A DNA stretch of 32,000 nucleotides, from contig OZ245049.1 in assembly GCA_965224465.1 (NCBI GenBank), forward strand, positions 240,001 through 272,000. Direction: 5' to 3'. The position numbers and the translations under genes are program-made. Origin of the DNA: Flavobacteriaceae bacterium. GTDB lineage: Bacteria; Bacteroidota; Bacteroidia; Flavobacteriales; Flavobacteriaceae. The notes below the pieces were generated by a model, which saw only the letters and a list, made by a program, of their open reading frames with translations, made no database searches and was not told where the DNA came from. Each line of letters begins with the position of its first letter. Within the stretch, counting starts at the first letter, position 1. Positions 1 to 32,000 of this stretch are shown here, one piece after another.

Positions 1-1
1 A

Positions 2-550
2 CCTAGTTGTAAAGATTTGTTGGCAGAATTTCCAAATCTAGGAAATGGTGTTTACTGGATAGATCCCGATGGTTTAAATACAGGAGAAGACCCAATACAA
101 TGTAATTGCGATATGATTAATGGTGGTTGGACTCTATTAGATGGTTTTTCTGATAACAATAATTCTTCCGAATACACCAATGCAATGGGAAATGTTAATA
201 TCAGTAACAAAACGGAACTGTCTGATTCGGGGTACACCTTTAATGCGAATATTCTGATAAATCCATCAACAAATAATTTAAATGAATACTTAAGCTTTAA
301 ACTACTATGGGCAAATAGTTATATTAAAAAGAAATTACCAATAAGATTTAATGAAGTTCGAGTTTTATATGGAAGAAACTATTGGGCAGGTAGCGTTAAC
401 GTATTAGTAAATAATGTAAAGGTAAGTTCTTTACCTAGCAGTAATACACAATATAACGTATACGAGGGTACATATAATTCAAATGAGTACATACGTATTG
501 AAGAGAGAGATAATTGTGTTGGGGCAGTTAATTCTATTTGGGTTAAATAA
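2..550 (+). CDS. 5'-truncated protein whose visible start resembles the opening of a fibrinogen-related / fibrillar-collagen C-terminal globular domain
   Basis: The frame is open from the window edge. It reads ..SCKDLLAEFPNLGNGVYWIDPDGLNTGEDPIQCNCDMINGGWTLL, similar to the CKDLL..G.Y.IDP....V.CDM...GGGWT opening of FReD/COLFI domains. The remaining ~130 aa (Asn/Ser-rich) are not recognisable. TAA stop at 548..550. Confidence 0.45.
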   Translation, partial: PSCKDLLAEFPNLGNGVYWIDPDGLNTGEDPIQCNCDMINGGWTLLDGFSDNNNSSEYTNAMGNVNISNKTELSDSGYTFNANILINPSTNNLNEYLSFKLLWANSYIKKKLPIRFNEVRVLYGRNYWAGSVNVLVNNVKVSSLPSSNTQYNVYEGTYNSNEYIRIEERDNCVGAVNSIWVK

Positions 551-612
551 ATAGGCGGATTTTTTTAAGGTGGAAGCTGTTATACCAAATACATTTCCAA
601 GTGTAGGTCTAG

Positions 613-682
613 AAATGGAATTAATTTTTTTGTTTTTTAACAAGGTCAGCACGTAAAACAACCTATTTATATCGGTCATTTT
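613..682 (-). repeat. Repeat X copy 1: 5' fragment of an HTH-regulator-like ORF (MTDINRLFYVLTLLKNKKINSISRPTLGNVFGITASTLKK)
   Basis: The core gcacgtaaaacaacctatttatatcggtcatttt recurs at about 1024..1128, 10633..10728 and 28391..28490. The minus-strand translation looks like a DeoR/WYL-type N-terminal HTH. The ORF runs into the 3' end of the preceding gene, so it is a remnant. Confidence 0.5.
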
Positions 683-873
683 GAATTTTAATTAAATTAA
701 TGGTTTACGTGATTGTATCTAGCAGAAGGATCTATCAAAACAATAGCCATTGGACGCGAAAATTATTTAGTTGACAAAGTCATAATGCTGTAAAAAATGA
801 GGCCATGTTTCACCTCTTTTTTGGAACTTGTAAAAAGCATCAGGTAATCCTAGATTATAAGCTTAACAATTTA

Positions 874-903
874 AACCTCGATTAATAAATCGAGGTTTTT
901 TTA
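874..903 (+). terminator. Rho-independent terminator-like hairpin (aacctcgat / atcgaggtt) followed by a T-run
   Basis: A perfect 9-bp stem with a 6-nt loop, then ttttttt. No annotated ORF ends nearby, so it may terminate a small unannotated transcript. Confidence 0.45.
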
Positions 904-1023
904 TGTGTTTTTAATCCCACCAGTGGGTTTAATTCCCCGTTGCTTGCGTCGAAATAATTAAGGTTTTTTCTTTTTCATGCCTCGAGGTTATTGACTTCAT
1001 ATGAACTTCCTCGGACGTTTAAG

Positions 1024-1128
1024 AATGGAATTATTTTTTTTAGCTAGGCGGAAATTATAAAGATAGCCATAGCTATCGTTCTGTTTATCAACAACACTAG
1101 CACGGAAAGCAACCTATTTATATCGGGG
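1024..1128 (-). repeat. Repeat X copy 2 (start codon lost)
   Basis: Aligns with 10633..10728 and more loosely with copies 1 and 4. The ATGACC of the ORF start is replaced by ctcccc. Confidence 0.5.
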
Positions 1129-1526
1129 AGAGTAAAAACTAAGTGATTGTAAATTAACTTAATACTTGATTTAAGAGAATGTGAGGTATTTTATAAAAAA
1201 AATAGTACTACAACAATCTAGTACATACTCATGCTGGCGCTCTTTTTGTTTTATATCGCTGTATTTTTTAATTAATTTATTTGGTAAAAAGAAATTAAAC
1301 TACTAATTTGGTGATAGATATGGCGATTTAGAATCTTATTCTTCTTTCCAAAATAAACTGTTATATAATATCTATGCTCCGTATTTTCTTTACGAAAGCT
1401 TTAAAAATTTCAATTTTTTTGTTCGAGAATTTGTTCTAAACGCACCATATAAAATCAAAATACTTTTATAGGAGTAAAAAGGTGGATTGATTTTAAAAAA
1501 GAATTGCTAATTTAAATAAAAAATTA

Positions 1527-1727
1527 ATGGGATCATTTAGAGCTCACCTAGAATTAGGTGGTACCAAATTTGACGTGCTTTTTTCAGAGTACACATTCAG
1601 TCGTTCAACAGACAAAAAAGAAAAAGTATCTTCCAATGTAATCGGTACACTAAAAAACAGTCAAAAAAGGAGTGAGCAGTTGCTTTACTCCTTTTTTTGT
1701 ATTGGGAATTGTTTGCTTTTTGAATAA
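1527..1727 (+). pseudogene. hcp: hcp (tssD) remnant with an internal deletion
   Basis: The first ~40 codons (MGSFRAHLELGGTKFDVLFSEYTFSRSTDKKEKVSSNVIG) match hcp at 11128. The sequence then jumps directly into the post-hcp terminator sequence (ctaaaaaacagtcaaaaaaggagtgagcag). Confidence 0.85.
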
Positions 1728-1827
1728 AAACGTACACTTTTCTACAGTGTTAAATAACAAAATACAAGAGGGATCCCCATAGTTTTTCTAGCTTTAGTAA
1801 TAAAAATAATTGCAAAAAAAAAGAGAT

Positions 1828-2049
1828 ATGAGTGCACCAAAAACCAGCCTAAGTATAGACGGGAAAACCATTACAAGTTTTACTAAAATACACTTAGTTC
1901 AAAAAATAAATGACCATCATTTTTTTGAAATTATTTTAGACAATGATGTGGTAGAAGAAACCGGAGGACATACCATAGATAAATCGAAGGATTGGCTAGG
2001 GAAATCATTAATTATAACTTTTGGCACCGTCGATTTCTTAGGTTATATA
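1828..2049 (+). pseudogene. vgrG: vgrG 5' fragment (first ~74 codons)
   Basis: Identical N-terminus MSAPKTSLSIDGKTITSFTKIHLVQ... to vgrG at 11712. Homology breaks at 2049, about 100 bp before the IS3-family inverted repeat. Confidence 0.85.
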
Positions 2050-2165
2050 GGGTTGGTATAGAGCTTTTTACTGGTAGTGAAGGGGTTTGGTCTTACTACA
2101 AAAGTATTAAGTTGGGTGTTTCAAATTATTGGTATGGAGTTCCTAATAAATATGTGACTATTTTA

Positions 2166-3086
2166 CTAAGCCACTTTCTTAATTTCCTTTTTTAGTTTTA
2201 TTTCCATTTCAAGCGGTGATAAATACCCTAAACTTGAATGTAATCTTTTGATATTGTACCAAGAGATATATTCATTTATCGACTCGTGTAATTGCAGATA
2301 TGACATGTACTTGAAACGATAGAGCCACTCATACTTTATGGATTTAAAAAAGCTCTCAGCAACAGCATTATCCCAACAATTACCTTTTCTACTCATGCTC
2401 TGTGTTATTTTCTGATTAAAATATAAAATAGCAGTCATTTTATTAGATGCGTATTGCACTCCTCTGTCTGAATGAAAGATAAACCCTGGATTAATAGCTC
2501 TTGTTCTTCTAGCCGCAATCCACGCTTTTACAATAGTGTTTTGGGTGGTCATGTCCTCACTTAAAGACCATCCTACCACTTTTCTGTCAGCTAAATCAAT
2601 TATCGTGGTTAAGTAATTCCAATCATCATTTACGCGTATATAGGTGATGTCTGACACCCATTTATCTCCTATTTTCAAACTGGTAAACTCTCTGTTTAAT
2701 ATATTTTTAGCAATAGGATAATCGTGTTTAGAGTCTGTAGTTACCACAAAAGCCTTCTTCAGAACACTTCGCAGACCCATCTCTTTCATCAACAGCGCCA
2801 CGTAAGAACGGCAATAATACACTCCTTCTCGCTCCAATGCTTTTTGAATTCTATGACTCCCATAGATCTCTTTACTTTCGATAAAATGATAGGTAATCCT
2901 ATCCATCAAGTCTACTTTAGCAGTATTCTGTACGCTGGAACCGTTATTGTTTACCCAGTGATAATATGCGTTTTTACTAACGCGCATGGATTTACACATC
3001 TTTTCAACAGGGAAGGATACTCCATTATTAAAAATGAATTTATACCTTATCTGTCGCTCTTGGAAAAGATGCCTACCGCCTTTTTT
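2166..3086 (-). CDS. IS3-family transposase OrfB (DDE), probably made as an OrfAB fusion by -1 frameshift
   Basis: The -1 frame after the slippery site reads KKGGRHLFQERQIRYKFIFNNGVSFPVEKMCKSMRVSKNAYYHW and continues into the DDE region (WVSDITY.., HSDRGVQY.., CWDNAVAESFF). The track ORF begins at Met 2999. Confidence 0.8.
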   Translation of the reverse strand, partial: KKGGRHLFQERQIRYKFIFNNGVSFPVEKMCKSMRVSKNAYYHWVNNNGSSVQNTAKVDLMDRITYHFIESKEIYGSHRIQKALEREGVYYCRSYVALLMKEMGLRSVLKKAFVVTTDSKHDYPIAKNILNREFTSLKIGDKWVSDITYIRVNDDWNYLTTIIDLADRKVVGWSLSEDMTTQNTIVKAWIAARRTRAINPGFIFHSDRGVQYASNKMTAILYFNQKITQSMSRKGNCWDNAVAESFFKSIKYEWLYRFKYMSYLQLHESINEYISWYNIKRLHSSLGYLSPLEMEIKLKKEIKKVA

Positions 3087-3331
3087 AATATATCACGCTC
3101 CATAGTTACGTTACGAAGTTCCTTTTTTAACGCCTTTAGCTCCACTTCTTCATTGGTTAACTCTTTCTTTTTAGAAAAGTCACCCGATTTAATCTCGTAT
3201 TCTCGCTTCCAGCGAGATATCATACTTACATCCAACTCGTAATCTGTACTAATCTGTTTTGATTTCATTCCGGACTTTAATAGTTCTACTATCATTACCT
3301 TGAACTCATTATCATGCTTTTTTCTTCCCAT
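3047..3331 (-). CDS. IS3-family transposase OrfA (HTH)
   Basis: 94 aa, MGRKKHDNEFKVMIVELLKSG.., with a leucine-zipper-like C-terminus. This is a typical IS3 OrfA. Confidence 0.85.
   Translation of the reverse strand: MGRKKHDNEFKVMIVELLKSGMKSKQISTDYELDVSMISRWKREYEIKSGDFSKKKELTNEEVELKALKKELRNVTMERDILKKAVGIFSKSDR
3080..3086 (-). promoter_or_regulatory. A_AAA_AAG programmed -1 ribosomal frameshift heptamer
   Basis: The minus strand reads tta aaa aag in the orfA zero frame, which is the canonical IS3 slippery motif. Confidence 0.7.
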
Positions 3332-3568
3332 AATTCAAATATATAAATTTATAGGCTTAATAAAACCGTCACAACAAATGTAGACACTCCAGTAACTCTC
3401 CTTTAGTATTACCCGCTAAATAATTTTATAACCTAAGAGGGCCAATTAAATTATCTAAAGCTAAATATATACGCTATACGTCTGAAATTGGACAGAATGG
3501 CAAGTTTTATTATATAAAAGATAAAGATATTCAAAATAAATAAAACGATAACATAATTAAATAAACAC

Positions 3569-3889
3569 ATGAAAAAACGATGTATTCTATTTTTGCTGAG
3601 CACTTTATTAAGCTGTGCTAAGTACCCACATGTTCCTTATTTGGTAGGGGAAAGTCATTTTAATATTGACACCATTAAAAGAATGGCTCCTTATAAAATG
3701 AGTAATGATGTTTTAGCTGAAAATGAGTATGCAATTTACAATTTACCTCCAAATATTTCAGGTGTAAATAAACGAAAAGATTGGGGAGTTATCGTGGAAA
3801 AACACAAGGCTTATTTGATCTATTCGTATAGCGTAAAAGACGATAATATATATATCGGGGGGTTACTAAATGGAATGATAAAAAAATAA
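3569..3889 (+). CDS. Small lipoprotein, possible orphan immunity protein
   Basis: MKKRCILFLLSTLLSC has a signal peptide plus lipobox Cys. Function unknown, suggested by context only. Confidence 0.55.
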   Translation: MKKRCILFLLSTLLSCAKYPHVPYLVGESHFNIDTIKRMAPYKMSNDVLAENEYAIYNLPPNISGVNKRKDWGVIVEKHKAYLIYSYSVKDDNIYIGGLLNGMIKK

Positions 3890-3897
3890 CCACCACC

Positions 3898-4170
3898 ATG
3901 GAGTTGTCTAACTTTTTTGAATTGTTAAAGGAAGAGGGGATTGATGAGAAGGACTGTGAAATAATAAAAGAAAGTACTTGGGACAGGGTGCATATAAGAG
4001 ATGTTTTATTGCTTTATAAAGGAGTAAAACATAATATTAGATTAGGAAGAAGTGAAATTTCTATTAAATCATATCTAAAGTCTGATGAAGCATACTGGGA
4101 GAGTCAGGGAAATTTTATGTTTGACACATCAGCAGATATTAGAGAGAAATGGAGAAAAGAACATGATTAA
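3898..4170 (+). CDS. Hypothetical 90-aa cytoplasmic protein
   Basis: An ORF 8 nt after the preceding gene. No recognisable motif. Confidence 0.4.
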   Translation: MELSNFFELLKEEGIDEKDCEIIKESTWDRVHIRDVLLLYKGVKHNIRLGRSEISIKSYLKSDEAYWESQGNFMFDTSADIREKWRKEHD

Positions 4171-4311
4171 ATAAACACAGAAACACTATAATATGGGTGG
4201 ATGACAAGACAGCAGTTATACAGAAACTAAAACAAGTAATGAATGAGGAGGTTTGTATAAAAATTTAAAAGGAAAAGTGACCGAAATTCCGACACAATTT
4301 AATATTAGGTA

Positions 4312-5883
4312 CTCAAGTTTCGCACTTAGATAGATTTACGCAACCTCTTGATAGTTAAGCTTGTGGGTATTCACTAGGAATCCAAAATCTTCAATATTCG
4401 CTATTATTTTACGTGTAACCATTTCAACATCAATAGATTCAATCATCTTTTCCAAAATGTCAATCACCAAGCTGATAACTGCTAATATCCTGATGTTTAG
4501 CTTATTCTCTATATAATCTTGTTTTAAATCTTTAAACAAGCCTCCTATAGTTTCGTAGGCTTCCATTCTATATCGAATACTGGTGAGTAAATATTGAACC
4601 ATTATAATGCTTATTTGTGCGATTTGAATATCGAAATTAGTAGACTGACATTTTCCAAGACCAAACAACTGCTTAGCTTCTTTAAAAAACACTTCTATGG
4701 ACCATCTGATACTGTATATTTCAATAGCCTTTACAAATTTCAGTGTTGTATCCGTTGATATTAACGTGTGCCATTTGCCATTCTTTCCACGTTTTGAAAT
4801 AAATACAGCAACCTTAAGACCATCAATTTCAGTTATGTAATGATGGTAGTAATAATTGAATTTACGGCATCGTTTTGGTTTTATTTTCTGTTTTTTGAGT
4901 TGTGACAACGTTTTTATCTTTGATCGAACTTCAATCTTACTGTTGTATTTATACATCCCAATAATATGAGTTGAACTACTAATGTTCCGTAGCTTTCTAA
5001 GTAATTTAACACTTGTAAACCAGGTGTCTATTAAGATGTAATCTATGGGGATTTTACGTTTTACAAGCCTTGAGAACATTTGAACTAGCAGGTCTGTTTT
5101 CTTTTTATTGAGTTCCTGATACCTCTTTGCTGCAATTGTTTTACTACATCTTGGAGTTTTCTTTTGAAGCCTACGTTGCTTCGCCGTTAGACCGTATTTT
5201 AATTTTGATGTTTTACTTTCACGATGCAAACTAAAGTCAACAGGGATAAATACACTTCCATTCCAATAACCAGCTACAAGTAGCTTAAAGCCTAGGTAAT
5301 ACGTTTTTGACACATGGTTGTATATTTTTGAAACACCTTCAATTGTCTTTCCTGTTTTAGAAAGATCAGTATCGTCAAAGATCAAGCACTTTGTAGCGTC
5401 TTGAGATGGAGTAAAGAACTCTTCTTTTAATAGATATTGCTTCACAAACTGAGCTAGAAAAACCCTCCAATTTATCTTTTGATTTGCTAGGATTCGATAG
5501 TATGAATCTTTACCCGACTGACCTAATCCCTTGTCTTTACTACTTGTAAGTCCATGAATAGAATCAAATCCGATAATAGGTAAAATTAAAAGTGTAGAGA
5601 TTAAATTACCGAATGAAATCCCCGATTTCTTACACCAACTAAACTTGTTTTTAATTTTATTGAATCCTAAAATATTTAGATGTGCTTGTAGGTATTCTGA
5701 ACTAAGCCAAATCTTATTAAATTTTCCTTTTATCTCCTGTGTTTTTGTGATATCTTCGTGTTCTAGCATGTTTTGTACTTTCTTGTTCGTACTTAAAAGT
5801 ACAATAAAACCAGGGGATTACCTTGGTTTTCATGCTATTTATTTTTACTTAAACACCTGTAAATGATGGGTGCGAAACTTGAG
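4312..5883 (-). mobile_element. IS4/IS1634-like insertion sequence (1572 bp) with a 7-bp target-site duplication
   Basis: Perfect 14-bp terminal inverted repeats: ctcaagtttcgcac (4312..4325) and gtgcgaaacttgag (5870..5883). Flanking direct repeats ttaggta lie at 4305..4311 and 5884..5890. Confidence 0.85.
4336..5769 (-). CDS. DDE transposase (IS4 superfamily type)
   Basis: 477 aa with ..YILIDTWFTS.. and a C-terminal ..IRWSIEVFFKEAKQLFGLGKCQS.. motif, typical of DDE_Tnp_1 transposases. Confidence 0.75.
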   Translation of the reverse strand: MLEHEDITKTQEIKGKFNKIWLSSEYLQAHLNILGFNKIKNKFSWCKKSGISFGNLISTLLILPIIGFDSIHGLTSSKDKGLGQSGKDSYYRILANQKINWRVFLAQFVKQYLLKEEFFTPSQDATKCLIFDDTDLSKTGKTIEGVSKIYNHVSKTYYLGFKLLVAGYWNGSVFIPVDFSLHRESKTSKLKYGLTAKQRRLQKKTPRCSKTIAAKRYQELNKKKTDLLVQMFSRLVKRKIPIDYILIDTWFTSVKLLRKLRNISSSTHIIGMYKYNSKIEVRSKIKTLSQLKKQKIKPKRCRKFNYYYHHYITEIDGLKVAVFISKRGKNGKWHTLISTDTTLKFVKAIEIYSIRWSIEVFFKEAKQLFGLGKCQSTNFDIQIAQISIIMVQYLLTSIRYRMEAYETIGGLFKDLKQDYIENKLNIRILAVISLVIDILEKMIESIDVEMVTRKIIANIEDFGFLVNTHKLNYQEVA

Positions 5884-6637
5884 TTAGGTATATAGGTTTG
5901 TTCGATACAGTGGCAGCAGTACTAAAAATAGATGCGGGGGATTTTTTTACCGATGATGCCTCACATCATGGTATAGATTTAGATGTATCGGGACTAAACG
6001 CACAGCAAGTAGTGTAGTCCATTTAACAGCACAAGACGAGCATCGTAAAAACTTTTCTTTAAATAGCATAAATACGGGCTATACCTTTAGCATGTACGGT
6101 GTACACTCCGATATTGGTGGCGGTTATAATACCGGAATTGAAACAGTAATTTTAGGCCATGGTACAAAAGCAAGCGATAAGACAAGGTTAGAAAACGAAC
6201 GTTTACAATGGATTAAAGAGGGATGGTATTTGGAAGGGGAAATAACAGTAGAAGATAAGAGTGTGAGTACTAGAAAAAAAGTTCGACAAGGTACTCTTAT
6301 TACTACTATAAAACATAGTTACTTGTTAATAGGCACTAAGAAAGTGTTTAAGGACTATACCTTTATCCCATTGCATATTATGCATTTATTGGCTAAAAAT
6401 AGCAATGTTCCTTTTAAGGGGGTGAAAAAAGAGCATAAAGTATCTGATGATTTAGAAAAAATACACGAAATATATAAAACGATTGTGCGTACAGAACAAA
6501 CACCAGAAATAAGCTATGATGATTTTAGATTACTACGCCGTAAATACATCCATCAATCAGCAAATTTCAACCCTATACTTGGGATGTATCCTAATGTCCC
6601 AACTAAAGAACGTAGTGAATTTGAGAATTAAAGAATT

Positions 6638-7267
6638 ATGAAAAAAACAGTATTAGTTATCGTGTTGTTAAGCATTTTTTCATGTGAAAAAACATACGAT
6701 TGGTCGCCTTCAGAAAGTGCACCTAAACACTATCCTGCAAAAATATTACAAAATTACTATCAGTATAAAAATGGAAAAGGTCTAAACATTCCAGGAAGAA
6801 CTGCAGGAGGGAGTGGTTGGGGATTTCCTGGTGGAGTTTACTCTGTAGGAAGTGAATTTAAACCTGTACCAGATAGTTTATTTGTACATTGGTTTTCGGC
6901 AGCAGAAGGTAAATTTTATAAAGGGGCTTTTAAACTACCTGAGAGAAAAATTGATAGTGCTTTAAATGCAGGGAGAAGTATATATATCTATACAGGCTTT
7001 GCTCCACATGGTAGCGTTGTTGTTTTTATGGATGGTGATGGATATATGTATAGTGATGCATTTCAAATTGCACGCTTTAGAGCAAAAGAAGACACTACAT
7101 TAACTCCTCAAAAGTTTTTACTAAATGCAACGAATGTGAAAAATGAGGTAGAGTTTGAAATAAAATATGGACGTCCTTTGTATACAAATCAAGAAATTAT
7201 GATGGATTATATGAGTAAAGAAGATAGTATTTATGTTCGTAAACATGGTATTCCAGATAAATGGTAA
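6638..7267 (+). CDS. Lipoprotein, a short paralog of the amplified Tli-like family and probable cognate immunity of the decayed Tle1-like gene
   Basis: MKKTVLVIVLLSIFSC has a lipobox. GGSGWGFPGGVYSVGSEFKPVPDSLFVHWFSAAEGKFYKGAFKLPERKID aligns with GYGWGLGGTLTG.ISEKRPLPKQLDLVWMSYVENQFYEGHFELDHQKI in the array copies. It starts 6 nt after the pseudogene stop. Confidence 0.65.
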   Translation: MKKTVLVIVLLSIFSCEKTYDWSPSESAPKHYPAKILQNYYQYKNGKGLNIPGRTAGGSGWGFPGGVYSVGSEFKPVPDSLFVHWFSAAEGKFYKGAFKLPERKIDSALNAGRSIYIYTGFAPHGSVVVFMDGDGYMYSDAFQIARFRAKEDTTLTPQKFLLNATNVKNEVEFEIKYGRPLYTNQEIMMDYMSKEDSIYVRKHGIPDKW

Positions 7268-7378
7268 TAATTAAAATAAGATTAGTTCGGATGTTTTTAG
7301 TTTTTTTATGTAAAACCATACAATTAGTTACTTTCCAAATGTTCCTACAAACATTATTATGTGAAATACAATAAAGGT

Positions 7379-8425
7379 ATGAATAAAAAAACAGCAATAT
7401 GCGTAACGTTATGCTTTGTGTTACTATTAATAAACTGTAAAAGTAATAAAATGGAGAAAGAATATATATGGATGGTATCTGCGGATGCTGCAAAAGGTTT
7501 TCCCGCAACCTTTCATTATGGTTATTTAGGTGATACAGGAATAAGAGGAGGAGGAGTTTTGGGTTATGGTTGGGGTTTAGGAGGGACTTTGACAGGGTTT
7601 ATATCCGAAAAGAGACCCTTACCTAAGCAATTGGACCTGGTCTGGATGTCTTATGTAGAAAACCAGTTTTATGAAGGACATTTTGAATTGGATCATCAAA
7701 AAATAGCCGCTATTTTTGAAAAAGGCTATAAAAATGATACCGACAAAGGAGTTGTAATGGACCATGAATTCACTTTTAGAATAAACGTGGCTCCTGGAGG
7801 CACCGTGGCTATTTGGTTAATGGGACAATATGGTTTTCAACGGGAAGTGGGCTTTTACCAAGCAAAAAAAACTTCGGTTGTATGGAGGGAATTTGTACCG
7901 ACTGGATTACAAGATAGAGCATTGTATGTAAAAGAAACGTTGGAAGAAGAACTAACAAAAAAACAGCTTGAGAAATACCAATCAGAAGGTATTCCTTATG
8001 AGAAATGGAAAAATTACCGGCAGCAATTTGAATGGAAAGTTTCTATTGAAGGAAGCTCAAGAGTGATATTCTTAAATTCGGAAACATTTAATGGAGAACA
8101 ATATACTTTAAAAAGTTTTTTTTAAAATATTAACGAAGAGTATATTACATCTGCACTTCCTAGACGATTAGGAATGCAATGGGAGGAAGACCCTACAAAG
8201 GAGGAGATGTTTACTGCATCATTAAAAATAAAGGAAAATGATTTTAAAAAACTAACAAGACTTTTTAAAGAAAATAATAGCAAAGGACATTTTGTGATAA
8301 CACCTTATATGGCTAAAAACGTAAAAAAAGTAAGGTTGTTTTTAGTTACAGGTACTAAAAAGGAAGAATTAGAATTAGAGGAGAATACGGTGCGTCATTT
8401 TCCTGATTATTATAAAAACAAATAG
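7379..8425 (+). pseudogene. Tli-like lipoprotein copy A, with an in-frame TAA at 8123..8125
   Basis: Lipobox LLLINC. The reading frame is the same before and after the stop (7379 and 8174 are both in phase). The stop lies in a divergent segment, KSFF*NINEEYITSALPRRLG, where intact copies read KDVFLDIDNNVIKAALPKELG. Confidence 0.8.
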
Positions 8426-8477
8426 ATTATGAGCGGAATTATTTTTGGAGACTACGAGCCATTAGTACAATAAAGGT

Positions 8478-9524
8478 ATGAATAAAAAAACAGCAATATG
8501 CGTAACGTTATGCTTTGTGTTACTATTAATAAACTGTAAAAGTAATAAAATGGAGAAAGATTATATATGGATGGTATCTGCGGATGCTGCAAAAGGTTTT
8601 CCCGCAACCTTTCATTATGGTTATTTAGGTGATACAGGAATAAGAGGAGGAGGAGTTTTGGGTTATGGTTGGGGTTTAGGAGGGACTTTGACAGGGTTTA
8701 TATCCGAAAAGAGACCCTTACCTAAGCAATTGGACCTGGTCTGGATGTCTTATGTAGAAAACCAGTTTTATGAAGGACATTTTGAATTGGATCATCAAAA
8801 AATAGCCGCTATTTTTGAAAAAGGCTATAAAAATGATACCGACAAAGGAGTTGTAATGGATCATGAATTCACTTTTAGAATAAACGTGGCTCCTGGAGGC
8901 ACCGTGGCTATTTGGTTAATGTGACAATATGGTTTTCAACGGGAAGTGGGCTTTTACCAAGCAAAAAAAACATCGGTTGTATGGAGGGAATTTGTTCCGA
9001 ATGGATTGCAAGATAGAGCATTGTATGTGTCAAATAGACTAAAAAAACGTGTAACAAAAAAACAACTCGAGCAATACCAAAACGAAGGCATTCCTTATGA
9101 GAAATGGAAAAATTACCGACAGCAATTTGAATGGAAAGTTTCTATTGAAAGAAGCTCAAGAGTGATATTCTTAAATTCGGAAACATTTAATGGAGAGCAA
9201 TATACCTTGAAAGATGTTTTTTTAGATATTGATAATAATGTAATAAAAGCAGCTTTACCCAAAGAGTTAGGAATGCAATGGGAGGAAGATCCGGCAAAGG
9301 AGGAGATGTTTACTGCATCATTAAAAATAAAGGAAAATGATTTTAAAAAACTAACAAGACTTTTTAAAGAAAATAATTCCAAAGGACATTTTGTGATAAC
9401 ACCTTATATGGCTAAAAACGTAAAAAAAGTAAGGTTGTTTTTAGTTACAGGTACTAAAAAGGAAGAATTGGAATTAGAGGAGAATACGGTGCGTCATTTT
9501 CCTGATTATTATAAAAACAAATAG
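8478..9524 (+). pseudogene. Tli-like lipoprotein copy B, with an in-frame TGA at 8922..8924
   Basis: ttaatgTgacaatatgg here versus ttaatgGgacaatatgg in all the other copies. This is a single G>T change (GGA Gly to TGA). Confidence 0.8.
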
Positions 9525-9576
9525 ATTATGAGCGGAATTTTTTTTGGAGACTACGAGCCATTAGTACAATAAAGGT

Positions 9577-10623
9577 ATGAATAAAAAAACAGCAATATGC
9601 GTAACGTTATGCTTTGTGTTACTATTAATAAACTGTAAAAGTAATAAAATGGAGAAAGATTATATATGGATGGTATCTGCGGATGCTGCAAAAGGTTTTC
9701 CCGCAACCTTTCATTATGGTTATTTAGGTGATACAGGAATAAGAGGAGGAGGAGTTTTGGGTTATGGTTGGGGTTTAGGAGGGACTTTGACAGGGTCTAT
9801 ATCCGAAAAGAGACCCTTACCTAAGCAATTGGACTTGGTCTGGATGTCTTATGTAGAAAACCAGTTTTATGAAGGACATTTTGAATTGGATCATCAAAAA
9901 ATAGCCGCTATTTTTGAAAAAGGCTATAAAAATAACACAGACAAAGGAGTTGTAATGGATCATGAATTCACTTTTAGAATAAACGTGGCTCCTGGAGGCA
10001 CCGTGGCTATTTGGTTAATGGGACAATATGGTTTTCAACGGGAAGTGGGCTTTTACCAAGCAAAAAAAACATCGGTTGTATGGAGGGAATTTGTACCGAA
10101 TGGATTGCAAGATAGAGTATTGTATGTGTCAAATAGACTAAAAAAACGTGTAACAAAAAAACAACTCGAGCAATACCAAAACGAAGGCATTCCTTATGAG
10201 AAATGGAAAAATTACCGGCAGCAATTTGAATGGAAAGTTTCTATGAAAGGAGAAACACGTTTTATAAACTTAAGGGCAATATTATTTAATGGAGAACAAT
10301 ATACTTTAAAAAGTTTTTTTTAAAATATTAACGAAGAGTATATTACATCTGCACTTCCTAGACGATTAGGAATGCAATGGGAGGAAGACCCTACAAAGGA
10401 GGAGATGTTTACTGCATCATTAAAAATAAAGGAAAATGATTTTAAAAAACTAACAAGACTTTTTAAAGAAAATAATAGCAAAGGACATTTTGTGATAACA
10501 CCTTATATGGCTAAAAACGTAAAAAAAGTAAGGTTGTTTTTAGTTACAGGTACTAAAAAGGAAGAATTAGAATTAGAGGAGAATACGGTGCGTCATTTTC
10601 CTGATTATTATAAAAACAAATAG
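9577..10623 (+). pseudogene. Tli-like lipoprotein copy C, with an in-frame TAA at 10321..10323
   Basis: Same stop-bearing segment as copy A, preceded by a unique SMKGETRFINLRAIL segment. Confidence 0.8.
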
Positions 10624-10632
10624 ATTATGAGC

Positions 10633-10728
10633 GGAATTATTTTTTTTAGCTAGGCGGAAATTATAAAGATAGCTATCGTTCTGTTTATCAACAACACTAG
10701 AACGGAAAAGCAACCTATTTATATCGGG
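10633..10728 (-). repeat. Repeat X copy 3, directly abutting the truncated Tle1-like 5' tag of array block 1
   Basis: attatgagcggaattattttt|tttagctaggcgg. The 12-nt ggaattattttt is shared between the tle1-like 5' end and repeat X. Confidence 0.6.
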
Positions 10729-11127
10729 GAGAGTAAAAACTAAGTGATTGTAAGTTAACTTAATACTTGATTTAAGAGAATGTGAGGTATTTTATAAAAA
10801 AAATAATACTACAACAATCTAGTAAATACTCATGCTGGCGCTCTTTTTGTTTTATATCGCTGTATTTTTTAATTAATTTATTTGGTAAAAAGAAATTAAA
10901 CTACTAATTTGGTGATAGATATGGCGATTTAGAATCTTATTCTTCTTTCCAAAATAAACTGTTATATAATATCTATGCTCCGTATTTTCTTTACGAAAGC
11001 TTTAAAAATTTCAGTTTTTTTGTTCGAGAATTTGTTCTAAACGCACCATATAAAATCAAAATACTTTTATACTAGTAAAAAGGTGGATTGATTTTAAAAA
11101 AGAATTGCTAATTTAAATAAAAAATTA

Positions 11128-11526
11128 ATGGGATCATTTAGAGCTCACCTAGAATTAGGTGGTAAGGAATTTGATGTGCTTTTTTCAGAGTACACATTCA
11201 GTCGTTCAACAGACAAAAAAGGAAAAGTATCTTCCAATGTAATCGGAGGAAGAGTTACAGTAGAAATTGAATCAACAGAGGATACTTCAGTAATTGAAGC
11301 CATGTTAAACAGTCAATTTAAATCTATAGAAGGGAAATTAGTCTACAAAAAAACAGACGAAGATTCTAAAATGAAAGAAGTAGAATTTAAAAATGCCTAC
11401 TTAGTACATTTTACCGAAACTTTAGACGTAAACGGAGACATTCCAATGAAAATTAGATTTACAGTTTCAGCTGAAGAAATTATCATCGGAAATGCAGCCA
11501 TCGATAATCGTTGGCCAAAAGCATAG
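11128..11526 (+). CDS. hcp: Hcp / TssD tube protein (Bacteroidota T6SS-iii type)
   Basis: 132 aa. MGSFRAHLELGGKEFDVLFSEYTFSRSTDKKGKVSSNVIGGRVTVEIESTEDTS.. matches the remembered pattern of Bacteroidetes TssD proteins (..L.VGGKEYDVL...Y...R..D..G.PSS.V.GG.I.VE.ESTEDT..). Confidence 0.85.
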   Translation: MGSFRAHLELGGKEFDVLFSEYTFSRSTDKKGKVSSNVIGGRVTVEIESTEDTSVIEAMLNSQFKSIEGKLVYKKTDEDSKMKEVEFKNAYLVHFTETLDVNGDIPMKIRFTVSAEEIIIGNAAIDNRWPKA

Positions 11527-11548
11527 TAGTACCCTAAAAAACAGTCAA

Positions 11549-11582
11549 AAAAGGAGTGAGCAGTTGCTTTACTCCTTTTTTT
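11549..11582 (+). terminator. Rho-independent terminator after hcp
   Basis: aaggagtgagcagttgctttactcctt hairpin followed by a T-run. The same element occurs at about 1667..1698. Confidence 0.65.
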
Positions 11583-11711
11583 GTATTGGGAATTATTTGC
11601 TTTTTGAATAAAAACGCACACTTTTCCACAGTATTAAATAACAAAATACAAGAGGGATCCCCATAGTTTTTCTAGCTTTAGTAATAAAAATAATTGCAAA
11701 AAAAAAGAGAT

Positions 11712-13529
11712 ATGAGTGCACCAAAAACCAGCCTAAGTATAGACGGGAAAACCATTACAAGTTTTACTAAAATACACTTAGTTCAAAAAATAAATGACCA
11801 TCATTTTTTTGAAATTATTTTAGACAATGATGTGGTAGAAGAAACCGGAGGACATACCATAGATAAATCGAAGGATTGGCTAGGAAAATCATTAATTATA
11901 ACTTTTGGCACCGTCGATTTCTTAGGTTATATAAGCTCCATAAACCTTGAAAATAAGGATGGACATAATGGTAATTTAATCATAAAAGGATATTCGCCCA
12001 CCATACTTTTACAAGGAGGAAAACAATTGTGTTCTTGGCGGGAAAACACCTTAGAAGGTATTGTAAGACAAACCATGGGAGACTTACGAGTTCCGTTGCT
12101 CATAAAACCTACATTTAACGAAGTCATAGAATACCAAGTACAATACAACGAAAATAATTATGATTTTTTACAGCGATTGGCAAAACAATACAACGAATGG
12201 TTTTATTATAACGGCGTACAATTAATATTTGGGAAACCACCCCAAGAAGAAGCTGTAGCAATCGAATACGGCAGAGACCTGTCCGAAATACAATTAGAAA
12301 TAAAAATAAAGGATCACGGACAAACAAAATTTTCTTACAATGCTACCAATAACAGATTAATAAGCACTTCGTCCAAGGATCAAGTAGCAGGATTAAACGA
12401 ACTGGGCTCACATGCCTTTTATACCTCTTTGGAAACCTACAAAAATCCAAAAAATGGTTTCACCAATATTGAGACTGAAATGAAATCTCAAATAGACGAT
12501 TTAGTCGCACGTAAACAAGCCACATTAAGTGCAGGATTGCATGTAATGAAAGGAAAAAGTACCAAGCAGGGCTTAACCGTAGGAACTGTGATTAAGGTGA
12601 GATCTGCCAAGGTAGACGAGGAAACTAGCTTTGACATTAAAAATTATGGGGAGTATATGATTACCAATATAAGCCACCATGCTACCGAACGTTCGGAATA
12701 TTACAACACCTTTGAGGCAATTCCGTCTGGAATTGCAGTACTCGAAGAACCCAAGGTATCCTTTCCCAAGGCATCAAACCAACTAGCCACGGTTATGTCT
12801 AATGCCGACCCCAGAGAAATGGGACGCGTACAAGTACGTTTTAATTGGCAAATACACACCATGAAAACTTCCTGGATACGTGTAATGACACCCGATGCTG
12901 GAAGCAGTAAAAACCATGCAAAAAATAGAGGACATGTTTTTATCCCCGAAGTAAACGACCAGGTAATGGTAGGTTTTGAATACAACGATCCCAACAGACC
13001 CTTTGTGATGGGGAGTATGTTTCACAACGAAAATGGCGCAGGAGGAAAACAAGACAATAATATAAAATCCATCATTACTAAAAGTGGGCATCGTATTGAG
13101 TTTAATGATACGCCAAGCAGTGAAAGTATTACCATTACGGATAAAAAAGGCAATCATATAATTATAGATACCAAAAATGAAACAATTAGTATCAATGCAC
13201 TCAAGGATATTAATATTACTGCGGGAGAAAATATAAATATCAGCGCAGGTAAAAATATAGTGGTAAATGCGGGAGAGAATATTGATGAGACGGCTGGACG
13301 GAATATATCTTCTAGAGCAGGGAAGGATATTTTACAAAATGCGAGTGGAGATATAAAGGAGAAGGCAGATAATATTAAGCAAATAGCCGACAATAAGTTT
13401 AATATACAATCTAAAGAATCTAAGGAGTATTCAGACGTGATAAATGTGCAAAGTTTAAAAAACGAAATAAATATGCTGAGTGCAAAAAAAGTAATTATTA
13501 ATTCTAAAGAAAAATCTAATTTATTTTAA
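11712..13529 (+). CDS. vgrG: VgrG / TssI spike protein
   Basis: Gp5/VgrG OB-fold block GRVQVRFNWQ..SWIRVMTPDAGS..GHVFIPEVNDQVMVGFEYNDPNRPFVMGSMFH, then a repetitive beta-helix-like tail (INITAGENINISAGKNIVVNAGENIDETAGRNI). The ATG at 11712 is preferred over the TTG at 11694. Confidence 0.9.
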   Translation: MSAPKTSLSIDGKTITSFTKIHLVQKINDHHFFEIILDNDVVEETGGHTIDKSKDWLGKSLIITFGTVDFLGYISSINLENKDGHNGNLIIKGYSPTILLQGGKQLCSWRENTLEGIVRQTMGDLRVPLLIKPTFNEVIEYQVQYNENNYDFLQRLAKQYNEWFYYNGVQLIFGKPPQEEAVAIEYGRDLSEIQLEIKIKDHGQTKFSYNATNNRLISTSSKDQVAGLNELGSHAFYTSLETYKNPKNGFTNIETEMKSQIDDLVARKQATLSAGLHVMKGKSTKQGLTVGTVIKVRSAKVDEETSFDIKNYGEYMITNISHHATERSEYYNTFEAIPSGIAVLEEPKVSFPKASNQLATVMSNADPREMGRVQVRFNWQIHTMKTSWIRVMTPDAGSSKNHAKNRGHVFIPEVNDQVMVGFEYNDPNRPFVMGSMFHNENGAGGKQDNNIKSIITKSGHRIEFNDTPSSESITITDKKGNHIIIDTKNETISINALKDINITAGENINISAGKNIVVNAGENIDETAGRNISSRAGKDILQNASGDIKEKADNIKQIADNKFNIQSKESKEYSDVINVQSLKNEINMLSAKKVIINSKEKSNLF

Positions 13530-13530
13530 A

Positions 13531-13701
13531 ATGGCCATTATAAAGAGAGCAAAAAATATTGAAAAAATAGCGTATAACAAATATGTTATTATGTCTAAGG
13601 AATTAAATAAAATAGCAGATACTATTACCATTGAGTCTGCAAAGGAGAGTATGACAATAGCTGGAGCCACAATGGTAAATATTAAAGCTAATAATAAGTA
13701 A
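13531..13701 (+). CDS. Small 56-aa ORF immediately after vgrG (not in the supplied ORF track)
   Basis: The ATG lies 1 nt after the vgrG stop. MAIIKRAKNIEKIAYNKYVIMSKELNKIADTITIESAKESMTIAGATMVNIKANNK has an alternating pattern reminiscent of the VgrG tail. Coding status is uncertain. Confidence 0.3.
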   Translation: MAIIKRAKNIEKIAYNKYVIMSKELNKIADTITIESAKESMTIAGATMVNIKANNK

Positions 13702-13722
13702 TGTTTTCTTAATTCATTAAAT

Positions 13723-14148
13723 ATGAGTGATACTTTTATTGTTGTAAGTACGTGTTTTTTAGGGTTTATTGTATATGTATTTGTTTTTAAGGCGGCATTA
13801 AAATTTAAAATGAATACGAACCTGTATCTTTTGTTGTTAGCCTATTTTATAAGTCCTATATCATTTGAAATTACGTTTCAAATTTTTATTTACATACTTT
13901 TCCAAACATATGCTAAGAAACCACAACTGGATGTAATTATTTATTGGTGGATTCTAATTAAAATTCTGTTAATGATGGTCTATTTTTTAATGGATCTTTC
14001 TTCTGGGGAATCAAGTGGTTTTGGTAGTGATGCTGCTGGTTTTTCAATGGTGTCAGGAAAGGATTTTATCTTTCAAATTGTTTATCAGATGGTGGTTTTG
14101 TTGCTAACGATTATTGTCTTTTTTATACATGAAAATAAGATGATTATA
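13723..14148 (+). CDS. Multi-pass membrane segment (142 codons) with no stop, reading in frame into Tli-like copy D
   Basis: About four hydrophobic helices (FIVVSTCFLGFIVYVFVF, LYLLLLAYFISPISF.., IIYWWILIKILLMMVYFL, VYQMVVLLLTIIVFFI). There is no stop codon before the ATG at 14149. Confidence 0.4.
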
Positions 14149-15195
14149 ATGAATAAAAAAACAGCAATATGCGTAACGTTATGCTTTGTGTTACTATTAA
14201 TAAACTGTAAAAGTGATAAAATGGAGAAAGAATATATATGGATGGTATCTGCGGATGCTGCAAAAGGTTTTCCCGCAACCTTTCATTATGGTTATTTAGG
14301 TGATACAGGAATAAGAGGAGGAGGTATTTTGGGTTATGGTTGGGGTTTAGGAGGGACTTTGACAGGGTCTATATCCGAAAAGAGACCCTTACCTAAGCAA
14401 TTAGACTTGGTCTGGATGTCCTATGTAGAAAACCAGTTTTATGAAGGGCATTTTGAATTGGATCATAAAAAAATAGCCACTATTTTTGAAAAAGGCTATA
14501 AAAATAACACAGACAAAGGAGTTGTAATGGATCATGAATTCACTTTTAGAATAAACGTGGCTCCTGGAGGCACCGTGGCTATTTGGTTAATGGGACAATA
14601 TGGTTTTCAACGGGAAGTGGGCTTTTACCAAGCAAAAAAAACTTCGGTTGTATGGAGGGAATTTGTACCGACTGGATTACAAGATAGAGCATTGTATGTA
14701 AAAGAAACGTTGGAAGAAGAACTAACAAAAAAACAGCTTGAGAAATACCAATCAGAAGGTATTCCTTATGAGAAATGGAAAAATTACCGGCAGCAATTTG
14801 AATGGAAAGTTTCTATTGAAGGAAGCTCAAGAGTGATATTCTTAAATTCGGAAACATTTAATGGAGAGCAATATACCTTGAAAGATGTTTTTTTAGATAT
14901 TGATAATAATGTAATAAAAGCAGCTTTACCCAAAGAGTTAGGAATGCAATGGGAGGAAGATCCGGCAAAGGAGGAGATGTTTACTGCATCATTAAAAATA
15001 AAGGAAAATGATTTTAAAAAACTAACAAGACTTTTTAAAGAAAATAATTCCAAAGGACATTTTGTGATAACACCTTATATGGCTAAAAACGTAAAAAAAG
15101 TAAGGTTGTTTTTAGTTACAGGTACTAAAAAGGAAGAATTGGAATTAGAGGAGAATACGGTGCGTCATTTTCCTGATTATTATAAAAACAAATAG
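14149..15195 (+). CDS. Tli-like lipoprotein copy D (intact frame)
   Basis: 348 codons with its own signal peptide and lipobox MNKKTAICVTLCFVLLLINC. It is a mosaic of the copy A middle segment and the copy B 3' segment. Confidence 0.75.
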   Translation: MNKKTAICVTLCFVLLLINCKSDKMEKEYIWMVSADAAKGFPATFHYGYLGDTGIRGGGILGYGWGLGGTLTGSISEKRPLPKQLDLVWMSYVENQFYEGHFELDHKKIATIFEKGYKNNTDKGVVMDHEFTFRINVAPGGTVAIWLMGQYGFQREVGFYQAKKTSVVWREFVPTGLQDRALYVKETLEEELTKKQLEKYQSEGIPYEKWKNYRQQFEWKVSIEGSSRVIFLNSETFNGEQYTLKDVFLDIDNNVIKAALPKELGMQWEEDPAKEEMFTASLKIKENDFKKLTRLFKENNSKGHFVITPYMAKNVKKVRLFLVTGTKKEELELEENTVRHFPDYYKNK

Positions 15196-15247
15196 ATTAT
15201 GAGCGGAATTTTTTTTGGAGACTACGAGCCATTAGTACAATAAAGGT

Positions 15248-16300
15248 ATGAATAAAAAAACAGCAATATGCGTAACGTTATGCTTTGTGTTACTATTAAT
15301 AAACTGTAAAAGTAATAAAATGGAGAAAGATTATATATGGATGGTATCTGCGGATGCTGCAAAAGGTTTTCCCGCAACCTTTCATTATGGTTATTTAGGT
15401 GATACAGGAATAAGAGGAGGAGGAGTTTTGGGTTATGGTTGGGGTTTAGGAGGGACTTTGACAGGGTCTATATCCGAAAAGAGACCCTTACCTAAGCAAT
15501 TGGACTTGGTCTGGATGTCTTATGTAGAAAACCAGTTTTATGAAGGACATTTTGAATTGGATCATCAAAAAATAGCCGCTATTTTTGAAAAAGGCTATAA
15601 AAATAACACAGACAAAGGAGTTGTAATGGATCATGAATTCACTTTTAGAATAAACGTGGCTCCTGGAGGCACCGTGGCTATTTGGTTAATGGGACAATAT
15701 GGTTTTCAACGGGAAGTGGGCTTTTACCAAGCAAAAAAAACATCGGTTGTATGGAGTGAATTTGTTCCGAATGGATTGCAAGATAGAGCATTGTATGTGT
15801 CAAATAGACTAAAAAAACGTGTAACAAAAAAACAACTCGAGCAATACCAAAACGAAGGCATTCCTTATGAGAAATGGAAAAATTACCGGCAGCAATTTGA
15901 ATGGAAAGTTTCTATTGAAAGAAGCTCAAGAGTGATATTCTTAAATTCGGAAACATTTAATGGAGAGCAATATACCTTGAAAGATGTTTTTTTAGATATT
16001 GATAATAATGTAATAAAAGCAGCTTTACCTAAAGAGTTAGGAATGCAATGGGAGGAAGATCCTGCAAAGGAGGAGATGTTTACTGCATCATTAAAAATAA
16101 AGAAAAATGATTTTAAAAAACTAACAAGACTTTTTAAAGAAAATAATAGCAAAGGACATTTTGTGATAACACCTTATATGGCTAAAAACGTAAAAAAAGT
16201 AAGGTTGTTTTTAGTTACAGGTACTAAAAAGGAAGAATTAGAATTAGAGGAGAATACGGTGCGTCATTTTCCTGATTATTATAAAAAAAATAAATTATGA
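15248..16300 (+). CDS. Tli-like lipoprotein copy E (intact), putative cognate immunity protein of the Tle1-like effector
   Basis: 350 aa with a lipobox. Its stop overlaps the effector start (ATGA at 16297..16300). Confidence 0.8.
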   Translation: MNKKTAICVTLCFVLLLINCKSNKMEKDYIWMVSADAAKGFPATFHYGYLGDTGIRGGGVLGYGWGLGGTLTGSISEKRPLPKQLDLVWMSYVENQFYEGHFELDHQKIAAIFEKGYKNNTDKGVVMDHEFTFRINVAPGGTVAIWLMGQYGFQREVGFYQAKKTSVVWSEFVPNGLQDRALYVSNRLKKRVTKKQLEQYQNEGIPYEKWKNYRQQFEWKVSIERSSRVIFLNSETFNGEQYTLKDVFLDIDNNVIKAALPKELGMQWEEDPAKEEMFTASLKIKKNDFKKLTRLFKENNSKGHFVITPYMAKNVKKVRLFLVTGTKKEELELEENTVRHFPDYYKKNKL

Positions 16301-17988
16301 GCGGAATTATTTTTGGAGACTACGAACCGAGTAAAACACCTATGGAAAGAGGGGCGGATGCTATTATAGGGGTGTTTTTTGATGGTACAGGAAATAACCG
16401 TAAAAATGTACGTGCCTTTAAAGCTTTTAAAGGTGAAGATATTAAAATTGATGCAGGTGAAAACAAGCAAAAATATCTAGATGCTTACCACAAACATGCC
16501 GATAAAAATGATGGTCACAATAGTTATGAGGCAGACGAATCAAATGTATCACGCCTACAACCATTATATGTTGTGGATAAAACAAAAATATTCAGTTTAT
16601 ATGTAGAAGGTATCGGTACGGAGAGTTTTAAAGGTGACTCTGGTGTTGGGAGTGCTTTGGGTACAGGTGATACAGGTATTATAAAACGGGTAAAAAATGC
16701 ATGTGAAACAATAGCTAAAAAAACATTAAACGGAATAAAATCGAAATCTAAAGACACCAAAGGAAACATGCTTATAGAAAAAGTAATCTTTGATGTGTAT
16801 GGGTTTAGTAGGGGAGCAGCCGCCGCGAGACATTTTGTAGCTCAGGTTAAAAGCAAAGGGAGCTATAACAAATATAAGGATAGGAACGGAGAAACACATA
16901 TTGTGGATATTCCAGACTTTGGGTACTTAGGATATGCCTTAAAAAAGGCTAAAATAACCATAAATACTATTGAAATACGCTTTGCTGGATTGTATGATAC
17001 GGTGTCCTCTTATGGTATAATACATAAAAACGACCATCAGCAGTTAGCCTTAAATCAGTTACACCATGTTAAAAAAACGATCCATTTAATAGCACAAGAC
17101 GAAATACGGTATAATTTTGATTTGACAGATATTACGAGTGCGGGATATAAAGGACTTACCATTAGTTTTCCAGGTGTACATTCTGATATTGGAGGTGGCT
17201 ATTTACAAAATATAAAAGAAGAAAAAGTGTTGTTATGGGATCTAAATGATGATGGCGAAGAAGCTTTAAAAAAACACAACTATTTTATAGCAGAAGGATG
17301 GTACAAAGCACATGAAATAGATTTAATAGATGGTAAAATAAGAGATGAAATTATAGGGAGAAGAATAAACATAACCAATAAGTACAGTGTATTGCCATTG
17401 CAGTTAATGGGGAAATTATCGGATGAGTACAAGGCTAAAATTGATATAGATGCTTTAGAAGATGATTTTAAAACAGAAGGGGCTTTATTAAAAGAAGTGG
17501 AAAAACGTTTAAAGGCACAGTTTTCAGCAAAATATACTAAAAAAACAACACGTATTGATTTGTTAAAATTTGATTCCGTTGAAAATGAAAAGGAGCTATT
17601 AGCAGAAAAACAAAGAGAATTAAAGGAAATAGCCAGTAAGTGGAAAATACAGCTTAAGACTTTAAATAATAAGCCTATAAAACCCTTATACAATGCTTGG
17701 AACTACGCTCCTAGAATTGACAAAATAAGAGTTGTGCAAAATAAACGAATGATAGCAAAAGATACTGTTCCTCTTGATACGATTAATTATTCTGCATTAA
17801 GTGATAACCAATTACTACGAGCTCTGCGTAATAAGTTTTTACACGTCTCTTTTGATTATACCAATGCAACACCAACTAGCTGGTGGCAATATATAGGTGT
17901 GTTACATGAAATTATACGTTATCAAGAGCCTATGAAACCAAGAGAAAATGGACAGCGAGTGGTCTATGAAGATTTAAAAAAATATTAG
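16297..17988 (+). CDS. Tle1-family (DUF2235 alpha/beta-hydrolase) T6SS phospholipase-type effector
   Basis: GVFFDGTGNN N-terminal motif, GxSxG as YGFSRGAAAARHF, AGLYDTVSSYG, and HSDIGGGY. All are hallmarks of DUF2235/Tle1. The position next to hcp-vgrG and lipoprotein genes fits. Confidence 0.8.
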   Translation: MSGIIFGDYEPSKTPMERGADAIIGVFFDGTGNNRKNVRAFKAFKGEDIKIDAGENKQKYLDAYHKHADKNDGHNSYEADESNVSRLQPLYVVDKTKIFSLYVEGIGTESFKGDSGVGSALGTGDTGIIKRVKNACETIAKKTLNGIKSKSKDTKGNMLIEKVIFDVYGFSRGAAAARHFVAQVKSKGSYNKYKDRNGETHIVDIPDFGYLGYALKKAKITINTIEIRFAGLYDTVSSYGIIHKNDHQQLALNQLHHVKKTIHLIAQDEIRYNFDLTDITSAGYKGLTISFPGVHSDIGGGYLQNIKEEKVLLWDLNDDGEEALKKHNYFIAEGWYKAHEIDLIDGKIRDEIIGRRINITNKYSVLPLQLMGKLSDEYKAKIDIDALEDDFKTEGALLKEVEKRLKAQFSAKYTKKTTRIDLLKFDSVENEKELLAEKQRELKEIASKWKIQLKTLNNKPIKPLYNAWNYAPRIDKIRVVQNKRMIAKDTVPLDTINYSALSDNQLLRALRNKFLHVSFDYTNATPTSWWQYIGVLHEIIRYQEPMKPRENGQRVVYEDLKKY

Positions 17989-17990
17989 AA

Positions 17991-18932
17991 ATGCAACAAC
18001 AACCATCCAATCAGAACCAAACGCTACCCTTGGTAAAAGAAGGGCCTAAAAGGCTGCGTTTTTATAAAAACGGGAAAATAAAAAACCAAGCTAGGTATGC
18101 GCATCGCACCTATGGAGTTTCTATTGGATATACGGATGGAAAAACCATAGATTATTTGTTGGAAGTAAAATGCATTAAAAAGGTTGGGGATTGTTTGTAT
18201 TATGAGCTCCATAGAAAACGGTTTTTTAAAAATGGCGAACAAGTACATTCGTTTATGGACACACTCGCCGAAAAAAGTATTGGCTGTTTGTATCCATTAG
18301 TGTTAAAAGTAGCCGATAATGGCGAAGTCATAGGCATAGAAAACCAAGTAGAAATAGAAAAACGATGGAAAGAAAATCGTAAAAAGATAGCAAAAACGCA
18401 CCAAGGGGAAATAGTAGAAAGTTATTTTAAAACCATGGACAAGGCTGTAAGTAGCGCCGCTAATTTGGCTAAAAGTCTCGCAAACGATATGGTTTATAGT
18501 TTGCTGTTTTCTAATATATACATTGCCTATACAAAAGAATACCAAGTGGAGCTAGTAAAAAAAACACCTTTTATTGCAAACTATAAAACATTGGTATTTA
18601 AAGGGCAGCAGCGAATAGAAACGCATGTAGCTAAAAATAATCGGTGTAGTATTTATTACAAGGGAGCATTACAAGCTACAAATCAACTGAAAGAAGGGGA
18701 TTTAAAGATACACTATCAATTGGATGCCCAAGATTATGGACTGTTAAGAGTTGATGGAGAAGCAACTTATATATTGGGAGCACATAAAAAAATAATCACC
18801 TTTAAAATAATAGCACAAAAAACGCTTGATAAAACCAAAGAAAGCACCATAAAAGCACACAAAGCATTAGGTATTTATAACGACCCCAACGAACCTGAAC
18901 CTAAATGGTACCAACTTTGGAAATATCTATAA
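17991..18932 (+). CDS. Hypothetical 313-aa cytoplasmic protein (no signal peptide) between the effector and the PAAR-like gene
   Basis: The ORF starts 2 nt after the tle1-like stop. No motif recognised. Confidence 0.6.
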   Translation: MQQQPSNQNQTLPLVKEGPKRLRFYKNGKIKNQARYAHRTYGVSIGYTDGKTIDYLLEVKCIKKVGDCLYYELHRKRFFKNGEQVHSFMDTLAEKSIGCLYPLVLKVADNGEVIGIENQVEIEKRWKENRKKIAKTHQGEIVESYFKTMDKAVSSAANLAKSLANDMVYSLLFSNIYIAYTKEYQVELVKKTPFIANYKTLVFKGQQRIETHVAKNNRCSIYYKGALQATNQLKEGDLKIHYQLDAQDYGLLRVDGEATYILGAHKKIITFKIIAQKTLDKTKESTIKAHKALGIYNDPNEPEPKWYQLWKYL

Positions 18933-18943
18933 AAAAGAAAAAA

Positions 18944-19414
18944 ATGGGAAAAGCACTAGTATGTCAAAAAGCAGAATGCGAATGTGAACACGGTAATATG
19001 CCGGATAAAATAATATCTGTAAGTAAGCATCGGCAATATGTAAACGATGTGGAAGGCGAAGAAAAAATGATCGTTTCTACGATGGATATCGGCCAACCTT
19101 TTGAAAAAAAAACCTTTGGGACTTGTAAATTACAACCTACGCCAAGTGGTTACAAAGTATGCCAACCACAAATAACAAAATGGGAGGATTTTTACGATAA
19201 AGTAACACTGGACAACGGAGGGAATCCCATTTTAGAAAACAGCAAAGCCATCTGCCCCATTGCAGGAGTTGCTTGTATTTCTATTACTTTTCATGGACAA
19301 AAAGGAGAAATGACAGAACAGCATCAAGAGGAAGCCGACCCCGAAGTACAAAACATGCTAAATCCATTGGCTAGTAGTACGGAACAAGGAGAAGAACCAC
19401 AGGAGAGATATTAA
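18944..19414 (+). CDS. DUF4280 PAAR-like spike-tip protein
   Basis: MGKALVCQKAECECEHGNMPDKI...FGTCKLQP......CQPQITKWEDFYDKV...GNPILENSKAICPIAGVACISITFHGQ matches the DUF4280 Cys / FG.C / W / C.P / GQ pattern. It has an acidic C-terminal tail. The ATG at 18944 is preferred over 18905. Confidence 0.75.
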   Translation: MGKALVCQKAECECEHGNMPDKIISVSKHRQYVNDVEGEEKMIVSTMDIGQPFEKKTFGTCKLQPTPSGYKVCQPQITKWEDFYDKVTLDNGGNPILENSKAICPIAGVACISITFHGQKGEMTEQHQEEADPEVQNMLNPLASSTEQGEEPQERY

Positions 19415-19425
19415 AATTTAAAAAC

Positions 19426-22400
19426 ATGGCATCAGAAAAAATTATAGTAACAACTAGTTCAAAAAAAATAGTTTCAGAAGGAACCGCTAGTTTTAAAGCG
19501 GCATTATTAAGTGAGCAAGGTGCTCTATTGCAAAAAAAACTAGAGAATTTTCGTGTTTTTGAGGCTGTAGTAGGCCAACCTATTTCTTTTAAATTAATTG
19601 CAGATGTAAGTACAACCATAAACCCCATAGCAACACAAACACGTGTTTTTCTTGCGAAACAATCCTTAAAAAACTTTGGAAAGCATGAATGGATGCCTTT
19701 TGACGGAGTAAGCAATAAAGAAAATTTGCATGATCTAATAAATAATTTAAGTAAAAAACAAATTTCACTTGACTTATTCAATAAACTTTCGGATAAAGGA
19801 ACAAAAAAGGTAGGGAAAAATTATTTACAAAATTTTGAAGTTGCTAACATTAATGGTAAGACCACATTTCGAGAAATTAAAACGTCATTTACACTTACCG
19901 CGGAAGATATTGGCAAAGGGTTTTGGGTAGAAGCATTTAATTACAAACCCGAATGGATAAAGGAGCAAGGAGTTATAATTGTAGGTGTTGAGAACCCAAA
20001 AGTCGTCAGTTTTTATGCAAAAAAAAGAGATATAAAAGAAAATAAAATAAAAACAATTGCCAAAGATACAATAGAAACAAGTATTAGTAAAGAATTGGTT
20101 TATGGTGATATTCTAGATATTTTTATACATATCCACACTAGAAATAAAAACTTTCCTATTACCTTAAGTATCATAAATACCGATGGAGGAAAAGAAACTA
20201 TTTTACATACTCAAGAATTCAGCGAAAAACACTTTATAAGCAGACCAACTACAATAGGTAGAGTTTTAACAATCGAAGAAATTAATTTATTGCCACAATG
20301 GATTTCATTACTTAAACATGAAGTAGGTACACAAAAAAACTTTGTAATACGGATGGAGTTAGATCTTTGCTCAACTAAAGATGTTAAAGGGAATTATTCT
20401 TTTGAAAGTATTACAAAAGAAATAAATTTCACAATAAATTATAAAGACGAATGGAATACAGACCAAGACGAAGCCGAATGGATAGCCCAAATAGCTGAAA
20501 TAAAAGAAGCTCCCTTGGTTACTCAAAAACATGAAGAATGCCTTTATACAGCATTGGAGGTTAAAATTGAAGGAGAAGAAGATGTTATCATTTTAAAAGA
20601 ATGCGAAAATGAAGATGGTTCTTTAGATATAAACGACACAACAACCATCATAGAAATTATTGCAGGGAATAAGGCAAATAAAAAAACAATTACAATACTG
20701 GCAAAGAATTTAGATACTACTAAATGTGTAAATGAAATGGGGTTTAGTAATACCGATACCAAAAGTGGTGCGCATACAGGGGATGTTTTTAATACGGATG
20801 AACTTTTTTACTTAAACGATATTATAAGAGGAGCTACAGATAAAAATATTTTTAAGGTAGCCCCCAATCTAACATACAAGGTAAATGAAGACGCAGGAAC
20901 ATTAACTATCGATGCAATGTATGGTTATGATACATCACATAAATTAAAAGGATTAAAGTACCTGCCTGGGGTAGGTTATAACACTTTAATAAGCAGCCTC
21001 CCTGGCATACATACTTTTCTGATACCTGTACAAACCTGTAGGTATATACGTACGCCACTTTTTAAAATTTACCCCGACGATTTATGGACGTTTCATTTGA
21101 TTTATAATGGTTTAGGAGGAAGTTACTTTTTTCAAGAAGATGATTCCTATGATGATAAATTATTAAAGGGGGCAGATAAATTACTGAAGAGGTTTTCTGA
21201 ACATTTAGATGAATATATTATTGAATTATCTAATGTTTCAGAATCAGAAGGTTTAGTAATGATAGATAAAAAAGATGAAGATACAATTTTTAATAAAATG
21301 ATTTCTTGGGCTAAAACTTCTATTGGAGGTGAAGAGGAAGATACTTTATTAATTGCAGGTACAAAATGGATTAAAGATAAGTTGATAGAGTTTTTAAAAG
21401 CAGAAGCGCAAAAAAATGCTATTGGATTTCTTTTGCAATATGATAACAAAAATAAAGAAATTGATTATACAAAAGAATATCAAGAGGTGTTTGAAGGTAT
21501 GATTTTAGCAATGATGACAGTTTCTTTTATTTTAGAGATATTACTTATGTTTTTTTCTGGAGGAAGCACAGCTATATTTAAAGCTAAAAAGGCATTAAAA
21601 GCAACAAAAGTAGCTTTTACTAAAAAAAATTTCAACCCTGCTACTTTTAATAAAATAAAAGAAAAATATAAGGAATTAGGAAAAGCTTATGATGATATTG
21701 GATTAAATAAAGAAGTAGAGCTTAATTATAATGAGTGGGAGGATGTTAAAGGAGATAAGGCAAAAGGTTTTTCTAGCTATAGCATGTCTAAGAGAAAAAA
21801 AATAGATATAAATATTGATATTATTTTACCAAAAATAGGTGTAAATTATGGTACTTATTACGAGAAACAACCTGATGGAAAAGTAAACAGGATACATGAG
21901 TTTGCAATAAAAGCAAATCCTTTTTTAGCTGTTAATATTGATGCGGCAATGAATACGGATCAAATAATAAAAGTAATAAAAAATGTAAACCGATGGATGC
22001 AAGGTTTAGAACCTAAAACTTATGACATAAAAAAAGGTAAAACTATTGATGCCTCTCTTAAATTTGGTTTTGTAGCTATTGGAGCTATAGTAAGCGAACT
22101 TAAAGTAAAGTTTAATAGCAATACTAAAACATTCATTATAAAAGACCATGAAAACCAAAAAGAAGAGAAAAAAACAGACGATAAAGTAGTTATAAAAAAT
22201 GGTGCACGTATAATTGTAGATTTGTACGGAAAAGGAGAAATGAAAGCCCAAGTAAAATGGGTGCCATTTTTAAAAGCCTCAGTATCTGCAAAGGTTAATG
22301 TTGGGGGGCATGTAGGTGTAAATAATATTTATGGCTACGATAGTAAAGGGCCTTATATGCACCAAGAATTTTATTTTTCGGGGCTAAAAGGTACTTTTAC

Positions 22401-22572
22401 CGCGAAAATGATTATTGGGAAGAAAAATGTATTTTCATTTAATTCAGATAATCAAAAAATAAAAAACGGAGAAATAAGTGATAAAACAAAAAAGGAGTTA
22501 GAAGAAAATGCAATAGAACCTTATGTAATGCAAACCCCAAAGTTTTACCCTTTAGATTTAATAAATAATTAA
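19426..22572 (+). CDS. 1048-aa protein of unknown function, a candidate T6SS cargo effector
   Basis: A long uninterrupted ORF 11 nt after the DUF4280 gene. It has one strongly hydrophobic helix (FEGMILAMMTVSFILEILLMFFSGG) and a Gly/aromatic-rich C-terminal ~150 aa. Partial copies of its middle and C-terminus occur downstream. Confidence 0.85.
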   Translation: MASEKIIVTTSSKKIVSEGTASFKAALLSEQGALLQKKLENFRVFEAVVGQPISFKLIADVSTTINPIATQTRVFLAKQSLKNFGKHEWMPFDGVSNKENLHDLINNLSKKQISLDLFNKLSDKGTKKVGKNYLQNFEVANINGKTTFREIKTSFTLTAEDIGKGFWVEAFNYKPEWIKEQGVIIVGVENPKVVSFYAKKRDIKENKIKTIAKDTIETSISKELVYGDILDIFIHIHTRNKNFPITLSIINTDGGKETILHTQEFSEKHFISRPTTIGRVLTIEEINLLPQWISLLKHEVGTQKNFVIRMELDLCSTKDVKGNYSFESITKEINFTINYKDEWNTDQDEAEWIAQIAEIKEAPLVTQKHEECLYTALEVKIEGEEDVIILKECENEDGSLDINDTTTIIEIIAGNKANKKTITILAKNLDTTKCVNEMGFSNTDTKSGAHTGDVFNTDELFYLNDIIRGATDKNIFKVAPNLTYKVNEDAGTLTIDAMYGYDTSHKLKGLKYLPGVGYNTLISSLPGIHTFLIPVQTCRYIRTPLFKIYPDDLWTFHLIYNGLGGSYFFQEDDSYDDKLLKGADKLLKRFSEHLDEYIIELSNVSESEGLVMIDKKDEDTIFNKMISWAKTSIGGEEEDTLLIAGTKWIKDKLIEFLKAEAQKNAIGFLLQYDNKNKEIDYTKEYQEVFEGMILAMMTVSFILEILLMFFSGGSTAIFKAKKALKATKVAFTKKNFNPATFNKIKEKYKELGKAYDDIGLNKEVELNYNEWEDVKGDKAKGFSSYSMSKRKKIDINIDIILPKIGVNYGTYYEKQPDGKVNRIHEFAIKANPFLAVNIDAAMNTDQIIKVIKNVNRWMQGLEPKTYDIKKGKTIDASLKFGFVAIGAIVSELKVKFNSNTKTFIIKDHENQKEEKKTDDKVVIKNGARIIVDLYGKGEMKAQVKWVPFLKASVSAKVNVGGHVGVNNIYGYDSKGPYMHQEFYFSGLKGTFTAKMIIGKKNVFSFNSDNQKIKNGEISDKTKKELEENAIEPYVMQTPKFYPLDLINN

Positions 22573-22581
22573 AAATATAAA

Positions 22582-23535
22582 ATGAAACAACTAATAAGAG
22601 TCATACTATTATGTATTATGGTGCAAGCTTGTGGACAAACGTATAATAAAATGGAAAGAGATAAAAATATGATAACTGCTAATAATTTTGTTGAAGAAAC
22701 AGAAAAACATGTAAAACATTTTGAGAAAGAGCCTTATTACAAGATGCATACTGGGTCTCCACAGGATTGTAATTATGAAATTTCGGTAAACGATCTCCCT
22801 GTATATAAAAGTTATTCAGGTTTCAAAGATTTGACAGGAACTCCAATAAACGAGGCTATATTGAAAAGTGGAGAACAACGGATTACCATAAAAATATTCC
22901 CGCCAGAAAAGGATAGTATACTCAGCAAACAAGCCAATATGTATTTTAGATTGGTAGAGGTAGATCATATGACCAGTCAATTCGAAGAAAAAAATATTTT
23001 AAGTTTTGTATTACCTTCAGATGATGATGGGGATTTTTCAGGAGCAGGTTTGCCTTATTTTGAAAAAGAATTGGTTTTTAATGCTTCTGTACCTTATGAG
23101 GTAAAAGGTTGGAGTGAAAGTCAAAATCTTTCTAAGTTAGACCAAGATAAATTAAAAGAAAAAGTAATTGGTTTTTATAAAAAAACGGGTGTCGAAGAAG
23201 TGAAAAAAAACATCGATTTTCTTTTTAATGCTATGCATAAAAAACAAGTGGAGAGAGCTATTTCAAATTATACTTCCAAGGAAGATTTAGCCGTTATGAT
23301 TAATGAAATGAAAAGATATGTAAAATATGCTAAACGTTTTGAATTAACCGAACCATATACAATGAAACTATATGGAAATAACCGTTTAGTTATTTTGGAA
23401 GTTTTAATTGGTGAATATAAAGGAGATGGAGCTCATTCTTTATTTGTACAGAAAGGAGAGGAATCTGGATTTAATAGAGATACCTATTACCTCCACATAC
23501 CTAAAGGAAAAACAGCATTAGAGATCATAAGGTAG
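22582..23535 (+). CDS. Lipoprotein, putative immunity protein for the 1048-aa protein
   Basis: MKQLIRVILLCIMVQACGQ has a lipobox. It starts 9 nt after the effector stop. A diverged paralog follows the orphan C-terminal fragment. Confidence 0.7.
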   Translation: MKQLIRVILLCIMVQACGQTYNKMERDKNMITANNFVEETEKHVKHFEKEPYYKMHTGSPQDCNYEISVNDLPVYKSYSGFKDLTGTPINEAILKSGEQRITIKIFPPEKDSILSKQANMYFRLVEVDHMTSQFEEKNILSFVLPSDDDGDFSGAGLPYFEKELVFNASVPYEVKGWSESQNLSKLDQDKLKEKVIGFYKKTGVEEVKKNIDFLFNAMHKKQVERAISNYTSKEDLAVMINEMKRYVKYAKRFELTEPYTMKLYGNNRLVILEVLIGEYKGDGAHSLFVQKGEESGFNRDTYYLHIPKGKTALEIIR

Positions 23536-23569
23536 TAAAAAAAGTCTAACAGTTTGTTAGGCTTTTTTT
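23536..23569 (+). terminator. Rho-independent terminator closing the effector operon
   Basis: agtctaaca-gtt-tgttaggct hairpin (one G-U pair) plus ttttttt. A decayed copy lies at about 26346..26380. Confidence 0.65.
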
Positions 23570-23572
23570 ACC

Positions 23573-24040
23573 AATACATTTGATTTTAAAAAGCACGAAA
23601 ACCAAAAAGACCCAGATAAACTCAGCGATAAACTGATTTGTAAAAACGGAGTTCGAATAATTGTGGATGTATTTGGAAAAGGAAAATTATCGCTTAAAGT
23701 ACGGTGGAAAGAAATTATTAACTATACGCTAGCCGAAGTAAGTGTAAAAGCAACACTGGGAGGCCATATAGGTGCAAATTCTATTTATGGCTACGATGAG
23801 CAAGGCCCTTATATGCAACAAGAAATTTATTTCTCTGGATTGAAAGGGAGTTTTGAGGTGAAAGGACGTTTTAATAACAATGATATCTTCTCCTATAGCA
23901 CAGAGAAACAGAAATTAATAAACGGAAAAACAGCAGACAAAACGGCAGAAGAATTACAAGAACAAGTATTGGAACCTTATGTATTCCAAACCAAAAAGTT
24001 TTACCCTTTAACTTTAATGAAAAATGAGAATAATAATTAG
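23573..24040 (+). pseudogene. Orphan, promoterless and start-less C-terminal fragment (~155 codons) homologous to the end of the 1048-aa protein
   Basis: NTFDFKKHENQKDPDKLSDKLICKNGVRIIVDVFGKGK..GGHIGANSIYGYDEQGPYMQQEIYFSGLKGSFEV..EPYVFQTKKFYPLTLM aligns with KTFIIKDHENQKEEKKTDDKVVIKNGARIIVDLYGKGE..GGHVGVNNIYGYDSKGPYMHQEFYFSGLKGTFTA..EPYVMQTPKFYPLDLI. It begins immediately after the terminator. Confidence 0.8.
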
Positions 24041-24156
24041 AATGATATTAATGAGCTATATGTTCGTGGCATGTGGACAACAAAAGAATGAGAAAATGGA
24101 AGAAATAACATTTGATAATTTACCTAATATTTTAGAAAGAGAAATTAAACATTAGC

Positions 24157-25277
24157 TGAATTCAAGTCACAAACGCAACTTTTAGTTAAATAATAATTGT
24201 TCCATTACAAATATAGGGTTTTGATATTTATGTCTCTTCCTAGGTCTGTTATTTAATTTTGTTTCTACCTCTTTGATTCTTTGATCTGTTAGGTTTGTAA
24301 AGTCACTTCCTTTGGCAAAATATTGTCTAATCAAACCATTTAAATTTTCGTTAGATCCTCTTTCCCAAGAGTGATATGGATGCGCAAAAAAGTAATCAAT
24401 ACATAAATTTTCTGCAACCTGCTCATGGCCTGCAAATTCTTTTCCATTATCAGCTGTTATAGTATGTAGATAAGGCTTCCAGTCTTCTAATATTTCATTG
24501 ATAGCTTTAGTGACAACAACTGCTTCTTTAGAGCTTACTTTTTTCATTTTAAGCATTCCAGAAGCTCTATCATTTACGGTAAGTATGGCTTGATTATGGT
24601 TTTTACCTATGATTAAATCGACCTCTAAATCTCCAAATCGATTTCTTTGTTCAACAACTTCAGGGCGTTGTTCTATACTAATACGATTCTTTATAACCCC
24701 TCTAGAATCCTTTGATGAGCCACGTTTTCTATATCTCCTTCCCTGTCTGCGAAGGTGTGTATGTAAATCACCATCATTCCTCTTGTCTTCCCTAATATGC
24801 TGATATATACGCTCAATAGACACCGTTTCTTTACCTTGTTTTTTTAGGACACCAACTACTTGCTCAGGACTATAATCGTCTCGCAATAACAACTCTATTG
24901 CTTGTTGAATATCTTCTGTAAAGCGTTTTCTTTTAGGCTTTTCTTTATGACGTTTAGCATACTTTTTTTGGGCTAATTCATGCTTGTAAACTCCATTTCT
25001 TTTGTCTGAATTACGCTTAATCTCTTTGCTAATAACAGACTTGTCTTTTCCTATAGCAGCTGCTATCTCAACCTGTTTATAACCTTGTTTTAACATGCAA
25101 CAAATTGTGTATCTTTGCGCTTGGGTGATGTGTTTCATACAACTTCTTTTTTCGAGATTTGAGACCGTAAGATACATATCCATCAAGACAAGAAAGGTAG
25201 GTTTTCCTACTTTTCTGTTTTGAAAATATAACCATCATAGAATCAAATCGAAAAGTTGCGTTTATTAGTTGAATTTA
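24157..25277 (-). mobile_element. IS30-family insertion sequence (about 1.1 kb)
   Basis: 27-bp imperfect inverted repeats (23/27): tgaattcaagtcacaaacgcaactttt (24157..24183) and aaaagttgcgtttattagttgaattta (25251..25277). Confidence 0.8.
24182..25138 (-). CDS. IS30-family transposase
   Basis: MKHITQAQRYTICCMLKQGYKQVEIAAAIGKDKSVISKEIKRN.. HTH, ..LTVNDRASGM.., ..ITADNGKEFAGHE.., ..PYHSWERGSNENLNGLIRQYF.. DDE region. The Met at 25138 is the likely start. Confidence 0.85.
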   Translation of the reverse strand: MKHITQAQRYTICCMLKQGYKQVEIAAAIGKDKSVISKEIKRNSDKRNGVYKHELAQKKYAKRHKEKPKRKRFTEDIQQAIELLLRDDYSPEQVVGVLKKQGKETVSIERIYQHIREDKRNDGDLHTHLRRQGRRYRKRGSSKDSRGVIKNRISIEQRPEVVEQRNRFGDLEVDLIIGKNHNQAILTVNDRASGMLKMKKVSSKEAVVVTKAINEILEDWKPYLHTITADNGKEFAGHEQVAENLCIDYFFAHPYHSWERGSNENLNGLIRQYFAKGSDFTNLTDQRIKEVETKLNNRPRKRHKYQNPIFVMEQLLFN

Positions 25278-26000
25278 AGTTACCTTTAAACCCAATGCTG
25301 GTAAATAGCGGGATAAAAGAACTAAAAATAAAAATATACCCAAAGGAAGGCGAAAAGGTATTAAGCAGTTATACTCGTGTAGGTTTAACACTTTATTTTG
25401 CGCCAGACAAAGATAGTAGATTAAAAGACTACCAAAAAATAGCTACCTTTAAATTGCCAGAAGATATTGCAGAGCAAAAACTACCTTATTATGAGGGTGT
25501 AATCACTTTTAAAGCAGAGGTTCCTTTTGATTATAGTCAAGATTTAGAGGACGCAGTTAATATAGAAAAATTAAAAAGCATAGAAAAAAAAATAGTTAGT
25601 AAATACAATGAACTTAGGGAAATGTGTATTAATAATGATGTTATAGATTATAATAAACGTCAAATACATTCTTCAATCATAGTTTATAACACAACTTATG
25701 AAAATACTATAGAAGAAATAGAAAAATCTGAAAGTACTATTTTATCTATGGTAGACTCTAGATTAGAAAATAAAGAAGTATTACCAATAGAGAATTATAT
25801 TATTCAATTTTATGCTGAGGGTAAAATCGTTGCATTATGGCAAAAAGATTTAAACCCCATGTTATATGTAAAAGGAACGCATACCAACACGGAAGGGTTT
25901 ACAAGGAAATATGAATATGGTGACGCCATTTTTTTATATATGCCTAAAGGTAGTAAGGAGTTGATAATGTGGTAGTCAAAAGTAATATAATATTAATTTT

Positions 26001-26437
26001 ACAATAAATTATAAAGATGACTGAAGCGTAGACCAAGACGAAGCCGAATGGATCGCCCAAATAGCTGAAATAAAAGAAGCTACCTTGGTGACTCAAAAAC
26101 ATGAAGAATGCCTTTATACAGCATTGGAGGTTAAAATTGAAGGAGAAGAAGATGTTATCATTTTAAAAGAATGCGAAAATGAAGATGGTTCTTTAGAAAT
26201 AAATGACACAACACCCATCATAGAAATTATTGCAGGGAACAAGGAAAATAAAAAAACAATTACAATACTGGCAAATAATTTAGATACTACTAAATGTGTA
26301 AATGAAATGGGGTTTAGTAAAACAGCATTAGAGATCATAAGATAGTAAAAAAAGCCTAACATTGTGTTGTGCTTTTTTTTTAAAACAATAAATTTGATTT
26401 TAAAAAGCACGAAAACCAAAAAGACCCAGATAAACTC
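26001..26437 (+). pseudogene. Collapsed chimera: effector middle fragment (matches 20431..20750) fused to the last codons of the immunity gene, then the terminator and the start of the orphan C-terminal fragment
   Basis: 26001..26320 is near-identical to 20431..20750 but contains stops. The junction ggtttagtaa|aacagcattagagatcataa continues as 23511..23625 (TALEIIR*, hairpin, tttgattttaaaaagcacgaaaaccaaaaagacccagataaactca). Confidence 0.8.
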
Positions 26438-26479
26438 ATGTTTATATTATCCCAAAAGTATACCTGTAAATTTAAATAA

Positions 26480-26902
26480 AAGAAGCTACCTTGGTCACTA
26501 AGAAGAATGTAGCTATACAGAAATAAATATTACAGGATTAGAAGAGCCTTTTTTAAAACAAAATACTGATGGATGTTTGGATAATTATCCAACTTCGATA
26601 TTGGAATATGTAGGAGGAAATAAAAAAAAGCCTAAAACCATTACTATCAATCTTAAGGACGTGGAAACTACAGAATGCCAAGAAGCAGGGTTTGACAATA
26701 CCCCCCTGCCGCACTAGTAGCCGCTATCGCTAGGCACGATTGTATCGTGTAGCGTCTATCAGTAAGCCATGCAGTTATTTATTTTTCATATCGTATTGTA
26801 ATAGGTAAAAAGATTCCATATTAGGGATTCGTAAGCTGCTACGGTCATACGATACAATCGCGAGAGCGGGGGGGGTATACGGATGTTAAGATTTTCAGTT
26901 AA
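26480..26902 (+). pseudogene. Second, more divergent fragment of the same effector middle region, interrupted by a GC-rich palindromic element
   Basis: KEATLVT.. ..NKKKPKTITINLKDVETTECQEAGFDNT parallels KEAPLVTQ.. ..NKANKKTITILAKNLDTTKCVNEMGFSNT. After the element, tatacggatgttaagatt parallels catacaggggatgtttttaat (HTGDVFN). Confidence 0.55.
26698..26878. repeat. GC-rich palindromic (MITE-like) element of about 175-180 bp
   Basis: The ends are ataCCCCCC (26698..26706) and GGGGGGGGtat (26868..26878). Internal complementary blocks are cgattgtatcg (26737..26747) and cgatacaatcg (26850..26860). GC content is strikingly above the surroundings. Confidence 0.55.
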
Positions 26903-26962
26903 CAGGTACAACCGTGGTGGCTATATTAGTAAATATTTTTCCTTAAAGCTCTGTTTTTATAA

Positions 26963-27796
26963 TTAATTAGAATATTTTGGTGCTACCCATCTTTTATAAA
27001 TAAAAAATTCGATTAACGGTAGGCTGATAATAATGAGTAATAAAATTAACTGAGACAAAACCAAAGATTTATATTGATTGTATAGTACCGAATCATACCA
27101 TATCATTAATTTATCAATTATTCCTTGTTTAATATCTTTAAATCCTACTTTCAATAAAAAATCCATTCCAGCACTAAACTCATTAAATGATAATGATTCT
27201 TTAATATTAACATGAGCACTTGCTCCAGCTACATTAAGCATAGCATAGACAGATGTTTTGTAAATATCATCTCCATACTTATCAATAAGAAAGGTCACTA
27301 CTTTATTTTTATTGTTATCGATAACGGAATATCCTGTATTATATTCCGTTGTTATTATTTTTAGAGACGCTACCAGAGCATAGGAACCATCTTTTACCTC
27401 TATCGCTGATTGCTGTAATTTATGAATAAATTCATTTTTACTTTTTTCAGATTCAAAAGATTGTTTAAGAACATTATTATAAATACCAGATACGATAGCC
27501 TTATTTTCTTTATCGAGAATCTTGTATATACCTGTTATGAAACCAATATGCCCAAAAATAAATATAAATCCAACAACAAGCATAGGGATATATAATTTTA
27601 CCGCCCAATTGTAATATTTTGGTTTTCTCTTTAAAATCTTTTTTTTATGTAGAATGATGCTATAAAAGATTGCTATAATAAAGCCAAGAAGTATAAAAAT
27701 AATGATGTTAAAAATTAAGGTACCTATGTGAGGTAGAATAATATCTTTAATAATGTTCCAAATTACATTCCATTCAATTTTATTAAAATTCTCCAT
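26963..27796 (-). CDS. Hypothetical integral membrane protein (277 aa)
   Basis: The N-terminal region has two long hydrophobic helices, and there is a C-terminal helix (LVLSQLILLLIIISLPLIEFFIY). No motif recognised. Confidence 0.55.
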   Translation of the reverse strand: MENFNKIEWNVIWNIIKDIILPHIGTLIFNIIIFILLGFIIAIFYSIILHKKKILKRKPKYYNWAVKLYIPMLVVGFIFIFGHIGFITGIYKILDKENKAIVSGIYNNVLKQSFESEKSKNEFIHKLQQSAIEVKDGSYALVASLKIITTEYNTGYSVIDNNKNKVVTFLIDKYGDDIYKTSVYAMLNVAGASAHVNIKESLSFNEFSAGMDFLLKVGFKDIKQGIIDKLMIWYDSVLYNQYKSLVLSQLILLLIIISLPLIEFFIYKRWVAPKYSN

Positions 27797-28390
27797 TTTG
27801 TATCTTCTTAATTAATGTATCTCAACCTAAAATGCTTGAGTACTTGTTTTTTATGCTTGTTTAATTATTTATGTTTTGAAATAAATTTTTTGTAATTTAC
27901 TCATATACAGCGCGATAAGTTTTGTGTTGTTGTTGTAACCGTTATACTTGTTTTTGGGTGAGGGGACTGTTGTATTTTTGTTAAAGATATCTAAATTTTT
28001 TAATTTTCCAAGAGGTCCAATTTTTTTTATCGTTTATTTCGATGGGTTTAGTACAATACATATCTGTTGTCTGAGTAGAGGTGAATCCTAACATGTTTTG
28101 AGCATGCCAGATGGGAACTTGGTTGATGATGTTTGGGGTAAAATTAGTTCCTTAGCTATGAACTGCCAGAACTAGTCTATATTATACGGATGATTGGCGC
28201 TACGGATCTGTTTAATCAAGCTTTTATCAAAATTTTGTACATTTTAATTACCTTAGCATAATGTTCAATCGCATTAAATTCATCAGTATTATTTCCTTCT
28301 TCTAAAATAATTTTTATAATTCAGATTGGATTTTTACACCACAACGGTTCATGTAATAACAGTAAGAGTTTGGTTTCAGATTGACTTTTG

Positions 28391-28490
28391 AATTATAGCT
28401 AGGCGATAAATGGATGGATAGCCTTAGCTAGAGTTCTGTTTTTCAACAACGCCAGCACGTAAAACAACCTATTTATATCGGTCATTTTGG
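28391..28490 (-). repeat. Repeat X copy 4 (MTDINRLFYVLALLKNRTLAKAIHPFIA*)
   Basis: Shares cagcacgtaaaacaacctatttatatcggtcatttt exactly with copy 1 and the agctaggcg..ctgttt..caacaac portion with copies 2 and 3. Confidence 0.5.
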
Positions 28491-28532
28491 ATTTTAGGTT
28501 GGTATTAAGTAGTCATTGTTTTTATCGGTAAA

Positions 28533-28928
28533 TTATGATTCTTTCGTTTTAATAGAATGAGATAAAAACTCAATACTAGAGAATTTGTTTTTAGATATCT
28601 TAATTTCACTCATAGTTTTTCCCTTAGCATAGTAATTTTTATATAGGTTTAATAAGATAATAGGAAATAAAATAAAATGCCAAATTTCTAATTCATTTCT
28701 TGCATAATTGATAACAGGAATTTCATTGTTCAGTTTTAAAATATGTTCTTCTGTAACATTCTGATTAATGTATTTTTTCAATTCATTTGAATATCGAGAA
28801 TAATTTTCGAAATTCATAGAAGAATAATCACCCTTTTCAATCTTATCTGCTTGAGAAATTATATCGGTTATTTGTCTCTTGAGAAGCTCTTTTCTTTGAT
28901 TATTCATAGTAATAGTTATTACTGCCAA
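28533..28928 (-). CDS. Hypothetical 131-aa protein with one hydrophobic helix
   Basis: ORF only (..IWHFILFPIILLNLY..). No recognisable motif. Confidence 0.4.
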   Translation of the reverse strand: MAVITITMNNQRKELLKRQITDIISQADKIEKGDYSSMNFENYSRYSNELKKYINQNVTEEHILKLNNEIPVINYARNELEIWHFILFPIILLNLYKNYYAKGKTMSEIKISKNKFSSIEFLSHSIKTKES

Positions 28929-29861
28929 CGGGTACTTGTAAGTAATTGTCTTTAAGTTTATTAATTAGGTCTATAGGTTGTTTTTTACATAAACGCCAAA
29001 CTTTATATGTTGCGCTCTTTGGCGATGCATATACTTTTTTATTTACTACAACCCCTTGTGATTTATACACTTTGTATGTACTCTACATAGCTAGAGTATA
29101 ACTTCGGAAAGGTAGTTAATTAATCTAGAGGAAGCAAGTTCTTACATGAAAGAGTTACGTTATGAATTGCATCGAATCAGGAACTTCATAAAATGGAAAA
29201 TTGTGAATAGGCATTAGTAAGCCGCAAGAGTAAAAACCGTTAGATTCTATCTGAAGATTGGTTGTGATTTAGTCATTCTAAAATTCTAATATAAAGCAAG
29301 GTGCTGATCCCGAATCAAGTGTGAGGTAGCTAAACACAATTATTCATAGTAAATCCAGCGTTCCTTATGTAACAAATAAATGAGTGAAGAGTAAATCGTA
29401 TACAGAGGTATAATTACTTGGGGATGAAAGGACATTATTGTAAGGTTCAAAAGCATGTACTACCCAAGATCCTCTTTTTAAAACGAGATAGAAAACAGGG
29501 TGTTTTATGATTGGAGATACCATATTTAATCACTAATAGCAAACTATATTGATATGGTTAAGTGGTATACTTTTCGGTTAATAGGAGGTATGGTTTTTAG
29601 TTAACATATACTCAATACAATTCCATACTTAGCAAGCAAAGTACTCATTAGAAAGTAGGGTTGATAAACTTAAATATTGGTTCTAAATATGAAGTAAAAT
29701 AGAGTAAAACGTATAGAAATACGCTTTGCTTGAAGTAACGATAGGAGCGGAGTGGGAATGTGTGTGGAATGGGAATATACAAATGATGTTAAATTATTAT
29801 TACTATTTCAAATATATTGATTATATTACATCAATAGTGTGATTATTTAAACACAGTTAAT

Positions 29862-30100
29862 ATGGCAACAATATGTAAAACGATAACTTTTACCGAACAG
29901 CAAGATAAATGGATAAAAGCACAAATGACAGCGAATATATTTGAAATCTTGTACATCAGGACCAAGCAAACAATGCCAAGTTTATTTCGCTCAAAACCAA
30001 ACTCATCAATGGTCTAGAAAGTGGAACTAGTAATAAATCATTACCAGATATAATGAAAGAAGTCGAAGCACGTATGCAAGAAGATGGGCGTTTGATATAA
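29862..30100 (+). pseudogene. Decayed ParD-like (ribbon-helix-helix) antitoxin
   Basis: Frame a reads MATICKTITFTEQQDKWIKAQMT. The frame starting 29930 reads SEYI*NLVHQDQANNAKFISLKTKLINGLESGTSNKSLPDIMKEVEARMQEDGRLI. Together they match the ParD pattern (..W...Q...G.Y...SEYIR.LIR.DQ....L..L...L..G..SG) but need a frameshift and have a TGA at 29942..29944. No ParE-like ORF lies adjacent. Confidence 0.5.
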
Positions 30101-30326
30101 GCCAACGTATAGATTATAAAAGTAATCTATTAACATAATAAATTAGTATAGAAAACTGTTAATAATTATTTGATTTAGAGATGTTAAAGTAATTGGAATT
30201 AATTCCTAATGATTTAACTCAGAGACAGAAAGAATATTTTAATATTGATCTTCCAATAAAAAAGATATAATCTATTTTTTAAATTAAATAGAAATGGAGT
30301 AATTATAAAAACATAACACTATAATT

Positions 30327-31058
30327 ATGAGTGTATCTGATGATATAAAAAGAATTTTATGGCACGAAATGGGACATTTATGTGTCGATACTATAAAGAT
30401 AGAAACACATAATAATCTAAAAGTTAACTTATTAAATTTAACTGTTGCTAATGACGGTTTATTTAAATGGAGTGGTTTCGTAGAAATGCTTCCGAGTTTA
30501 CCTTTTAAAGATATCCCTATAAATCACTCAATATTAGCATATTCGCTAATTAGTTTACAGGCTGGTTGTGTATTTGAGACTATCTATTTTCAAATTATAA
30601 AAGAAAATTCATCAATAAATTTTGGAGATTGTTTTTCTTTTAATAGAGAATGCATTGGGAATGGAGATTGGACAAATTATCATGAAATTTTATCAAAAAT
30701 ACGCGAGATCCATCCTGAATTTCGTGGTAAACTTGATTTGAATGGCTATTTGGAAATTGATTTTTCTAGATTAGTAAATATTGCACTTTTCAAGTTGTCA
30801 GAATTCATTACAAAAATGAATGAAATAATTGATAATGAAGTTATTAAAATAGAGAAAGACTTTACAGGAAGAGATGGGGCTCATGGAATATATAGCTATA
30901 ATTATAGTGGAGATGAGTTAACTGAGTTGATTAATAGAATAATACCATTAATGAATGAATTAGGGTTTAGAGATACTCTAATGGAACTTCATGAGTCATT
31001 TATTAAAAAATTCAGTGATTACATAGACAAATATGACGTAAGGTATAATATTATGTAA
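30327..31058 (+). CDS. Hypothetical protein with an N-terminal HExxH motif (possible zinc metallopeptidase)
   Basis: ILWHEMGHLCVD at residues 10-21. No signal peptide. The rest is unrecognisable. Confidence 0.55.
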   Translation: MSVSDDIKRILWHEMGHLCVDTIKIETHNNLKVNLLNLTVANDGLFKWSGFVEMLPSLPFKDIPINHSILAYSLISLQAGCVFETIYFQIIKENSSINFGDCFSFNRECIGNGDWTNYHEILSKIREIHPEFRGKLDLNGYLEIDFSRLVNIALFKLSEFITKMNEIIDNEVIKIEKDFTGRDGAHGIYSYNYSGDELTELINRIIPLMNELGFRDTLMELHESFIKKFSDYIDKYDVRYNIM

Positions 31059-31543
31059 AATAGAATCCCGAGGCTAAACTTAGTCTCATTTAATTTTAGA
31101 TAAAACAATAGGAGAAATAAAAATGCGCACTTCAAATAGTTAGTAATTCGATTCGTTAAGAGTTTCAATTATACAGAGTATTTTCAAAGAATTGATTGAG
31201 AATCACTTCTTTGAAATACCAATAATAAAAAAAGGAAAAAAGACGAGTTGAAAGACTAAAGTTAACAAGTGTATAGCACTTTTAAGCAAGGATTATGCAG
31301 TTGGGGAAATTTTATACTCTTGTGGTAATCCACGAGAATGGTGTGAATTTTTTTATAACGTACATTTTATCGAATACGCGATTTTTAATAAGAGCAAAAA
31401 GGTTAACTTTTATTTTGGCGTTGGCAAGCGGCTGGAAATTGTGGTTTAAAAATAATTGCATTAGCAATTTTGTTTTAAGCAAACAATCGAGTGTTTGGCA
31501 GCGGCTATTTTAAATACTATAGAATTATAACTATCAAATACTG

Positions 31544-32000
31544 ATACAAGTTCATAAGCCGTAATTTAGTTCACGCTATTCTTGTTTTTTTAAGACGTTC
31601 ATGAATCTCCTAAAGCCGTAATTCTTTTAACATAATATCTGACGATATAAGTCTAAAGACGTTATATCTGATATTATGTGTAAATAGCCTGATAAACGGC
31701 TATACAGAAATTAATGAGCCGTAATTTAGCTCACGCGTTTATATTTTATTGGAATTCATGAATCTCCTAAAGCCGTAATTTCTTTTAACATAATATCTGA
31801 CGATATAAGTCTAAAGACGTTATATCTGATATTATGTGTAAATAGCCTAAAAAACGGCTATACAGAAATTAATAAGCCGTAATTTAGTTCACGCTATTTT
31901 TTTTAAAAAGGAGTTCATAAATCTCCTAAAGTCGATTTCTTTTAACATAATATCTGACGATATAAGTCTAAAGACATTATATCTGATATTATGTAAAATA
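31544..32000. repeat. Tandem array (at least 2.8 units, continuing past the window) of a 158-170-bp structured repeat
   Basis: Units start at 31544, 31714 and 31872 (a[t/g][a/g]agccgtaatttag..). Each contains the sub-repeat agccgtaatt twice, an attcatgaat-type palindrome, a ~50-nt imperfect hairpin (acataatatc-tgac-gatataa..ttatatc-tgatattatgt) and tagcc..ggcta. A short variable T-rich segment accounts for the length differences. Confidence 0.85.

Follow-up and report, generated by a model that had tools for sequence, protein, structure and literature searches.

A mosaic tli immunity-gene array in a Flavobacteriaceae Tle1/Tli island, probably formed by nested duplications and recombination

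Five copies of a tli immunity gene in a marine Flavobacteriaceae bacterium probably arose (we put this at about 70%) by nested duplications and recombination in a T6SSiii Tle1/Tli island, whose downstream copy would be the working one. The window, meaning the whole 32,000-nt stretch of DNA that was analysed, appears to hold an hcp-vgrG effector island of the Bacteroidota type (T6SSiii). A Tle1-family phospholipase would be the cargo of this island, and immunity would come from Tli, a DUF2931 lipoprotein that faces the periplasm and carries an additional beta domain at its C-terminus. The array does contain five copies, stubs of the tle1 start and mosaic alleles. The array and the intact island are laid out as follows.

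7379-8425, + strand: tli copy A, haplotype 1-1-1-s; TTA-to-TAA stop at codon 249 (8123-8125)
8429-8477, + strand: junction A/B; 32 nt of the tle1 start, ATTAG and 12 nt matching upstream of A; mini-ORF MSGIIFGDYEPLVQ and stop
8478-9524, + strand: tli copy B, haplotype 1-2-2-i; GGA-to-TGA stop at codon 149 (8922-8924), within the DUF2931 domain
9528-9576, + strand: junction B/C; identical to junction D/E over the 86 nt compared, ATT TTT variant included
9577-10623, + strand: tli copy C, haplotype 2-2-3-s; codon-249 stop as in A; private divergent block at nt 669-707
10627-10644, + strand: tle1 stub of 18 nt following copy C; the microhomology that joins it to the hcp upstream region is its final 12 nt (GGAATTATTTTT, 10633-10644)
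10645-11127, + strand: hcp upstream region, intact island copy, including one copy of a ~90-nt repeated intergenic element
11128-11526, + strand: hcp (TssD, Bacteroidota type; PF17642, 2.4e-40), then a hairpin with a T-run at about 11552-11585
11712-13529, + strand: vgrG, from ATG 11712 (listed ORF from TTG 11694); Phage_base_V, Phage_GPD, DUF2345 and VgrG models
13531-13701, + strand: 56-codon ORF, conserved downstream of vgrG in relatives
13723-14148, + strand: membrane-protein ORF, 142 codons, lacking a stop codon and running in frame into tli D
14149-15195, + strand: tli copy D, haplotype 2-1-1-i; intact; ancestral position, adjoining the membrane-protein ORF
15199-15247, + strand: junction D/E, with the tle1-start motif at 15199
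15248-16300, + strand: tli copy E, haplotype 2-2-2-i; intact, 350 aa; 4-nt overlap with tle1
16297-17988, + strand: tle1 (PF09994, 2.7e-17), with GFSRG nucleophile motif, GLYDTV and GVHSDIGGGY
17991-23535, + strand: tightly packed gene string (313-aa protein, DUF4280 (PAAR-like), 1048-aa protein, 317-aa protein), syntenic with relatives

The five copies (~1099 bp each) start at 7379, 8478, 9577, 14149 and 15248, in keeping with the number given in an initial annotation of this DNA. That annotation had also described a single five-copy tandem array with an exact 1099-bp period throughout, which the coordinates do not bear out: successive starts lie 1099, 1099, 4572 and 1099 nt apart, and 1098 nt separate the D-E stub from the real tle1 start. 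Rather, the copies form two sub-arrays, A-C (three copies, 7379-10623) and D-E (two copies, 14149-16300), each apparently belonging to one copy of a larger hcp-to-tli island that was duplicated. The 3473 bp (~3.47 kb) between C and D contain hcp, vgrG, the 56-codon ORF and the conserved membrane-protein ORF. All small ORFs within 7.3-16.3 kb are pieces of the tli copies.

The tle1-start motif occurs at 8429, 9528, 15199 and 16297, with 0 occurrences expected by chance. At an inter-copy junction, 31/32 nt correspond to the tle1 start and 12 nt (TACAATAAAGGT) to the sequence upstream of copy A. The previously noted mini-ORF, MSGI[I/F]FGDYEPLVQ and stop, is present, and the placement of the amplification junction inside early tle1 is supported, within the first 11-13 codons. 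The effector start had been expected at every inter-copy junction, but this fails from C to D: only an 18-nt tle1 remnant (ATGAGCGGAATTATTTTT) follows C, fused to the hcp upstream region, and D is directly preceded by the membrane-protein ORF rather than by a stub. Nucleotides 7-18 of tle1 share a 12-nt microhomology with the hcp upstream region, with 17/20 nt similar. The native hcp upstream sequence (1021-1050, AAGAATGGAATTATTTTTTTTAGC), the hybrid after copy C (from 10627, ATGAGCGGAATTATTTTTTTTAGC) and native tle1 (from 16297, ATGAGCGGAATTATTTTTGGAGAC) are the three sequences predicted from a tandem duplication at GGAATTATTTTT.

That native hcp upstream sequence recurs ahead of a decayed hcp-vgrG pair, which suggests that a larger duplication, at the level of the island, took place and that its upstream copy has since decayed. 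The features of this upstream copy are listed below.

1019-2049, + strand: decayed hcp island head, by self-BLAST to the intact island copy
2050-3400 (outer ends approximate), - strand: IS3-family element; orfB 2166-2999, orfA 3047-3331; Pfam rve, rve_3, HTH_21 and HTH_Tnp_1
4262-6631 (4262-4310 plus 5890-6631), + strand: tle1' remnant, a 5'-truncated, frameshifted lipase paralog, by tblastn of Tle1 against IS-excised sequence
6638-7267, + strand: tli', an intact 209-aa DUF2931 lipoprotein gene (PF11153, 3.9e-20)

In a self-BLAST, 1019-1645 aligns to 10625-11246 with 96.5% identity, and 1645-2049 to 11529-11933 with 98.5%. In the decayed head the native hcp upstream region, in which GGAATTATTTTT occupies 1027-1038, leads into hcp, whose first 39 codons (1528-1645) remain ahead of an internal deletion of 282 nt. 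The post-hcp hairpin is retained, and a 5′ vgrG fragment (~1828-2049) ends, together with the homology, at 2049, where the IS3-family element begins. The tle1' remnant keeps GLFDTV and GVHSDIGGGY and lacks the GxSxG region. It is interrupted by an IS4-like element (4311-5884) with 15-nt perfect terminal inverted repeats, a TAGGT target-site duplication and DDE transposase domains. The adjacent tli', ~26% identical to copies A-E (tblastn), appears to be the orphaned immunity gene of this remnant.

HMM family searches agree with the earlier proposal of Tli-type immunity lipoprotein genes beside a Tle1-like lipase effector: the effector falls in PF09994 (2.7e-17), and membership of the copies in DUF2931, put forward as a candidate, is confirmed by PF11153 (6e-22). 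The tle1 product also matches EAEC Tle1 chain 6sjl_D (E=1.4e-27), and is predicted from its sequence to be a Tle1-family phospholipase. Besides DUF2931, the Tli lipoproteins have an extra C-terminal domain of ~140 aa, which is rare, occurring in only 5 clusters among 1.84 billion representative proteins; no full-length family homologs without the C-terminal domain were found. A fold model gives Tli an N-terminal beta sandwich, a helical linker (aa 180-213) and a C-terminal beta domain, and it places variable block 2 in the linker and blocks 3 and 4 in the C-terminal domain. The gene order recurs in the MAG NORP270 and a metagenome contig as hcp-vgrG-tli(x1)-tle1-313aa-DUF4280-large protein, with the core genes TssO and TssR upstream. 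Relatives carry one tli; Tenacibaculum ovolyticum carries two, with the same kind of stub. Between relatives, Tle1 diverges faster than Tli (68% versus 83-85% amino acid identity). The 56-codon ORF has no match in Pfam; one relative locus (L001) has a 56-aa gene call in the corresponding place, and BLAST homology with another (L002) extends to 13750. The membrane-protein ORF between vgrG and tli is kept in T. ovolyticum and A. muelleri, at ~44% identity (tblastn).

Allele combinations read across the copies (A=1-1-1-s, B=1-2-2-i, C=2-2-3-s, D=2-1-1-i, E=2-2-2-i) are as first described. The codon-249 stop of A and C also stands; the in-frame stop of copy B (codon 149) had been missed. Thus A, B and C are all nonsense alleles, and the only intact copies are D and E, adjoining tle1. 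With three of the five copies nonsense, the working immunity complement is probably two genes, and A and C might retain function, as the whole DUF2931 domain is still encoded (248 aa). Within nt 67-331, 8 sites are private to copy D; at least one (K108) preserves the ancestral state. Copy E has the haplotype nearest to the NORP270 ortholog, and a 1-nt deletion near its 3′ end creates the 4-nt ATGA overlap with tle1.

Three tests agree with the claim that no single tree fits the copies: 1235 of the 2278 pairs of informative sites violate the four-gamete test, a permutation test of the PHI type returns p<=1e-4, and the Hudson-Kaplan Rm is at least 3. Informative sites lie in contiguous blocks, grouping AB against CDE at 221-363, AD against BCE at 495-612, AC against BDE at 720-817 and BD against ACE at 901-993, with a C-private block at 669-707. 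The best two-unit match by self-BLAST pairs A-junction-B with D-junction-E (97.0%). The variant blocks have a pS of 0.43-0.54; in the backbone it is 0-0.05, and whole genes compared with the NORP270 ortholog give 0.34-0.41. The blocks are thus old, diverged coding alleles in a nearly identical backbone, as divergent as an ortholog in another organism. The pN/pS ratio is 1.8 in block 3 and ~0.4 in blocks 2 and 4. These patterns support exchange of segments among the copies, which are 92-97% identical, by recombination or gene conversion. Nonetheless, the description of the array as actively recombining is overstated: the blocks are old, and no evidence places the exchanges in the recent past or the present.

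We infer the following events, whose direction and order are tentative. One duplication would have created the 1099-bp tli tandem, joining about nt 32-39 of tle1 to a point about 12-17 nt before a tli start, and unequal crossing-over between units would then have altered copy number. Another, larger duplication would have taken in the whole hcp-to-tli unit, its junction falling at the 12-nt microhomology that tle1 nt 7-18 shares with the sequence ahead of hcp. The downstream island (hcp, vgrG, membrane-protein ORF, tli D, tli E, tle1) is intact and presumably the working copy. The upstream one would be decaying, through the hcp deletion, the IS3-cut vgrG and the nonsense codons in A, B and C, and would also house a seemingly foreign tle1', split by the IS4-like element, with its orphan tli'. 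Recombination or gene conversion among the five copies would have homogenised the backbone and reshuffled four or five short old-allele blocks. The 3′ 12 nt of the junction match upstream of A and not of D, though D is in the ancestral position; out-of-register conversion may therefore have carried the D/E junction over from the upstream array, or a later rearrangement may have ended at the left boundary of A.

The hybrid junction between C and hcp could equally be obtained by deletion between two pre-existing loci. Such a history, possible though doubtful, would replace the island tandem duplication with two tandem tli-tle1 loci and a deletion from GGAATTATTTTT in the first tle1 to the one before hcp, removing the first tle1 and everything up to hcp. 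It would explain the A-upstream sequence in the junction, since the junction would have arisen beside A while a full tle1 still lay downstream. However, it needs an extra, earlier duplication to account for 1019-2049, where an hcp-vgrG fragment follows the same 500 nt of upstream sequence, and the junction must also be moved into the D/E locus, whereas a tandem duplication predicts all three observed sequences from one event. Mis-assembly of repeats, as a source of the copy number or of the phasing of allele blocks, is scarcely credible. Some blocks lie as much as ~330 identical nt apart, and such repeats are a classic cause of collapsed or chimeric assemblies. Yet inter-block gaps are mostly <150 nt, within read or read-pair length, every copy has private sites and unique flanks, and both sub-arrays are anchored by unique sequence; moreover, one contig of 5,241,564 bp is the recorded source of the locus proteins, suggesting that the genome is finished, and T. 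ovolyticum independently has a two-copy array with the same stub type.

Two further readings concern what the surplus copies might do. Most or all copies, the truncated A and C (248 aa) and tli' included, could be expressed as an immunity repertoire under selection covering different competitor Tle1 variants, with the divergent blocks as specificity determinants held apart by selection and the remainder homogenised. We consider this unlikely, even though the variable blocks fall in the least conserved regions of the family and are placed by the fold model in the linker and the opening strands of the C-terminal domain. In addition, the differences between the two T. ovolyticum copies are greatest at the block-4 equivalent and at about aa 66-71, and block 3 has the pN/pS of 1.8 given above. 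The faster divergence of Tle1, the full DUF2931 domain retained in A and C, the existence of short DUF2931-only proteins such as tli' (209 aa) and the joint requirement reported for multi-copy DUF2931 immunity genes in Aeromonas (PMC7245790) point the same way. Against these stand three nonsense codons, independent or shared, exactly in the decaying half, with B cut inside DUF2931; the lack of any sign of positive selection in blocks 2 and 4; and the C-terminal domain present in every full-length homolog found. It is highly improbable that A-C are unexpressed donors, from which short-tract conversion into expressed D and E diversifies immunity specificity, as in pilS/pilE and vls. The layout would fit, with defective copies upstream, intact ones by the effector and alleles that are mosaic by block; copy D has block 2 in common with A and block 4 in common with B, and the B/C and D/E junctions are identical as compared. 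But A-C sit in an island copy that is decaying for unrelated reasons, and ordinary RecA-dependent conversion between repeats this similar accounts for the pattern. The Pfam-scanned ORFs include IS transposases only and no recombinase, with no dedicated recombination machinery or initiating element seen, and the single genome holds no record of variation over time.

Multi-copy tli1 genes beside tle1 are indeed known in Proteobacteria, as the initial annotation stated. Klebsiella pneumoniae HS11286 has four tandem tli1 genes with 94% nucleotide identity (PMC5649205), Aeromonas tle1 loci carry none to three DUF2931 copies (PMC7245790), with two DUF2931 genes for Tle1AH of Aeromonas hydrophila, and DUF2931 is found in EAEC-type Tli1 and in Vibrio cholerae (Tle1Vc/Tli1). 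The EAEC, A. hydrophila, V. cholerae and K. pneumoniae modules likewise place a DUF2235/Tle1-type GxSxG lipase beside DUF2931 lipoprotein gene(s) and vgrG. Here, unlike in those modules, the host is of Flavobacteriaceae type, Hcp is T6SSiii-type, Tli has the extra C-terminal domain, the immunity genes lie upstream of the effector, and the array is split by an apparent island-level duplication and includes three nonsense copies. In Pseudomonas aeruginosa, a duplicated immunity gene also adjoins tle1 (Tli1a and Tli1b), one copy, Tli1b, being a proposed pseudogene (PMC13133936); those are two DUF3304 rather than DUF2931 copies, lacking effector-start stubs. For V. cholerae T6SS clusters, Kirchberger et al. 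2017 (PMC5361080) describe orphan immunity arrays formed by effector displacement, and homologous recombination that yields mosaic clusters. The tle1' remnant and intact tli' (4262-7267) fit that portrayal of an immunity gene kept after effector loss; unlike the arrays described there, A-E are duplicates of the resident tli with 5′ stubs of the resident effector, not foreign modules, and the surplus is mostly inactivated.

A further parallel in layout is T. ovolyticum DSM 18103 (L003), with the order hcp, vgrG, membrane-protein ORF, tli x2, tle1 and ~33-38 nt of the tle1 start at the inter-copy junction (51 nt from stub ATG to next tli ATG, 49 nt here). Its Tli is ~55% identical to that here. 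It has only two tli, 1082 bp apart, both intact and ~93% identical (76/1026 nt differ); the 3′ part of its junction matches the native end of the membrane-protein ORF, and it has no island duplication.

Since such arrays are already known and three copies bear stop codons, this one is a tidy example, not a new system. We infer the expression, immunity function and specificity of each copy: D and E would neutralise Tle1 fired in by sister cells, and their difference in the helical linker (KETLEEEL in D, SNRLKKRV in E) may mean extra dosage or cover for more than one Tle1 variant.

The lipase effector gene tle1 (16297-17988) encodes a 563-aa protein that matches the Tle1-like catalytic domain model PF09994 (DUF2235) at 2.7e-17, with 63.4 bits against a cut-off of 27. 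A phmmer search matched it to chain 6sjl_D, the EAEC Tle1 in a solved VgrG-Tle1 complex (E=1.4e-27), and to 9j3f_A, a Tle1 phospholipase domain protein. Its translation contains GFSRG (a GxSxG nucleophile motif), GLYDTV and GVHSDIGGGY, which by analogy are the predicted catalytic triad motifs. The effector can be placed in the Tle1 family of T6SS phospholipase effectors, with its activity and periplasmic toxicity predicted from sequence. Genes for hcp (11128) and vgrG (11712) lie upstream of tle1 on the same strand, a linkage indicating that the protein is probably delivered by a T6SS.

The neighbouring tli genes fit a Tli1-type immunity role. In the 350-aa product of copy E, the DUF2931 domain (PF11153) spans aa 25-207 (6e-22). 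All nine database homologs of Tli carry the same domain, and these nine are the only full-length homologs found among 5.8 billion clusters. The N-terminus, MNKKTAICVTLCFVLLLIN-C-KSNK (…LLLIN-C-KSNK), was read by eye as a hydrophobic h-region followed by a lipobox-like LINC, making Tli a putative, predicted periplasmic lipoprotein. Copy E and tle1 overlap by 4 nt, and tli and tle1 are likewise adjacent in the four related loci L001-L004. Lipoproteins with a DUF2931 domain are known or proposed to confer Tle1 immunity in EAEC-type E. coli, Aeromonas (PMC7245790) and Vibrio, and the copies can be classed as DUF2931 immunity lipoproteins of this type that are predicted to neutralise Tle1. In an AF2 model of Tli (pLDDT 78), a helical linker (aa 180-213) connects an N-terminal beta sandwich to a second beta domain (aa 217-342). 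This C-terminal domain is rare: a set of 1.84 billion representative proteins contains it in just 5 clusters, which, the truncated copy from the present locus aside, consist of two-domain Tli proteins of 340-358 aa. A sequence search of solved structures found no relative of Tli, and a Foldseek search of the model against the PDB returned no informative one (best E 5.5e-3, TM 0.13).

Repeat finding bore out a 1099-bp unit present in five tli copies, A to E, which start at 7379, 8478, 9577, 14149 and 15248. The effector-start stub ATGAGCGGAATTNTTTTTGGAGACTACGAGCC recurs at 8429, 9528 and 15199 in addition to the true gene start at 16297, with 0 occurrences expected by chance. The initial annotation had described a single five-copy array of uniform period with a stub in every inter-copy junction. 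The spacings are instead 1099, 1099, 4572 and 1099 bp, and the stub is found in junctions A/B, B/C and D/E; between C and D there is an 18-nt stub and an interval containing hcp and vgrG. The period and the stubs are therefore real, yet the five copies are not a single array.

The C-to-D interval of 3473 bp encodes a Bacteroidota-type Hcp (PF17642 at 2.4e-40), a VgrG with Phage_base_V, Phage_GPD and DUF2345 domains, a 56-codon ORF and a 142-codon membrane-protein ORF. Only the first 18 nt of tle1 remain 3′ of copy C, and copy D is directly preceded by the membrane-protein ORF, without a stub. Simple tandem gene amplification, with one period and one junction type, was rejected on the 4572-bp spacing, the hcp and vgrG genes in the C-D gap and the different junction after C. 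An assembly artefact behind the five-copy structure is unlikely, given one contig of 5.24 Mb for the whole locus, sites private to each copy and unique flanking sequence.

Each stub-bearing junction contains a 14-codon mini-ORF that stops 4 nt before the next tli start; most simply, the position of the duplication endpoint created it incidentally. At its 3′ end, the 1099-bp junction has 12 nt that correspond to the sequence upstream of A and not of D, although D is the copy in the ancestral position. Upstream of copy A, a search for a remnant of the membrane-protein ORF found none. By ORF coordinates, the genes from vgrG to a 317-aa gene are tightly packed, with gaps of 0-21 nt except for the 49-nt D/E junction. 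The membrane-protein ORF and tli D (13723-15195) are in frame with no stop codon between them, forming a reading frame of 490 codons, annotated as one protein by gene callers; the fusion product is only predicted. The membrane-protein ORF of Tenacibaculum ovolyticum and Aquimarina muelleri, likewise between vgrG and tli, ends with its own stop codon. A scan for sigma-70 promoters and terminators gave fewer matches than shuffled sequence, and this promoter type is the wrong one for Bacteroidota. The Bacteroidota -7 motif TAnnTTTG is matched by nt 11-18 of tle1 (TATTTTTG, 16307-16314) and retained in the A/B stub (8439-8446), 30 nt before the tli B start. The B/C and D/E stubs, with ATT TTT at this position, lack it, leaving -7-like sequence only in the tle1 start and the A/B stub. 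These matches are probably a coincidence in AT-rich sequence.

The C-to-D interval is probably explained by a larger duplication of the island, whose second copy lies upstream. Self-BLAST aligned 1019-1645 with 10625-11246 at 96.5% and 1645-2049 with 11529-11933 at 98.5%. The segment at 1019-2049 comprises a second hcp upstream region, the first 39 hcp codons, after which 282 nt are deleted, and the 5′ end of vgrG, and it terminates at an IS3-family element. The native hcp upstream region at 1021 reads AAGAAT-GGAATTATTTTT-TTTAGCTAGG, the hybrid 3′ of copy C reads ATGAGC-GGAATTATTTTT-TTTAGCTAGG, and the native tle1 start reads ATGAGC-GGAATTATTTTT-GGAGAC. The tle1 start and the hcp upstream region share 12 nt of microhomology (17/20 nt similar), and a tandem duplication with endpoints in this microhomology predicts exactly this trio. 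As a rival explanation, two loci that already existed could have been joined by a deletion at this microhomology, with an identical hybrid junction as the result. Under the island duplication, the duplicated unit would have run from the hcp upstream region to nt 18 of tle1. The best two-unit alignment places A-junction-B on D-junction-E at 97.0%, and in two of the variable tli segments (blocks 2 and 3) A pairs with D and B with E. This pairing is expected of a duplicated unit that contained two tli copies, already differentiated; unequal crossover would have added copy C later. Decay of the upstream island copy followed, and its vgrG 3′ end, small ORF and membrane-protein ORF have been replaced by the following content.

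Features of the upstream island copy
IS3-family element, at the end of the second hcp-vgrG fragment
Two small ORFs with no assigned function
tle1′, a tle1 paralog: 5′-truncated, frameshifted and split by the IS4-like element
4311-5884, complete IS4-like element inside the tle1′ remnant, transposase (DDE_5/DDE_Tnp_1) on the minus strand
tli′, an intact, distant DUF2931 gene

The IS4-like element is bounded by perfectly matched terminal inverted repeats of 15 nt and by a 5-bp target duplication (TAGGT). The tli′ product also matches PF11153 (3.9e-20).

Sequence differences among copies A to E record recombination. The protein-level alleles that the initial annotation listed for the five copies were all correct, as was its view that no single tree can relate them. 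Among 68 informative sites in the first 1040 nt of the unit, 1235 of 2278 site pairs fail the four-gamete test; a PHI-type permutation test gave p<=1e-4, and the data require three or more recombination events. The sites fall into contiguous blocks with incompatible partitions: AB|CDE at 221-363, AD|BCE at 495-612, AC|BDE at 720-817 and BD|ACE at 901-993. A further 21 sites are private to copy C, 20 of them clustered at 669-707. A compensated frameshift was rejected as the source of this C-private block, as no register shift restores identity. Copy E has the haplotype nearest the outgroup, and ancestral states are kept in the 5′ third of D. The 1099-bp repeats would be substrates for RecA-type unequal crossover, changing copy number, and gene conversion between them may have produced the mosaics.

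The blocks themselves appear older than the array. Blocks 2 and 4 have a synonymous divergence (pS) of 0.43-0.54 and a pN/pS of about 0.4, as compared with a pS of 0-0.05 in the tli backbone and 0.34-0.41 between whole tli genes and the ortholog in the Flavobacteriaceae MAG NORP270. The blocks are therefore old coding alleles and not post-duplication mutations, and by their sequence divergence the source lineages are at least as distant as another organism's ortholog. A 43%-identical paralog, P0008, is present elsewhere in the 5.24-Mb genome. A diversity-generating retroelement was also considered for the hypervariable blocks and rejected, as substitutions involve all four bases in both directions and are not adenine-specific. 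No RT domain was found among scanned ORFs of 60 aa or more. In the AF2 model, blocks 2-4 lie in the helical linker and in the strands that open the C-terminal domain, a placement compatible with a role as specificity surfaces.

Only two of the five copies are intact. Copy B carries an in-frame stop at codon 149 (GGA to TGA), missed by the initial annotation, and A and C have a common stop at codon 249 (TTA to TAA). A, B and C are therefore all nonsense alleles. The s allele, the stop-bearing form of block 4, resembles other family members (…SALPR…) apart from its single stop. Copies A-C are most likely pseudogenes in a redundant island copy, although A and C could still yield 248-aa products with a DUF2931 domain. 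Copies D and E would act as periplasmic lipoproteins that neutralise incoming or self Tle1.

Related loci place these events in a broader context. NORP270 and a metagenome contig have the order hcp, vgrG, 56-aa ORF, tli, tle1, 313-aa gene, DUF4280 gene and large-protein gene, at about 80-86% nucleotide identity and with a single tli. In NORP270, hcp is immediately preceded by the T6SSiii core genes TssO and TssR. Amino-acid identity between the window and NORP270 rises from 68% for Tle1 to 74% for the 313-aa neighbour and 83-85% for the immunity protein. A. muelleri has the membrane-protein ORF, one tli and then tle1. In T. ovolyticum, the membrane-protein ORF is followed by a pair of intact tli copies at a spacing of 1082 bp and then by tle1; the junction between the copies includes about 33-38 nt of the start of the resident tle1. 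From the stub ATG, the next tli ATG lies 51 nt away in T. ovolyticum and 49 nt away in the window, and both junction endpoints of the two-copy tli-stub-tli-tle1 arrangement agree within a few nt. This agreement may reflect either an old duplication with concerted evolution and collapse to one copy in some lineages, or a hot spot for endpoints. The T. ovolyticum copies differ most in the region equivalent to block 4; no clear trans-species allele pattern was seen by eye between its blocks and those of the window. A metagenome scan added only two distant loci. At the end of the same T. ovolyticum island (L003, 18544-20680), a second pair of tandem duplicate genes was observed, with products of about 350 aa, a spacing of 1081 bp and some 91% identity; tandem duplication seems common in these islands. 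It is a long shot that tli-stub-tli-tle1 is ancient, with its backbone in concerted evolution, its specificity blocks held diverged and its defective copies serving as a conversion reservoir for the expressed immunity genes.

Other repeats and exchanges mark the rest of the window. A ~90-nt intergenic element (TAGCTAGGCG…GTTCTGTTT.TCAACAAC..AGCACG.AAA.CAACCTATTTATATCGG) occurs four times, and two of its copies sit just upstream of the two hcp copies. An Rfam scan of the window, this element included, gave no matches; candidate identities for the element are a small RNA, a MITE-like repeat or a regulatory sequence.

Repeats and mobile elements elsewhere in the window
628-690, ~90-nt intergenic element (partial)
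1043-1126, ~90-nt intergenic element
10649-10735, ~90-nt intergenic element
28393-28496, ~90-nt intergenic element
24182-25186, minus strand, integrase-core (rve) transposase gene with an HTH_38 domain, surrounded by partial duplicates of a 1048-aa gene
31554-31994, tandem repeat of a 158-nt unit, 2.8 copies, 88% matches, ending within 6 nt of the window end

The segment at 20411-23568, covering the 3′ two-thirds of the 1048-aa gene and the 317-aa gene, is 97.5% identical to 15131-18288 of the NORP270 locus (L002), as compared with only about 80% for the remainder of the common island. This suggests recent horizontal exchange of a putative toxin-domain/immunity cassette. The 1048-aa gene, its 3′ end and its flank also have partial duplicates downstream: 20422-20753 resembles 25992-26323 (94%), 22122-22580 resembles 23569-24036 (69%) and 23509-23624 resembles 26319-26438 (90%). 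These duplicates look like orphan C-terminal toxin/immunity cassettes.

Comparable arrangements are known elsewhere. For example, K. pneumoniae HS11286 likewise has tandem near-identical DUF2931 tli1 genes beside tle1 (four copies, 94% identity; PMC5649205), Aeromonas has variable numbers of DUF2931 tli1 genes (PMC7245790), and P. aeruginosa has a second, pseudogenised immunity gene (PMC13133936). In V. cholerae, orphan immunity arrays and recombination-driven mosaicism have been described (PMC5361080). The effector-displacement model, in which immunity genes of foreign effector-immunity pairs outlast a replaced effector, would fit tli′ and the degraded tle1′ but not copies A-E, which duplicate the resident tli and carry stubs of the resident tle1. 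Particular to the window locus are its Flavobacteriaceae/T6SSiii setting, its rare two-domain Tli subfamily and an unusually legible history of nested duplication.

The locus extends DUF2931/Tle1 immunity arrays from Proteobacteria to Flavobacteriaceae T6SSiii islands and preserves, at sequence level, a clear picture of the growth and decay of T6SS immunity loci. Both junctions have been kept, the one in the first codons of the effector and the one at the island-duplication microhomology, and the same locus displays erosion of the spare copy by IS elements and gene conversion of individual blocks between paralogs. If the divergent blocks do not set specificity, these are ordinary repeat dynamics in an effector-immunity island. 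If they do set Tle1 specificity, the five natural chimeras would be a ready panel for mapping it, and a conversion reservoir, were it real, would allow cassette-like tuning of immunity to variant Tle1 toxins.

Follow-up and report, generated by a model that had tools for sequence, protein, structure and literature searches.

The window analysed here, a 32,000-nt stretch of Flavobacteriaceae DNA, carries a run of closely packed genes behind hcp and vgrG, which raises the question of whether these genes encode a T6SSiii effector with its immunity protein and, if so, how the effector would be loaded and how it would harm a target cell. The reading that we favour, to which we assign as a whole a probability of roughly 0.6, is that of an exchangeable effector that would be loaded through an adaptor and a DUF4280 protein, damage the envelope from the periplasm and be blocked by a lipoprotein. 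The genes of the cluster and the subdivisions of the effector are as follows.

11128..11526, + strand: Hcp/TssD tube protein (Pfam PF17642 TssD, E 2.4e-40), the start of the auxiliary hcp-vgrG cluster
11694..13529, + strand: VgrG spike protein (Pfam Phage_base_V 7.5e-19, Phage_GPD 6.7e-10, DUF2345 8e-7)
13723-15195 and 15248-16300: two DUF2931 (Tli1-like) lipoprotein genes (Pfam PF11153, 1e-20 and 6e-22)
16297..17988, + strand: Tle1-like phospholipase, second effector of the cluster (Pfam PF09994, 2.7e-17)
17991..18932, + strand: BtapC/Ate3-type adaptor gene, 313 aa, first gene of the cassette
18944..19414, + strand: DUF4280 PAAR-like gene, 156 aa (Pfam PF14107)
19426..22572, + strand: effector gene, 1048 aa, an open reading frame at exactly these coordinates
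19426..20410, + strand: effector aa 1-328, N-terminal loading region, predicted tandem beta-sandwich (Ig-like) domains
20411..21036, + strand: effector aa ~329-537, recombination block and middle domain, with C372, C434 and H450 inside
21037..22572, + strand: effector aa 538-1048, conserved C-terminal module common to homologs with differing N-termini
22582..23535, + strand: candidate immunity lipoprotein gene, 317 aa, called from its lipobox and its position after the effector
23537..23571, no strand assigned: A-tract, hairpin and T-tract at the operon end, an inverted repeat read from the sequence; second copy at 26345-26379

The genes at 17991-23535 form a single operon-like cassette in an auxiliary hcp-vgrG cluster of a Bacteroidota T6SSiii, and no core T6SS genes were found within the 32,000-nt window. 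The four tightly spaced genes of the original prediction lie as it had placed them, with gaps of 2 nt (between the Tle1-like gene and the adaptor gene) and then 11, 11 and 9 nt. It had not counted the adaptor as a module member, nor had it noted the two DUF2931 genes and the Tle1-like gene that stand between vgrG and the cassette. NCBIfam VgrG models matched the 11694..13529 product under their cut-offs. The DUF4280 gene has an ATG at 18944, the mechanical start of its open reading frame being 18905. The hairpin at the operon end was missed by a simple terminator scan because its stem has too few G-C pairs.

We compared the cassette with loci from marine Flavobacteriaceae (Aquimarina, Flavivirga, Lacinutrix, Tenacibaculum, Flavobacterium kingsejongi and one MAG). 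In 13/14 loci the genes run vgrG ... adaptor - DUF4280 - effector - lipoprotein(s); the adaptor gene lies immediately 5′ of the DUF4280 gene in 13 of the 14, a VgrG homolog is found upstream in the same proportion (13/14), and one to five lipoprotein copies directly follow the effector in all 14. Since homologs stand in the same order at 13 other loci, the arrangement is not due to chance: the cassette is real and conserved, and its four genes specify a loading adaptor, the tip of the spike, a large toxin whose parts can be swapped, and the lipoprotein that serves as antidote.

The loading components have known relatives. A profile of the adaptor family (A4) matches PDB 9jg8_A, 'Bacteroides T6SS Adapter Protein C' (BtapC), at E 2.7e-16, and the window adaptor alone does so at E 5.2e-4. 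The DUF4280 protein covers the whole PF14107 profile (Pfam, E 2.8e-18), matches the PAAR-like N-terminal domain of BtpeA (DUF3289 family; PDB 9jg8_B/9jg9) at E 1.3e-14 and ends in an acidic tail of ~35 aa. In AF2 models aa 40-340 of the effector are all-beta (pLDDT ~80-90), and Foldseek searches with the N-terminal region returned solely tandem Ig/FnIII/pilin/arrestin-type matches (E 1e-4 to 1e-3). Homology and synteny show that a BtapC/Ate3-type adaptor, a DUF4280 spike tip, a cargo effector and a lipoprotein are encoded in the cassette. Pairwise identities over the 14 cassettes, compared by Spearman rho, tie the first three together: rho is 0.87 for adaptor and DUF4280 protein, 0.88 for DUF4280 protein and effector N-region, and 0.80 for adaptor and effector N-region, so that on these identities adaptor, DUF4280 protein and the part of the effector ahead of the CRY motif (aa 537) co-vary. 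From this co-variation and the B. fragilis precedent we infer that the DUF4280 protein would cap the VgrG trimer and that the adaptor would load the effector onto the DUF4280 tip via the N-terminal tandem beta-sandwich region. This mode of loading is already known from gut Bacteroides.

The rest of the effector follows a different history. Between the window and the MAG locus L001, DNA identity is 97.5% over 20411-23568 versus ~80% over 11002-19383; at the protein level, aa 1-328 are ~12-50% identical to the MAG ortholog and the remainder 85-100%, and the lipoprotein, whose gene lies inside the 97.5% block, shares 99% identity with its MAG counterpart. The 97.5% block begins at 20411, and effector aa ~329-537 hold a conserved stretch (INYKDEW...AQIAEIKEAxLVTQ) that we term the recombination block. 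The effectors of the Tenacibaculum loci L010 and L011 share 85-100% identity as far as aa ~360 and ~17% beyond it, and downstream in L011 lies an orphan of 383 aa that is 87.7% identical to aa 587-969 of the L010 effector and is followed by an L010-type immunity gene. As identity breaks sharply at aa ~330-360, the downstream effector part travels as a block with the lipoprotein gene; these alignments show that the effector from aa ~330 on, middle domain and C-terminal module alike, is inherited and exchanged together with its neighbour. Over the 14 cassettes, the rho between effector C-part and immunity protein is moderate (0.49), and that between N-region and immunity protein is 0.30.

Downstream of the cassette, the window holds further pieces of such genes.

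23567..24040, + strand: orphan effector 3′ fragment corresponding to aa 900-1048 (70% nucleotide and 52% amino acid identity to the resident)
24024..25975, + strand: inactivated orphan immunity paralog (25% identity, E 2e-11)
~24156-25280: IS30-family element splitting the orphan immunity paralog, transposase at 24182-25186 on the minus strand
25992..26345, + strand: orphan middle fragment corresponding to aa 333-440 (25992-26291 versus 20422-20721, 94% nucleotide identity)
26474..26717, + strand: third middle-region fragment, frameshifted, from a diverged allele

All of these fragments are decayed relics. The first has no start codon of its own. The immunity paralog survives as a signal-peptide part (24024-24155) and a remainder (25256-25975), with ~38 codons missing. 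The fragment at 25992..26345 carries an in-frame stop and is fused to the last seven codons and terminator of the immunity gene, and 26319-26438 is a copy of 23509-23624. Both middle-region fragments begin in the recombination block. Recombination there swaps the resident toxin part and pushes the old pieces downstream, and such displacement explains the decayed orphans at 23567-26717. The orphaned effector tail differs in subtype from the orphan immunity gene, whose closest relatives (48-50%) are immunity genes beside type-B effectors in L005 and L011. The original prediction was right that orphan fragments and an immunity paralog are present; it had overlooked the IS30 split, the missing codons and the decay of the fragments. 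Its proposal that the last ~150 aa of the effector are the toxic module, drawn from the 150-aa orphan, is not supported: that orphan is a decayed remnant followed by an IS-inactivated immunity gene of another subtype, the immunity-linked exchange unit begins at aa ~330-360 and is ~700 aa long, and the conserved C-terminal module begins at the CRY motif, aa 538.

As originally predicted, the 1048-aa protein belongs to no recognisable family: searches of Pfam, NCBIfam and PHROGs gave no match, nor did a sequence search of PDB. Its toxin part belongs to an undescribed family. The C-terminal module runs from CRYxRTPxFxIYPDxxW through a helical bundle with a hydrophobic helix, a basic stretch and long beta-strands to a GYDxKGPY..FSGLKG end, with a Gly/aromatic motif, GGHVGVNNIYGYDSKGPYMHQEFYFSGLKG, at aa ~960-990. 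Past the CRY-to-W554 stretch (C538, Y540, D551, W554), its well-conserved residues are almost all Gly or Pro. The module is found behind at least three kinds of N-terminus, OmpA-domain proteins among them, and relatives with an OmpA peptidoglycan-binding domain occur in the same cassette context. The single very hydrophobic helix that had been predicted is confirmed 65-68% along the effector (FEGMILAMMTVSFILEILLMFFSGG, aa ~685-709; the helix spans aa 685-712, 21478-21561); aa ~685-709 contain the only 19-aa window with a mean Kyte-Doolittle hydropathy >1.5. Of 19 homologs tested, 16 keep this helix together with the E/D at its middle and the basic flank, and the other three (type-B) have Gly-rich hydrophobic segments in its place. 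In the AF2 models the helix lies inside a helical bundle (pLDDT 85-93) followed by beta-strands of 15-26 residues, two of which alternate in hydrophobicity (z ~2.3-2.4). Mean pLDDT is 67.6 and 63.9 (medium to low confidence) and mostly 40-75 in the C-terminal beta region, so the shape of the module is uncertain. The best match when the module was compared with PDB by Foldseek was at E 0.07, and no pore-former or membrane protein reached significance; aerolysin, leukocidin and perforin all scored E >0.5, matches that probably reflect the long beta-hairpins of the model alone.

The lipoprotein (N-terminus MKQLIRVILLCIMVQAC) has no Pfam match and only 11 homolog clusters were found for it, none of them named. 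Its identification as a lipoprotein is borne out by lipobox Cys17, which is kept in at least 90% of 20 homologs, and it is a candidate immunity protein that would face the periplasm. Adaptor and DUF4280 homology, synteny, co-variation and block exchange therefore mark the effector as a polymorphic T6SSiii one, loaded through an adaptor and a PAAR-like protein and paired with periplasmic immunity, of the same kind as B. fragilis Bte3/Ate3/Pte3/Bti3. The originally proposed module is thus upheld by synteny in 13/14 loci, the BtapC-type adaptor and the co-variation of the lipoprotein with the effector C-part. Its novelty was overrated: publications of 2025-2026 describe such a combination of adaptor, DUF4280 protein, cargo and immunity lipoprotein from B. 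fragilis (PMC13402684; PDB 9jg8).

In B. fragilis, the GA3 T6SSiii effector Bte3 requires Ate3 and the DUF4280 protein Pte3, is toxic in the periplasm only and is blocked by the lipoprotein Bti3; structural orthologs are reported in free-living Bacteroidota (PMC13402684). The window shares with Bte3/Ate3/Pte3/Bti3 the phylum-specific T6SS, an Ate3/BtapC-class adaptor, a stand-alone DUF4280 protein and lipoprotein immunity, and, going by the description of Bte3, a large cargo that has beta-sandwich domains in its N-terminal region and is rich in beta structure in its C-terminal part. However, the gene order differs (adaptor-PAAR-effector-immunity in the window, effector-immunity-orf1-adaptor-PAAR at the Bte3 locus), the window effector is 280 aa longer, and its helical bundle, strongly hydrophobic helix and two insertions are absent from the Bte3 description. 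The BtapC-BtpeA(-BtaeB) system (PDB 9jg8 and 9jg9) resembles the window in its adaptor (BtapC) and in the PAAR-like N-terminus of BtpeA, but BtpeA fuses that domain to a DUF3289 toxin, whereas in the window a separate 156-aa DUF4280 protein accompanies a separate cargo toxin; the 1048-aa family profile matched no 9jg8 or 9jg9 chain, and Foldseek returned neither entry. Rhs and CDI/CdiA-CT loci likewise combine a constant N-terminal delivery part with a variable C-part inherited with its immunity gene, a conserved recombination block and decayed orphan tail/immunity pairs downstream. Unlike them, the window effector lacks YD/Rhs and haemagglutinin repeats (Pfam, NCBIfam), its C-terminal variants form one diverged superfamily rather than unrelated toxin folds, and the immunity proteins all belong to one lipoprotein family.

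We consider it most likely that the toxin would be non-enzymatic and damage the envelope or membrane. The effector would be injected into a Gram-negative neighbour and act in its periplasm, where the C-terminal module would harm the envelope without enzymatic chemistry, most likely through insertion of the buried hydrophobic helix and/or the long amphipathic beta-strands into the membrane, with depolarisation or a pore as the outcome; producer cells and their kin would be protected by the lipoprotein, which would face the periplasm and bind and block the effector. Periplasm- or membrane-directed action would fit the conservation of the lipobox, the variants with an OmpA domain and the presence of the hydrophobic helix, though a single hydrophobic helix may simply form the core buried within a soluble helical bundle. 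The T6SS pore-formers of the VasX family (VasX, Tke5, Ptx2 and Bacteroidales Bte2; PMC12718326, PMC12909789) are also large, multidomain and periplasm-delivered, hide hydrophobic helices in a helical domain when soluble, and have depolarisation as their proposed action. Yet the window effector has no sequence or fold match to solved VasX-family members, has one hydrophobic helix where they have several, has a large beta-rich C-terminal region, and would be loaded by a BtapC-type adaptor and DUF4280 protein instead of MIX/Tap-type factors.

The middle domain bears on this preference for a non-enzymatic toxin. The residues C372, C434 and H450 occur without exception in the 33 sequences compared (33/33), as do C538 and Y540 in 35 (35/35), and D551 is kept in 33/35; these are the sole invariant polar residues of the family, and the Cys/His set is kept even in OmpA-type variants. 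The original prediction had recognised no catalytic motif, which is correct only in part, given this C372/C434/H450/C538 set. Were the set a catalytic or autoproteolytic centre, not a structural metal site, the non-enzymatic step would be wrong. The toxin would then be an enzyme or self-processing, with C372, C434, H450 and C538 (perhaps with E370 or D551) as a thiol active site that attacks the envelope (amidase, deamidase or transglutaminase-like) or frees the C-terminal module by self-cleavage after delivery, the hydrophobic helix and beta region serving for targeting only. Releasing peptidases stand between loading region and toxin module in other polymorphic toxins, and the middle domain here is placed likewise. 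We nevertheless regard this as unlikely: Pfam, NCBIfam and PDB gave no peptidase or amidase profile match, Foldseek matches to transglutaminase/factor XIII (TM ~0.07-0.1) are of the same order as generic Ig-type matches, and a structural zinc site would just as typically show three Cys and one His spaced 62, 16 and 88 residues apart in low-confidence loops (C434 and H450 at pLDDT 45-53 in AF2).

Two further readings concern what the effector does. It is rather improbable that its C-terminal module binds or extracts lipids, a curved beta-sheet and hydrophobic helix forming a greasy cavity (cf. tubular lipid-binding proteins) through which envelope lipids or lipid-linked precursors would be removed or misplaced with no pore. 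The top non-significant Foldseek matches are indeed lipid carriers, namely microsomal triglyceride transfer protein (E 0.07) and vitellogenin (0.2), then juvenile-hormone-binding protein and botulinum P47 (E 1.3-2.6), and both Ate3 and the Bte3 C-terminus are described as open beta-barrels, Ate3 with a hydrophobic cavity (PMC13402684); but these matches are far from significant (probability <=0.16, TM <=0.13), come from a low-confidence model and are intermixed with pore-former and porin matches of similar rank. The least probable reading makes the 1048-aa protein mainly a structural spike part needed for firing, not a killer, with the lipoprotein as an accessory factor. The distal two-thirds of the protein are replaced together with the neighbouring lipoprotein gene, which is unusual for structural parts, and displaced orphans and arrays of two to five lipoprotein paralogs are hallmarks of toxin/immunity conflict, even though the effector is always accompanied by adaptor and DUF4280 protein. 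In B. fragilis, deletion of bte3 (or of bfe5 or bfe7) abolishes Hcp secretion, and such cargo therefore also acts as a spike component (PMC13402684). Spike-structural and killing roles are compatible with each other.

The effector gene lies in an auxiliary hcp-vgrG cluster with insertion sequences on its flanks, in a window of ~32% G+C that contains no core T6SS genes. The cluster is laid out as follows:

11128-11526 (+), Hcp/TssD (PF17642, 2.4e-40)
11694-13529 (+), VgrG
between VgrG and the Tle1-like gene (+), two DUF2931 lipoprotein genes
16297-17988 (+), Tle1-like phospholipase (PF09994, 2.7e-17)
17991-18932 (+), 313-aa protein, the adaptor
18944-19414 (+), DUF4280 protein, 156 aa (PF14107, 2.8e-18)
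19426-22572 (+), effector, 1048 aa
22582-23535 (+), lipoprotein, 317 aa, the candidate immunity protein

The intergenic gaps from the Tle1-like gene through the four cassette genes are 2, 11, 11 and 9 nt. The original prediction had described the genes correctly, including their positions and gaps as well as the hydrophobic stretch and the Gly/aromatic motif of the 1048-aa protein, and had combined the DUF4280, 1048-aa and lipoprotein genes into one module. To this we compared 14 related loci, of which 13 came from a scan of one genome per species using a narrower alignment as the query and one from the look-up of an OmpA-type relative. The same order of vgrG, 313-aa homolog, DUF4280 gene, effector gene and one to five lipoprotein copies was found in 13 of the 14, with VgrG upstream of the cassette in each of these; the exception was L002, where upstream homologs of vgrG, the 313-aa protein and DUF4280 were all undetected. 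The predicted unit is therefore real and conserved, and it is a cassette of four genes, including the 313-aa gene, rather than three. The promoter and terminator scan gave no signal above shuffled expectation, and an Rfam search of the window gave no match.

Two of the four parts can be recognised by sequence. The adaptor-family profile (A4) matched chain A of PDB entry 9jg8, ‘Bacteroides T6SS Adapter Protein C’ (BtapC), with E 2.7e-16, 119 of the 285 profile positions aligning onto residues 30-150 of 254, and the 313-aa window protein by itself matched the same chain with E 5.2e-4. The DUF4280 protein scored above the gathering threshold of its Pfam family and also matched the N-terminal PAAR-like domain of 9jg8_B (BtpeA, a DUF3289 family protein; E 1.3e-14). 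The class of adaptors to which BtapC and Ate3 belong folds as an 11-strand open barrel. BtapC represents the ortholog class of Ate3, and in B. fragilis both the loading of Bte3 on the spike and its secretion need the adaptor Ate3 plus the DUF4280 protein Pte3 (PMC13402684). Given the two matches and the Bte3 precedent, the kind of module is thus known: this is a real, conserved T6SSiii cassette whose loading logic has already been described, and its membership of the adaptor/DUF4280 loading class, as judged by the two sequence tests plus synteny, is supported. Beyond the gut Bacteroidales, T6SSiii effectors have hardly been explored, and the cassette extends the loading route recently solved in B. 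fragilis to Flavobacteriaceae, mostly marine, including the fish pathogens Tenacibaculum.

The loading route is coupled here to an unannotated toxin/immunity superfamily. Whether searched as a single protein or with family profiles, the 1048-aa protein matched nothing in Pfam, NCBIfam or PHROGs, nor any PDB sequence, which bears out the earlier description of it as unrecognisable; Pfam searches of ~30 effector homologs returned OmpA as the sole domain, in four of them. Word-indexed searches recovered 3 relatives with the single effector as query and 4 matches with a 42-sequence alignment, and an exhaustive search of 1.84 billion representatives recovered 43 relatives at E <= 0.001. Every named relative is a member of the Flavobacteriaceae, and almost all are marine (Tenacibaculum, Flavivirga, an uncultured Flavobacteriaceae MAG and Flavobacterium kingsejongi), to which the one-genome-per-species scan added Aquimarina and Lacinutrix. 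Nearly all named entries are annotated as ‘hypothetical’, and the F. kingsejongi entry takes the name ‘OmpA family protein’ from its OmpA domain. All C-terminal variants are joined by transitive BLAST links into one superfamily, which is undescribed, has no Pfam model and is rare in databases. A 969-aa member (P0060, in the cluster of P0009) occurs in a transcriptome-derived set of the amoeba Pellita catalonica (EukProt), and probably stems from a Tenacibaculum-type bacterium that lives with the amoeba or contaminated the sample.

The part of the effector that starts at the CRY motif (the C-module) is also found behind other N-termini, including proteins with an OmpA peptidoglycan-binding domain in the middle domain, where it sits between the first and second invariant cysteines (P0027, P0030, P0035, P0044; L014 10001-12874). 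In F. kingsejongi such an OmpA-type effector is encoded within the same cassette arrangement (adaptor, DUF4280, effector, lipoprotein); the adaptor homolog there scores 3e-34 and the lipoprotein homolog 9e-57.

To determine which part of the effector travels with which partner, we cut 14 effectors at the CRY motif (aa 537 in the protein of the window) and made pairwise comparisons of all cassette proteins. Across the 14 cassettes the adaptor, the DUF4280 protein and the effector N-region co-vary closely (Spearman rho 0.87 for adaptor and DUF4280, 0.88 for DUF4280 and N-region, 0.80 for adaptor and N-region); for the immunity protein, rho was 0.49 with the C-part and 0.30 with the N-region. The co-variation of adaptor, DUF4280 protein and N-region lends indirect support to a putative complex of VgrG, PAAR-like protein, adaptor and effector and to its T6SS-dependent secretion.

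Two pairs of loci locate the boundary more closely. The window and the MAG locus L001 share 97.5% DNA identity from 20411 (effector codon ~329) to 23568 (where the immunity gene ends, its terminator included), ~80% from hcp to DUF4280, and have diverged beyond blastn detection over the first ~330 effector codons. In the two Tenacibaculum loci L010 and L011, the DUF4280 proteins are 100% and the adaptors 95% identical, and the effectors keep 85-100% identity through aa ~360 and then fall to ~17%. Downstream in L011 lies a 383-aa orphan, 87.7% identical to aa 587-969 of the L010 effector, and behind it an L010-type immunity gene. The break point coincides with a peptide block that ranks among the best conserved in the family (…F[TKS][IV]NYK…AQIAEIKEAxLVTQ). 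We conclude that the effector is divided: aa 1-~330 would act as a loading handle, and the remaining ~700 aa are exchanged together with the lipoprotein gene as one toxin/immunity unit. Old toxin/immunity units are pushed downstream by recombination at this block.

Pieces of such units, and an insertion sequence, follow the window cassette:

23567-24040, orphan fragment 1, 52% identity to effector aa 900-1048, lacking a start codon of its own
24145-25289, IS30-family element with 39-nt imperfect inverted repeats (transposase 24182-25186, -)
25992-26345, orphan fragment 2, with an in-frame stop, joined to the last seven codons and terminator of the immunity gene
26474-26717, orphan fragment 3, frameshifted

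The immunity paralog after fragment 1 is split by the IS30-family element, with ~38 codons missing at the junction, and is nearest (48-50%) to immunity genes that stand beside another effector subtype. Fragments 2 and 3 both start inside the conserved peptide block at the break point. The original prediction had taken the immunity paralog behind fragment 1 as a sign that the C-terminus, the last ~150 aa, is the toxic module. We dropped this proposal in favour of the ~700-aa exchange unit given by the breaks in L001 and L010/L011; the orphans are relics that record past exchange and do not define a 150-aa toxic domain. Nature has in effect dissected the effector and so shows where to cut it: the loading part co-evolves with the adaptor and the tip protein, and the toxin part changes along with the immunity gene. 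The recombination block is potentially usable for engineered cargo swaps. A G+C-rich element unlike its surroundings (26700-26880), with a C-run and a G-run at its ends, truncates fragment 3; it contains a perfect 12-nt inverted repeat (26737-26748 / 26849-26860) and had no match in Rfam, even at E 1.

Within the exchange unit, conservation centres on three cysteines and a histidine, encoded at:

20539-20541, effector codon 372
20725-20727, effector codon 434
20773-20775, effector codon 450
21037-21039, effector codon 538

C372, C434 and H450 stand unchanged in 33/33 sequences, the OmpA-type variants included; C538 and Y540 are invariant in 35/35, and D551 is kept in 33/35. We modelled the full-length effector with AlphaFold2 on the 42-sequence alignment (mean pLDDT 67.6, pTM 0.50), which divided it as follows:

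aa 25-340, all-beta, pLDDT mostly 80-90
aa 370-560, middle beta-rich domain, mixed confidence
aa 573-760, helical bundle including the hydrophobic helix, the helix at high confidence
aa 794-1006, strands of up to 26 residues, low confidence

C434 and H450 fall in loops that are poorly modelled. When searched against the PDB with Foldseek, the model matched solely tandem Ig/FnIII-like proteins (pilins, PECAM-1, arrestins, RbmA, transglutaminase beta-domains) at E 1e-4 to 1e-3 and TM ~0.1, a result that fits tandem beta-sandwiches at the N-terminus and does not point to anything more specific. Modelled by itself, the region of aa 525-1048 (pLDDT 63.9, pTM 0.58) gave no significant Foldseek match, the best being microsomal triglyceride transfer protein at E 0.07, followed at E 0.2-3 by pore-state leukocidin, aerolysin, perforin, porins and small lipid carriers. 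These matches, the lipid-carrier hints among them, probably reflect long beta-hairpins and were not counted as evidence.

The sole strongly hydrophobic stretch of the protein spans aa ~685-712, and the Gly/aromatic motif aa ~960-990. The hydrophobic helix keeps a central acidic residue, and Lys/Arg make up 30% of the stretch behind it; in two long strands hydrophobicity alternates more strongly than in shuffled controls. This helix is carried by type A effectors. Types B and C have instead Gly-rich hydrophobic segments (e.g. GPIVKGIGLVAYVAGVD, IIGAAIVAASYGG) elsewhere in the C-module; members lacking the long helix include L005 9854-12424, L011 2329-4899, P0002, P0003, P0006 and P0014-P0018. 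The immunity genes of types B and C constitute a separate subfamily, which includes the orphan immunity gene of the window.

The candidate immunity proteins carry a signal peptide with a conserved lipobox cysteine; the gene lies directly downstream of the effector, occurs in arrays of adjacent copies and is co-inherited with the toxin part. For comparison, Bte3 is toxic in the periplasm only and is neutralised by the lipoprotein Bti3 (PMC13402684). Bti3 folds as a beta-sandwich plus four helices. Our best reading is that the effector acts in the periplasm, harms the membrane or envelope by non-enzymatic means and is blocked by the candidate lipoprotein. The main rival is an enzymatic or self-processing toxin acting through the Cys3-His set. 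The invariance of these residues suits such a centre, and the set may equally be a structural zinc site; in the C-module beyond the stretch from CRY to W554, the well-conserved residues are almost exclusively Gly and Pro. The VasX-type pore-formers include Bte2, Tke5 and Ptx2 (PMC12718326); VasX, Tke5, Ptx2 and Bte2 gave no Pfam or PDB sequence match and no such chain in Foldseek. The beta-barrel toxins (aerolysin, haemolysin/leukocidin, MACPF) had no sequence match either and in the fold search reached only E 0.6-3, probability <=0.04 and TM <=0.17 on a low-confidence model, and nothing significant supported porin-like membership of the C-module. Since the fold searches of the full-length protein and the C-module gave no specific or significant match, we rejected VasX-like, aerolysin/leukocidin-like, MACPF and porin-like identities.

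The cassette is alike in loading to the Bte3/Ate3/Pte3/Bti3 and BtapC-BtpeA modules, and the predicted architecture of the effector is similar to the published description of Bte3, with beta-sandwiches followed by a beta-rich C-terminal part whose strands are modelled here at low confidence. A helical bundle containing the hydrophobic helix is an addition in the window protein relative to that description. A bolder and distinctly tentative proposal, which we consider rather unlikely, is that aa ~330 to the end are a new toxin superfamily whose mode has no described counterpart and not simply a distant Bte3 ortholog: a Cys3-His middle domain (zinc or thiol) would control or release a mixed alpha/beta membrane-inserting module, in which one hydrophobic helix with an acidic centre is combined with a sheet of very long strands, and a dedicated family of periplasmic lipoproteins would neutralise it. 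So far this region has been found only in Flavobacteriaceae, nearly all marine (the 43 representatives from the search of 1.84 billion). A new toxic mechanism would reveal one more vulnerability of the target envelope; if the effector is a Bte3 ortholog, dozens of diverged sequences could help to find the target of Bte3. Of most use are the domain boundaries that the natural recombinants define, together with the invariant Cys3-His set and the BtapC/Ate3 link.

With its constant N-part, variable C-part with cognate immunity, and orphan modules, the cassette is also similar to Rhs and CDI polymorphic toxins. Searches of Pfam and NCBIfam found neither Rhs/YD repeats nor CdiA haemagglutinin repeats; therefore it works like these systems and is not a member of them.

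The remainder of the window also bears traces of rearrangement. The DUF2931 (Tli1-like) lipoprotein gene is a 1099-bp tandem unit present in five copies of 82-100% identity (7379-10623 and 14149-16300), three of them ahead of hcp and two behind vgrG. Those ahead of hcp are split into shorter ORFs of 254+83, 148+192 and 248+83 aa, and so resemble a partly decayed immunity array. In a 490-aa ORF (13723-15195), a ~140-aa N-part with several hydrophobic segments is in frame with a complete DUF2931 lipoprotein with a Met and a lipobox of its own (MNKKTAICVTLCFVLLLINC); the N-part is a separate 151-aa ORF in Aquimarina muelleri (L004 1013-1468). Two transposase genes lie towards the start of the window, one IS3-type (HTH plus rve) and one DDE_5/DDE_Tnp_1:

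2166-3331 (-), transposase gene
4336-5769 (-), transposase gene

Counting the IS30 element, three IS families occur within 32 kb around the T6SS cargo cluster. Near the other end, a 243-aa ORF (30327-31058) has no Pfam match and carries an N-terminal HEMGH (HExxH-type) motif; it may encode an unannotated metallopeptidase-like protein.

Follow-up and report, generated by a model that had tools for sequence, protein, structure and literature searches.

Positions 23570-26702 of the window (32,000 nucleotides of contig OZ245049.1 from a Flavobacteriaceae bacterium), downstream of a full-length effector gene, very probably constitute a decaying stack of effector/immunity cassettes that were displaced as incoming DNA replaced the resident cassette. 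The resident cassette itself, a 3.16-kb block of module, toxin and immunity sequence, is 97.5% identical to a MAG locus (L001), with sharp edges. Behind it lie a start-less toxin end, the remains of two immunity genes and pieces of the effector module, some of which match cassettes at other loci (Table 1).

The resident effector and its family

The resident effector comprises an N-terminal domain (aa 1-330), a conserved module (aa 333-443) and a toxin region (aa 444-1048), in which a hydrophobic helix (~688-712, from hydropathy) is followed by a beta-rich C terminus. Its gene is placed after a DUF4280 (PAAR-like) gene (E = 3.5e-18) inside a Hcp-VgrG-Tle1 cluster that encodes TssD (Bacteroidota-type Hcp, PF17642; E = 2e-40), VgrG (PF04717 and PF05954) and Tle1-like and DUF2931 proteins, in a gene order also found in Tenacibaculum. 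The DUF2931 gene nearby is present in five tandem copies that are 94-98% alike. Hcp (TssD), VgrG and PAAR-like genes beside an effector gene fit a Bacteroidota T6SS-iii cargo locus.

The effector family has 43 representatives. The 1048-aa protein matched no Pfam family at E ≤ 0.01 and no NCBIfam family, and Pfam and NCBIfam gave no match to the immunity proteins or to the proteins of a related MAG locus (L002). A 15-sequence profile of the effector had no match in a PDB sequence search, and a profile search of a word-indexed protein collection returned P0001 alone. AlphaFold2 yielded an unusable model from a 6-sequence alignment (pLDDT 31) and a weak one from 15 sequences (pLDDT 55.7). Foldseek comparison of the latter with the PDB gave nothing significant (best E = 0.024, TM ~0.1), and low-ranking matches to pore-forming or beta-barrel folds were not counted as evidence. 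Judged by these searches and by gene neighbourhood, the family is small, unannotated and T6SS-iii-linked. As a candidate toxin, the effector probably acts in the periplasm or on the membrane and is neutralised by a lipoprotein.

The candidate for that lipoprotein is the product of imm1, which is 99% identical (aa) to its counterpart at L001. Across loci, the lipoprotein subfamily co-varies with toxin type, with imm1-family genes following CT1 toxins and imm2-family genes following CT2 toxins; the two families share 22-29% identity. The terminator-like hairpin after imm1 was found by folding and was not flagged by a generic terminator scan; it is conserved with compensatory changes in L003 (a metagenome contig), L001 and fragment F. 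A scan for sigma-70 promoters, a model inapplicable to Bacteroidota, returned sites no commoner than in shuffled sequence.

Table 1 Features of the effector locus and of the orphan stack, in window coordinates
Feature	Position	Strand	Description
Resident full-length effector	19426..22572	+	ORF, 1048 aa
Conserved ~120-nt block	20420..20541	+	Left boundary of the exchanged cassette; encodes INYKDEWNTDQDEAEWIAQIAEIKEAPLVTQKHEEC
imm1	22582..23535	+	Resident immunity candidate; 317-aa lipoprotein with signal peptide and lipobox Cys
Terminator-like hairpin	23535..23571	+	With T-run; dG -18.7 kcal/mol, z -6
Orphan CT1'	23570..24040	+	Start-less 3' end left over from a diverged toxin allele; matches effector aa 900-1048
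imm1'	24024..24149	+	Cognate to CT1'; first 42 codons, with signal peptide and lipobox; cut at IS30
IS30-family insertion sequence	24150..25285	-	Transposase 24182-25186; exact ends approximate
Orphan imm2, 3' part	25289..25975	+	Codons ~84-312, without signal peptide
Fragment E	25992..26323	+	Pseudogene copy of effector codons 333-443 (block and rest of module)
Fragment F	26319..26438	+	Last 8 imm1 codons, terminator hairpin and first 55 nt of CT1'
Fragment G	26474..26702	+	Diverged, frameshifted copy of effector codons 359-443; CT2-type module
Element H	26698..26878		MITE-like, ~180 nt, GC-richer, terminal inverted repeats

Orphan fragments downstream of the effector

Nucleotide and translated alignments showed that the repeats are real, and the matches of CT1', E-F and G are not expected by chance. 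The original prediction, made from the sequence alone, had placed a start-less homologue of the effector end immediately after the terminator. This fragment, CT1', indeed begins directly after the hairpin, its first start codon being a GTG at 23663, and its frame 2 aligns with aa 900-1048 of the effector (52% aa identity; tblastn E = 3e-48). At the nucleotide level, 23569-24036 is 69% identical to resident positions 22122-22580, with a dS of 0.83, and omega in the CT1' comparisons is only 0.44-0.47. The terminator/CT1' junction recurs in L003 (91% nucleotide identity). Since no full-length gene with a CT1'-type end was found among ~15 billion proteins, we infer from homology alone that CT1' was once an active end. 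The beginning of imm1' overlaps the stop codon of CT1', an arrangement shared with the resident genes, and the best match of imm1' is the imm1 family (score 66, versus 45 for imm2).

What had been described as one immunity paralogue split by IS30 proved to be the remains of two: 42 imm1-type codons on the left and imm2-type codons 84-312 on the right, with ~40 codons missing. Simple insertion of IS30 into one gene was rejected on these grounds; the left part (24024-24149) is only ~65% identical at the nucleotide level to the 5' end of the imm2-type gene of L002. IS30 instead appears to mark a deletion junction between two orphan cassettes. Its transposase is of the IS30-type DDE class (NF033563, E = 1e-86; Pfam HTH_38/rve) and is flanked by imperfect 39-nt terminal inverted repeats (24145-24183 and 25251-25289, 77% complementary). 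The flanks (...TTAAA on the left, TTTAA... on the right) have no evident direct repeat, with the ends of the element placed approximately, and the lack of a visible target-site duplication is consistent with an adjacent deletion. Orphan imm2 is 94.4% identical (nucleotide; 93% aa) to positions 7330-8016 of L002, where the gene partners a CT2-type toxin, and 47-53% identical (aa) to genes of the Tenacibaculum immunity arrays, but only 25% identical to imm1. The junction between the imm2 stop codon and the following block is common to the window and L002.

The predicted chimera of effector middle, immunity end, terminator and orphan start was also recovered, as fragments E and F. Fragment E is 94% identical (nucleotide; 91% aa) to 20422-20753, with an in-frame TGA at codon 11, and is joined in frame at 26319-26323, with short imperfect microhomology, to fragment F, which is 90% identical to 23509-23624. 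The corresponding deletion, put at ~2.8 kb in the prediction, is 2.76 kb (20753 to 23509). A third middle fragment, proposed at 26480..26902, held up as far as 26702: fragment G resembles the effector (47% aa; E = 1e-11) and, more closely, two stretches of L002 (5371-5611 and 8112-8358; 80% nucleotide identity), and ends 2 nt past a GFDNT motif. The remainder, 26703-26902, had no tblastn match to the effector and was removed from the fragment; it is element H, which adjoins the truncated end of G (DNA fold z -3.7; single copy in the window). Rfam returned no match on 23400-30400.

Probable cassette exchange among related loci

The comparison covered about eight related loci, drawn from 3-4 lineages. 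A metagenome scan with module protein patterns and another with the exact DNA of the block found nothing further. The block common to L001 begins at 20411 (codon ~330) and ends near the immunity stop codon and terminator. Nucleotide identity is 41-59% across effector codons 1-330, rises to 84-100% between 20401 and 23500 (100% across imm1) and drops to 45% after 23501; the background identity is 62-95%. On the left, the edge falls where fragment E starts (25992, codon 333) and where the orphan blocks of L002 lie. On the right, at the imm1 stop codon and terminator, it falls exactly at the start of CT1'. At L003, a different immunity allele (52% aa identity) lies upstream of the tail-terminator-CT1' junction. 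The metagenomic contig L008 contains three successive units of 3' toxin remnant, immunity gene and terminator, with toxin remnants of 141 aa (aa 908-1048) and then 67 aa (aa 982-1048).

Full-length genes elsewhere have alternative C termini. Two effector alleles of Tenacibaculum finnmarkense do not differ over aa 51-450 (100% identity), whereas beyond aa 550 their identity is 28-52%; each is followed by its own immunity subfamily. Similarly, the window effector is 46-82% identical to protein P0007 up to aa 400 and at most 21% identical after aa 550. The alternative toxin ends are diverged members of one toxin family, with 20-50% identity. CT2-type effectors in T. finnmarkense and T. dicentrarchi have immunity arrays behind them that are homologous to orphan imm2, with 3-4 tandem immunity paralogues at each of the Tenacibaculum loci (L004-L007). 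The family therefore has the general features of a polymorphic toxin, with a constant N-terminal part, alternative C-terminal regions among close relatives and, directly downstream, a predicted immunity gene that co-varies with toxin type. Related genomes thus back the earlier proposal that displaced toxin-end/immunity cassettes lie downstream of a polymorphic effector.

Cassette boundaries recur at three places rather than at the effector C terminus as such: at codon ~333 (the conserved block), at codon ~443 (the GFxNT motif) and in the tail of the immunity gene with its terminator. In the effector, the boundary motifs read INYKDEW...EEC and GFxNT, and the right cassette boundary consists of the hairpin and the last ~48 nt of imm1. 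Five copies of the ~120-nt block in the window and a related MAG are 87-93% identical at the nucleotide level, with exact runs that reach 20-71 nt, and the flanks on either side are 37-53% identical between cassette types. The block has ~18 synonymous sites (dS 0.2-0.6), so its nucleotide conservation could largely reflect protein-level constraint. We considered gene conversion as what keeps the copies alike; with this number of synonymous sites, it is inseparable from such constraint.

A model of cassette displacement and its alternatives

In the displacement model, the replaceable unit would be the ~120-nt block, the rest of the module, the toxin region, the lipoprotein immunity gene and the terminator, and each replacement by incoming DNA would push older cassettes downstream. 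Incoming cassettes begin alike, with a left edge at codon ~333 within the conserved block. The right end may form in either of two ways. By homology-facilitated illegitimate recombination, the incoming DNA could join inside the 3' part of the resident toxin gene, and a start-less 3' remnant would then stay behind with the former immunity gene. Where a junction of this kind is already present, a homologous crossover could occur in the conserved immunity tail and terminator.

The window could have arisen as follows. A CT2/imm2 cassette would have been resident (step 1) and replaced by CT1'/imm1' (step 2), which in turn would have been replaced by the present CT1/imm1 cassette, with 150 codons of CT1' left behind (step 3). 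An IS30-associated deletion would then have removed the sequence from imm1' codon 43 to imm2 codon 83 (step 4). Finally, recombination at the distal orphan block may have copied in resident-type sequence, and this copy may later have lost 2.76 kb by microhomology deletion to give E-F (step 5). This history takes several steps, and it gives neither the only order of events nor the only origin of E-F-G that would fit.

A bolder reading takes the block and the immunity tail/terminator as dedicated boundary sequences in a recombinase-free, integron-like exchange system, conserved at the nucleotide level because they are used as recombination handles. We consider this doubtful. If it were true, E-F, in which the left handle is fused to the right handle, would be the joint of an 'empty cassette', and the clustering of three truncations that arose independently within ~20 nt of GFxNT would identify this point as a recombination hotspot.

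It is unlikely that the orphans are instead the diverged and decayed products of tandem duplication of the resident pair on the spot, with no horizontal replacement. Duplication does occur nearby, in the DUF2931 genes, the Tenacibaculum immunity arrays resemble tandem paralogues (67-87% identity), and E-F has the look of a duplicate, with 90-94% identity to resident sequence and a terminator/CT1' junction of the resident type. Against this, CT1' is strongly diverged from the resident end at synonymous sites, and imm2 is far closer to another organism's gene than to imm1. Fragment F is likewise closer to L003 (93%) and L008 (95-97%) than to the window's own copy (90%), and the resident cassette matches the MAG between sharp edges against the background of 62-95% identity.

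Still less probable is a functional silent-cassette reservoir, in which the orphans would be kept for swapping into the expressed gene, like orphan rhs/cdiA or pilS. Because the block stands at the start of, or within, E, G and the orphans of L002, these have exact runs of 20-71 nt in common with the resident gene, and E-F indicates that recombination has involved the distal block. There is also a precedent, as orphan Rhs modules in Salmonella can reportedly recombine into the main gene (cited in PMC5361080). Yet no local orphan combines a usable toxin end with an intact immunity gene. A 5' homology arm is absent from CT1', whose nucleotide identity to the resident gene is limited; imm1' is reduced to 42 codons, and imm2 has lost ~83 codons from its 5' end, signal peptide included; E is interrupted by a stop codon and contains nothing of the toxin region; and G is frameshifted and truncated at GFxNT. 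With these stop codon, frameshift, truncations and the IS30 element, the local orphans are all, to judge from their sequences, non-functional relics and not a usable reservoir, and the start-less ORFs annotated here, among them 23663-24040 and 26085-26345, are best regarded as relics of pseudogenes. Of the earlier proposal that the effector swaps C-terminal modules by recombination, cassette replacement stands, but the local orphans are not usable for it, and replacement appears to use incoming DNA rather than local relics.

An assembly artefact, in which mis-joined reads of a repeated family made the chimeric junctions, is hardly credible. In its favour are the repetitive nature of the family, the annotation of many Tenacibaculum homologues as partial where contigs end, and a break in the MAG locus at these repeats. 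Against it, the window proteins are recorded on a single 5.24-Mb contig, the terminator/CT1' and imm2/block junctions recur in independent assemblies (L003, L008 and L002), and the copies differ by 6-30%, unlike collapsed repeats. We therefore favour serial displacement of cassettes by incoming DNA.

Comparison with known systems

Orphan rhs-CT/rhsI and cdiA-CT/cdiI modules have reportedly been found in Rhs and CDI systems. The locus described here is similar in its constant N-terminal part, variable C-terminal toxin and cognate immunity gene, in its displaced start-less fragments downstream, and in that some orphans (here an L002 orphan, E and G) keep a piece of the conserved region. The effector itself, initially called Rhs/CdiA-like, is of another kind: regular-expression searches of the 1048-aa protein found no P....DP.GL, DP.GL or VENN motif, Pfam found no RHS/YD or FHA repeats, and its neighbours are Hcp, VgrG, Tle1-like and DUF4280 genes, not CdiB. 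In addition, the alternative ends are diverged relatives of one toxin family rather than unrelated toxins, and the CT1' orphan is without a conserved 5' arm.

Gut Bacteroidales are said to have orphan immunity islands and acquired interbacterial defence. T6SS-iii effectors accompanied by effector-free arrays of immunity genes are a feature that the two have in common, as at the Tenacibaculum loci. The gut clusters are mobile, recombinase-associated and intact and lie away from the effector, whereas the relics here are in situ, degraded and include effector fragments.

The mechanism inferred here matches that of the T6SS arrays of Vibrio cholerae, for which sequential displacement of effector-immunity modules has been proposed (Kirchberger et al. 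2017, PMC5361080). There too, a VgrG-linked cluster carries the arrays at its 3' end, and a conserved upstream stretch serves as anchor. A newly arrived module takes the place of the resident effector gene or of its 3' part alone, and the former immunity gene, in some cases together with the last piece of its effector gene, ends up further downstream; the orphans resemble bona fide pairs in other strains (PMC5361080). The same signs are present here: an orphan immunity gene that matches the cognate gene of another strain (imm2 and L002, 94% nucleotide identity), 3' effector remnants before old immunity genes (CT1' and those of L008), and a horizontally exchanged module (the 97.5% block) with a conserved 5' anchor (87-93%). 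The differences are that this is a Bacteroidota T6SS-iii locus with a different, unannotated effector family, that the anchor lies inside the effector gene, that there is a second conserved boundary in the immunity tail and terminator, and that the orphan immunity genes are all broken, with no intact orphan among them, and so could not plausibly protect.

Cassette swapping is thus a known phenomenon, and the effector family in which we see it is new. Our analysis defines a polymorphic toxin family in T6SS-iii cargo loci of marine Flavobacteriaceae that extends to the fish pathogens T. finnmarkense and T. dicentrarchi, and maps its module boundaries and immunity families; the conserved block can be used to find and type more cassettes. 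The model of displacement put forward for Proteobacteria seems to hold for the T6SS of Bacteroidota as well.

A polymorphic effector in a T6SS cargo locus

The window combines low GC (~31%) with the gene content of a Bacteroidota-type T6SS cargo locus (see table), and its closest relatives are found in the Flavobacteriaceae MAG NORP270, Tenacibaculum finnmarkense and T. dicentrarchi. Gene order is the same in Tenacibaculum, running through Hcp, VgrG, DUF2931, Tle1, a 337-aa gene, DUF4280 and the effector to three or four lipoprotein genes. On the ~20-kb T. finnmarkense contigs L005-L007, syntenic Hcp-VgrG-Tle1-DUF4280-effector-immunity islands lie beside ParA and two Rep3-type replication genes, which suggests that the Tenacibaculum cargo islands are plasmid-borne.

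Features of the cargo locus and of the relics downstream of the effector (window coordinates)
Feature	Position	Strand	Remarks
IS3-family transposase (rve/HTH_21)	2166-2999	-	upstream of DUF2931 array
IS4-like DDE transposase	4336-5769	-	upstream of DUF2931 array
DUF2931 copies, upstream of Hcp	7379-8432, 8478-9531, 9577-10630		three in tandem
Hcp/TssD	11128-11526		PF17642, E 2e-40
VgrG	11694-13529
Two DUF2931 genes	14149-15202, 15248-16300		between VgrG and Tle1-like gene
Tle1-like phospholipase gene	16297-17988
313-aa gene			no assigned function; between Tle1-like and DUF4280 genes
DUF4280 PAAR-like gene	18905-19414
Effector, 1048-aa ORF	19426-22572		Pfam/NCBIfam: no match
imm1, 317-aa lipoprotein gene	22582-23535		resident immunity candidate
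Terminator-like hairpin	23535-23571		dG -18.7 kcal/mol, z -6
CT1', orphan toxin end	23570-24040
imm1', 5' piece	24024-24149		42 codons, lipobox
Orphan imm2, 3' part	25289-25975
Fragment E	25992-26323		TGA in frame
Fragment F	26319-26438
Fragment G	26474-26702		7-nt gap shifts frame
Element H	26698-26878		~180 nt

The five ~1.05-kb copies of the DUF2931 (Tle1-immunity-like) gene share 94-98.5% nucleotide identity. In several the sequence is divided between two ORFs, and one forms part of a fused 490-aa ORF (13723-15195); the five copies make up a second immunity-gene array at this locus, one that is much younger. Three different IS families (IS3, IS4-like and IS30) occur within 25 kb of the cargo island.

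The 1048-aa effector has no match in Pfam or NCBIfam; when 1.84 billion representative proteins were searched exhaustively, only 43 relatives emerged, and a PDB sequence search gave none. Its AlphaFold2 model is weak (pLDDT 55.7), and a Foldseek search gave no significant match. We found no Rhs or CdiA features in it, so the Rhs/CdiA-like family assignment of the original prediction does not hold. The protein is modular, comprising an N-domain (aa ~30-330), a conserved module (aa 333-443) that begins INYKDEW...AQIAEIKEA.LVTQ..EEC and finishes GFxNT, and a toxin region (aa 444-1048). In this last region a C.Y.RTP..IYPD.W motif is present, a single helix (aa ~688-712) is strongly hydrophobic, and the C-terminus is rich in beta structure and bears GYD..GPY.Q..YF.G.KG. 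This helix, along with the lipoprotein partners, suggests that the predicted toxin may have a membrane or periplasmic target. The toxin region (~aa 530-1010 equivalent) also occurs behind other N-termini, including an OmpA peptidoglycan-binding domain (P0060, P0063, P0068, P0077), indicating that the toxin module is not restricted to the T6SS-type N-domain.

Toxin and immunity relics downstream of the effector

DNA self-comparison and tblastn bore out the predicted repeats downstream of the effector. CT1' begins directly 3' of the hairpin without a start codon and matches effector aa 900-1048 in frame (23569-24036 against 22122-22580, 69% nucleotide identity; 52% amino acid identity, E 3e-48). 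Fragment E is a 94% nucleotide copy of 20422-20753 (effector aa 333-443), and meets fragment F at a short imperfect microhomology (26319-26323). Fragment F is itself a 90% copy of 23509-23624 that runs from the final eight immunity codons through the hairpin into CT1', of which it includes the first 55 nt. A third effector fragment had been proposed at 26480-26902; effector homology is present in fragment G (aa 359-443, 47% amino acid identity) and absent from 26703-26902, which belongs to element H. This GC-richer element, which adjoins the truncated module stub G and is single-copy in the window, has terminal inverted repeats ATACCCCCC...GGGGGGGTAT and an inner repeat CGATTGTATCGT...ACGATACAATCG; it looks MITE-like and has no Rfam match. 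No further relics were found elsewhere in the window.

Substitution ratios (omega 0.47 for CT1' against the metagenome contig L003, and 0.18 for imm2 against the MAG locus L002) are consistent with sequences that once functioned and have since decayed. Public collections list two relic ORFs, 23663-24040 (125 aa) and 26085-26345 (~85 aa), among their called proteins (P0005, P0045); both are best treated as pseudogene fragments.

The IS30 element, identified via its transposase (NF033563, E 1e-86), had been taken to split a single immunity paralog. The piece on its left overlaps the CT1' stop codon, as in the resident pair, and is most like the imm1 family. The part on its right is 94.4% identical in nucleotides to codons 84-312 of imm2, a 312-aa lipoprotein gene that in L002 is placed after a different toxin type (CT2, Tenacibaculum type). 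The left piece is only ~65% identical to the 5' end of that gene, and between the imm2 family and imm1 identity is just 22-29%. We therefore rejected the reading of the two sides as halves of one gene. With two different genes beside it, about 40 codons absent at the junction and no target-site duplication evident in its flanks, IS30 instead marks the site of a deletion through which two separate orphan cassettes became joined.

Cassette boundaries and exchange between lineages

Compared per 100 nt with the MAG locus L001, the window is 41-59% identical over effector codons 1-330, 84-100% identical from 20401 to 23500 (100% across imm1) and 45% identical past 23501; the genes upstream of the effector are 62-95% identical. 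These sharp steps indicate that a 3.16-kb unit of module, toxin and immunity gene, with or without the hairpin, was exchanged between lineages. Its left edge coincides with a ~120-nt block (20420-20541). Five copies of this block (in the window and L001 resident genes, fragment E, the CT2 gene of L002 and the orphan of that locus) share 87-93% identity, with exact runs of 20-71 nt, as against 37-53% identity between cassette types in the flanks. The block has only ~18 synonymous sites (dS 0.2-0.6), so selection for recombination and protein-level constraint are not separable here. The right edge falls at the immunity tail and hairpin, and L003 carries a different immunity allele (52% amino acid identity) before the same tail-hairpin-orphan junction (91% identity).

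A second metagenome contig, L008, contains three consecutive units of 3' toxin remnant, immunity gene and hairpin (remnants of 141 and 67 codons), the exact pattern that repeated displacement should leave. The first L008 remnant (845-1276) is recombinant, its 5' part being nearest the window CT1' (82% nucleotide identity) and its 3' part nearest the type of CT1, the resident toxin end, which indicates homologous exchange between toxin alleles inside the toxin region as well. In T. finnmarkense, two effector alleles share 100% identity across aa 51-450 but 28-52% past aa 550, and each has its own immunity subfamily directly behind it. Related genomes thus clearly do carry alternative C-termini and, together with the L001 identity edges, L003 and L008, support as right in kind the proposal that a polymorphic T6SS toxin has left displaced cassettes behind.

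The N-domain is also swapped, the window protein (aa 1-330; 19426-20410 against L001 9935-10877) having only ~14-42% amino acid identity to the MAG protein; the DUF4280 gene adjacent to it on the upstream side, by contrast, shares 92-95% nucleotide identity. In the L002 orphan (5070-5413), a stretch of the window-type N-domain (aa 258-372) survives at 92% identity.

The idea that the local copies serve as a usable swap-in reservoir was not supported: CT1' has no homology arm on its 5' side, truncation has affected both orphan immunity genes, and fragments E and G are pseudogenic. The protein collections searched contained no CT1'-type end on a full-length gene.

A model for cassette displacement

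A model put forward for Vibrio cholerae T6SS arrays has incoming DNA recombine through a conserved upstream stretch, which acts as the anchor, while its far end is joined illegitimately; this truncates the resident effector and shifts its immunity gene downstream, and double homologous exchange of the ordinary kind takes place too (PMC5361080). The pattern in the window fits this model. The start-less 150-codon remnant at 23570 would represent the illegitimate joint, and the conserved immunity tail and hairpin could provide a second homologous arm for later exchanges. CT2/imm2 would have been resident first, to be displaced by CT1'/imm1' and then by the present CT1/imm1, followed by the IS30-associated deletion. 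At the distal orphan block a further event may have brought in resident-type sequence, from which a later 2.76-kb loss would have produced E-F, leaving stub G of an older CT2-type module beside element H. This order, and the history of E, F and G, is one plausible path among others.

Cassette displacement is a known phenomenon; the novelty lies in the toxin/immunity family itself, in its occurrence in a T6SS-iii context in Flavobacteriaceae and in how clearly its cassette boundaries are defined. Unlike in the V. cholerae arrays (PMC5361080), the anchor here would be the intragenic ~120-nt block.
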